Below, one piece after another: positions 1-44,446 of a DNA stretch of 44,446 nucleotides (positions are counted from its first letter, which is position 1; each line of letters opens with the position of its first letter). The position numbers and the translations under genes are program-made. The notes beneath the pieces are model-generated. The model saw only the letters and a program-made list of their open reading frames with translations. It made no database searches and was not told where the DNA came from. The DNA is from a candidate division WOR-3 bacterium (GTDB lineage Bacteria > Hydrothermota > Tepidihabitantia > SM23-42): contig DAOVAN010000003.1 in the NCBI GenBank assembly GCA_030671005.1, forward strand, positions 1-44,446, in the 5' to 3' direction.

Positions 1-153
1 ACCCAATTCATTGCGCTACCAGTAACAATGTCAAAAACACCTGATAAATCTCCGAAGAGCGAAGCTCTTCGTGAGCAGGCAGGTAACTACTTTTCGGATA
101 ACAATGGAAGATTCCCCAAGCCCGCCAAGTAGTTCGGCGGACGAGGGGAACCT

Positions 154-415
154 TACACCCATCTAGACCTTAACCCACCTTAACTTCAACCAATATCCGA
201 CACGTTTTCAGTTGCGGTGCAACAAATGGGCTAGGGTAAAGACGCCAAAATCTAGCATCTCAACCCTAGCCCTACACCCATCCCGACCTTAACCCATCTT
301 CAATTGAACCAATATCCGACACCATTTTTCAGTTCCGGTACAACAAATGGGCTAGGGTAAAGACGCCAAAATCTAGCATCTCAACCCTAGCCCTACACCC
401 ATCCCGACCTTAACC
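154..415. repeat. Tandem repeat of about 120 bp (2 full copies plus a partial third), each full copy carrying a long hairpin
   Basis: Units start with TACACCCATC at 154, 273 and 394 (periods 119 and 121). Each full unit has the inverted repeat GGGCTAGGGT/ACCCTAGCCC (228-237/263-272 and 349-358/384-393). Confidence 0.95.
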
Positions 416-474
416 TCGGTAATTTCACAAAGAACATTTAAAATTTGAACATATAGCAGAATCATATCAAATAC

Positions 475-1392
475 TCACTTCACAGATTCAATATATTTGT
501 ACGCATTGATAGCCGCGGTTGCACCTTCGGCGCACGCGGTCACCACTTGCCTGATAGCTTTTGAACATATATCACCCGCCGCAAAGATACCTGGTACAGA
601 AGTCTCCATTCTCTCGCTCACCACGACGAACCCCTTGGCATCCAGTTCTACCACCTCTTTCAAAAAATCAGAACTCGGCTCAAGACCTACGTAAACGAAT
701 ACACCACTGACATCCACCTTCTTCTCTTCACCCGTCTTACGGTCCTTTACCGTAATAGATTCTACTCGCACCTGGCCATTTATGCTAACCACTTCGTGAT
801 TCATTAAGAATGTGGCACGACGATCATCCTTGACAAGATCATATGTCATCTTTTCTGCCGTCACGTGAGGCAAGAATTCCACAAAGGTAACGCTATTGAC
901 AAACTGCAGCAGGAATTTTCCTTCCTGGATGCCCGAATTTCCGCAACCCACTACTGCAACATCACGTTTCCTGAAGAGTGGCCCGTCACAGGTTGCACAA
1001 TACGATACACCCCGGCCTCTGAGCTCATCTTCACCCGGAACATTGAGTTTCTTCCAGTTAGTGCCGATCGCGACTATCACCGCGGGTGCCTCTAACTCAC
1101 GGCTATCCGTTCTTATTACGACCGACTTATCCTTTTTGATGATCGATTTCGCCTCAGCACCTACAATATCAACTCCAAAGCGCAATGCCTGTTGTTTCAT
1201 CTTCTCTGCAAGTTCAACACCGCTCACGCCTTCTGGAAAACCAGGATAATTTTCAATGTAATGCGTCGTTGCCGCATGTCCACCAGGCATTGCCCTTTCA
1301 ATAATCACGACACTCAGACCTGCCCTTACACCATAAATTCCCGCAGCGAGCCCGGCTGGTCCGCCCCCAACAATTATCAAATCATGGGTCAT
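475..1392 (-). CDS. trxB: Thioredoxin-disulfide reductase
   Basis: GGGPAG FAD motif, IENYPG, VSYCATCDG redox motif, TSVPGIFAAGD. Confidence 0.95.
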   Translation of the reverse strand: MTHDLIIVGGGPAGLAAGIYGVRAGLSVVIIERAMPGGHAATTHYIENYPGFPEGVSGVELAEKMKQQALRFGVDIVGAEAKSIIKKDKSVVIRTDSRELEAPAVIVAIGTNWKKLNVPGEDELRGRGVSYCATCDGPLFRKRDVAVVGCGNSGIQEGKFLLQFVNSVTFVEFLPHVTAEKMTYDLVKDDRRATFLMNHEVVSINGQVRVESITVKDRKTGEEKKVDVSGVFVYVGLEPSSDFLKEVVELDAKGFVVVSERMETSVPGIFAAGDICSKAIRQVVTACAEGATAAINAYKYIESVK

Positions 1393-1410
1393 CGTACTCC
1401 CTTCTTTGTT

Positions 1411-1436
1411 ACCGATGCAGGGTTACCTGCACCGGT
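1411..1436 (-). other. Intergenic stem-loop immediately after the ftsZ stop
   Basis: Minus strand ACCGGTGCAGG-TAAC-CCTGCATCGGT forms 11 bp with one G-U pair; no U-tract follows. Confidence 0.6.
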
Positions 1437-1437
1437 G

Positions 1438-2547
1438 TTAATCGATCTGACGTCTCAAGAAGGTCGGTACCTCCAAGTCACTTTCGTTGTAGACTCTATC
1501 TTTCCCTTCTTTTTTGACTTCCCGGCGCTTGAACGCTGGTAATTCAAGATTCTCTTGTCGAATACTGATATCGATCGGTTCCTCGCGTACTTTCTCCTTA
1601 ATACCTGTAGCAACAACCATCACGCTTACCTTGCTGCCAATATATTCATCAATGACAACCCCGGTAATCACCTTTGGTTGACTGTCTGTTTCACTCGTAA
1701 TCAGGGATGCTGCCTCATTTGTTTCGGCCAGTGTCAAATCCTGACCGCCCGTGATGTTAATGAGCAATCCCCTTGCTCCCTTAATCGATATGTCGTCGAG
1801 CAAAGGTGAAGAAATGGCCGACTGTGCCGCTTGCATGGCACGATTCTCGCCCTCGCCAATACCTAAACCCATGACCGCGGTTCCCTTCTCGACCATCACT
1901 GTGCGCACATCAGCAAAATCCAGGTTTATTAGTCCTGATTTCGTCACCATCTCGGCAATACCCTTGATCGCGTTGAATAGAACCATGTTGCCCAACCTGA
2001 AGGCCTCAATGATAGACTGATCCTTTGGTGCAACCGCAATCAACTTCTGGTTGGGAATGACAATCAATGTATCGACGTTCTCCTTTAGCTCCTCGATACC
2101 GCTGTGTGCGTTCGTCATCCGCCATACTCCCTCATATTCAAATGGTTTTGTCACAACGGCCACAACCAGAGCCCCAGCATTCTTCGCTTCCTCCGAGATG
2201 ATTGGCGAAGCACCGGTTCCAGTTCCGCCACCTTCACCGCAAGTAACAAACACCATGTCGGCATCCTTAAATACGTCCCTTATCTTCTCCCTTGATTCCT
2301 CAGCAGCCTTGCGGCCAATCTCAGGATCACCACCGGCACCCAATCCCTGAGTAAGATTCGTGCCGATCTGTATCTTCTCATTGGCCTCGTTTACCTTCAA
2401 GACCTGTGCATCGGTATTAACCGCAATGCATTCCACGCCGTGTATTCCGTAGTTCGTTGCATAGTTAATTGTGTTACAGCCTGCGCCACCCACACCAATC
2501 ATTTTGATCTTAGCAATATATTTTGGGTCCTCAACTAATTCGTACAT
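1438..2547 (-). CDS. ftsZ: Cell division protein FtsZ
   Basis: GVGGAG, NTD, GAGG, GGGTGTG, INLDFADV and C-terminal EVPTFLRRQID; ATG at 2547 follows an AAGGAGG SD. Confidence 0.97.
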   Translation of the reverse strand: MYELVEDPKYIAKIKMIGVGGAGCNTINYATNYGIHGVECIAVNTDAQVLKVNEANEKIQIGTNLTQGLGAGGDPEIGRKAAEESREKIRDVFKDADMVFVTCGEGGGTGTGASPIISEEAKNAGALVVAVVTKPFEYEGVWRMTNAHSGIEELKENVDTLIVIPNQKLIAVAPKDQSIIEAFRLGNMVLFNAIKGIAEMVTKSGLINLDFADVRTVMVEKGTAVMGLGIGEGENRAMQAAQSAISSPLLDDISIKGARGLLINITGGQDLTLAETNEAASLITSETDSQPKVITGVVIDEYIGSKVSVMVVATGIKEKVREEPIDISIRQENLELPAFKRREVKKEGKDRVYNESDLEVPTFLRRQID

Positions 2548-2560
2548 ATACTTCCTCCTT

Positions 2561-3796
2561 TCAGAAGTACTTTGCAAACCAATCTTCAAACCTTTTCTTG
2601 AGAGCATCGAAAACACCGACACCCCTTGTCCTTCTAATCAGAACCTGGTTCTTCTTCTCAAAGCCATAGAGAATAAGACCCACACCTGTGGCGTAGATCG
2701 GATCCTGCACTATGTCAGTGAGCCCGCCGATTTTTTTCGGAATGCCGATTTTTACAGGCAGATGAAAAACATCCTCGGCGAGCGCATCCAAGCCTTGCAA
2801 CCGGGCAGTACCACCGGTTATTACTACGCCTGCGGCAAGAATATCGAAGAATCCGCTTCTCTTGATTGCCTTATTAGTGATCATCAATATCTCTTCCACT
2901 CGGGGAGTGACTATCGAAGCGAGTAACTCTCTCGTGATATTACGGTCTTCACGACCTCCTATGCCTGGCACCTTTATCTCTTCTTCTCCCTCTTCATCCG
3001 ATAATGAGATACTCGCATTCTTCCTCTTTATATCTTCCGCCTGTTTATACGGCGTCCTTATACCGATGGCGATGTCATTGGTTATATATTCGCCACCGAG
3101 TGGAACAACCTCAGAATACCTTATTGCTCCATCATAGAATATCGCGAGATCGGTTGTACCGCCCCCGATATCCAAGAGGCAAACACCGAGATCGATCTCG
3201 TCCGGTTGAAGAACCGAATAGGAAGAAGCCAGTGGCTGTAGTACTAAATCCTTGACGCGGAGCCCGGCACTCTCTAGTGCGGTATAGATGTTCTGGGCAG
3301 ACGTGATCGCCGCGGTCACGATATGCACTTCAGCCTCTAGCTTGACACCGCTCATACCCACCGGGTCCTTGATCCCCTTCTCATTATCAACAACATACTC
3401 GATAGGTATGGCATGGATTATCTCACGATCCATGGGTAAAGCAATCGCCTTGGCCTGTTCGATCACCCTCTCGATATCACGTTTCGTAACAACTCCGCCG
3501 GTTCTCGCCGTAGCAATCATTGCGTGAGCATTGATGCTTTCGATGTGCGAGCCTGAAATCCCGGCATAGCAAGAATCGACTTTCACACCCGCCATTCTAG
3601 AGGCTTCATCGACCGCCTTTTCGATGGATTGAATCGCCTTTTCCAAATTGACGATAACCCCCCTCTTCAACCCGTTGGAAGGCGTCGAGCCCACGCCAAT
3701 GATTTTCAGATCGTCACCGTCAACTTCTGCAATGATCGCCGCTATCTTCGTTGTTCCCAGATCGACTCCAACAATTCTCTCTTTCCTTGCCATCAT
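2561..3796 (-). CDS. ftsA: Cell division protein FtsA
   Basis: DLGTTKI, LDIGGGTTD, VITGG, YATGVGL, amphipathic C-terminal helix; directly upstream of ftsZ. Confidence 0.97.
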   Translation of the reverse strand: MMARKERIVGVDLGTTKIAAIIAEVDGDDLKIIGVGSTPSNGLKRGVIVNLEKAIQSIEKAVDEASRMAGVKVDSCYAGISGSHIESINAHAMIATARTGGVVTKRDIERVIEQAKAIALPMDREIIHAIPIEYVVDNEKGIKDPVGMSGVKLEAEVHIVTAAITSAQNIYTALESAGLRVKDLVLQPLASSYSVLQPDEIDLGVCLLDIGGGTTDLAIFYDGAIRYSEVVPLGGEYITNDIAIGIRTPYKQAEDIKRKNASISLSDEEGEEEIKVPGIGGREDRNITRELLASIVTPRVEEILMITNKAIKRSGFFDILAAGVVITGGTARLQGLDALAEDVFHLPVKIGIPKKIGGLTDIVQDPIYATGVGLILYGFEKKNQVLIRRTRGVGVFDALKKRFEDWFAKYF

Positions 3797-3811
3797 ATCC
3801 TCCTTAATGCC

Positions 3812-4102
3812 TCATAAACCTTTCTTAGCTTTTAAAATAATCTGTCCACTATAACTCAAATCAATAACCAACGTTTCCTCAATTCCCAGCAAATTCAATT
3901 TCTGTAGCAAATGCTTCTTCTTCTTCAGGTCATTGGTGCCCAAAACATATCGAACACCCTTGTATTCAACAATTCCATCCTCCCTAGATACTACTTCTCC
4001 ATCAGGTATCACCTCATCCAAAACTACATACTCGTCACGTTCTCGCAGAAGCCCAAACATGAAGACCACGCCAACTATGATCAGCAATAGCACAACAATC
4101 AT
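3812..4102 (-). CDS. Small bitopic membrane protein, probable minimal FtsQ/DivIB
   Basis: N-terminal TM helix; C-terminal VIDLSYSGQIILK resembles the FtsQ C-terminal (Y/V)IDLRY motif; occupies the ftsQ position between murB and ftsA; ATGA-type overlap with the murB stop. Confidence 0.65.
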   Translation of the reverse strand: MIVVLLLIIVGVVFMFGLLRERDEYVVLDEVIPDGEVVSREDGIVEYKGVRYVLGTNDLKKKKHLLQKLNLLGIEETLVIDLSYSGQIILKAKKGL

Positions 4103-4983
4103 CTTAATAGTTGCACCTCCTCCTCAAGTATTATCCCGGTTTCTCGACGAACGATTTTCTTTACTTCTTTGGCCAAAACAATAACATCGGCCGCGCGTGC
4201 TTGACCGCGATTCATTATGTAGTTCGCATGTTTCCTGCTGACTTCGGCGTCACCCACTGATGTCCCCTTAAGTCCGCACTGCTCGATCAACTCACCCGCT
4301 GCATAACCTGGCGGATTCTTGAAGAACGAACCAGCAGAATAACCAGTGGGATGTTTTATCTGCCGGCTCTTCGTGTTTCTCCTAATTCTCGCCAAAATAA
4401 CCCTGTGCTTTTCTTTTCTCAATACAAGCTTCACCGATGTGACAATTTCTCCATCCCTGAGTTTCGAACGCCGGTATGCAAATCCCAATTTGTCCTTGAC
4501 TCGTAGCCCTTCAACTCCATGCCTGTCGATAATGGTGGCGCTTTCAATAATATCAGAAATCGAATTCCCAAAAGCACCTGCATTGCCCTTCATTGCGCCA
4601 CCCATGGTACCAGGTATACCGGCCATGAATTCTGCGCCCCCATAACCTTTTCTAATTGCCGCATCCAGAAAATCGCGAATCAATACACCACCACCACAGC
4701 GAAACAGGCTGTCGTGATGGGTAATTCTCTTGAACACTCCGCCCAACTTCAGCACGACGCCTCTAAAACCCTTATCAACAACCAGCAGGTTTGTACCCGC
4801 GCCAACCAGGAAGTATTTCATATCCTGTTTCTTGATGATCCCGAGCACACTCTTCAATGCCTTTACCGAGCAGACATAAACAAAATAGTTCGCAGGCCCA
4901 CCAATATGGAATGATGTATGATCAGCCAGTCTTTCGTTCAACACTACTCTGATGTTTTTTGTGCGGCCGAACGGATTCCTCAT
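4099..4983 (-). CDS. murB: UDP-N-acetylenolpyruvoylglucosamine reductase
   Basis: HTSFHIGGPA, GAGTNLLV, GIPGTMGGA..GNAGAFG, SAGSFFKNP, KHAN, LEEE. Confidence 0.95.
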   Translation of the reverse strand: MRNPFGRTKNIRVVLNERLADHTSFHIGGPANYFVYVCSVKALKSVLGIIKKQDMKYFLVGAGTNLLVVDKGFRGVVLKLGGVFKRITHHDSLFRCGGGVLIRDFLDAAIRKGYGGAEFMAGIPGTMGGAMKGNAGAFGNSISDIIESATIIDRHGVEGLRVKDKLGFAYRRSKLRDGEIVTSVKLVLRKEKHRVILARIRRNTKSRQIKHPTGYSAGSFFKNPPGYAAGELIEQCGLKGTSVGDAEVSRKHANYIMNRGQARAADVIVLAKEVKKIVRRETGIILEEEVQLLR

Positions 4984-6365
4984 CTCAGCTCCTTGAGTAG
5001 TCTCTGCGCAACCTTATTTATGTCACCTGCACCCTGGATAATAACGATGTCGCCGGGCTTCAGTGTTCGCTTCAGAAATCTCAAGATATTTGTGAACTTA
5101 CCCATGAAATGAACCGCATCTTGCTCTTTGGCAATCCGTTTTGCCAATGCACGACCTGTCACACCCGGTATCGGCATCTCGTGGGCAGCGTAGATCTCGG
5201 TCACGATCACCGTATCGGCATTAAGGAAGGCAATCGCGAACTGGTCAAACAAGTGGTAGGTGCGTGTGAATCGATGAGGTTGAAAGACCGACACGATCCG
5301 CTGGTTCGGAAAGTAATCACGCAGCGTCTGCAAGGTAATGGCTATCTCGGTTGGATGGTGGCCGTAATCATCAAAAACCCGTATGCCCTTTGCATCACCG
5401 ATATACTCAATGCGACGATGAACACCTCGAAAATTCTCCAGAGCAGATCTTATCTTCTTAGTCGGAATACCCAATTCCATACCAACACCTATTGCGGCCA
5501 GGGCGTTGGCAACATTATGAACGCCCGGTAGATTGATTCTGAATCTGCCTACGAGCCGCTTGTGCGATCTCACTTTGAACGAAACACCGAAATCATATTT
5601 CTCCATGCCTTCGGCCCTCAGATCCGCATCGGTCTCAAAGCCGTACACGATCACCCGCCGGCGGATATTCGGCCTCACATCTCTAGTCACGGCAGAATCC
5701 ACACCCAAGAATACACACCCCCAGAACGGGACGTGATTTGCATAGTGGCCAAAATGCTCTTTTATTTCGTCGAGATCTTCATAATAGTCGAGGTGTTCGG
5801 CTTCTATGTTGGTGATCACTGCATAGGATGGAAACACGCGCAAGAAAGACTTGTCAGACTCATCTACTTCACACACCAGATAATCTCCGGTACCCAGACT
5901 CGCCTGGCTCTTCCCAATGGCAATACCACCGATTACCGTGGTTGGTGATAAACCACCATGCTGTAACACATCGCTGACGATCGAAGTGGTTGTGGTTTTA
6001 CCGTGAGTGCCCGATATGCAAATCGCAAATTTCATACGGGTCAATTCAGCGAGCAACTCGGCACGGTGTATCAAAGGAACACCCATACGCTTGGACTCAA
6101 TCAACTCGGAGTTGCCTTCCCTGATCGCCGAAGAATAGACAACCACGTCGGCACCTTTCGCGTTCTCCTTCTTGTGCCCGTACTTGACCTGGATACCCAT
6201 GCGCTTCAGGCGACGCGTTATTTCTGAAGACTGCAAATCAGAACCGGAAACTCTGAATCCCAGGTTCTTCATGATCGTCGCAAGTCCGCTCATGCCAATC
6301 CCGCCGATACCCACGAAGTGAATATGTTCAGTCTTGCCGAATATTCCTGATTTATATCTTCTCAT
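4980..6365 (-). CDS. murC: UDP-N-acetylmuramate--L-alanine ligase
   Basis: GIGGIGMSG, GTHGKTTT, EVDESD, DDYGHHPTE, FQPHRFTRT. Confidence 0.97.
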   Translation of the reverse strand: MRRYKSGIFGKTEHIHFVGIGGIGMSGLATIMKNLGFRVSGSDLQSSEITRRLKRMGIQVKYGHKKENAKGADVVVYSSAIREGNSELIESKRMGVPLIHRAELLAELTRMKFAICISGTHGKTTTTSIVSDVLQHGGLSPTTVIGGIAIGKSQASLGTGDYLVCEVDESDKSFLRVFPSYAVITNIEAEHLDYYEDLDEIKEHFGHYANHVPFWGCVFLGVDSAVTRDVRPNIRRRVIVYGFETDADLRAEGMEKYDFGVSFKVRSHKRLVGRFRINLPGVHNVANALAAIGVGMELGIPTKKIRSALENFRGVHRRIEYIGDAKGIRVFDDYGHHPTEIAITLQTLRDYFPNQRIVSVFQPHRFTRTYHLFDQFAIAFLNADTVIVTEIYAAHEMPIPGVTGRALAKRIAKEQDAVHFMGKFTNILRFLKRTLKPGDIVIIQGAGDINKVAQRLLKELR

Positions 6366-7434
6366 GCTTCACATCCTGTACCAAGCAATCGGCAATTCTC
6401 TGTTCAGCATCTCTGATTGTTGTTGCCCGCATCATTCCTTTTCTTTTCAAGAGCCCACGCACCAGCTCGGCCAGTGTGTCAGCCGTGAGATCCTTCTCCT
6501 CATGCACCACGGCGTCACCGATTCGGGAAAAAAATACCGCATTGTGGTATTGATGAGCATCGAGCGCATATGGAAAGGGGATGAATATCACCTTCTTGTT
6601 CAAAGACAAAATTTCATACCCGGCAAGAGCACCCGCCCGTGAAACGATGACGTCTGCCTCACTGATGTCCTGCCAGGGTTTTTCGATAAATGGCAAGACG
6701 CGGGTGTTTTTACCCCTTCTTGGCACAACCCGCTCATAATCACGGTTACCAGTGATCAATGTGAGACGCCACTTCTTTGGCATCATCTCCTGTAATTCCA
6801 GTGCAAGGTCATTCAGACGCTGAGCTCCTTGACTACCGCCATAGAAAAGAACCGTGACCGTACTCAGCTTATATCGTTTCTGGGTTCGTACCGATTCTCT
6901 GAATTCCTGCCTGACCGGAATGCCCGTTATCATGGTGTTACCCTTCAGTCTGTTTACCGGGGGTAAACCCAAGAAGACCCTCTTCGCCGAAGAGGCGAAT
7001 AGCTTGGTGGCTCTGCCCGGAATCCGATTTGCTTCAAAGATATAAAATGCGCTGCGATTTATCATACATGAAATCGCCAGGGGTACTGCTCCAAACCCTC
7101 CAAACGCCACACCAATACTATTTCTAGTCAGTCCATTCAGTCTCACTATTGAATAGAGAAGTGACACGATGAAAAAAATCTTTCCGACCATTGATTTTCC
7201 GAAGAAAGGCCGTGACTTAATCGGAAAGGTCTTTATCCCATAGCGATGCGCGACGTCTTCCTCCAAATACCCGGCGCGTGCTAGAAATAACACGTCAAAC
7301 TTCCTTTTCTGTAATTCATGTGCCACAACGACCGCTGGGAAATAGTGACCACCAGTGCCCACGCCGCCAACGACGATTCTGGGCATCGCATCACGATGGG
7401 TGACTACCTTCACTTCCTGGCCACCTGTTTTCAC
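6352..7434 (-). CDS. murG: Lipid II GlcNAc transferase MurG (start uncertain)
   Basis: GTGGH.FP, EAN..PG, GIPVR, GGSQGA, VSRAGA, HQ..NA. Confidence 0.93.
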   Translation of the reverse strand: MKTGGQEVKVVTHRDAMPRIVVGGVGTGGHYFPAVVVAHELQKRKFDVLFLARAGYLEEDVAHRYGIKTFPIKSRPFFGKSMVGKIFFIVSLLYSIVRLNGLTRNSIGVAFGGFGAVPLAISCMINRSAFYIFEANRIPGRATKLFASSAKRVFLGLPPVNRLKGNTMITGIPVRQEFRESVRTQKRYKLSTVTVLFYGGSQGAQRLNDLALELQEMMPKKWRLTLITGNRDYERVVPRRGKNTRVLPFIEKPWQDISEADVIVSRAGALAGYEILSLNKKVIFIPFPYALDAHQYHNAVFFSRIGDAVVHEEKDLTADTLAELVRGLLKRKGMMRATTIRDAEQRIADCLVQDVKHEKI

Positions 7435-8498
7435 ACAATCCTCCTGCGTGATGCCTGCAGCATAATACCGACTGCAAAGAGGTTAGCAGTAAGCGACCAC
7501 CCACCAAAGGAGATGAAAGGCAGTGGTATTCCGGTAGGCGGGACAAGTCCAATACTGACCCCGACATGAACGAGGAAGATGATGAATATCGACGCATTCA
7601 AACCCAAAACCAACAATCTTGTAAATTCATCATCGAGGGCGCCCGCAATGGACAACCCTCGCAAATAAATCTGCCAATAGAATATGAACACAACGACACA
7701 TCCAATGAATCCCAGCTCCTCTGCGATATGTGCAAAAATGAAGTCATTGTGAATGCCCGGGAGAAACAAAAACTTCTGTAGTCCAGCACCCGGTCCCTTG
7801 CCGAAGAGCCCGCCCGAGCCGATTGCGATCAAAGATTGCTGGACCTGATAGGTCGGTTGTGAAATGAAGTTGGCGATACGATACTGGGCGTGCGGAAAAA
7901 CGCGCACAAAGATGGCAAGTATGACTATGCTGACCGCGCTCGTTGCCAACAAGAGCCTGAACTTCGCACAACCGTAAATCAACATCACAAAGAGCGTTGC
8001 CACACATATTACTGACATCGAGATCGATGGTTGTATGGCAACCAACACGACCATCAAGAAAGAAATCGACAGAATCGTCGCAAGGCCCTTTCGAGTGTTC
8101 GCCGTTTGAGGATGTGAGGCGAAGAAATTAGCAAGAAAAAAGACCAACCATATTCTGACAAACTCAGATACCTGAACACCCACCGATGCAATTACCAAAG
8201 ATCTTTTCGCCCCAAATTGAAAACGCCCCGTAACAATCGTGAGCACAAGACTCAAGACTATGAGCACTAACAGCGGTAATATCATCTTTCTGATCTTTTC
8301 ATAAGGAACCATCAAGCCAAGTAGAAAAAAGCCAATCGCAACCAATACGCGCTTCAAGTGTGCAGTCAGATAATAGGTTGAATCCTCACCTTGATGCATG
8401 GCGCGGTAATATGATGATGAGAAAACAAAAATGACCCCCAGGATGACGAGACCAATCATCAGGAATAGCATTACGCGATCAATCTTTCCGTGCGGCAT
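7431..8498 (-). CDS. ftsW: SEDS peptidoglycan glycosyltransferase FtsW
   Basis: Multi-pass membrane protein with YQVQQSLIAIGSGG, LP..HNDFIF, TGIPLPFISFGG; start placed at MPHGK (8498). Confidence 0.93.
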   Translation of the reverse strand: MPHGKIDRVMLFLMIGLVILGVIFVFSSSYYRAMHQGEDSTYYLTAHLKRVLVAIGFFLLGLMVPYEKIRKMILPLLVLIVLSLVLTIVTGRFQFGAKRSLVIASVGVQVSEFVRIWLVFFLANFFASHPQTANTRKGLATILSISFLMVVLVAIQPSISMSVICVATLFVMLIYGCAKFRLLLATSAVSIVILAIFVRVFPHAQYRIANFISQPTYQVQQSLIAIGSGGLFGKGPGAGLQKFLFLPGIHNDFIFAHIAEELGFIGCVVVFIFYWQIYLRGLSIAGALDDEFTRLLVLGLNASIFIIFLVHVGVSIGLVPPTGIPLPFISFGGWSLTANLFAVGIMLQASRRRIV

Positions 8499-9780
8499 TC
8501 GTGAATGCCTCCCCTCTTTCCTCGAAGTTACCGAAATAGTCAAATGACGCAAACCCCGGGTTGAGCATGATAGTGTCTCCGGGACATGCATAATTTCGTG
8601 CCTTCTTCACCGCATCAACCATGTCCTGAGCAATCGAGTACTGTTCATATCCGTGTGCTTGGAAATGCTCCGTGATGAAACCTGCATTCTCACCGAGTAT
8701 GACACATGCCTTTGCCTCTTTTATTAAAACATCAAAATATGCCTTACCCTCATCTCCCTTGTGCTTGCCCCCCAAGATGACCACCCTCGGTCCTTCGAGT
8801 GCTCGAAATGAGGCAATGGCAGCCGTCGCATTCGTACACATAGAATTATTTATGTATCGTATCCCATGGATGAATCCAAGGTCTTCCAGACGGTGTGATA
8901 GACTGCTAAACGCCTTAATACCTCTTTCAATATCCACGTCGTCGATATTCAAGATCTTAGCCACCGCTATTGCCGCCGCCATATTCATGAGATTATGTTT
9001 GCCCACCAATGGCAAATCTTCGCTTGAGAATAGTTCGCTGTCTTCATAATGGAATTTCCCGTTGATCGATACTCCCTCTGTTGTCCCATAACCAAAGAAA
9101 ACGGGACGTGACTTAATGCCACCCCCTATACTGCGCACCCACTCATCGTCGTAGTTGAGAACCGCAAAATCATCTTCTGTCTGGTTTAAAAAAATTCGCA
9201 ACTTTGCGGTCTTGTACTCATCAAAATTCTTGTGCCAATTCAGATGATCAATGCTCATGTTGGTGAACACGGCAACATACGGACGGAAATTATTGATACG
9301 CATCAACTGAAATGAAGAGACCTCGAGGACGTAGTACTCGCATTTCTCTCCAAAAAGGGCTTGAGAAAACGGTTTTCCAGGCGCAATATTGCCACCGAGG
9401 AAATTCTTGATATGTACCATGTCCAGAATGTTGCTTATCAACGCCGCGGTCGTGCTCTTACCGTTGGTGCCGGTTACCGCAATGGTTCTTGGTCGACCCA
9501 GCTCCCGATATGCAAACTCGATCTCGTCTATTATCGGCACTCCCTTTTCCTCCATGGCCTTGCATATGGCTTTATCGGGCGGAAATCCGGGTGACGTAAC
9601 AACGACGTCATACTGCTCATCATCATGTACCTTCACGTGGCCATCATTGATCAGCTGTTGCGCCGGTTCGGACAAACCCTCCATATTCTCATCGTAGAAG
9701 AATACACCCTCACCTCTCTGCACGAGATATCGTGCAACCGGTAGATTCGCGCGTCCCAAGCCTAGTAATAGAATCTTCAT
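8479..9780 (-). CDS. murD: UDP-MurNAc-L-Ala--D-glutamate ligase
   Basis: VTSPG, TGTNGKSTT, GGNI, EVSSFQL, DHL, HRLE, PGFASFD.F.NFEERG. Confidence 0.96.
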   Translation of the reverse strand: MKILLLGLGRANLPVARYLVQRGEGVFFYDENMEGLSEPAQQLINDGHVKVHDDEQYDVVVTSPGFPPDKAICKAMEEKGVPIIDEIEFAYRELGRPRTIAVTGTNGKSTTAALISNILDMVHIKNFLGGNIAPGKPFSQALFGEKCEYYVLEVSSFQLMRINNFRPYVAVFTNMSIDHLNWHKNFDEYKTAKLRIFLNQTEDDFAVLNYDDEWVRSIGGGIKSRPVFFGYGTTEGVSINGKFHYEDSELFSSEDLPLVGKHNLMNMAAAIAVAKILNIDDVDIERGIKAFSSLSHRLEDLGFIHGIRYINNSMCTNATAAIASFRALEGPRVVILGGKHKGDEGKAYFDVLIKEAKACVILGENAGFITEHFQAHGYEQYSIAQDMVDAVKKARNYACPGDTIMLNPGFASFDYFGNFEERGEAFTNAARKD

Positions 9781-9784
9781 ATAA

Positions 9785-10870
9785 TCATCTGATCTTCAAT
9801 GTCGACAGGGCAAACATCAGGAAGATGATGCCCACGATCCAGAAGCGCACCACGATTTTCGGCTCGACCAGCCCCTTCAGTTCAAAATGGTGGTGCAACG
9901 GGGCCATCTTGAATAGCCGTTTACCGCCGGTGCAACGAAAATAGATCACCTGGAGCAAAACCGTCAGCACCTCAATCACGAAGACACCGCCAACCAACAA
10001 TAAGAGGATCTCCTGTTTAATGAGAATCGCCGCGGTACCGATGATTGCACCAAGACTCAAGGCCCCGGTGTCACCCATGAACACCTGAGCCGGATGTGCA
10101 TTGAACCACAGAAACCCAAGGCTTGCTCCGAGAATCGCAGCGCAGTATACTGTTACTTCACCCCCCTGCCTAAGAAATATTATGTTCACATACTCGCTTA
10201 TCACTACGTGTCCTGCCGCATAAGCGAGTGCGGCATAGGCAAGGGCGGCGACTCCAATGAGGCCGATGGCGAGACCGTCCAGCCCATCAGTCAGGTTGAC
10301 ACCATTGGAAGAACCGATCACTACCATGACGACGAATATCGGATAGAGCATGCCAAGGCTTATGACATAGTTCTTCACGAAAATGAGGTTGGTCTTGGCA
10401 GCGTAACCCTCAGGTCCAAAAAAATACAAGAACAATCCGAGCGCTAACCCATACATTATTTGAAAAATCAGTTTCGTCTTTATCGATAGACCGCGTGGCT
10501 TTTTCTTGTATATCTTAACATAGTCATCCCAAAAGCCCAGCAATCCGAAATATATCGTCGCCGTGAAGAGTATTAAAACATTCGTGTTACCTAAATCACA
10601 AAAGAGAAAAGATGATATCAGAATGGAGAAAAGTATCAGGATACCGCCCATGGATGGTGTTCCCTCCTTCAAGCGGTGACTATCCGGCACCTCCATCCTG
10701 ACCCGTTGTGTAACCGATTTGTTGGCCAGCAAATTTATGAACCACTTGCCAAGAATGAGCACAATGAGAATCGCGAAGACTGCCGCGTAAGCACTACGGA
10801 ACGTAATATAGCCGAAAAGCCTTAACGGTCCAAAATAGTCCTTCAGTGGATACAAAAGCCAGTATAGCAT
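9785..10870 (-). CDS. mraY: Phospho-MurNAc-pentapeptide transferase
   Basis: GTPSMGG, DDY.K, NLTDGLDGL, VFMGDTG, MAPLHHHFEL. Confidence 0.98.
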   Translation of the reverse strand: MLYWLLYPLKDYFGPLRLFGYITFRSAYAAVFAILIVLILGKWFINLLANKSVTQRVRMEVPDSHRLKEGTPSMGGILILFSILISSFLFCDLGNTNVLILFTATIYFGLLGFWDDYVKIYKKKPRGLSIKTKLIFQIMYGLALGLFLYFFGPEGYAAKTNLIFVKNYVISLGMLYPIFVVMVVIGSSNGVNLTDGLDGLAIGLIGVAALAYAALAYAAGHVVISEYVNIIFLRQGGEVTVYCAAILGASLGFLWFNAHPAQVFMGDTGALSLGAIIGTAAILIKQEILLLLVGGVFVIEVLTVLLQVIYFRCTGGKRLFKMAPLHHHFELKGLVEPKIVVRFWIVGIIFLMFALSTLKIR

Positions 10871-10921
10871 ATTATCTCGCCTGTTCTCTTACCGACAAAA
10901 TTGTCTCAATGAAAGATTTCT

Positions 10922-12202
10922 TCACCGCAACAGCCTCGGTAGCTCATCGATGAATCTCTCGAAATGAAGTGCTCTTGACGCTTTGAGCAGAACGACCTCA
11001 TCACCTGCGATGTTTTCACGCAGAAACCTTAGCAAATCTATCGCCTTAGAAAAATGCGTGCCCTTGTAGTATCTCGATTCTTGCCCGAAAGTCACCAGCA
11101 AGTCTGCATGCTGTCTCGCGTATTCGCCAGTGGCCCGGTGCAACTCCTTTGACTTCTCACCCAACTCAAGCATATCGCCAAAGACAAATATCTTCCTCCG
11201 CCCCAACTGTGCAGCAAAGTCGATCGCCGCCTTCATCGACACCGGGTTTGCATTGTATGTGTCATTTATTATCAACAACTCACCCAGTGTAATTGGTTCC
11301 AGACGCCCCGGCTCCGGATTCATCTCGGCGATACCTGCATACTGCGCATCATAATGGATGCTCAGTTTCGAGGTCAAACAGACCGCGGCTAGACAATTGT
11401 ATACGTTACCCAAGCCGAGCAGTTGTGTGAAGAACCGATTTCCTTCATATGAGAAATAGGATCCACGTTCAGTCAGCTCCACACTGTCCAACATTCCTAA
11501 GAAGAAACTGATGGTGTTGCTTCTACCCGACCCGCTAGCTCCCTCGCCAACCAGAGCGAAACCATCAGCGGGGAGTGCATCTATTAAGGCAAATTTCTCC
11601 TTTCGGATACCTTCGATCGAGCCGAGACCATCAAGATGACCAGGACCTATGTTAGTGATCACGCCGATATGAGGGCGTGCAATGTCACACAACCGGACTA
11701 TCTCTCCAGGGGCACTTGTTCCCATCTCCACCACCAAGTAGTCTTCATCCCCGGACAGCCTGAAAACCGTTAGGGGCAGACCGATGAGTGAATTGTAATT
11801 CTTCTCCGTATGTAATACCCGATACTTCTTCTTCAGGATCGACGCAATCAGATTCTTCACCGTTGTCTTCCCGTTCGTCCCGGTAATGCCAACGGTCTGT
11901 ACCTCGAAATGATTCCGATAATTACGGGCGAGTTCGCCCAAGGCAAAAAGCGTATCTGAAACCAATATCTCATTGGTCATCGATTGTGTCCGCTGGACAA
12001 CTGCTGCCAGTGCACCACGCCGCAAGGCATCTGCTACATAGCAATGTCCATCAGTGTGCGACCCCTTCAAGGCAAAGAACAGTTCGCCGGGCATTGTCTC
12101 CCGGGAGCTTATCGTAACCCCACGCACAAGATCCTGCCCGGGCAATTGTGCCTGACCATTCACCATCTTGACTATCTCCCCTAGCATGAACTCGCGAAAC
12201 AT
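10922..12202 (-). CDS. murF: UDP-MurNAc-tripeptide--D-Ala-D-Ala ligase
   Basis: TGTNGKTTVK, NYNSLIGLP, EMG, NDTYNANP.SM, GDMLELG, LLKASR. Confidence 0.96.
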   Translation of the reverse strand: MFREFMLGEIVKMVNGQAQLPGQDLVRGVTISSRETMPGELFFALKGSHTDGHCYVADALRRGALAAVVQRTQSMTNEILVSDTLFALGELARNYRNHFEVQTVGITGTNGKTTVKNLIASILKKKYRVLHTEKNYNSLIGLPLTVFRLSGDEDYLVVEMGTSAPGEIVRLCDIARPHIGVITNIGPGHLDGLGSIEGIRKEKFALIDALPADGFALVGEGASGSGRSNTISFFLGMLDSVELTERGSYFSYEGNRFFTQLLGLGNVYNCLAAVCLTSKLSIHYDAQYAGIAEMNPEPGRLEPITLGELLIINDTYNANPVSMKAAIDFAAQLGRRKIFVFGDMLELGEKSKELHRATGEYARQHADLLVTFGQESRYYKGTHFSKAIDLLRFLRENIAGDEVVLLKASRALHFERFIDELPRLLR

Positions 12203-13605
12203 GCTTTGATCACCTCGGCATCGTTGAACTTGAACCTCTCTTCATTGACTATCTGATACTCCTCATGTCCTTTGCCGGCAACAACAACAATATCCTCTTC
12301 TTTTTTGGAGGCGATGGCATACTGGATCGCGGCAGCACGATCTTCGATTATCTTGTGATTACTACCTACCACGCCCTGCATGATATCATCTATGATCTGT
12401 TTAGGCGGTTCGCTGCGCGGATTATCTGAAGTTATCACTGTCAGATCGGCGAGTCTCGAGGCAATAGCACCCATCTTCGGACGTTTATTCTTATCACGAT
12501 CTCCGCCACAACCGAAGACAATTATCACCCTACCCTTGGCATATTGCTTCATCGATTGGAGGATGTTCTCTATCGCCGATGGTGTGTGAGCGAAATCGAC
12601 AAAGACATTGTCCATGACGCGTTCTAACCGTCCCCGCACCGCATGCAAATCCTCGATACCTTTTATGATGTCTTCTATACGGACACCCAGTGCGACGCCC
12701 GCCGCAAAGGCAGCCAGAACGTTATAAATGTTGAATTCACCAACCAAAGACGTCCTCACCTCATAGCTTTCGTTGTCACAATGAATTTCCAGTTTAGAAC
12801 CATTGAGGGATCCATCGAGTACCCGCGCCATTATGTCACTCTCTCTCGCTACACCAAATGATATCATGTTTGTTATCCGCAGGTCTTTGACCGATCTGCC
12901 AATGTCCTCGTCATTGTTGTACACGGCATACCCGCTTTCCTTGAGCAGTGAAAATATATGCAGCTTCGATTGCTGGTAATCATCCATCGTTTTATGAAAA
13001 TCGAGGTGGTCCTGAGTTAGATTTGTGAAGACGGCAACGTCGAAAACAATATTTTCCACGCGCTTCAGCTTCAGGGCATGTGAAGACACTTCCATCACCA
13101 CTGAATCGATCCCCTCGTTCTCGAAGTTCTTGAACAACTTCATGATATCCAGAATCTCTGGTGTCGTACGGACCGCCTTACTCCTTGCCCCGCCCAGATA
13201 ATAGATTGTTCCTATCAGTCCCGGGCTTCTTCCCGCTCGCGTCAATATCGAGTGAATGAGAAATGCCGTGGTCGTCTTTCCGTTTGTGCCCGTGATACCA
13301 ACCTTAGTCATTCCACCAAAGTCCCCGTAGAACCGTGTGGCCAATATGCCCAATATCTCACGGGTGTTATTGACTATGATCTGAGGTAACGTTGTCTCGA
13401 CCTTCTCCTGGGTAATGACTGCCACGGCTCCTCGTTTTTCCACATCCCGTATGAAATCATGTCCATCGAACCTTTCTCCCTTCATCGCGACATACAATCC
13501 CCCCGGCTTAATCTTTCTTGAATCGAATTCAACCGTAGTAATCTCGACATCCTTAAGGTTATGAGTCTGTGCAGGTATACCTGCAATCAATTTACTTAAC
13601 TGCAT
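12181..13605 (-). CDS. murE: UDP-MurNAc-dipeptide--meso-DAP ligase
   Basis: TGTNGKTTT, MEVSSH, DHLDFH, DFAHTP, FGCGGDRD, DNPR (DAP-type motif), GKGHE. Confidence 0.97.
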   Translation of the reverse strand: MQLSKLIAGIPAQTHNLKDVEITTVEFDSRKIKPGGLYVAMKGERFDGHDFIRDVEKRGAVAVITQEKVETTLPQIIVNNTREILGILATRFYGDFGGMTKVGITGTNGKTTTAFLIHSILTRAGRSPGLIGTIYYLGGARSKAVRTTPEILDIMKLFKNFENEGIDSVVMEVSSHALKLKRVENIVFDVAVFTNLTQDHLDFHKTMDDYQQSKLHIFSLLKESGYAVYNNDEDIGRSVKDLRITNMISFGVARESDIMARVLDGSLNGSKLEIHCDNESYEVRTSLVGEFNIYNVLAAFAAGVALGVRIEDIIKGIEDLHAVRGRLERVMDNVFVDFAHTPSAIENILQSMKQYAKGRVIIVFGCGGDRDKNKRPKMGAIASRLADLTVITSDNPRSEPPKQIIDDIMQGVVGSNHKIIEDRAAAIQYAIASKKEEDIVVVAGKGHEEYQIVNEERFKFNDAEVIKACFASSC

Positions 13606-15217
13606 AGCGATGGGAGTTCATTTGATATATGCTATGGGCAATGTCTCTGAATACGGGTGCCGTGATCGTACTTGCCCAGTAACCACTCTTGGGCTCGTCA
13701 ACCATAAGGATTATCAGATAGTCTGGCGAAGCAGCCGGAAAATACCCGGCAAAGGTAGTGATGATAGAGCTGTTTGAGTAGGTACCATCGACAACCTTCT
13801 GTGCGGTTCCTGTCTTGCCCGCGATCTTAATGTCATTGAACGCGGCCGCGGTACCACTCCCCTCCTCGACAACGGTACAGAGTATGTCGGTCACTCGGCG
13901 TGCAGTCGGCGCATTGATTACACGTCTGATCCGTAGTGTCTTAGTTTCGTAAACAACTCTCGGGCCTCTTCGAATTTCGCGTACAATCGTAGGTTTGTTC
14001 AGCACGCCGTCATTAGCGATCGCCTGGTAAGCCATTGCCAGCTGAAGCAGGTTCACCGTGAGACCTTGACCAAAGACAAGAGTGGCAAACTCAACATCAT
14101 TGATCTTCATGCCATCGGGTAATCGACCCCGCACCTCGCCCGGAAATTCAATACCGGTGACTTCTCCGAAACCAAAATCCCGCACCATGAGGAGAAAACG
14201 CTCACGATCGAACTTCCTTGATAACTTGACCATCGCAACATTGCTGGAATGAGCAATCGCCTGTCTCAAGGTGACAATGCCGTAGTCTCTATAATCATTT
14301 ATCAAATGGCCGCGCACTCTTATCTTTCCATCCTCGGTATCGATGATATCGGCTTCTTTTACGCCGTTCTGTAGAGCGTAGGTGAGGGGCATCAATTTGA
14401 AGGTCGATCCGGGTTCGAATTCATCGCAGATTATGTGATTTCTCTGATCACCGTCCTTACCAACATTGACCATGGCAAGGATATCCCCGGTGCCCGGTTC
14501 GATAATCAAACCGCACGCCGACTGCGCGTCTTCGCTCCGGTGACAATCACTTAGGTTTTTGTGAAGAATTGCCTGCAACTGGAGATCGATGGTCAGGTAG
14601 ATATCCCTGCCCGGCCGCGGTTCTTTCTCGGGATGATTATGATACGGAAAAATCCCGCCCGTCGGGTCCTTCTGATATATCGCGAATCCTGTCTCACCGC
14701 TAAGAATGTCATTGAATTGCAACTCCAGGCCTTCGATGCCACGATTATCTGAACCGCATTTGCCAATGAGGCTCGCAAAGATCTCGGGCATGTTATACCG
14801 TCGATTTAAATCATGAGTATATCCAATACTGGGGTCATCAATTGCAAGATATCGGTCACGTTGTCTTTTATCCACCTTCATCTCCACCCAAAAGAATTCA
14901 CGGCTGCCAATCTGCTTCTTGATACGACTCCTCGATTTCCCGGAAACCTTTGCAATCTCACGCGTCAGCCTGCCGACGTCACCGGCATAACGCGGCGTGC
15001 AGAAAACTGAAAAACATTGTTCAGATGTAGCAATGGCCACACCGTTACGATCATATATGTTACCTCTTGCTCCCAGCAGCACAAACTTTTTCTCGTGCTG
15101 CCGCTTGGCTCTATTTTCGTAGTACTGATGTTTGAAGCATTGTATATAAAAAAGGTAGGAAAAGAAAACAACCGAGACAAAAAAGAGGAGAAAATTTAAA
15201 AACTTCGTCCGGATCAT
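13592..15217 (-). CDS. ftsI: Class B penicillin-binding protein FtsI/PBP3
   Basis: RG.IYDRNG, G.EGLE, EPGSTFK (SxxK), SSN (SxN), KTGTAQK. Confidence 0.94.
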   Translation of the reverse strand: MIRTKFLNFLLFFVSVVFFSYLFYIQCFKHQYYENRAKRQHEKKFVLLGARGNIYDRNGVAIATSEQCFSVFCTPRYAGDVGRLTREIAKVSGKSRSRIKKQIGSREFFWVEMKVDKRQRDRYLAIDDPSIGYTHDLNRRYNMPEIFASLIGKCGSDNRGIEGLELQFNDILSGETGFAIYQKDPTGGIFPYHNHPEKEPRPGRDIYLTIDLQLQAILHKNLSDCHRSEDAQSACGLIIEPGTGDILAMVNVGKDGDQRNHIICDEFEPGSTFKLMPLTYALQNGVKEADIIDTEDGKIRVRGHLINDYRDYGIVTLRQAIAHSSNVAMVKLSRKFDRERFLLMVRDFGFGEVTGIEFPGEVRGRLPDGMKINDVEFATLVFGQGLTVNLLQLAMAYQAIANDGVLNKPTIVREIRRGPRVVYETKTLRIRRVINAPTARRVTDILCTVVEEGSGTAAAFNDIKIAGKTGTAQKVVDGTYSNSSIITTFAGYFPAASPDYLIILMVDEPKSGYWASTITAPVFRDIAHSIYQMNSHRYAVK

Positions 15218-15465
15218 TCAACCACCCCTAATATGTCATCTCTATCAGGAAAGACATAGCCCATCGCCTTTGCCGCGGTTTCGATATCGGCGAGATTGGC
15301 AAGACCGATCAATTCAAATTCCAATTGTTTCTTCTCGTTTCTCAATGCGACAACACGATTTTTCAAATCTTCCTTACGCACCTCGCTCTTTACCAGTTCG
15401 CTCTCAAGGAGCACGAGCAAGAACAAGTATGCTATAACACCTACAAATATTATGAGCACACGCAT
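15214..15465 (-). CDS. ftsL: Cell division protein FtsL-like
   Basis: TM helix plus leucine-zipper coiled coil and IE..AK.MG motif; lies between rsmH and ftsI. Confidence 0.75.
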   Translation of the reverse strand: MRVLIIFVGVIAYLFLLVLLESELVKSEVRKEDLKNRVVALRNEKKQLEFELIGLANLADIETAAKAMGYVFPDRDDILGVVE

Positions 15466-16337
15466 TTTTCGATAACCCTCAACTTCGCACTCCGCGCGCG
15501 CGGGTTCCTGCTGATCTCGTCTTCATGGGGTTTTATCACTCTCTTGTTGAGCAACTGAATCTGACCCTGTTTTTTCAGCCCGCGGAAGAAGTACTTCACG
15601 ATCCTATCCTCGCCCGAATGATATGATATCACCAGCATTCTGCCCCCGTCCTTGAGCCTTCGATATGCAACAAGCAAGCCCTGCCCCAGATTCACCAGCT
15701 CATCATTCGTCCAGATTCTCAAGGCCTGAAAGATCTTGTGCAGGTTCTTCTTCAGAAACCGCCTCGGCACAGAATCCTCAATCACCTTTCTCAGTTCCAG
15801 GGTTGTGTTGAGTGTACGTCTCATCTCAAAAATCCTATGCCCAATCTTCCTGTAATTGCGCACGTCACCATATTCCCTGAGGATCCGTACAATCTCTTCC
15901 TTCTGCGCCCTACGCAACCTCTCGCCGAGGGTGAGGCTGTTCGGTGACATACGCATCAGTAAATCGCCCTTTCTCTCAAAACTGAAACCGCGGGCCGACG
16001 TCGTGAGTTGGTGATATGAAACACCCAGATCAAAAAGCAAGCCATCAACCCTGTGGACCTTTAGCCCGTCAAGGATTAAATCTAGATTAATGAAGTTATT
16101 TTCGAAGAGAAAACACCGCTTGCGGTAATCAGCCGTCACCTGCCGGCTGTAAGCGATTGCCTCCGGATCACAATCAATACCGACGAACCGGGCCGTTCTC
16201 GTGCGCTTCAACATGACGAGGAGGTGTCCGGCACCGCCCACTGTGCAATCGCAGTACACACCATCGTCCCTCAGGTTAATCCAGGTAACAATTTCATCTA
16301 CCAGAACAGGTTGATGAAAAACCTGCTGCCGTGCCAT
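15450..16337 (-). CDS. rsmH: 16S rRNA m4C1402 methyltransferase
   Basis: HQPVL, DCTVGGAGH, DLGVS, RGFSF, FQALRI..N.EL, ISYHSGEDR, NPRARSAKLR. Confidence 0.97.
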   Translation of the reverse strand: MARQQVFHQPVLVDEIVTWINLRDDGVYCDCTVGGAGHLLVMLKRTRTARFVGIDCDPEAIAYSRQVTADYRKRCFLFENNFINLDLILDGLKVHRVDGLLFDLGVSYHQLTTSARGFSFERKGDLLMRMSPNSLTLGERLRRAQKEEIVRILREYGDVRNYRKIGHRIFEMRRTLNTTLELRKVIEDSVPRRFLKKNLHKIFQALRIWTNDELVNLGQGLLVAYRRLKDGGRMLVISYHSGEDRIVKYFFRGLKKQGQIQLLNKRVIKPHEDEISRNPRARSAKLRVIEKCVCS

Positions 16338-16340
16338 CAA

Positions 16341-16682
16341 CTAGGCAAAGCTCTTCAGTGCGGCTCTACGTGATGGGTAGATCTCAAATGGGTAAAAGCC
16401 GTATAATCTCAGGATATCGTACAAGTACGGTGATACATTTACAAGCTTTATATCACCTCCGTACTTCTTGAATTTTTGTTGGTATTCAATAAGCCAACCA
16501 ACAACTTTGTAGTTAATGTGACTCACCCGTGAAAGGTCTATGATTATGTTGAAATCACCATCTTCAATCATTTGCTTCAACTTCTGCTCTATTTTGGAAA
16601 ACCCCTCCTCATCGATTTCACCACTGGGTAAGAAAAACGATACCTTCTTATCCTTAACAGCCTCAACTGCTTGTATTTTCAT
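16341..16682 (-). CDS. STAS-domain (anti-sigma-factor antagonist-like) protein
   Basis: SGEID, IIIDLSRVSHI, GGDIKLVNVSP...DIL, terminal AALKSF; size typical of SpoIIAA/RsbV. Confidence 0.85.
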   Translation of the reverse strand: MKIQAVEAVKDKKVSFFLPSGEIDEEGFSKIEQKLKQMIEDGDFNIIIDLSRVSHINYKVVGWLIEYQQKFKKYGGDIKLVNVSPYLYDILRLYGFYPFEIYPSRRAALKSFA

Positions 16683-17145
16683 CTTTCCTCCTTCTCAAAC
16701 CTTCGATGCCCTCGGCATCCTCCAAATAGAATTTCTCGACCTCCTTACCAAACGCCTCATAGTTTTCAGGAGACCATAATTCAATGTAGTTGATCTCGCC
16801 AACGATAATGACCTCTTTGGCAATGCGGGCATGAGTGAGTAGGAAATCTGGGATGAGGATTCTTCCTTGTCCATCGAGTCGATCCTCTTTTATGCCGAAC
16901 GTGAAGTGTCGTCGATACCGACGGGACTTGAGATAATCCATGGAAAGAGAAAGCATTTCTTTGTCCTCGATCTCTTCCCAAATTCTCAGCGGGTATACAG
17001 CTACTTCCCGGTCATAACCAGGTGTAAGAATTACCCGGCCTTCAGACTCGTGATTCAGAATGCTGCGGAATTGGCTCGGTACGGCCAGGCGTTTTCGGTC
17101 ATCCAAGATATGAGTGAAGAATCCCCGGAATCTAATGTTCCCCAT
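16663..17145 (-). CDS. mraZ: dcw transcriptional repressor MraZ
   Basis: Two DxxxR motifs (LDDRKRLAVP, LDGQGRILIP) and IELWS; first gene of the dcw cluster; ATG 17145 preferred to GTG 17160, which abuts the -10. Confidence 0.93.
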   Translation of the reverse strand: MGNIRFRGFFTHILDDRKRLAVPSQFRSILNHESEGRVILTPGYDREVAVYPLRIWEEIEDKEMLSLSMDYLKSRRYRRHFTFGIKEDRLDGQGRILIPDFLLTHARIAKEVIIVGEINYIELWSPENYEAFGKEVEKFYLEDAEGIEGLRRRKDENTSS

Positions 17146-17166
17146 TGTTCCCCATTTCACCCCATT
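17140..17166 (-). promoter_or_regulatory. Probable MraZ operator, 3 x AATGGGG at 10-bp period
   Basis: CCCCATT on + at 17140, 17150 and 17160; matches the phased TGGG/GTGG repeats known for MraZ sites. Confidence 0.85.
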
Positions 17167-17191
17167 TTACATATTATTTGATATTTGTCAA
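17164..17191 (-). promoter_or_regulatory. sigma70-type promoter of the dcw cluster
   Basis: TTGACA-N16-TAAAAT. Confidence 0.75.
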
Positions 17192-17378
17192 GTACCAAAG
17201 TTGTCAGCTCTTATGGTATAAGTCTTTAAATTTCGAGTGTTTTTGGTGTACCCAGTACTGTACTACAGGGATTACATGGGTTCGTTACAAATTTTGATAG
17301 GGATGTGATGTTCTTATGCTGACTATGCTATTGGACGAGCCTCTTGTCTTTACCCAAACCAGATTGATCAGCGACGAT

Positions 17379-18635
17379 TCATTCGGTCTTCTTGAGCCTT
17401 GCTGCAAAAACACCATCCGTGTTATAATCGCACGGCAGGACTTTCAGAAAGTCATCACCCTGTGGAGTAAAATCATTTGCAGGCTCGACTACGAAATTCG
17501 GATTGCTTTTAAGAAAAAGGGTAATGACATCTTCATTCTCATCTGGCAGAATACTACACGTTGAGTATATCAACGAACCACCGACGCGCAGGTAATGGGC
17601 TGCGTTCGTCAGCAAATCATACTGGAGTTTGGCCAACCTGGTGACCACCTTTTTGTTCACACGATCCTTCACCTCGGGTCTCTTGGCAATAACACCCGCA
17701 TTCGTACAGGGCGCGTCCACCAGCACTTTGTCTACACCTTCGAGTTTGTAGTAACGCCCATCTGCGATAACCGGTCTTATGACACGAATGCCCAATCGAA
17801 CCGCGTTGTCCACCACTAACTTGAGTCGTTCATTACTGATGTCTACCGCAATGACCATGCCTTCATTTTTCATCATCTCGGCCATGTATGTTGCCTTGCT
17901 ACCGGGTGCCGAGCACAGATCGACTATCCTCTCTCCTGGCTTCGGGTCCACCAGATGGCATACCAAACCCTGTGCTTCATCATGGATAGAGATATCCCCT
18001 TGTTTCATCAGCGGACTGTTGATCACCAAGCTCAGATGGTCGACCGACTTGAATTCAGAAAACCAATTTGCCTGCTTATATTCCAAGCCACTCATTCTTA
18101 ATTTCTCTCTTGCTTCCTCAACGGTGTTTTTCAGAAGATTTATGCGTATATACGGTGTGGGGCGAATCTTGAAACATTCGATGATCTTCTCACCTTCTAC
18201 CTGATATGCATCCATGATCTTTCGAAAGACCCATGCGCGTGGTTCACGTAGCACCTGGACACGCTTATTTCGGATAACACCACGTAGCACGGCATTTATC
18301 AAACCCTTCTCCTTCAGGGTCCGACCAAAATTGACCGCTTCGTTGACGATTGCATAAATGGGAATGCGGTCAAAGAATAGATACTGGTATACAGAAATTC
18401 TGAGCACATTCTTCAGCGTCGCATCGAGCGAAAAGAAATCACCGGTCAGAGTCTCCCTGACTATCTGATCTATCTCTTCACGATGACGCAACGTACCAAA
18501 TGCCAGTTCATTAGCCAGTTGCCGATCTTCATCCTTCATTTCATTCTTCTCGTAGATCGCAGCCAGCGCGTCCTTAAGGTTTTTCCCCTCGTCTACTTCA
18601 CACAGTGCACTAATTGCCGCCTCACGCGCAGTCAT
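17379..18635 (-). CDS. rsmB: 16S rRNA m5C967 methyltransferase RsmB/Sun
   Basis: N-terminal NusB-like domain, DLCSAPGSKA, VLVDAPC, YSTCS..PDENE; follows fmt. Confidence 0.93.
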   Translation of the reverse strand: MTAREAAISALCEVDEGKNLKDALAAIYEKNEMKDEDRQLANELAFGTLRHREEIDQIVRETLTGDFFSLDATLKNVLRISVYQYLFFDRIPIYAIVNEAVNFGRTLKEKGLINAVLRGVIRNKRVQVLREPRAWVFRKIMDAYQVEGEKIIECFKIRPTPYIRINLLKNTVEEAREKLRMSGLEYKQANWFSEFKSVDHLSLVINSPLMKQGDISIHDEAQGLVCHLVDPKPGERIVDLCSAPGSKATYMAEMMKNEGMVIAVDISNERLKLVVDNAVRLGIRVIRPVIADGRYYKLEGVDKVLVDAPCTNAGVIAKRPEVKDRVNKKVVTRLAKLQYDLLTNAAHYLRVGGSLIYSTCSILPDENEDVITLFLKSNPNFVVEPANDFTPQGDDFLKVLPCDYNTDGVFAARLKKTE

Positions 18636-20068
18636 CTTAACACCTCTCCTTTCTCTATACGGTAGCCATTGATGAAATCAAGAGCCGAGATGACTTTCCT
18701 GCCCTCTGGCTTGACCTCACGCAACACGAGCGACCTGTTGCCAGCACCGACATACAATTTCTTGTCTTCCACCGCGAGCAATCCCGGTGGCAATTTCCTA
18801 TCCCCGAGTTCTGCCCGTGTTATCATCAACTCTTTCTTACGAAAACACGTTCTCGCGCCAGGTCGTGGAGACAAGGCACGTATCTGATTGTGTATCTTCA
18901 CTGCCTCTCGCTGCCAATCGATGACCAGCTCTTCCTTTTTCAACTTCGGCGCATATGATGCTTTTGCACTCTGCTGCTTCGTCGTTGGACAATTACCCGA
19001 TTCGGCCGCGCGTAGTACAGCGATGATCATACCAGCACCGAGGTTCGCAAGTTTATCGGCCAGCGAACCGAAAGTGTCATCCTTCTCGATCGGAATCTCC
19101 TGCTGGGCGAGCATGTCGCCGTGATCGATCTTTTCATCCATAAAGAAAATCGTAATTCCGGTCTTGTCCTCTCCGTCCATGATGGCTCTTTGAATAGGCG
19201 CCGCACCCCGATAGCGCGGTAACAATGATGGATGAATATTGATTCCGCCGGACCGGGCGACCTGGAGCAATCGTCTACTGAGAATATGCCCATAAGCAGA
19301 AAGCACAAATATGTCAGGCTCCATCTGCGACAACGTCTTGATGAAATCATCACTATTCGGGTCATCAGGCATATACACATTCAATCCCGCGTTCTTTGCC
19401 CACTGTGCTACTCTCGGTAGAGACGTTCGCAGTCCCCTGCCTCTGGGTCTCGGTTTTGATATGACGACACCTAAGATCTCAAACCCCTCGTGGACACACT
19501 GTGCTATTGGTAATGAGAAGTCAGTGCTGCCGAAAAGCAATATCTTCATCAAGCGTTGCGAATCCTGTGCCTTTTCTGCAATATCTTCCACGTACTTCTC
19601 TACTTTCTCTTTTTCCGTATCCGCTGCGTGATCAATAAACAGAACACCATCCAAGTGATCCAATTCATGCATCGCCGCCCGAGCCAGAATCCCGGTTAGG
19701 TCAAGGACAAAACCCTCATTGTACAAACTCTTTGCATAGACACGGACCTTCTCCGGTCGGGCGATTCTCAAATAGAGCTCAGGAAAACTCAAGCATCCTT
19801 CCTCATCTACTACTTCGCCTTCCTTATTAAGCACAACCGGGTTTATGAAAGCCACGGGCTCTGGCTGTTCTTCGCTCGGGGCTGCATTCATAACGAATAT
19901 CCTATACTCTGAACCAATCTGATTCGCCGCGAGGCCAACCCCATCTTCCTGGAGCATGATTTCTATCAATTTGTCGATCAGTTGGAAAATCTCCTCGCCA
20001 ATTTTCTCCACGGGTGCAGTTTTTTTTCTCAAGTTTGACGCCGGGTATTTCAAAACTGCAGTTGACAA
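18632..20068 (-). CDS. def-fmt: Fused peptide deformylase / methionyl-tRNA formyltransferase
   Basis: N-terminal GVGLAANQIG, EGCLS, HELDHLDG (Def); from M174 FGSTDF, INIHPSLLPRYRGAAPIQRAI, YAPKLKK, IRALSPRPGA (Fmt); no stop between; TTG start with GGAG SD. Confidence 0.92.
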   Translation of the reverse strand: MSTAVLKYPASNLRKKTAPVEKIGEEIFQLIDKLIEIMLQEDGVGLAANQIGSEYRIFVMNAAPSEEQPEPVAFINPVVLNKEGEVVDEEGCLSFPELYLRIARPEKVRVYAKSLYNEGFVLDLTGILARAAMHELDHLDGVLFIDHAADTEKEKVEKYVEDIAEKAQDSQRLMKILLFGSTDFSLPIAQCVHEGFEILGVVISKPRPRGRGLRTSLPRVAQWAKNAGLNVYMPDDPNSDDFIKTLSQMEPDIFVLSAYGHILSRRLLQVARSGGINIHPSLLPRYRGAAPIQRAIMDGEDKTGITIFFMDEKIDHGDMLAQQEIPIEKDDTFGSLADKLANLGAGMIIAVLRAAESGNCPTTKQQSAKASYAPKLKKEELVIDWQREAVKIHNQIRALSPRPGARTCFRKKELMITRAELGDRKLPPGLLAVEDKKLYVGAGNRSLVLREVKPEGRKVISALDFINGYRIEKGEVLR

Positions 20069-20112
20069 TTTCTACTCCGTGTTATTAAACTAGGACTACA
20101 AACCCTTTTACC

Positions 20113-20418
20113 TCAACTACCGCTGGGGTTCAATTTATTTGTGATGTGCCCTTTTTCTAATTCAATCTTCACACCATCTGCGATCAAAAGAGTAATGGTG
20201 TGATCTTTGATATTGGTTATCGTGCCATGGATGCCAGATGAGGTCACAACACGATCGCCTTTCTGTAAATCTGCAACCAATTGCTGATGTTTTTTCTGTT
20301 TCCTCTGCTGCGGTAGAATCAAGAGAAAATAGAAAACGACGAAAATAAGAATCAAGGGCAGCAAACCCATGATCGGATTTCCCTGTCCTGAACTCTGGCC
20401 AATTAAGAAAAAAATCAT
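20113..20418 (-). CDS. yajC: Preprotein translocase subunit YajC
   Basis: FYFLLILPQQRKQK, LQKGDRVVTSSGIHGTI; AAGGAG SD. Confidence 0.93.
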   Translation of the reverse strand: MIFFLIGQSSGQGNPIMGLLPLILIFVVFYFLLILPQQRKQKKHQQLVADLQKGDRVVTSSGIHGTITNIKDHTITLLIADGVKIELEKGHITNKLNPSGS

Positions 20419-20435
20419 AGTCAGCTCCTTTGACG

Positions 20436-20463
20436 ATTATACAGATTATAGGAGCTGAGTCAA
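20436..20463 (-). promoter_or_regulatory. Promoter of yajC-def/fmt-rsmB
   Basis: TTGACT-N16-TATAAT. Confidence 0.75.
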
Positions 20464-20474
20464 GCCATGCGCAC

Positions 20475-20588
20475 CTGGGGTCAGGTCTCTACTTTGAACA
20501 TAACACTAGTTGTTACGTAAGTAACAATCCAGGATTTTATGATTCCCTGAGGTACCTGGTTATGTTCAAAGTAGAGACCTGACCCCAG
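20475..20588. repeat. 114-bp MITE/REP-doublet-like element with perfect 30-bp terminal inverted repeats
   Basis: CTGGGGTCAGGTCTCTACTTTGAACATAAC (20475-20504) is the exact reverse complement of 20559-20588. Confidence 0.9.
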
Positions 20589-20606
20589 TAAGGAAAGGTG
20601 GAGCTA

Positions 20607-20634
20607 TTGACTTTCACCCCCTTTTCCGTAGAAT
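20607..20634 (+). promoter_or_regulatory. Promoter of nnr, probably leaderless
   Basis: TTGACT-N16-TAGAAT, 6 nt before the GTG, no SD. Confidence 0.7.
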
Positions 20635-20640
20635 TGTACT

Positions 20641-22194
20641 GTGAGAGTAGTCAGTAATGCCGAGATGGCTAAAATCGATGCCTGGACGATCAGCAAATTA
20701 GGCATTCCTGGTACTGTCCTCATGGAGAACGCAGGCCGGGGTTGTGTCGACGTGCTGGAGAATTATTTTGGGCTAGAGGACATCAAGGCATTGATCATCT
20801 GCGGCAAGGGCAACAACGGCGGCGACGGGTTGGTTGTCGCTCGGCATCTGCACAACCGTGGTGCAGAAGTGAAAATCGCACTGCTTGGCAACGAAAGTGA
20901 TTTGAAAGGCGACGCGCTCCTCAATTACAAGATCGCCAAGAAGGCAGACTACGACATAAGGCATGCCACAAACATCAATATCCTGAAGAACGTATACCGG
21001 ACATTCGCTCCGAACGTCATCATCGATGCGATATTTGGCACTGGTTTCCAAGGCACACCCAAAGGAATCTACTACGGAGCGATCGAACTAATGAACAGCG
21101 CCGAAGCATTCATTCTATCAATTGATATCCCTTCCGGTATCAACGGCGATGACGGGCAATTCCAGAAGACATGCGTCATTGCCGACGCGACCGCTACCAT
21201 GTGTCTGCCAAAGAGAGGAAACTATCTGTATCCGGGCCGGGCCTTTTGTGGAGACCTGTACACCATCGACATAGGTGTCCCCTACGAGCTCATCAACAAT
21301 GATTTTCCCCAGGTAACCGAATACGATGACATTCTTTCACTCATTCCCTATCGACCGCCCGACGGTAACAAGGGGACATTTGGTCAGGTTCTCATCGTAG
21401 CAGGCGCACGCGGTTTTTCTGGCGCTGCGGCAATGGCTGCTCACGCGGCGCTCAAGGTGGGTGCCGGGCTTGTCCGCCTGGCCGCGCCCCGAGGCATCAT
21501 AGATGCCCTCGAAGCAAAGCTGCTGGAAGTCGTCAAGATACCTCTGGAACAGACTCCGGCAGAAACCATCAGTCCAAAGGCGATAGAGAACTTACAACCT
21601 TTTCTGAAAGGCAGTGAAGCAATCGTAATCGGGCCGGGTATAACGACACATCCTGAAACCGCTGAATTCATCCATGATATCTTGCCTAAAATAGGAGTAC
21701 CCTTGATCATTGATGCCGATGCAATCAATATCGTCGCGCAAGACTCCAGTCTACTGAAGAAAATCAGGGTCCCATTCATACTGACCCCGCATCCTGGTGA
21801 ATTGGCCAGGTTGATCAATATGACACCCCGCGCGATCAACCGAAGAAGAATTGACCTGGCAATAGAGTGTGCCCGGAAGTTCAAATGCATTCTGGTACTC
21901 AAGGGAGCTCCTACCGTGATCGCCGATCCCGACGGCAAGACGTATGTGAATCCGACTGGTAATTCGGGCCTCGCTTCGGCCGGTTCTGGAGATGTCTTGG
22001 TCGGAATGATCGCCGGTTTCTTGGGACAGGGGAAATCACCACTCCATGCCGCCGTCACAGCTGTTTTCCTACACGGCTTATGTGCTGACCTCGCGATGGA
22101 GGAGAGTAACGAATATGCCCTGACTGCCAACGACCTAATCGACCAGACGCCAGGAGCGATGAATTATCTCTTAAGGAGAGAATTTGCAGATTAG
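20641..22194 (+). CDS. nnr: Bifunctional NAD(P)H-hydrate epimerase/dehydratase
   Basis: LMENAG, CGKGNNGGDG, DAIFGTG, IDIPSG, NKGTFG, IDADA, LTPHPGEL, AGSGDVL. Confidence 0.95.
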   Translation: MRVVSNAEMAKIDAWTISKLGIPGTVLMENAGRGCVDVLENYFGLEDIKALIICGKGNNGGDGLVVARHLHNRGAEVKIALLGNESDLKGDALLNYKIAKKADYDIRHATNINILKNVYRTFAPNVIIDAIFGTGFQGTPKGIYYGAIELMNSAEAFILSIDIPSGINGDDGQFQKTCVIADATATMCLPKRGNYLYPGRAFCGDLYTIDIGVPYELINNDFPQVTEYDDILSLIPYRPPDGNKGTFGQVLIVAGARGFSGAAAMAAHAALKVGAGLVRLAAPRGIIDALEAKLLEVVKIPLEQTPAETISPKAIENLQPFLKGSEAIVIGPGITTHPETAEFIHDILPKIGVPLIIDADAINIVAQDSSLLKKIRVPFILTPHPGELARLINMTPRAINRRRIDLAIECARKFKCILVLKGAPTVIADPDGKTYVNPTGNSGLASAGSGDVLVGMIAGFLGQGKSPLHAAVTAVFLHGLCADLAMEESNEYALTANDLIDQTPGAMNYLLRREFAD

Positions 22195-22200
22195 AATGTG

Positions 22201-23661
22201 ATGATAAGTTTTTTACTTTGTTTTTTGGTACACACTACCATCTATCCACAAAACGCAGTATGGGACCATTACACAATAATCCCACCCCTCGGCACCGTGA
22301 AATCAATCGCCGCCTCTAATCTGCATGTCTACGCGATCAGTGACAACTACCTTTTGTTCATAAATAAGCAGAATTTTACTTTCGAAAAGTCAGTATATTT
22401 TAATTGCGAGCCGCGTCTGGTGGGTTATGATCGTTACACCAACGACCTCTGGATAGTCTGCCGCGACACCATCATCCGCTTCACGACAACGACCTACACC
22501 CTGCGCAAGCATCCTATCACTTTCCGGGTATACAGATTTGCCATCGACGCCAGCAATCTGTATGTCGAGACTACAGTGACGACTGAAAAGTATGCCATCA
22601 ATAAAACAACGGGTGCAATATCCAGAGTCAACACCTTCCCCAAAGATCTCTATTGGTATAAGAGAACGACGGCAACTGACATCCGTAAACATCCATTCTT
22701 GAATCCATACTACTATTATGATGATGCTAATATGTCACAACTACCCTTTCAACAATATCCCATAACGGCGCTATACGATGATGGCATGTATCTCTATGTA
22801 GGCACTGACCATTATGGTATTCTAAGATACCACACAATTTCATGGCAGAGTCAACGTATTGTACACGGACCACTGGATGGATTTATCAAGAGGATAAGAA
22901 AAGACGGCGAGACGATATATTTCCTCTCCACGTCAGGACTTTCGTATTTCATACGGGACGCCAAAAACTGGCAATATCTCCGCCTGGACGACATGGCAAC
23001 CGACTTCGTTGTATTTAATAGCGATCTATTTCTCGCAACACGTAACCAAGTCATGAGGACAACTGGGGTGCTCGAATTTCCCTTTAGTGATATGCGTACC
23101 GATATTTTGTCACTGGGCACGGACGACATCAGCATGTACATCGGAACGCGTTCTGGATCGTTCAGAATATTCAAGGGTAGCAACGATGTGCTGCAATTCG
23201 GTCCGGATCGATACGCTGTATATTCTATCTACCCTACTGAAGAAGCTGTGTACTTTGGCGGGGAATTCGCATTATACAAATTCGAAAAAAGCAACGCCGA
23301 ATGGTCAACCGTGCTCAATTTCGGGATCAAGAAAATCGTGGGCATGCATGCTGGGATATACGCACTGGGCACAAACAACCAAATAATCCAATACCGGCCC
23401 GCCGGCTCTGATACGCTCGATGCTGACACCAGCTGGACACTACTGCCATATTTCAATATCTACGATGTTGACGCCGGTGATGAGGTGGTGTATTGCGCCA
23501 CCTACTCGGGCATCTATTATTACGATCCCTCAACCATGCAGTACAGAGTGATATACAATCTACCACGTATCAAGTACGACTACGTCTTTGTTGTCGAAGA
23601 TAACATACTCGCAATAACCGAGGGCACGATATATGCACTGCCCGTGGAACACCGTGATTAG
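22201..23661 (+). CDS. Exported hypothetical protein, probable beta-propeller
   Basis: Signal-peptide-like N-terminus; recurring blade-like motifs LYVGT..G, MYIGT.SG, VYFGG, VYCAT.SG. Confidence 0.65.
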   Translation: MISFLLCFLVHTTIYPQNAVWDHYTIIPPLGTVKSIAASNLHVYAISDNYLLFINKQNFTFEKSVYFNCEPRLVGYDRYTNDLWIVCRDTIIRFTTTTYTLRKHPITFRVYRFAIDASNLYVETTVTTEKYAINKTTGAISRVNTFPKDLYWYKRTTATDIRKHPFLNPYYYYDDANMSQLPFQQYPITALYDDGMYLYVGTDHYGILRYHTISWQSQRIVHGPLDGFIKRIRKDGETIYFLSTSGLSYFIRDAKNWQYLRLDDMATDFVVFNSDLFLATRNQVMRTTGVLEFPFSDMRTDILSLGTDDISMYIGTRSGSFRIFKGSNDVLQFGPDRYAVYSIYPTEEAVYFGGEFALYKFEKSNAEWSTVLNFGIKKIVGMHAGIYALGTNNQIIQYRPAGSDTLDADTSWTLLPYFNIYDVDAGDEVVYCATYSGIYYYDPSTMQYRVIYNLPRIKYDYVFVVEDNILAITEGTIYALPVEHRD

Positions 23662-23691
23662 AGCACATACCTCTCTGGGGCTTCGGCATTA

Positions 23692-24396
23692 ATGAGCGAA
23701 AAACGGACAACATTCATCGACCACCTGGAGGAACTCAGGAAGAGAATACTATATTCTGTTGCCGGCGTCGGAATATTCGCAATTGTTGGCTTCTTCTTTG
23801 CCAAGAAGTTCTTGAGCATCATAATCCAGAGGGCATCCTTGGGAACCACATACTTCTTCGCACCCGCAGAAGCTTTCATTACTCAGATCAAGGTGGCTCT
23901 GTTCTTGGGCGTGGTCATTTCCTTTCCCTTCTTGCTTTATCAAACCTGGACGTTTATCGGACCCGGATTGACCAAGAGCGAAAGAAAAATCTCATTGAGC
24001 TACATAGGTTCAGGACTAGTACTTTTCGCCGTTGGTATCTCATTCGGCTATTACATACTCATACCCTTTGGCCTCAAATTCCTGCTCTCTTTCGGCAGCG
24101 AGGCCATTCAACCCCTTATGAATATCGGAAAGTACATAAACTTTTTCCTCTGGTGTCTCTTAGGAAGCGGCTTGCTGTTCCAACTACCGCTTCTCATTTT
24201 CTTTCTGATGCGACTGGGCATCCTGGATGTCGATACAGTCAGGCGCCACAGGGCTGAAGCGATTGTCGCCATCCTTGTGCTATGTGCGGTCGTCACCCCC
24301 ACGGGTGATTTTTTTACATTGCTGTTGTTATCTGTGCCCCTATTAATACTCTTTGAGCTCAGTATCCTTGCCGCAAGGCTGTCGAAGAAGAGCTAG
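23692..24396 (+). CDS. tatC: Twin-arginine translocase subunit TatC
   Basis: HLEELRKR, YQ.W.FI.PGL...E, GLLFQLP, VTP..D, P..ILFELSI. Confidence 0.93.
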   Translation: MSEKRTTFIDHLEELRKRILYSVAGVGIFAIVGFFFAKKFLSIIIQRASLGTTYFFAPAEAFITQIKVALFLGVVISFPFLLYQTWTFIGPGLTKSERKISLSYIGSGLVLFAVGISFGYYILIPFGLKFLLSFGSEAIQPLMNIGKYINFFLWCLLGSGLLFQLPLLIFFLMRLGILDVDTVRRHRAEAIVAILVLCAVVTPTGDFFTLLLLSVPLLILFELSILAARLSKKS

Positions 24397-24456
24397 TACA
24401 TTAGAATTAAACCTTCCCACTAACCCACTGCGTCAAATTCTGTAAAAGGAGGAACA

Positions 24457-25374
24457 ATGAAGTACGCAGGCCTACTATTACTCATGCCGTTGATCCTGGC
24501 ATTCATGGTGAGTTGTACAAAGGACGAGGACGAGGCGTCGATTCAGGATCTCCTCGAGTCTTCATGGTATGTCGCAAATGGCGCCCTTCACAGTCACGAT
24601 GATAGCACAAATGTCCCCAGAGGCGGCACGAATACGCTTGACCTGGTCGATACCATACCTTATGTCAGGTGGGTACGGTGGATCGAAAGACCCGTGATCC
24701 GTGAATACGACATAGTTGTAATCGGTGACAGCGCCGATGTGACGATACGTGCCTATTTTCATGGCGCACACCCGGGCTATGGTTTCTTCGTCAATAATGA
24801 TCCCATGGGACCGGTTTACCAGCGCGCCATCGCCGACAGCGCAATTCGCAGGGTCAAACTGTGGAAGAACGAAAATGGACGCTGGCGCATCGCAAGCCTC
24901 ACCGTAGCTGATATTTACACTGAAAATACCGATCATCCCGTGACCATTAGCGAAATTAGTGCGCTCGTTGCAAGCCGGAATTACGAATTCATCGTGAATA
25001 GTACGGACACCTATTTCGAGAGAAATGAACTACCCATATTCTATCCCAGCGACACGGTTGAGGTGACTGTCACATGTAGTGCCCAAGACGATTCCACGTG
25101 GGCGTTCCTGCATCATGGCACAGGACACCGACCAGGGTTCGGGCATCATATCCGGCAGCCGTTTTACCGCGAAGACATGAACACCTTCACCCGCACCTGG
25201 ATTATCGCTCATGACAGCATCATTGTCACACCTGCAGTCAGACACAGCGCGGTCGATGTCCTGGGCTGGCAGACTCTGTTTGCTGCCGATAATGCCACAT
25301 ATTATTCACGTGCCTGGTGTCTACCCTACATTGTTTTACAGCCGGGTGAGGAATTACCCGAGGACGAAGAATAA
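24457..25374 (+). CDS. Hypothetical lipoprotein
   Basis: AAGGAGG SD; signal peptide with lipobox MVSC. Confidence 0.8.
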   Translation: MKYAGLLLLMPLILAFMVSCTKDEDEASIQDLLESSWYVANGALHSHDDSTNVPRGGTNTLDLVDTIPYVRWVRWIERPVIREYDIVVIGDSADVTIRAYFHGAHPGYGFFVNNDPMGPVYQRAIADSAIRRVKLWKNENGRWRIASLTVADIYTENTDHPVTISEISALVASRNYEFIVNSTDTYFERNELPIFYPSDTVEVTVTCSAQDDSTWAFLHHGTGHRPGFGHHIRQPFYREDMNTFTRTWIIAHDSIIVTPAVRHSAVDVLGWQTLFAADNATYYSRAWCLPYIVLQPGEELPEDEE

Positions 25375-25382
25375 CATATCAC

Positions 25383-25408
25383 GGAAGGGGCATTGGAATG
25401 CCCCTTCC
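25383..25408 (+). terminator. Terminator-like hairpin after the lipoprotein gene
   Basis: GGAAGGGGCATT-GG-AATGCCCCTTCC, 8 nt after the stop; U-tract weak. Confidence 0.6.
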
Positions 25409-25459
25409 CTTCACACCCCACACCTCGTGTCGCACTCTTAGACCCTGGGACTTTTGACT

Positions 25460-25664
25460 CTTCGACTCTGTAACTCCTGCTCTATCTCACCCCGCACCTT
25501 TTCTGACGCCAAAACTTCAACCCTATGATATCTTCGTACGGCATGCGTGATTCAGTTCCCATAACCCAAAAAACTGTGAAGTAAGGGTTCGGATGAAACT
25601 CTTCGACTTTTCGACCCTTCGACTCTGTAACTCCTGCTCTATCTCACCCCGCACCTTTTCTGAC
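25460..25664. repeat. Perfect 48-bp direct repeat, 157 bp apart
   Basis: CTTCGACTCTGTAACTCCTGCTCTATCTCACCCCGCACCTTTTCTGAC at 25460-25507 and 25617-25664. Confidence 0.92.
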
Positions 25665-25866
25665 ACTGAAACCTCAACCGTACACCGTTTTACGCGGTGT
25701 ACACAATGCATTTCGAGGTATCCAAAGAAGCCCTCAAACAAAGGTGCGGGGTCTCCGCTACGCTCCGATATCCCGCACGAATTTTGCTCAAATCACTGAT
25801 TTGGTTGTAAAATTCAGTGTCCCGAATCTCTCCGAGATGAGGGGAATCCCGTATCACGTATTTTCC

Positions 25867-25895
25867 TTGACTTTGGAGTACTTTTGCAATATAAT
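25867..25895 (+). promoter_or_regulatory. Promoter of the tRNA-Ala operon
   Basis: TTGACT-N17-TATAAT. Confidence 0.85.
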
Positions 25896-25932
25896 TTCTT
25901 TAAATTAAGTTTAGATTAAGTGACTAATATCC

Positions 25933-26005
25933 GGGGCCGTAGCCCAGTTGGGAGAGCGCTTGACTGGCAGTCAAGAGGTCACGGGTTCGAATCCCGTCGG
26001 CTCCA
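25933..26005 (+). tRNA. tRNA-Ala(GGC), CCA not encoded
   Basis: Acceptor stem GGGGCCG/CGGCTCC with G3:U70, anticodon arm CTTGA-CTGGCAG-TCAAG, T-arm ACGGG-TTCGAAT-CCCGT, discriminator A. Confidence 0.97.
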
Positions 26006-26034
26006 TAATGAAAATAAGCGAAATGGAGGCAAAG

Positions 26035-27246
26035 ATGAAAAGAGCGATTATAGGTGTCGGTCTTGTGATACTTGTCACAACGAGCCTATTCTTATGTTGT
26101 GCGCCAAGTCAAACGGTCAAGGAACCGGATACCCAAAAAACAAGTGCTGAGAATCAAGAAGAAGCACAGCAATATTATTCTATTGGCTTTGAATACTACA
26201 AACAGGGTAACTATGACGAAGCAATAAAATATTTCAACAAGGCGATAGAGACGACGCCAGGTTTCTACGCTGCGTACATTGCCAAAGCTAAGGCATACCG
26301 TGCTAAGATGGACATAGTTTCTGCTGAAGCTTCTTATAACGAAGCAAAGAACGTCGATCCAAAAGACCCCCGTGCATACGAGGGTCTCGGTGCTTTATAC
26401 GCTGAATTGAAACGCTTCGGTGAAGCAATGACCGAGTACGAGAGTGGTCTTAGCGTCAATTCAACCAATGTAAACCTACTCAACGGCCTCGGATATGTCT
26501 ACAAAGAACTGGGGCAATACACCAAGTCCATCGATTATTATGACAAGAGTCTCACATATGAACCTGAAAACCTGAGTACTCAGTATGCAATTGCCGACGT
26601 ATATATTCAAATGAATCAACCTGACCGGGCCGTATCATATCTAAAGGACATTGTCACCAAGAAACCCGACAACATGGAAGTCGTTGAGAAACTTGCCGAA
26701 ACGTTGCTCCAGCTGAAGCGATATGATGAAGCAGCCAAAGAGTACACAAAGCTAATTGAGAACAAACCCGACAACTACTACTATCACATAAAATTGGGTG
26801 AAGCGTATCATCGGCAAAAAAAGTATCAAGCAGCAGATCAGGAATTCCAGACCGCCCGCCGCTTGGCACCGGAAAAAGCACTGCCCCTTTACTATCTTGT
26901 TGATTTGAATATCGCCCGGGGTAAATATAGTGCTGCCGAAACGCTCGCCAAGGAAGCTCTAAAAATCGAACCTAACAACCTCTACGCCTACCTGCTATTG
27001 GGCGATATCTATGGTCGCAGGGGTCTTATTGGACGTAATCAATGGGTCAAAAACAAAAGCACAAAGAATTGCAACATATTAAACAACGCCTTGAGCTATA
27101 TGAGATCCGGTATTTCATATTATACGAAGGCAAAACCTGATGCTCAATGCTCCCAGTATTGTACCAATGAGATCAAGCGTCTCAGCAACTTCATCGATGA
27201 ACTCGAGGAAGACAAGTGGTTCTATTGTAAAGGCGGGTCCCAATGA
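26035..27246 (+). CDS. TPR-repeat lipoprotein
   Basis: GGAGG SD before ATG 26035; signal peptide ending LFLC-C; many TPR units (e.g. AYEGLGALY..L.R..EA...Y). Confidence 0.88.
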   Translation: MKRAIIGVGLVILVTTSLFLCCAPSQTVKEPDTQKTSAENQEEAQQYYSIGFEYYKQGNYDEAIKYFNKAIETTPGFYAAYIAKAKAYRAKMDIVSAEASYNEAKNVDPKDPRAYEGLGALYAELKRFGEAMTEYESGLSVNSTNVNLLNGLGYVYKELGQYTKSIDYYDKSLTYEPENLSTQYAIADVYIQMNQPDRAVSYLKDIVTKKPDNMEVVEKLAETLLQLKRYDEAAKEYTKLIENKPDNYYYHIKLGEAYHRQKKYQAADQEFQTARRLAPEKALPLYYLVDLNIARGKYSAAETLAKEALKIEPNNLYAYLLLGDIYGRRGLIGRNQWVKNKSTKNCNILNNALSYMRSGISYYTKAKPDAQCSQYCTNEIKRLSNFIDELEEDKWFYCKGGSQ

Positions 27247-27605
27247 ACAGAGGAATCTCTGGCTTCGGTGCCATATTCCTGATCATCATACTCATGGTCA
27301 TTGGTTATACCGGATATCAAGTCGCTCGCCTTCACTTCAGCCATGGTTCAATAAGTGGAAAGGTCGAGACCATAGTACGCATCGGTCCAGTCCAGAATGA
27401 TGAAATGATACGGGAAGAGTTGATAAGAGCCGCCACAGAAATGAATGTTATGCTCATACCAGAAAACATTTGGATAGATCATTCCAAGTCCGATTCCTTT
27501 CGAATCTGCGTCGAATACGAAGATTCATCGAGCATCTTTGGTGTCTTCACATACAGCCGTAGGTTCAAGGTCGACAAGGTCGCACCTATTCAACTGAATT
27601 ACTGA
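27243..27605 (+). CDS. Small protein with prepilin-like N-terminal helix (DUF4845-like)
   Basis: MNRG followed by hydrophobic ISGFGAIFLIIILMV; ATGA overlap with the TPR gene. Confidence 0.6.
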   Translation: MNRGISGFGAIFLIIILMVIGYTGYQVARLHFSHGSISGKVETIVRIGPVQNDEMIREELIRAATEMNVMLIPENIWIDHSKSDSFRICVEYEDSSSIFGVFTYSRRFKVDKVAPIQLNY

Positions 27606-28111
27606 TGCTGCAGCTACCCGTACTACTGCTAAACCAGAACTACGAACCCCTTACGATCCTCAAAGTCAAAAGAGCAATCGCCCTGCTGATACTAGGCAAG
27701 GTGGATATGATAGAAAAGGAAGATGGAAGGGTCTTGCATGCCGTCACCTTGACCTACCGTGTACCGTCAGTAATCAGATTGAGATACTACGTGCACATAA
27801 AGCGGAAAGAAATCTCTCTCACCAAGAAGAACATCATCAAAAGAGATAATCATCAGTGTCAGTACTGTGGCAAGAGAACGGGTCTGATGACTGCAGACCA
27901 CATCTTGTCCAAAGCACTAGGCGGCGATGAATCATGGGAAAACCTTGTTTGTGCCTGCCATGAGTGCAACAACAAGAAAGGGAATCAGAGTCTGAGGCAA
28001 GCGGATATGCATCTATCGAAGAAGCCAAGAAGGCCAAATTATTTTACTTTTGTGCTCACCGAATTCGGCACACCAAATATAAAGTGGCGTCCCTTTCTTT
28101 TTCAATGTTGA
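27605..28111 (+). CDS. HNH endonuclease
   Basis: VLLLN..YEP, RD..QCQYCG, T.DHI....GG...WENLV.AC..CN..KG. Confidence 0.92.
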   Translation: MLQLPVLLLNQNYEPLTILKVKRAIALLILGKVDMIEKEDGRVLHAVTLTYRVPSVIRLRYYVHIKRKEISLTKKNIIKRDNHQCQYCGKRTGLMTADHILSKALGGDESWENLVCACHECNNKKGNQSLRQADMHLSKKPRRPNYFTFVLTEFGTPNIKWRPFLFQC

Positions 28112-28129
28112 TTTGCGTGTAGTGCCATT

Positions 28130-29419
28130 TTGTTGAACAACATAATCTTCTCGATACTTCTGCTGTCTAATCAAGAATTGACAGTTGAAATCACAGGTAA
28201 CGTTTTTTTTTCCTCGAAATACCTGCTGGGTGATATAGCAAGCATCAGCGATCAGAAGGCAGCCGAACGGCTAATAGCGGATATCTTGGATGAATACAAC
28301 AACGCTGGATTCCCCTTCTGCACAATATTGCCGGAGTTCCAATATGATGATGACAGACCAGCCAGGCTACTCCTGACCATCGAAGAGGGACAAAGAGTCA
28401 TCATTGAAGAGCTACTGCTCAGATCAGATGGCAATACCGACGTCAATGCCGCGAGGAGAATAGCTAGCTTCAAGCGGGGTGAACACTTCTCCTCAAAGAC
28501 ACTCGCGTTTGCCAAGAAAAGATTGATGAGCACGAATGCCTTCGAGCGCATCGGTGAGCGAGTCGTAGATCGAGACGGCAAGTACTATTTGCTTTTTTCT
28601 TTAATCGAGAAGGAGAGCGATATTCTATCCGTATTTGGATCACTGAGCGGCACGGAAATCGAATTTGGGGCATCCTTCTCGTCGTTCAACCTCTTGGGCA
28701 CGCTTCGTCAACTGAATTTCAACTACGAGTACCAGAGACTCTTCTCTCTCCAGTTTCGCGAACCTGTCCTCATCGCACCAGCAATGCTCGATGCCGATTT
28801 CGCTATTTGGACTTATGATACCGCGAGACTGATTGAAGGGCATATCCGGTTCTTCGCACCGGTCGGCGAACTCTTCAATATTACCCTGCTTTCGGGAATC
28901 GAATACGTCAATTATTACGAAAACGATACGGTAACCTATCAGAGTTCGGACAATCTGCTGGGCATCGGAATGGGCTTTGACTACCAATCGACGAACTGGT
29001 CTAACCTACAAACCCTACACCTCGATTACCTTTTCCGGGATGACGATCGCTTGCGAGTAGAGTATGACGGTGAGTTGATGATCTACAAGTTTTTGGCCAG
29101 CCTGCATTACCATCGCGTACAAACCGACTCCTTAGAATTTTTCGATTACATACGGGTCGGTGGCGTGAAAAATCTAAGAGGCTACCTGGAAGACGAATTC
29201 CTGATCGCGCGTGCCTTATGGCTCAATCTCGAGTATCACCGTCTGCCTGTTTTTCCCCTCATCGACATTGCGCGTCTCGATGGTGAGTTGTTCTACGCAT
29301 ATGGTCTTGGTCTTGATGCTCGATCCAATTATGCTGATGCCTCAATTGTCATCGCCTGGCCAAGAGGGGGAACATGGCGCGATGGAAAATTGCACCTGAC
29401 ATTCGCAAGAGGCTTCTGA
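28130..29419 (+). CDS. Omp85/BamA-TamA family outer membrane protein (compact)
   Basis: Signal-like N-terminus, POTRA-like segments (Y.NAGFPF, IEEG, F.I.E), NLLG..R barrel start, GG..NLRGY loop motif, C-terminal Phe. Confidence 0.75.
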   Translation: MLNNIIFSILLLSNQELTVEITGNVFFSSKYLLGDIASISDQKAAERLIADILDEYNNAGFPFCTILPEFQYDDDRPARLLLTIEEGQRVIIEELLLRSDGNTDVNAARRIASFKRGEHFSSKTLAFAKKRLMSTNAFERIGERVVDRDGKYYLLFSLIEKESDILSVFGSLSGTEIEFGASFSSFNLLGTLRQLNFNYEYQRLFSLQFREPVLIAPAMLDADFAIWTYDTARLIEGHIRFFAPVGELFNITLLSGIEYVNYYENDTVTYQSSDNLLGIGMGFDYQSTNWSNLQTLHLDYLFRDDDRLRVEYDGELMIYKFLASLHYHRVQTDSLEFFDYIRVGGVKNLRGYLEDEFLIARALWLNLEYHRLPVFPLIDIARLDGELFYAYGLGLDARSNYADASIVIAWPRGGTWRDGKLHLTFARGF

Positions 29420-29489
29420 TGCGTGGAAAGAACGTGCATACCTTTTGTCCATGGGTCACAACGAAACAACATTTGCGATTTCTTGACTG

Positions 29490-29517
29490 TTGCAAAATCG
29501 CCAACTTTCGCTATAAT
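29490..29517 (+). promoter_or_regulatory. Promoter of the Wzi-like gene
   Basis: TTGCAA-N16-TATAAT; AAGGAGG SD before ATG 29569. Confidence 0.55.
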
Positions 29518-29568
29518 TTCTGCAGATTACCGACGTTTCTTGACATGCGCTAAGCTAAGGAGGATACC

Positions 29569-30933
29569 ATGTTGTTACTCATATTGCTCGCTTACACGAT
29601 GCCATTGGATTCACCCATCATGGAAGAGGTTGAATATCTACAACTACGAGGGCTCTTCGATCTGCCTTCCATGAAACCTTATGATACAGAATGGATCATC
29701 AGCCAGGTGGATGAAATACTGATCACGGACATTATTCTCAACGATATCGATAAGAAAACCATTTCCTACTTTTCACCCCTGTTAGTCAAGGACCCGGATT
29801 TCTCTTATCTCGTACATTTAGCCGGTGTTTATCAGAATGAACCTGAATTATACGGTGGATATTTCGACGAGCGATTGGGCGGGAAAATCATAAAGCACGT
29901 CAAGTACGCACATGGTATGAGATTCACCCGCGCCAATGAGATCGACAGCCTCGGGCCGACGCCCTGGAACGACTTTCAGGTTTATCTAAACGAAGGGCTC
30001 ATGCGCCTCGATTTCGATAAGGTAATGTTCGACTTCGGTCGCCGTGATGTTCTGCTGGGGCCAGGCGACATGCATAGTCTTCTCTTTTCCCCTGACCGGC
30101 AAGCATACGATGGCTTCTTCATGCAAATACCCGCGCGCTACTATGAATTCCACGGCATCTTCACAGTTCTAGACGCCGCCGAGTCCCGGTTCTTGTCCGT
30201 GCATCGTCTCGGCCTGAATCTGGAACGTTTTCTGAAAATCGGATTTTCAGAAGCAATTCTCTTCAGCGGATCACTCGAGCCGATGTACTTGAATTTCTTC
30301 TTACCGTACTACCTCGCCCAGTGGGGCGGTGACCGTGACGACAACATAATGTGGTCAATAGATTTGCAATTGCGCATGTTCAATTCGATCCTCTACGCTG
30401 AACTGCTCATCGACGACTACATGTACGAAGACGACCCCAACAACTCCCATCCGCACAAACTCGCATATCAGGTGGGTTTGAAATCCTTGATCCTACATTC
30501 ATTGATCGCCAAGGTAAACTACACATCCGTCGATAAATGGGTGTATACCCATGATGTGGCAGCCAATGTGTATGAACGGAGTGGGCGCTGCCTCGGTTTC
30601 CCTCTGGGGAATGATGTCGACGAACTATCCTTTTCACTCCGTTACGAAAACAAGTACGGTGTGCGACCTCGCCTGGCTATTGACTACATCAGAAAGGGAG
30701 AAGGAAGCATCTATGTACCCTATGAAGAAGAAGGCGGTCCAGTGAATCCACCATTTCCGTCCGGCATAGTTGAAAAGATATTCGAGATAAAATGTGGTGT
30801 CGACTACACCTTCAAAAAGAGGTTTTACATAAAAACTGACGTGGGTAAAGTGTATAGGTATAATGAAGGCCACATATCAGGTAACGACCACGATGAATGG
30901 TTTTTTGACGCAGGCCTTTGGTTAATACTGTAG
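29569..30933 (+). CDS. Outer-membrane beta-barrel, capsule assembly Wzi-like
   Basis: GR....GPG...SL.FS, HRL, G.SE, DN, YAE.LIDD, LGFPLGND motifs; aromatic C-terminal strand. Confidence 0.65.
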   Translation: MLLLILLAYTMPLDSPIMEEVEYLQLRGLFDLPSMKPYDTEWIISQVDEILITDIILNDIDKKTISYFSPLLVKDPDFSYLVHLAGVYQNEPELYGGYFDERLGGKIIKHVKYAHGMRFTRANEIDSLGPTPWNDFQVYLNEGLMRLDFDKVMFDFGRRDVLLGPGDMHSLLFSPDRQAYDGFFMQIPARYYEFHGIFTVLDAAESRFLSVHRLGLNLERFLKIGFSEAILFSGSLEPMYLNFFLPYYLAQWGGDRDDNIMWSIDLQLRMFNSILYAELLIDDYMYEDDPNNSHPHKLAYQVGLKSLILHSLIAKVNYTSVDKWVYTHDVAANVYERSGRCLGFPLGNDVDELSFSLRYENKYGVRPRLAIDYIRKGEGSIYVPYEEEGGPVNPPFPSGIVEKIFEIKCGVDYTFKKRFYIKTDVGKVYRYNEGHISGNDHDEWFFDAGLWLIL

Positions 30934-30964
30934 TATACTCACATAAACCAGCAACAACAATGGT

Positions 30965-32419
30965 TCAGTGCCGGAAATGGCGCAGGTGCGTGAATACCAT
31001 AGCGATGTCGTGCTCATCACATGCATCGATGACTTCCTGATCGCGCTTCGAGCCCCCAGGCTGTATCACTGCGGTCACACCACCCTTGGCTGCAGTATCA
31101 ATACCATCCCTGAAAGGAAAGAATGCATCCGAAGCCATTACAATACCCGCACTCCGGCTAACCGATTGCCGGAGCGCTATTTCGACTGCCCCTACTCGTG
31201 ATGTTTGCCCAGCACCGATGCCTACTGTTCTGCCCTTGATCGCAAAGACCACGGAATTGGATTTCGCCCACTTCACTACCTTCCAGGCAAACTTCAGCGC
31301 TGTGGTTTCATAGTCATCCGGAGGTCTTTTCGTCACGACCTCCCAATCCTTAAGGTCGGCTCGATCCCGTTCCTGCACGAGAATCCCCCCGAAGACGGGC
31401 CGGTAAACCACCGGTTTTATGAGCTCCGGATCCACTTCGACAATCCGCAGGTTCTTCTTCTTGCGTAGTATCTCAAGAGCTTGTTTCTCGTAGCCGGGAG
31501 CGATAACTACCTCAAAGAAATGCTTAATGATGAGCTCAGCCGCATCCGGCTCCAGCTTTCGGTTCAGACCAATTATACCCCCGAATGCTGATATTGAATC
31601 AGCCATATAGGCACGCTCGAATGCCTCCTGTTGCGTATTGCCAACCGCAACGCCGCATGGTGTCTGATGTTTTATGACCGCGCAGGAAATATCATCGGTG
31701 AATTCATTCGCCGCGCCAAAAGCGACATCAGCGTCAAGAATATTGTTATATGATATCTCCTTACCACCGTGTATTCTGAAACTATCTTCATGAAGCCGAT
31801 TCAGATAGAATGCCGCCTTCTGATGCGGATTCTCTCCGTAGCGCATGGGTATGAATTTTTCTGCAGCGGCTGCGAAGTATTTTCGGGATGCGAAGTCCGG
31901 CGTGAAATGCTCGGCAATAATCGCATCGTACCAGGCAATGTAATCGAGTGATTTTTTCGCCAATCCGAGCCTGTATTCTTCATCCGCCACGTCCCGTTTC
32001 AAAATGTCACCCACCTCTTTGTACTGCTCAGGATCGTATACTACACACACCTGTTTGTAATTCTTAGCGCCAGCCCGGAGCAGCGTCACACCACCGATAT
32101 CGATATACTCAATCATCTCATCTAATGACTTCGCCTTTTGCGCGAAAAAGGGATAGAGATTGCAGACCACCAGTCCGATTTCCCCTGTTTCAAGGATTTC
32201 GCTTGCGATACGCTGGCTCAGGGTCTTGACGCGCTCGCTCTCCGAGCCACCCGTGTAATCAGATATCTTGGTTGCCTCTACCCCATTATCACCCAGCAAT
32301 TTCTGAGTGCCTCCGGTCGCGATGATCTCGAACTTCAAATCCTGCAATGCTTTTGCAAATTCGACTATTCCTTCTTTGTTGGCAACTGATATAAGTACCT
32401 TTTTGTTGATCTTGCTCAT
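30965..32419 (-). CDS. purH: Bifunctional AICAR transformylase / IMP cyclohydrolase
   Basis: LISV..K, ATGGT, NLYPF, IDIGG.TL.RA.AKN, RYGENPHQ, SYNN..D, ASDAFFPF, QPGGS.RD, RHFRH; ATG 32419 with GGAG SD. Confidence 0.96.
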   Translation of the reverse strand: MSKINKKVLISVANKEGIVEFAKALQDLKFEIIATGGTQKLLGDNGVEATKISDYTGGSESERVKTLSQRIASEILETGEIGLVVCNLYPFFAQKAKSLDEMIEYIDIGGVTLLRAGAKNYKQVCVVYDPEQYKEVGDILKRDVADEEYRLGLAKKSLDYIAWYDAIIAEHFTPDFASRKYFAAAAEKFIPMRYGENPHQKAAFYLNRLHEDSFRIHGGKEISYNNILDADVAFGAANEFTDDISCAVIKHQTPCGVAVGNTQQEAFERAYMADSISAFGGIIGLNRKLEPDAAELIIKHFFEVVIAPGYEKQALEILRKKKNLRIVEVDPELIKPVVYRPVFGGILVQERDRADLKDWEVVTKRPPDDYETTALKFAWKVVKWAKSNSVVFAIKGRTVGIGAGQTSRVGAVEIALRQSVSRSAGIVMASDAFFPFRDGIDTAAKGGVTAVIQPGGSKRDQEVIDACDEHDIAMVFTHLRHFRH

Positions 32420-32420
32420 T

Positions 32421-33614
32421 TTACGCTCCATATTTTTTTAGTTTCAATGCATTGGCGAGTAGCAAGGGCATGATATCCATCGATCGCAGCTTGCCGAGAG
32501 TACCCACGGCGCAGTTCCTCTCGGTGAAGCGCTTCTTTTCTGGAAAAATGTACTGGGAATACAAGAGCAGGGGATTAGGATGCCACGAATGTGAGTGTAG
32601 TATTGTAGGTGTTGAGTGATCTGATGTTATACATAAAACATCCGGTTTCAGACTGACAATAGTGGGCAGAATCTTATCAAATTCCTCTACCGATTTCACC
32701 TTCTGCGGTTGATCGCCATCCTCACCTGCTTTATCCGGACCCTTGATATGCATGAAGAAGAAATTGTAATTTATGAAATTCTCTTTGAGTGTCTTCAACT
32801 CATCGACTACTGTTTCGCCGGTCTTCAATATTTTCATACCAACCAAGGTGGCGAGACCCCGATACATCGGATACGTCGCGATCGCTGCGGCGTTCAACCC
32901 ATAACGTTCTGTCATTGGTTGAAGATTTGGGTTTCTGGCATAACCTCTCAAAAGCACGTAGTTGGTATCCTTCTCATCCCGTAGCACCTCGGTAGACTTC
33001 TCGATGAAAGCATTGATGACCTCGGCAGCTCTCCGGGCCTCTTCTTGCTTGGCTTCGGCGAACACCGGCTTGAGATTATCTTTCTGCGGATCAGCATCAG
33101 AGAGGTGTTCTGAAAGTCCTGCACCAACGAACTTCACAACGAATCTGTGCTCTTTTGCCGGCATTACTACAACTGGTATTTGTTGGATTTCCTTGATTGC
33201 AGCTCCGAGCTTCTTGCACAGTCTCGCACATTCCTTTGTCGAGATCCTACCAGCCCGGCGGTCAACAATAACACCATTTCTTATTGTCGCGAAATTGGCA
33301 CGTGCCGCGAGGTCACGCTCTCCCACGTCCATCTCTATGCCCAGAGCTTCGAGAACACCGCGTCCAATCTGAATCCTTATCGGATCGTAGCCAAACAGGG
33401 CGAGGTGAGACGGGCCACTGCCCGGAGTGATGCCTGATGAAATGGGGATGGTGAGTCCGAAACTGCTCCTCTTCGCCAACTTATCAAGGTTTGGTGTCTT
33501 GGCGATTTCCAGTGCCGTCTTCTCAGGGGCAGGCAGATCACCCAAGCCATCCATGACAATAAGGATTATCTTCTTCTCATTCTTGTTCAACAACTCATGC
33601 AGGATATCTACCAT
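32421..33614 (-). CDS. apgM: 2,3-bisphosphoglycerate-independent phosphoglycerate mutase, ApgM type
   Basis: [47 protein letters not shown]. Confidence 0.92.
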
Positions 33615-33636
33615 GCTCTCCCCTTTCATCATGCAA

Positions 33637-33664
33637 ATATTAGCCGAAATTAATGCCAAGTCAA
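33637..33664 (-). promoter_or_regulatory. Promoter of apgM-purH
   Basis: TTGACT-N16-TAATAT. Confidence 0.55.
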
Positions 33665-33678
33665 GCAACACCAAGTAT

Positions 33679-33925
33679 TGGGGTCAAATCTAAACATTTG
33701 ACATGTACTCCATGATTTTCGCTCCAAGCTCATCATGGTGCCAGCATATTACACAACCTGGCATGTTTCCAATGTGTACCTTAGAACACGCGTCATATCA
33801 CAACTGCACCAAAAGCCGATTTTATATCAAACGGAATTGTAAAGTGTTTAGCTGAGTTCTGGAGGAACGAAGTCCCGCTACATTATTGAAATAGGAAGGA
33901 ACACGAGATCGGGGATTTGACCCCA
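33679..33925. repeat. Degenerate inverted-repeat element related to the 20475-20588 element
   Basis: TGGGGTCAAATC (33679-33690) pairs with GATTTGACCCCA (33914-33925); left end matches the 20477 arm at 18 of 25 positions. Confidence 0.65.
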
Positions 33926-34792
33926 CTAATCGAATATTTCGCCAGCGTGATACGATGAACGGACCAAAGGCCCACTGATCACGTACCTAATACCAATAGC
34001 CTGCCCAACTTTTCTCAACTCGTCAAACTCAGCAGGCGCATAATATTTCTGAACAGGAAGGTGCTTCCTCGTGGGCTGTAGATACTGGCCGATCGTGACA
34101 ATATCCACACCGACATTTTTCAAATCATGAAGGGTTTCTGTAATTTCCTTTTCCTCTTCACCCAGGCCCACCATAAACCCGCTTTTTGTCAGAATATTCT
34201 TGTCCAATTCCTTACATTTTTCCAGAACATCCAGGGATTTCTCATACCCACACCTTCGGTCGCGGATATATGGAGTTAATCTTCTTACTGTCTCCACATT
34301 ATGACCAATCACGTAAGGCTTGGCATCGATTATTCTCTGTAAGTAATGGAGGCCGCCCTCAAAATCAGGGATGAGTACCTCAACCCTTGTCTTCGGATTT
34401 ATCTTCTTAATTCCCTTTATCGTATTCGCGTAGTGGTGACTACCAAAATCCTCTAAATCATCGCGGTCAACCGAGGTAATCACAACGTATTGTAGACCCA
34501 AAGTCTTCACGACTTGCGCAACATGCTGCGGTTCATCCGGGTCTAACAGCCCTTGCGGATTCCCGGTCGCCACTGCGCAGAACCGGCACGCACGAGTGCA
34601 GACTTTACCAAGTATCATGACTGTAGCGCTCTTTTTGTTCCAACACTCTCCGATATTTGGACAACGGGCTTCCTGGCATACAGTCGAGAGATTGTGTTTA
34701 TTCAATATCTTGTATATTGATTTGTATTCATCTCCCGAGGGAATTTTGATTTTGAGCCAGTCTGGTTTTTTCAAATAATCTCTTCTGAACAT
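33926..34792 (-). CDS. lipA: Lipoyl synthase
   Basis: KPDWLK, CQEARCPNIGEC, CTRACRFC, VITSVDRDD, GQYLQP, RSSY. Confidence 0.97.
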   Translation of the reverse strand: MFRRDYLKKPDWLKIKIPSGDEYKSIYKILNKHNLSTVCQEARCPNIGECWNKKSATVMILGKVCTRACRFCAVATGNPQGLLDPDEPQHVAQVVKTLGLQYVVITSVDRDDLEDFGSHHYANTIKGIKKINPKTRVEVLIPDFEGGLHYLQRIIDAKPYVIGHNVETVRRLTPYIRDRRCGYEKSLDVLEKCKELDKNILTKSGFMVGLGEEEKEITETLHDLKNVGVDIVTIGQYLQPTRKHLPVQKYYAPAEFDELRKVGQAIGIRYVISGPLVRSSYHAGEIFD

Positions 34793-35430
34793 GTCTTGCT
34801 GATATCCTGGTTGAATACCTTACCGAACTTTATGATGATGCTTTTCTTGACCTCATCCATCGAGATTTCTCTACCCAGTATCTGCTGCATTGACGTCATT
34901 TCAACATTTTTCAGGCCGCAGGGAACGATAAGATCGAAATAGGCTAAGTCGGTATTAACATTCAACGCAAAGCCATGAAAACTCACCCATCTCTTCACCG
35001 CGACACCGACCGAGCAGATCTTACCTTTCTCTGTCCACACCCCGATCATCTTTTCTCTCTTCTCCGCCTTTATGTCAAAATCGACGAGGGTCGCGATGAT
35101 GCTTTCTTCAATCTTCGAGATGAAGGGTTTGATGCCCGCGAGTCCGTCCCTGACATTGAATATGGGATAACCAACGAGCTGCCCCGGACCATGATAAGTT
35201 GCATCACCCCCGCGTTCAATATGATAAAAGTCAACACCTTTCTCCCTCAAAAAATGGACCGGGAAGAGCACATTATCCTGTTGCCCGCTCTTGCCCATGG
35301 TTATGACCGGGTTATGCTCCACAAGGACCAAAGTATTGGGTACCCTGTTATTCACCCGCTTCTCATGAATGGCCCGCTGCAGATCCCATGTTTCCTTGTA
35401 ATCCTTACGGTCTAAATCGAGAATATTCAC
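34771..35430 (-). CDS. lipB: Octanoyltransferase
   Basis: EHNPVITMG, RGGDATYHGPGQLVGYPI, KICSVG, HGFALN, IVPCG. Confidence 0.96.
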   Translation of the reverse strand: MNILDLDRKDYKETWDLQRAIHEKRVNNRVPNTLVLVEHNPVITMGKSGQQDNVLFPVHFLREKGVDFYHIERGGDATYHGPGQLVGYPIFNVRDGLAGIKPFISKIEESIIATLVDFDIKAEKREKMIGVWTEKGKICSVGVAVKRWVSFHGFALNVNTDLAYFDLIVPCGLKNVEMTSMQQILGREISMDEVKKSIIIKFGKVFNQDISKTCSEEII

Positions 35431-35461
35431 GCTTTTTTCTTAATGTTTTGTTGCTAACTCG

Positions 35462-35719
35462 CTACTTCTTGTCGACTGTGGCACTGATGGGAATAGGTTT
35501 GATGGGCGGTCGGTATGTCGGCTGCACGACTTTCTCAATTGGGACATTGAGTTCCCGGGAGATTATCTTGGCGATGTGCCTACGGCACCCTTTGCCCTGA
35601 CAGAGTCCCATGGTCACTCTGAGAATTCTTTTGAGGTCATCAATGGTATGATAGCCCTCATGAATTTTCTGAACAATCTCTTGCTCGGTAATGTCCTCGC
35701 AACGACAAATTATTTTCAT
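35462..35719 (-). CDS. BFD-like [2Fe-2S] protein (sarcosine oxidase/proline dehydrogenase small-subunit-like)
   Basis: IICRCEDIT, LKR..R..MG.CQG..C, T.RPPIKP. Confidence 0.88.
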   Translation of the reverse strand: MKIICRCEDITEQEIVQKIHEGYHTIDDLKRILRVTMGLCQGKGCRRHIAKIISRELNVPIEKVVQPTYRPPIKPIPISATVDKK

Positions 35720-35724
35720 AATCT

Positions 35725-35752
35725 ATTCTATTCAATATTGTACCGGAGTCAA
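35725..35752 (-). promoter_or_regulatory. Promoter of [2Fe-2S]-lipB-lipA, probably leaderless
   Basis: TTGACT-N16-TAGAAT, 5 nt before the ATG, no SD. Confidence 0.7.
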
Positions 35753-35813
35753 GAAATACCAAGTCGTCGATTATTTGCTGCCCTGCATCTAAATACCCGG
35801 TTGATTTCGGTAC

Positions 35814-35851
35814 TAGTCTGGTATTCTGGTACTTACCAGAATACCAGACTA
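35814..35851. repeat. Perfect 18-bp inverted repeat between divergent promoters
   Basis: TAGTCTGGTATTCTGGTA-CT-TACCAGAATACCAGACTA. Confidence 0.9.
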
Positions 35852-35913
35852 CCCATACGATCTGACCATCCTGACTGTATCATACCCATACCAAGGATCG
35901 ATCTTGAGCCGTG

Positions 35914-35941
35914 TTGACTACACTATTTTTTTGTATATGAT
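35914..35941 (+). promoter_or_regulatory. Promoter of the 4Fe-4S protein gene, probably leaderless
   Basis: TTGACT-N16-TATGAT, 7 nt before ATG 35949, no SD. Confidence 0.7.
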
Positions 35942-35948
35942 ATGGTGT

Positions 35949-36395
35949 ATGAATACAGAGGTTTCCACAGAACGCAGAAAGAAAGGGCCGTATGTGGTCA
36001 TCGAGTGTCCGGAAAAGATACCATGTGATCCATGTGTTGATGCGTGCCCGAATGAGGCAATATCAATACCCGGCTCGATAATCGAATTACCAGAAATCGA
36101 CTATGATAAATGCACCGGGTGTCTGGTCTGCATCCCGAGATGTCCAGGACTGGCAATATTCGTGGTCGACGAAACGCCCAAGGATCATTCAATCATTTAC
36201 ATTCCATATGAAATGTTACCAAGACCCAAGAAGGGTGACACAGCAAAGGGACTGGACCGTGAAGGAAAAGAACGATGCGAAGTTGAAATAATAAAGGTCA
36301 TAGACGCAAAGAAATTTGACCGCTGCGCGATCGTCGGCTTTTCCGTACCCAGAGATTTAGCTCAAGAAATCAAGGCGATTAAACTAAGAGAGTAA
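35949..36395 (+). CDS. 4Fe-4S dicluster ferredoxin with C-terminal extension
   Basis: ECPEKIPCDPCVDACP and CTGCLVCIPRCPGLAI; tail PYE.LP.P.KG....LDREG. Confidence 0.88.
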   Translation: MNTEVSTERRKKGPYVVIECPEKIPCDPCVDACPNEAISIPGSIIELPEIDYDKCTGCLVCIPRCPGLAIFVVDETPKDHSIIYIPYEMLPRPKKGDTAKGLDREGKERCEVEIIKVIDAKKFDRCAIVGFSVPRDLAQEIKAIKLRE

Positions 36396-36437
36396 CCTTT
36401 TGCGCGCAAATCTTGTCTAAACAAATGAGGTGAAAAA

Positions 36438-38054
36438 ATGATAAAAAGATTGACATCAATTTTACTAGTCACGCTCGTCTTTGCCGTAGCTGACGAGTAT
36501 CTGGTACGTGTTGACCTTAATGAGGAAAGGTTAATACCACTTTCAGAGCAGGGTTTAAAGACCCTCGCAGAACTTGAACATACTGCGATTGTGCTACTTA
36601 CCGATGCTGAATTTGATAAAATCCAGCCATTCAGTCATCGAATACTGGACACACAGCCACAAGAGGGTGACTATTATCTTGTATTGCCTGTGGATCGTGC
36701 ACTTGATTTAACTATCTATGGCGATATCCTGATGCACGATGGCGACGACTATCTGCTCAAATTACACGCTGGTATGCTCGAATCACTGATAAAACAAAAG
36801 ATCATGATTAAACGCTTACCGTTCACGCCCATGGTGCTTCAAAGCAAGAAAGATCTCTCTCCACCGGCTCATGGTCCTCAACTTCCCGCTGTGTTTTACA
36901 ACTATATGGTTCAAGAAATGGTGGACAGCGTCGATGCCGACAGCATTCTCAGTTATGTACAGAGGCTGCAGGACTACGTCACGAGATACTCCACCCATGA
37001 TTCCTGTTTTGCAGCGGCTGGCTATATTTCTGACAAATTCGTTGCCTATGGATGTGATTCAGTCTTCATGCAGTATCATGTAGCAGGTCATGCACCGAAC
37101 GTTATCGGTATCAAGCGTGGAGAAGTATACCCTGATTCTATATATACAATAATATGCGGTCACTTTGACGCCACCTCCTATGCCGTGCCCGATATCGCAC
37201 CCGGTGCCGATGACAATGCCAGCGGTACCGCTGCCGTAATCGAAGCAGCACGGGTAATGCGTGATTATCAGTTCGAATATTCAATAAGGTATATCGCTTT
37301 TTCAGGAGAAGAATGGGGACTGTACGGCAGCGAGCACTATGCGCAACTCGCCCGCACTCAGGGTGACAGCATTCTCGGAGTACTCAACGGCGACATGATT
37401 GCCTACGCAGATGTGCAGCCGGAAAGCCTTGAGGTTTTTGCAAAAACCTCGAATCCTTCCTGTGGACCATTTGCCGATTTTTTCATCGCAGCGGCCGATA
37501 CCTATACTACACTCAGGACCAACAAGCGTTTGACTACGACCATGGTATATTCAGACCATGCGCCATTCTGGGACCAAGGATATCTGGCATTGTGTAACAT
37601 CGAAGACTTCTGGGTAATGAATCCTTATTATCACACGCCGGGCGACACCATTGGTGCCGGCTACAATGACCACACGTTTTGCACTGAAGTAACCAAAGCA
37701 GAAATCGCGGCCCTGGCACTACTGGCAATTCCGTATGGAACCGGAGTCGCCGAATACCCGAAAACGACATCGCAAATCACACGGCTCACCGTGTACCCTA
37801 ATATCAGCAATACCTATTTTACCATTAATCTCACCGCCAACGAAGCGGTCGGTTCGATACATCTGAAGATCTTTGATGCAACGGGTCGTGTGGTGAAAAA
37901 CATTCTCCCGCGGTCATCAGTTATCGCTGATCGGTTATCGGCAACGTGGGATGGGACCGACAATGCAGGACGGAAACTACCAGAGGGTATTTACTTCTTG
38001 GAACTAGAAGATGCCCGCTCTACCCCGCCCGTGAAGCTCATACTGCTACGTTAG
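36438..38054 (+). CDS. Secreted M28 metallopeptidase with C-terminal FlgD-Ig/Por-sorting-like domain
   Basis: Signal peptide; GHFD, GADDNASG, SGEE.GL.GS, N.DMI, SDH.PF, YHT..D; tail VYPN...IFDATGR.V...WDG.D..GR.L..GIYF. Confidence 0.9.
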   Translation: MIKRLTSILLVTLVFAVADEYLVRVDLNEERLIPLSEQGLKTLAELEHTAIVLLTDAEFDKIQPFSHRILDTQPQEGDYYLVLPVDRALDLTIYGDILMHDGDDYLLKLHAGMLESLIKQKIMIKRLPFTPMVLQSKKDLSPPAHGPQLPAVFYNYMVQEMVDSVDADSILSYVQRLQDYVTRYSTHDSCFAAAGYISDKFVAYGCDSVFMQYHVAGHAPNVIGIKRGEVYPDSIYTIICGHFDATSYAVPDIAPGADDNASGTAAVIEAARVMRDYQFEYSIRYIAFSGEEWGLYGSEHYAQLARTQGDSILGVLNGDMIAYADVQPESLEVFAKTSNPSCGPFADFFIAAADTYTTLRTNKRLTTTMVYSDHAPFWDQGYLALCNIEDFWVMNPYYHTPGDTIGAGYNDHTFCTEVTKAEIAALALLAIPYGTGVAEYPKTTSQITRLTVYPNISNTYFTINLTANEAVGSIHLKIFDATGRVVKNILPRSSVIADRLSATWDGTDNAGRKLPEGIYFLELEDARSTPPVKLILLR

Positions 38055-38096
38055 GTTATAGATTCGCGGTTCTCCTGTAACAACCAGAGGCATTGA

Positions 38097-38339
38097 TCAC
38101 GCTTTCTCAGCCTCAATCCATTTTCTGATTTCATCTTTGCTCGGCATCCTTCCTGAGCTAACCACTTTTCCATTAATGACCAATCCTGGGGTCGCCATTA
38201 TTTTGTATTCCATCATTCTCTTCAAGTCGGTGACCTTCTGAACATCAGCCGCGATGTCCATTTCGGCCAGGACATCGATCGTCCTTTTTGCTACCTCCTG
38301 GCAGCGGGGGCAACCCGGCCCCAATATCCTAATCTCCAT
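38097..38339 (-). CDS. Small thioredoxin-like redox protein (MTH895-like)
   Basis: ILGPGCPRC, TPGLVING...SG; AAGGAG SD before ATG 38339. Confidence 0.9.
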   Translation of the reverse strand: MEIRILGPGCPRCQEVAKRTIDVLAEMDIAADVQKVTDLKRMMEYKIMATPGLVINGKVVSSGRMPSKDEIRKWIEAEKA

Positions 38340-38349
38340 GCTACTCCTT

Positions 38350-39516
38350 TCAGAATAAAGCACCAAACACCCAACCTGCAAAACTGGACATGATAACGAC
38401 CAACACAATATAGCAAAACGTTCTCTTGAAACCAATAATGCTGTGAATGACCAGAATACTCGGTAGACTCACTGCTGGACCAGCAAGTAGCAATGCCAGG
38501 GCTGGCCCCTTGCCCATACCACTGCCGAGAAGTCCTTGAAGTATCGGCACTTCGGTCAGCGTTGCGAAATACATGAAGGCACCAGCAATCGATGCAAAAA
38601 AATTGGACCACAGAGAATTGCCTCCAACCAACATGGCGACGAATCTTGAGGGTATTATTCCGGCATCGGTGTTGGGCCGGCCGAGCAGGAAACCCGCAAT
38701 AAGAACTCCGGCAAAGAGCAGGGGCAGGATTTGTTTGGCAAAAATCCACGTTGAATGTACCCAATCTGTGATTTCATTCTTCTTGAACCACCTAAGAAGC
38801 ATCATGGAAAGAACAACGAGCAGCCCGGCGGTCAGATACCAGTGAATACCGTAGATTGTGTTCCACAAACCATTTGCCTGGGTTGGTTTCGCCCAAGCTG
38901 CGAAAATCAGTATCAGGACAAGAACAAGAAAATACAAACCATTTTGCCCGAGGGAGCGCGATTTGCCAGCAGGTGATTCAGAGGCTATGAGTTCCTCGTC
39001 AGTTCCTTGTTTGTCCCTAAAGAAGAGCGACATCAAAAGACCGATGATAATGGAGAACGCTATCGCGCCAACTGCGCGTGCGATACCGAGCTCGTATCCG
39101 AGCACCCGTGCCGTGAGAATAATTGCCAGGGCGTTTATTGCTGGTCCAGAATAGAGAAACGTCGTAGCCGGTCCAATGCCCGCGCCTCTCGTATAGATCC
39201 CGGCAAACATGGGCAAAACCGTACAGGAACAGACGGCGAGTATGCTGCCGGAGATTGATGCTACACCATAGGAGAGAATTTTGTTTGCCCGAGCGCCAAA
39301 GTATTTGATCACCGCTTCCTTGGATATGAAGATACAGATGGCACCGGCGATAAAAAACGCGGGGATCAGACAAAAAAGAACATGTTCGCGCGCATATTCT
39401 TGAAGCATCAGGAATGCCTCAAGAATTGCTCCCTGCATTCTTATCCCTGTGAAAGGTACAAAATAGACGATCAGGAAGGCAACAATGAATAATAACAGTC
39501 TGGTTCGATCCTTCAT
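38350..39516 (-). CDS. ArsP/DUF318-family permease
   Basis: EHV..CL.PAFFIAG, AVCSCTVLP, FLYSGPAIN, MYFATLTEVPI, LLAGPAVSLP; lies between arsR and a thioredoxin. Confidence 0.88.
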   Translation of the reverse strand: MKDRTRLLLFIVAFLIVYFVPFTGIRMQGAILEAFLMLQEYAREHVLFCLIPAFFIAGAICIFISKEAVIKYFGARANKILSYGVASISGSILAVCSCTVLPMFAGIYTRGAGIGPATTFLYSGPAINALAIILTARVLGYELGIARAVGAIAFSIIIGLLMSLFFRDKQGTDEELIASESPAGKSRSLGQNGLYFLVLVLILIFAAWAKPTQANGLWNTIYGIHWYLTAGLLVVLSMMLLRWFKKNEITDWVHSTWIFAKQILPLLFAGVLIAGFLLGRPNTDAGIIPSRFVAMLVGGNSLWSNFFASIAGAFMYFATLTEVPILQGLLGSGMGKGPALALLLAGPAVSLPSILVIHSIIGFKRTFCYIVLVVIMSSFAGWVFGALF

Positions 39517-39845
39517 TGCATACTCTTCATTAATGAATCAAACATATCGCGACTCTTCTTCAAATTCTCCAGAATGCAAATTTCCATCAGGTCAATGAGT
39601 TTGATGATCCTCGAGTCAGCGACCGCATACCAGACTTCCTGGCCTCGTTTTTCACTGCGCACGATACCGGCGTTGCGTAATATCGCCAAATGATGAGAAA
39701 CATTTGATTGCTCGCCACCAACATAGGGAATGATCTTGCAAACACAACACGGGCCAACACGCAATTTCTCCAGGATTTTGAGGCGCAACGGATGAGCAAG
39801 TGCGTTGAATGCCCTGGCTTTTTTTCCGGTCATTTGAATTGCCAT
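39513..39845 (-). CDS. ArsR/SmtB metalloregulator
   Basis: ALAHPLRLKI, CCVC, QSNVSHHL.ILR..G.V...K.G..V.Y. Confidence 0.93.
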   Translation of the reverse strand: MAIQMTGKKARAFNALAHPLRLKILEKLRVGPCCVCKIIPYVGGEQSNVSHHLAILRNAGIVRSEKRGQEVWYAVADSRIIKLIDLMEICILENLKKSRDMFDSLMKSMQ

Positions 39846-39850
39846 ATATG

Positions 39851-39878
39851 ATTATATGTAGATATCTTCATATGTCAA
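39851..39878 (-). promoter_or_regulatory. Leaderless arsR promoter with overlapping palindromic operator
   Basis: TTGACA-N16-TATAAT, 5 nt before the ATG; near-palindrome ATATGTAGATATCTTCATAT at 39854-39873. Confidence 0.85.
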
Positions 39879-39932
39879 TACCCGATGTGCTAGTCCTCTG
39901 CCGCTCGCTTCGTGCCTATTTATGAGGTAATC

Positions 39933-40283
39933 CTATCTTATGTGGTCGGGACAGGAAACGCGACCTGTCTCAGGGTCGTAAAGATACTGGCTATTCGTTA
40001 CCGGGCAGTAAAGATCGCTCTCGGCCAGGCCGTTCAAACCGGGCAGGTGCGCAGGATAGATGCCTTCTCTTATGTAGCACAGGCGCACCTCTATTTCGAT
40101 CTTTCTCACTTGCGCTAAGCACTCGACACTCCTTGCCCGTTCAATGGGCGATGTCATGTTCCCAGGGCCAGAGCTTTCTTGGCCGCGATAATAATAAATC
40201 GCAAAGAAAGCGATCACCGCGATGATAATCATCGAAATCACGAGTGATATGGCCGTGAAGCCTTCTCGGAACGGCCTCTTCAT
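39933..40283 (-). CDS. Orphan type IV pilin/pseudopilin-like protein
   Basis: Basic leader MKRPFREG followed by FTAIS and a hydrophobic helix; GIYP..L motif; Cys-rich C-terminus ending CPDH. Confidence 0.72.
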   Translation of the reverse strand: MKRPFREGFTAISLVISMIIIAVIAFFAIYYYRGQESSGPGNMTSPIERARSVECLAQVRKIEIEVRLCYIREGIYPAHLPGLNGLAESDLYCPVTNSQYLYDPETGRVSCPDHIR

Positions 40284-40289
40284 GTTCAT

Positions 40290-40317
40290 AATGTACACTT
40301 TTGAGGTACGCTGTCAA
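40290..40317 (-). promoter_or_regulatory. Promoter of the pilin gene, probably leaderless
   Basis: TTGACA-N16-TACATT, 6 nt before ATG 40283. Confidence 0.6.
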
Positions 40318-40344
40318 TAACGACGTAATTGTGTATATTACCTA

Positions 40345-40372
40345 TTGACTTTTCGTGTGATTTGGGTATAAT
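40345..40372 (+). promoter_or_regulatory. Promoter of the rpsH operon
   Basis: TTGACT-N16-TATAAT. Confidence 0.8.
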
Positions 40373-40426
40373 GCTAGTCTATGGTAAAAATAAAAAGTCT
40401 ATTTATCGAAACTTGCAGGAGGTTTG

Positions 40427-40810
40427 ATGGACCCAATTGCTGATATGCTGACGATCATTAGAAACGGCTGTCGAGGTCAGAAACAAGAGGTCACCGTTCC
40501 CTACTCCCGGCTCAAGACCGAGGTTTTACGGGTCATTCTCGAGGAGGGCTATATCAACAACTTTACGCTTGATTCGAAAAAAAGAAAAATCACAATCATG
40601 TTGAAGTACGCGAAGAATGGTGAATCTGTAATCAGAAACCTCGAGCGGATATCAAAGTGTTCGCGCCGCGTTTATGTCTCGAAGAGCGAGATCCCACGAG
40701 TGTTAGGAGGCCTAGGCACTGCCATACTCACAACGCCGGTGGGTGTACTCAGCGACCGTGAGGCACGACGCAAAGGCGTAGGAGGCGAAGTCATCACCTT
40801 CGTCTATTAA
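40427..40810 (+). CDS. rpsH: 30S ribosomal protein S8
   Basis: DPIADMLT.IRN, EEGYI, IPRVLGGLG.AIL.T, GGEV. Confidence 0.97.
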   Translation: MDPIADMLTIIRNGCRGQKQEVTVPYSRLKTEVLRVILEEGYINNFTLDSKKRKITIMLKYAKNGESVIRNLERISKCSRRVYVSKSEIPRVLGGLGTAILTTPVGVLSDREARRKGVGGEVITFVY

Positions 40811-40823
40811 CGGAGAGATCAAA

Positions 40824-41393
40824 ATGTCCAAGAATCGCTTTCGACCAATTATTATTCCAAAACAGGTCAAGCTCTCAGTCGTGAATTCGTTTGTTAAAGT
40901 TGGAGGACCGCTCGGCAATCTCGAACTGAAAATGAGTTCCAAGGTTAAGGCAGTAGTGGAAGAGGACAAGGTATTTATCAAGGCTCTCGAAAACACAAAA
41001 ACTGCTGCGTCACATCAAGGTACCATGAGATCGTTGATCAAGAATATGATAGATGGTGTGATGGAAGGATTCCAGAAGACTCTGATAATCGAAGGAACGG
41101 GCTACCGCGCACAGATGAGCGGCGCAGGTTTACAGCTCTTCCTCGGCTACTCAAAACCGAAAACGGTCGCCATACCTCAAGATGTGAAGTGCGAATTGAA
41201 AGTAGTGAAGAGTGCTGAAAAAGGAGACTTGACGTACATAACCCTGAAGGGAATCGATAAACAGAAAGTAGGCGATATTGCGGCGCTAATTAAGAAGACA
41301 AGAAAACCCGACCCCTATAAGCACAAGGGAGTTCGCTACGCGGATGAAGTTCTGAGAAAGAAAATTGGTAAGCGTGCGGTTGTACAGGCATAA
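40824..41393 (+). CDS. rplF: 50S ribosomal protein L6
   Basis: GPLG.L, GT.RSLI.NM, G.GYRA, GIDKQKVG, PDPYK.KGVRY. Confidence 0.96.
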   Translation: MSKNRFRPIIIPKQVKLSVVNSFVKVGGPLGNLELKMSSKVKAVVEEDKVFIKALENTKTAASHQGTMRSLIKNMIDGVMEGFQKTLIIEGTGYRAQMSGAGLQLFLGYSKPKTVAIPQDVKCELKVVKSAEKGDLTYITLKGIDKQKVGDIAALIKKTRKPDPYKHKGVRYADEVLRKKIGKRAVVQA

Positions 41394-41403
41394 GGAGGAA
41401 TAA

Positions 41404-41748
41404 TTGGCATTACGTGGCAGAAAAAAAAGACAGCAGAGTATTAGAAAGAAACTAATCGGTACGACCGACCGCCCGAGGCTATGTGTCTTTCGAAGCAACC
41501 GTTATATCTATGCTCAGGTGATCGACGATACAAAACAGAAAGTGATGCTCGCATGTTCCTCGTCTAACCTAAAGGATACTAAGGACAAGAAAAAGATCGA
41601 GATAGCGACCGAGGTAGGCAAGATGATTGGCAAAATTGCGGCTGAGAAAGGCATCAAGAGAGTGGCCTTTGATCGCGCTGGATACAGGTACCACGGTCGC
41701 GTCAAGGCTTTAGCCGAAGGCGCCCGTGCCGCTGGGCTGGAGTTCTAG
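41404..41748 (+). CDS. rplR: 50S ribosomal protein L18
   Basis: [36 protein letters not shown]. Confidence 0.97.
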
Positions 41749-41759
41749 AAGGAGGTTTG

Positions 41760-42293
41760 GTGATAGAATCTACCCCATTCTTTGAGAAACTTATCGAATT
41801 AAAAAGAGTCTCAAAAGTAGTAAAGGGAGGTAAGAGACTAAAGCTATATGCATGTGTTGTGGTGGGTGATGGAACGGGCAACGTTGGCGTCGGTCACGCG
41901 AAGTCGTCAGAAGTGGCTCCCGCGATAAGGAAAGCCACCGAGGGTGCCAAGAAAAAGATGATGAAGGTTGATGTCACAGGAGGTACAATCCTACATCCAG
42001 TAATCGGCAGATTCTGTGCCTGCAGGGTAGTTCTGAAACCAGCCCTTACTGGTACTGGTATCATCGCATCGAGCGCAGTACGCGCGGTTTGCGAGGCAGC
42101 AGGTATCAAGAATATCCTCACCAAGTCGCTCGGCTCGAACAACACGACGAATCTCGCACGCGCCACTATAAATGGGCTGAAATCAATCCGTTCAATTGCC
42201 GAAGTCGCCGAGATGCGCAACAAACCGGTTGAATACTTCATGAGGAAGAAGAATGAAAAAGCTGAAAGTAACACTGAAGAAAAGTCTGATTGA
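41760..42293 (+). CDS. rpsE: 30S ribosomal protein S5
   Basis: [32 protein letters not shown]; GTG 41760 or TTG 41757 start. Confidence 0.96.
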
Positions 42294-42447
42294 CAAACAA
42301 AAGAAACACAAGCTCACGTTAAGAGCCTTGGGTCTGACAAAAATCGGAAAAACAAGGACATTTCCCGATAATGAGGCAGTACGTGGGATGATAAATCAGG
42401 TATCCTATATGGTGGAGGTTGAGGAGATCGCTCATGAAACTGAGTGA
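42253..42447 (+). CDS. rpmD: 50S ribosomal protein L30
   Basis: LKVTL.KS.I, TL.ALGL.KI, RGMI..V; position between rpsE and rplO. Confidence 0.93.
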
Positions 42448-42874
42448 GTTGAAACCAGCAAAAGGTGCTACAAAAAGACCAAAGCGCGTCGGACGCGGCC
42501 CGGGGTCAGGACACGGTAAGACATCCACGCGGGGCCACAAAGGACATCGACAACGGTCTGGATTTCGCGCCAAGCTCGGATTCGAAGGTGGACAGATGCC
42601 TCTCGTGAGAAGAATCCCCAAGCGTGGTTTCACGAATATCTTCAGGGTGGATTACGAGATTGTGAATGTCGAAATCCTGAGTAAGTTTGAGCCTAATACT
42701 GAAGTAACACCCGATCTTCTGAAAGAGAAAGGAATTATCAAAGGAAAACATCGACTGAAGATACTAGGCAACGGTGAAATCGCTGTCCCCTTGACCGTGA
42801 AGGCCCACAAGTTTTCTAAATCAGCCCGAGAAAAGATTCTAAAGGCAAAAGGCAAGGTCGAGCAAATAGCATGA
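42434..42874 (+). CDS. rplO: 50S ribosomal protein L15
   Basis: [36 protein letters not shown]; GAGGAG SD before ATG 42434. Confidence 0.97.
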
Positions 42875-44184
42875 TTTCGACATTTGGTAATATATTCAAA
42901 GTCCCGGAACTGAAGAAAAAGTTGCTGTTCACACTCTTTGCAGTAGCCGTATATCGTCTGGGAGCCCACATACCACTGCCCGGTATAAATGCACAGGCAT
43001 TGGGTATGTTGATGCAGCAATTGAAGCAACAAGGTTCAATATTTGGCATGTACGACATATTTGTGGGCGGTGCCCTTTCACGTGCGGCGATACTCTTCTT
43101 GGGGGTCATGCCCTATATCTCGGCATCGATCATTTTTCAATTAATGGGATCTGTCTTCCCACAGATTGAGAAACTACAACGTGACCAGGCAGGCAGAAGA
43201 AAAATCACACAATACACGAGGTATCTCACGGTTGGTCTGGCGGCTTTCCAAGCAATCAGCATCGCGATATTCTTGGAGACCCAGAAGTTCAGCGGCCCTA
43301 CTGGTGTCATGCCAATCGTTTTTAATCCAGGCTGGGCATTCAGGCTTCCCGCACTGTTAACCCTGACCTGCGGCGCCGTCTTCGCGATGTGGATTGGAGA
43401 ACAGATCACCGAGAAGGGAATTGGCAATGGTATCTCGTTCCTCATCTTCATCGGCTGCCTAGAAGAATACCCGGGGTATTTCTTACGCACCGTACAGCTC
43501 GTTATGACCGAGGGGCTATCAATCATTAACCTTATTCTCGTGGTTGTAATAATGATTTTCATAGTCGCCGCGGTGGTCGTCATGACCCAAGCACAACGCC
43601 GGATTCCTGTGCAATACCCAAAACGCATCGTCGGTCGCAGAATGTACGGAGGGCAATCGACATTCCTTCCATTAAGGGTAAACACGGCAGGCGTGATACC
43701 CATCATCTTTGCCCAGGCCTTAGTTGTCTTTCCGGGTACAATTGCAGCCTATGTGCCAGCGTTTAGAGGTCTCACCGAAGCCTTCAGACCTGGCTTTTTT
43801 CTCTATGACATCATATTCTTTTCACTGATCGTCTTTTTCACATATTTCTACACCTCGGTGGTGTTCAACCCCGTAGAACTGGCCGACAACATGAAACGAT
43901 ACGGAGGCTTCATTCCCGGCATAAGACCGGGCTCTAGAACGGCCGACTACATAGATACTGTCTTATCTCGAATCACCCTACCCGGAGCACTTTTCCTAGG
44001 ATCCATCGCACTCGTGCCATGGTATTTGATCAACTTCCTCAATGTGCCGTTCTACTTCGGTGGGACAACCCTGCTCATTATCGTGGGTGTTGCCTTAGAC
44101 ACATTGCAGCAGGTCGAATCGCAACTGATGATGTATCACTACGAGGGCTTCATGAAACGTGGCAAGATACGGGGACGGAGATGA
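42871..44184 (+). CDS. secY: Preprotein translocase subunit SecY
   Basis: [56 protein letters not shown]. Confidence 0.98.
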
Positions 44185-44446
44185 GGATACTACTGCTGGG
44201 GCCCCCTGGTGTCGGCAAGGGTACTCAAGCACAACTACTAGCCAGTAAGTACAATCTTGTACGAATCTCCACTGGCGACCTATTACGTGAGGAAGTGTCA
44301 CTCAGCAGTCCAGTCGGACGGAAGGTTGAACAATATCTAAAGAAAGGTCACCTGGTGCCCGATGACATTATGTTCGAGATCATTGATAGCATTCTAATTG
44401 AAAACAGAGACCAGGAAATTCTCTTTGATGGCTTTCCCAGAAATCT
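44181..44446 (+). CDS. adk: Adenylate kinase (5' part, runs off the window)
   Basis: Manual translation [17 protein letters not shown]...ISTGDLLR...G.LVPD...FDGFPR; ATGA overlap with the secY stop. Confidence 0.95.
   Translation, partial: MRILLLGPPGVGKGTQAQLLASKYNLVRISTGDLLREEVSLSSPVGRKVEQYLKKGHLVPDDIMFEIIDSILIENRDQEILFDGFPRN

Follow-up and report, generated by a model that had tools for sequence, protein, structure and literature searches.

A probably young fusion of peptide deformylase and Met-tRNA formyltransferase in a WOR-3 bacterium, consistent with loss of a single stop codon

Introduction

Peptide deformylase (Def) and Met-tRNA formyltransferase (Fmt) are two essential, functionally opposed translation enzymes, and in the 44,446-nucleotide stretch of WOR-3 DNA analysed here (the window) both are read from a single open reading frame. 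The host of this def-fmt fusion is an uncultured marine-sediment bacterium. The locus raises the question of whether the two enzymes have truly become one protein and, if so, by what route, how recently and with what effect. An earlier note, made from the letters alone, had suggested that the genes might have been joined by a 1-nt indel near the end of def, real or introduced by assembly, and that the product might tether Fmt to the ribosome. The present analysis favors, with good though not full confidence, a young and genuine fusion formed by substitution of a stop codon, which encodes a bifunctional polypeptide and is most likely of little or no selective consequence. All features located below lie on the minus strand.

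Results

A single reading frame encodes two complete enzymes

The fused def-fmt ORF (18632..20068) starts at a TTG, comprises 478 aa without interruption and ends at a TGA (18634-18632, included in the coordinates); the ORF list, Pfam and NCBIfam all bear out the earlier note on this point. Its Def part (19568..20068, residues 1-167), recognized by Pfam and TIGR00079, matches in length the separate Def proteins of the nearest relatives and can be aligned to solved PDF chains across residues 4-163. The Fmt part (18635..19549, residues 174-478) begins at the ATG (19549-19547) that is the fmt start of the split alleles: their Fmt proteins, P0025 and P0027, are 305 aa long and start at the ATG of the window's M174. 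The Pfam domains are Pep_deformylase (PF01327, residues 4-153, 150.4 bits, cut-off 22.8, covering profile positions 3-155 of 156), Formyl_trans_N (PF00551, residues 174-351, 134 bits) and Formyl_trans_C (PF02911, residues 375-470, 76 bits). The frame also passes two NCBIfam equivalog cut-offs, with 135.9 bits for TIGR00079 (cut-off 103.95) and 260.7 bits for TIGR00460 (cut-off 201.5), the latter over profile positions 1-308 of 315. Both domains are complete and score above curated cut-offs, and the Fmt beginning at M174 is whole, as had been proposed.

The catalytic signatures are likewise retained. The PDF motif set is given as G-phi-G-phi-AAXQ, EGCXS and QHEXDHLXG in a recent article (Mol Biol Evol 2025, PMC12690207). 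All three Def motifs read from the letters earlier are visible in the translation, as GVGLAANQ (residues 43-50), EGCLS (90-94) and MHELDHLDG (133-141, with HELDH at 134-138); C92, H134 and H138 supply the metal ligands. M133 replaces the usual Q before HELDH; since the same residue occurs in all nine aligned sequences (2 fused, 7 Def-only relatives), it is characteristic of the lineage rather than of the fusion. In the Fmt part, N277, H279 and D315 correspond to N108, H110 and D146 of the E. coli enzyme (alignment to 1fmt_A), the catalytic trio of the formyltransferase fold.

Structurally, an AlphaFold2 model (mean pLDDT 93.6, pTM 0.68) predicts a helix at residues 150-170 followed by the first Fmt strand at 175-179. 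At the junction the helix extends to residue 170, and the lowest confidence falls in the block of residues 161-170, where pLDDT drops to 65. The model fits two well-folded domains whose relative orientation is uncertain. Among solved structures matching at E<=1e-10, none of the 60 listed of 99 matches has both domains in one chain.

The open junction recurs in independent assemblies

Logan contigs of three sequencing runs from three studies, X2 (P2), X5 (P3) and X6 (P4), span positions 19540-19570 with 0 gaps and leave 19565-19567 unchanged, each contig carrying its own SNP pattern; this check concerns assembled contigs, which omit minority variants. In X1, the best holder run, the Logan contigs end at 19426 and 19564, with nothing across 19427-19563, a gap that speaks neither for nor against the fusion. 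Clustering at 90% brings together four distinct fused sequences of 478 aa that are 97-98% identical, one from NCBI (the window's own), two from ENA and one from Logan. Runs with the fused allele date from 2016-2024 and come from at least three studies; the RNA runs among the candidate runs contain small shares only. Because contigs from other studies bridge the junction without an indel and four distinct fused sequences exist, the fusion is not an assembly slip; it is confirmed as real, and the suspicion of a private assembly error falls away. Across the three runs, 10 SNPs occur in 451 nt, 6 of them protein-changing, a small sample in which no strong constraint is apparent.

The fusion probably arose by loss of the def stop codon

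Comparison with the closest split relatives points to a specific codon. Their Def proteins, P0028 (96% identical), P0029 (90%), P0030 (87%) and P0031 (84%), are all 167 aa long, end in EK[AV] and align with the window residue for residue through A167. P0028 lies on a 2245-nt contig, and the Fmt P0025, which starts at M174, lies on a contig of equal length. In the window, codon 168 is CAG (Gln, 19565..19567), at the position of the def stop codon in these relatives. Since the latter stay in the same frame to residue 167 and stop at 168, the difference is one of a stop versus CAG, not a frameshift. A 1-nt indel as the origin is rejected on the same grounds: the closest split Def proteins keep the window's frame up to that stop, and the contigs of the three runs cross the junction without an indel.

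The linker QDSQRL (codons 168-173, 19550..19567) corresponds to the former stop plus a 15-nt in-frame def-fmt spacer, with alleles varying at R172H, and the fmt start lies 18 nt past the end of def (codon 167), in frame. In codon-aligned DNA of more distant relatives, the position of codon 168 reads TAG (G006), TGA (L023), AAG (G002) or CAT (L021), and the fmt ATG follows 17-18 nt later. The fusion therefore probably formed by stop-codon loss at codon 168, the lost stop being a TAG that changed to CAG; for the closest split strains, the TAG and the in-frame spacer are deduced from protein ends and this more distant DNA. A search of metagenome contigs for related loci found 31, the best 69-70% identical, and the contigs of P0029 and P0030 were not among them.

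The T-TGA-TG noted earlier at the junction is indeed there, as two out-of-frame TGA triplets flanking the fmt ATG (19546..19551), the second of which forms an ATGA pattern. That pattern is the def stop in most relatives: the end of def lies in the +1 frame at the ATGA in 27 of the 42 relatives' loci with readable geometry.

Fused and split alleles coexist in a young polymorphism

Wherever the end of def can be seen in a relative's locus, in 47 loci out of 47, a stop is present. A survey of the WOR-3 phylum covered 272 genomes, 157 of them with a match, and in G000 alone does the match run uninterrupted across both domains; in six other WOR-3 genomes def and fmt are in frame, separated by a stop only. 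Some WOR-3 genomes show long open frames at fmt (458-567 aa); these were rejected, being either spuriously extended upstream in GC-rich DNA or of ordinary length on direct reading. The genus comprises 11 species genomes, none above 72% identity to the window in the Def part. Two Logan contigs 96-97% identical to the window, 2245 nt and 2677 nt long, carry split def and fmt, so that both forms of the locus occur among alleles whose proteins are 96-98% identical. As all other examined species are split, and two split contigs lie at 96-97%, the fusion is recent; on the sequences compared, it is young and polymorphic within the species. The earlier note would have taken close relatives that are all split as a sign against the fusion; at species level and above they are indeed split, which makes the fusion recent, not unreal.

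The Def-part tree (10 rows) has no starred branches, and on the best tree the fused group takes two changes. Informative sites conflict, with position 54 uniting the fused alleles and position 132 uniting P0026 with the split P0028. The polarity, with split genes ancestral, is based on the outgroups P0029-P0031.

Copy number and expression signals

The fusion is the sole PF01327 match and the sole TIGR00460 match in its genome. This is a 188-contig metagenome assembly, 94.5% complete, whose missing part could contain another def or fmt. PF01327 has exactly one match in each of the 11 genomes of the genus. A bifunctional role is plausible, because no other def or fmt was found in the genome, a fusion from Exiguobacterium complements E. 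coli, and the pLDDT of the model is high.

Genomic neighborhood analysis places yajC (20113..20418, Pfam) upstream and rsmB (17379..18635, NusB domain plus 16S rRNA methyltransferase RsmB/F, Pfam) downstream, both in the direction of the fusion; the stop of fmt and the start of rsmB overlap in an ATGA (18632..18635). A GGAG Shine-Dalgarno sequence (20075..20078) lies six bases 5' of the def TTG start. A candidate promoter before yajC (TTGACT, 16 nt, TATAAT, 11/12, 20436..20463) is a consensus match only: the window holds 6 such sites against 4.9 expected from shuffles, not above chance, and its terminator count is also at chance level. No promoter-like site was seen within def, RNA structure at the def-fmt junction gives no signal (z-score -0.88), and an Rfam scan of the window returned one tRNA away from the locus and nothing else.

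GGAG or AGGAG stands 5-10 nt upstream of yajC, def and rsmB, whereas M174 has only an AGGA, 13 nt upstream. Because M174 has no Shine-Dalgarno sequence at the usual 5-10 nt spacing, it is probably a weak internal start, and Fmt would be made mostly as the fusion.

Discussion

The evidence suggests the following course. In the species lineage, the ancestral order would have been a def stop at codon 168, a 15-nt spacer and the fmt ATG, all in frame. A substitution would then have removed the stop, the one-step path being TAG to CAG, and translation would run on past Def residue 167, across QDSQRL and into Fmt, yielding a single polypeptide of 478 aa with both catalytic centers intact. The C-terminal helix of Def would take in a few residues of the old spacer before the first Rossmann-fold strand of Fmt begins, and each domain most likely folds and acts independently of the other. 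Coupling by termination and restart would be gone, with Fmt probably mostly fused and every Def carrying an Fmt. In all likelihood such a change is neutral or close to it; this neutrality is inferred, and so are the codon that served as the stop, the activity of each half and the weakness of the internal start.

An adaptive reading, on which the fusion was selected for a 1:1 ratio of Def to Fmt, for carrying Fmt to the ribosome exit by the Def helix, or for both, is unlikely. It draws on the recurrence of Def-Fmt fusions elsewhere (30 of 148 best library representatives, at least 11 state changes and an all-fused clade of 16), on the persistence of a 29-member fused cluster in Fermentithermobacillaceae, and on the presence of the fused allele in runs of several studies, where it has diversified to at least four protein variants. 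An enforced 1:1 stoichiometry, as proposed in the earlier note, may hold. However, split and fused alleles occur together at 96-98% identity, and the other examined species of the phylum are split. Moreover, Fmt works on free Met-tRNA before initiation and not at the ribosome exit tunnel.

The helix also fits poorly with such carriage. The ribosome-contact residues of the E. coli PDF helix, as named in PMC12690207, are L149, K150, R153, K157 and K160, which correspond to T151, E152, K155, Y159 and D162 in the window. Only one of these five aligned positions is basic (K155, at the R153 position) and two are acidic, and the Def tail after the catalytic motif has a net charge of -3. The window's helix (150-170) is present but acidic, and in it the basic C-terminal helix of E. 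coli type that docks on uL22 and 23S rRNA was not found. Tethering of Fmt to the ribosome via the Def helix, as once proposed for this locus, is not supported by this comparison. The basic docking helix is the docking mode of E. coli and does not define the PDF family.

It is also improbable that the stop loss is a tolerated defect, slightly deleterious through impairment of one activity (for example by steric hindrance, either of Def at the ribosome or of Fmt on tRNA) and persisting by drift only, or through free Fmt made from M174. The polymorphic distribution confined to one species would agree with this, as would the 6 of 10 SNPs among fused alleles that are non-synonymous and the retention of the old fmt ATG with its upstream AGGA. 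Against it, the genome yielded no def or fmt besides the fusion, the catalytic motifs of the fusion are all intact, and the fused allele has accrued further substitutions in runs of 2016-2024 from at least three studies; in addition, the Exiguobacterium fusion gave wild-type growth in E. coli, according to PMC12690207. That the true genome carries a stop or frameshift between def and fmt is barely credible: the fragmented 188-contig metagenome assembly, the lack of an X1 Logan contig across the junction and the split versions at 96-97% identity would allow it, yet the same open junction without an indel appears in contigs of three runs, which come from as many studies and differ in their SNPs, and four different fused proteins come from NCBI, ENA and Logan assemblies.

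For the favored reading, a young and nearly neutral fusion by stop loss, the locus offers a near step-by-step view of how two enzymes become one protein, from an in-frame pair separated by a stop only, as in the six other WOR-3 genomes, to the loss of that stop. Since the fusion is the sole def and fmt found and has split counterparts at 96-98% identity, the fused and split pair could be used to ask whether linkage alters activity, stoichiometry or ribosome association. Held more tentatively, and somewhat short of an even bet, is the stronger claim that the sole deformylase is permanently joined to the sole formyltransferase, with no back-up PDF, and that fused and split alleles differing by one codon circulate in the species. 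If true, this would be a natural experiment on linking the formyl-adding and formyl-removing enzymes, of relevance to translation start and nascent-chain processing, and a readable case of two genes in an essential operon being fused by substitution of one stop codon.

Comparison with known def-fmt arrangements

The E. coli-type def-fmt operon, reportedly described by Meinnel and Blanquet in 1993, has overlapping stop and start codons. The window shares its gene order (def, fmt, rsmB) and still has the ATGA around M174; unlike in the overlapping-stop operon, def is in frame with fmt and no stop lies between them.

Fusions of the two genes are not confined to this lineage, and the search for the architecture in independent genomes, which the first reading of the locus had called for, yielded about 30 other fused protein clusters. 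Fused proteins make up 30 of the 148 best library representatives. A tree of these representatives requires at least 11 state changes, at least 3 of them forced by starred branches, and contains one well-supported all-fused clade of 16. Fermentithermobacillaceae hold a 29-member fused cluster (P0151/P0298, NCBI MBP8613512.1), and the Candidatus Zambryskibacteria locus L081 is also fused; both have the window's three Pfam domains in the same order, with 33-43% identity to the window protein and different linkers. MBP8613512.1 is annotated merely as 'methionyl-tRNA formyltransferase' despite the fusion, an annotation gap in which at least one fused NCBI protein is named as a formyltransferase only. 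Many other fusions have a shorter Def tail: HExxH and the Fmt glycine motif are 21-31 residues apart in them, compared with 44 in the window. A scan of named genomes with the all-fused-clade alignment, whose pattern is a Def motif, gave one fused protein among the 80 matches listed, which is not a frequency.

The literature search for def-fmt fusions found PMC12690207 alone. According to this article, the Exiguobacterium fusion is a single CDS with Def N-terminal and Fmt C-terminal, that of E. alkaliphilum complemented an E. coli def-fmt deletion and restored wild-type growth, and Exiguobacterium genomes retain a second PDF. Architecture and function are hence already on record; the window's fusion is a modest curiosity and, for this reason, no new kind of biology. 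Both lineages share the Def-then-Fmt order in a single CDS. Unlike Exiguobacterium, which by the same account keeps a second PDF, the window genome has no second PF01327 match among those found. The origin is also independent: in an Fmt tree with no row assigned to Exiguobacterium, the window's Fmt falls among 16 unfused representatives (starred branch, 98). Finally, the window's fusion, unlike that of Exiguobacterium, is polymorphic within its species, and the step by which it formed can be read from its relatives.

Domain architecture of the fused gene

The ORF listing of the window contains a def-fmt frame of 478 residues on the minus strand (18632 to 20068), starting with TTG. Pfam places Pep_deformylase at residues 4 to 153, Formyl_trans_N at residues 174 to 351 and Formyl_trans_C at residues 375 to 470, and the protein exceeds the curated cut-offs of both NCBIfam equivalogs, peptide deformylase and Met-tRNA formyltransferase. 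The Def motifs GVGLAANQ, EGCLS and HELDH are all present, and alignment with the solved chain 1fmt_A places N277, H279 and D315 at positions N108, H110 and D146, which we take to be catalytic. The uninterrupted frame, the domain matches from both databases and the motifs confirm the single-ORF Def-Fmt fusion proposed in the earlier note. The junction reads Ser-Gln-Arg-Leu-Met-Lys in frame; the TGA signature noted there corresponds to two TGA triplets at 19551 to 19546, both out of frame. Def motif III is MHELDH in place of the usual QHExDH, and its first residue, M133 (codon 19672 to 19670), is invariant in 9 of 9 aligned sequences (two fused, seven Def-only relatives), which makes it a trait of this WOR-3 deformylase lineage.

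Probable origin by stop loss at codon 168

Comparison with split alleles suggests that the step that created the fusion can be read: one stop codon would have been lost ahead of an in-frame def-fmt spacer, yielding a Def-Fmt polypeptide. Two split Fmt proteins of 305 residues (P0025 and P0027), members of the same cluster as the fused protein, begin exactly at M174. Four stand-alone Def proteins of 167 residues (P0028 to P0031), which share 96%, 90%, 87% and 84% identity with the Def part of the fused protein, align with it residue by residue to ...EK[AV] and end at position 167. P0028 lies on a 2245-nt contig, and the contig of P0025 is also recorded as 2245 nt. In the window, codon 168 is CAG (19567 to 19565); together with the five codons after it, this makes an in-frame interval of 18 nt ahead of the fmt ATG. 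The sole stop codon one step from CAG is TAG. Because split Def ends at 167 and the window continues with an in-frame CAG at 168, the two states would differ by a stop versus a sense codon. An origin by frameshift, raised earlier as a 1-nt indel in the def tail, is not supported: split Def proteins share the window's frame to residue 167 and stop at 168, which points to a codon change. The polarity, with split as ancestral, is set by P0029 to P0031, and the stop identity in the closest split relatives was read from protein ends and the DNA of more distant relatives.

In codon-aligned DNA of those distant relatives, position 168 is TAG in genome G006, TGA at locus L023, AAG in genome G002 and CAT at locus L021, and G006, G002 and L021 share the window's following Asp-Ser codons. 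The fmt ATG lies 17 nt beyond position 168, out of frame, in G006, G002 and L023; in L021 the distance is 18 nt, which keeps the frame, and codon 172 is a TAG. The def end thus appears to be a labile zone among the window's relatives, and the window's lineage unites an in-frame spacer with the lack of any stop.

Presence in other sequencing runs

Because the window sits in a 188-contig genome (1.64 Mb, 94.5% complete), a sequencing or assembly artefact was considered as the maker of the fusion; it is highly improbable. Whole or part of the window is carried by 20 of 21 listed sequencing runs, which span 11 studies and are labelled marine sediment and cold seep. The mapping over the junction called for in the earlier note was run with Logan contigs of four runs (four studies), compared with 19350 to 19800. 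In each of runs X2, X5 and X6, one contig crosses the junction with no gap or indel, leaving the frame open and 19565 to 19567 unchanged, and each carries its own SNP set, including an R172 to H change in X6. Run X1 has no contig across 19427 to 19563 and is hence uninformative on the junction. Also against an artefact, four distinct fused proteins of 478 residues, mutually 97 to 98% identical, fall into one cluster at 90% identity: that of the window itself (from NCBI), a Logan sequence and a pair from ENA. These lines partly overlap, as one compared run may be the window's source and a contig of X5 has, at 3174 nt, the length recorded for P0026, a fused allele. The fused DNA is present in at least two studies besides the source.

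Distribution among relatives

In 10 of 10 other species of the genus, def and fmt are separate but adjacent, and a stop follows Def in all 47 loci of relatives in which the def tail can be seen (19 genome and 28 metagenome-contig loci). Of the 42 loci with readable geometry, 27 show an ATGA overlap between the def stop and the start of fmt. A phylum survey covered 272 genomes, of which 157 matched at E≤1e-60. Among the matches listed (all but the 21 weakest), the window's genome alone matches without a break over both domains, and six genomes (G020, G036, G174, G159, G160 and G161) have the same frame with one or two stops. One metagenome contig likewise has def and fmt in frame, parted only by one or two stop codons; loci L002 and L021 are of this kind, and at L002 the ATG comes straight after a TAG. 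Such in-frame, stop-separated loci (six phylum genomes and one metagenome contig) lie one substitution short of the same fusion. Frames of ~500 residues around fmt at L135 and L138 (genomes G184 and G191) were rejected as spurious Arg/Pro/Ala-rich upstream extensions in GC-rich WOR-3 genomes. The relatives' proteins carry the name candidate division WOR-3.

From these comparisons, the fusion is limited to one species-level lineage, inside which split alleles persist. Split genes in all close relatives had been named as evidence against it; every other species examined is indeed split, which marks the fusion as recent and not as unreal. The Def-part tree of fused and split alleles did not resolve their branching and neither shows nor denies one fused group.

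Function and expression

The fused gene is the sole PF01327 match and the sole TIGR00460 match in its genome (94.5% complete), and exactly one PF01327 match occurs in each of 11 genus genomes. The cell thus seems to have no deformylase or formyltransferase besides the fused protein. Since the catalytic residues are all in place, activity of both halves is very likely. An AlphaFold2 model (134-row alignment; mean pLDDT 93.6, pTM 0.68) predicts a helix at 150 to 170 that spans the old stop site and, after four irregular residues, the start of the Fmt fold with its first strand at 175 to 179, with pLDDT down to 65 over residues 161 to 170; it fits two well-folded domains without a fixed mutual orientation.

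The starts of yajC, def and rsmB are preceded at 5 to 10 nt by GGAG or AGGAG; M174 has only AGGA, 13 nt upstream. Because of this spacing, and because stop-start overlap is how fmt begins in most relatives, we infer that fused strains make little free Fmt and that every Def bears an Fmt. No significant RNA structure was found at the junction, and no internal promoter-like site was found. The fmt stop and rsmB start overlap as ATGA (18632 to 18635), so that stop-start coupling, gone at def/fmt, would be kept one junction on (yajC, def-fmt, rsmB). Six of ten SNPs in the fused contigs (451 nt) are non-synonymous, a thin case against strong constraint, and no support was found for an adaptive value of the fusion.

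Passages of PMC12690207 describe the E. coli PDF helix as touching uL22 via L149, K150, R153 and K157, and 23S rRNA via K160 and R163. Aligned with solved PDF chains whose numbering fits these residues, L149, K150, R153, K157 and K160 become T151, E152, K155, Y159 and D162 in the fused protein, and the Def tail has a net charge of -3, the same as in the closest split relatives. Because K155 is the sole basic residue among these five and the tail is negative, the E. coli docking mode is not evidently conserved here, and the idea that Def carries Fmt to the exit tunnel finds no support in these sequence features.

Other genes of the window

Downstream of the fused gene lies a complete division and cell-wall cluster (1438 to 17160, minus strand) of mraZ, rsmH, an ftsI-type PBP, four Mur ligases, mraY, ftsW, murG, murB, ftsA and ftsZ. 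An HNH endonuclease ORF (Pfam; 27605 to 28111, plus strand) is flanked by plus-strand ORFs at 27243 to 27605 and 28130 to 29419 that lack a Pfam match, as do ORFs at 22198 to 23661 and 24457 to 25374.

Def-Fmt fusions in other lineages

A search of 1.84 billion protein representatives, of which the best 148 matches of at least 280 residues were considered, yielded 30 full-length Def-Fmt fusions, 33 to 43% identical to the query; being fused itself, the query skews this list towards fusions. A FastTree tree built from the Fmt part (149 rows) requires the fused label to change at least 11 times, with at least three changes forced by starred branches; one clade of 16 rows is all fused (99*), and the window's protein lies in another starred clade, amid 16 unfused rows. 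The P0151/P0298 cluster comprises 29 Def-Fmt fusions of 482 to 485 residues from Fermentithermobacillaceae (NCBI, JGI, ENA and Logan), on contigs up to 630 kb. Its NCBI member MBP8613512.1 is named 'methionyl-tRNA formyltransferase' alone, leaving the deformylase half unannotated. At least one fused genome locus among 80 matches listed belongs to Candidatus Zambryskibacteria. Among the solved structures listed as matches, no chain has both domains. Putative fusions of Def to other domains comprise P0012 (493 residues; YajC and TGT), P0009 (SGL) and P0010 (CinA); the YajC case stands out, yajC being the gene next upstream of def in the window.

The window's ORF is thus a real Def-Fmt fusion, a new case that arose independently within a rare architecture already known, and the fusion is polymorphic within the species. 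The literature search found no report of a def-fmt fusion other than PMC12690207 (Mol Biol Evol 2025), parts of which describe fused genes in four Exiguobacterium reference genomes and a synthetic E. alkaliphilum fusion that returned an E. coli def-fmt deletion mutant to normal growth. According to the same parts, the Exiguobacterium genomes retain a second PDF besides the fusion, whereas the window's genome has a single PF01327 match.
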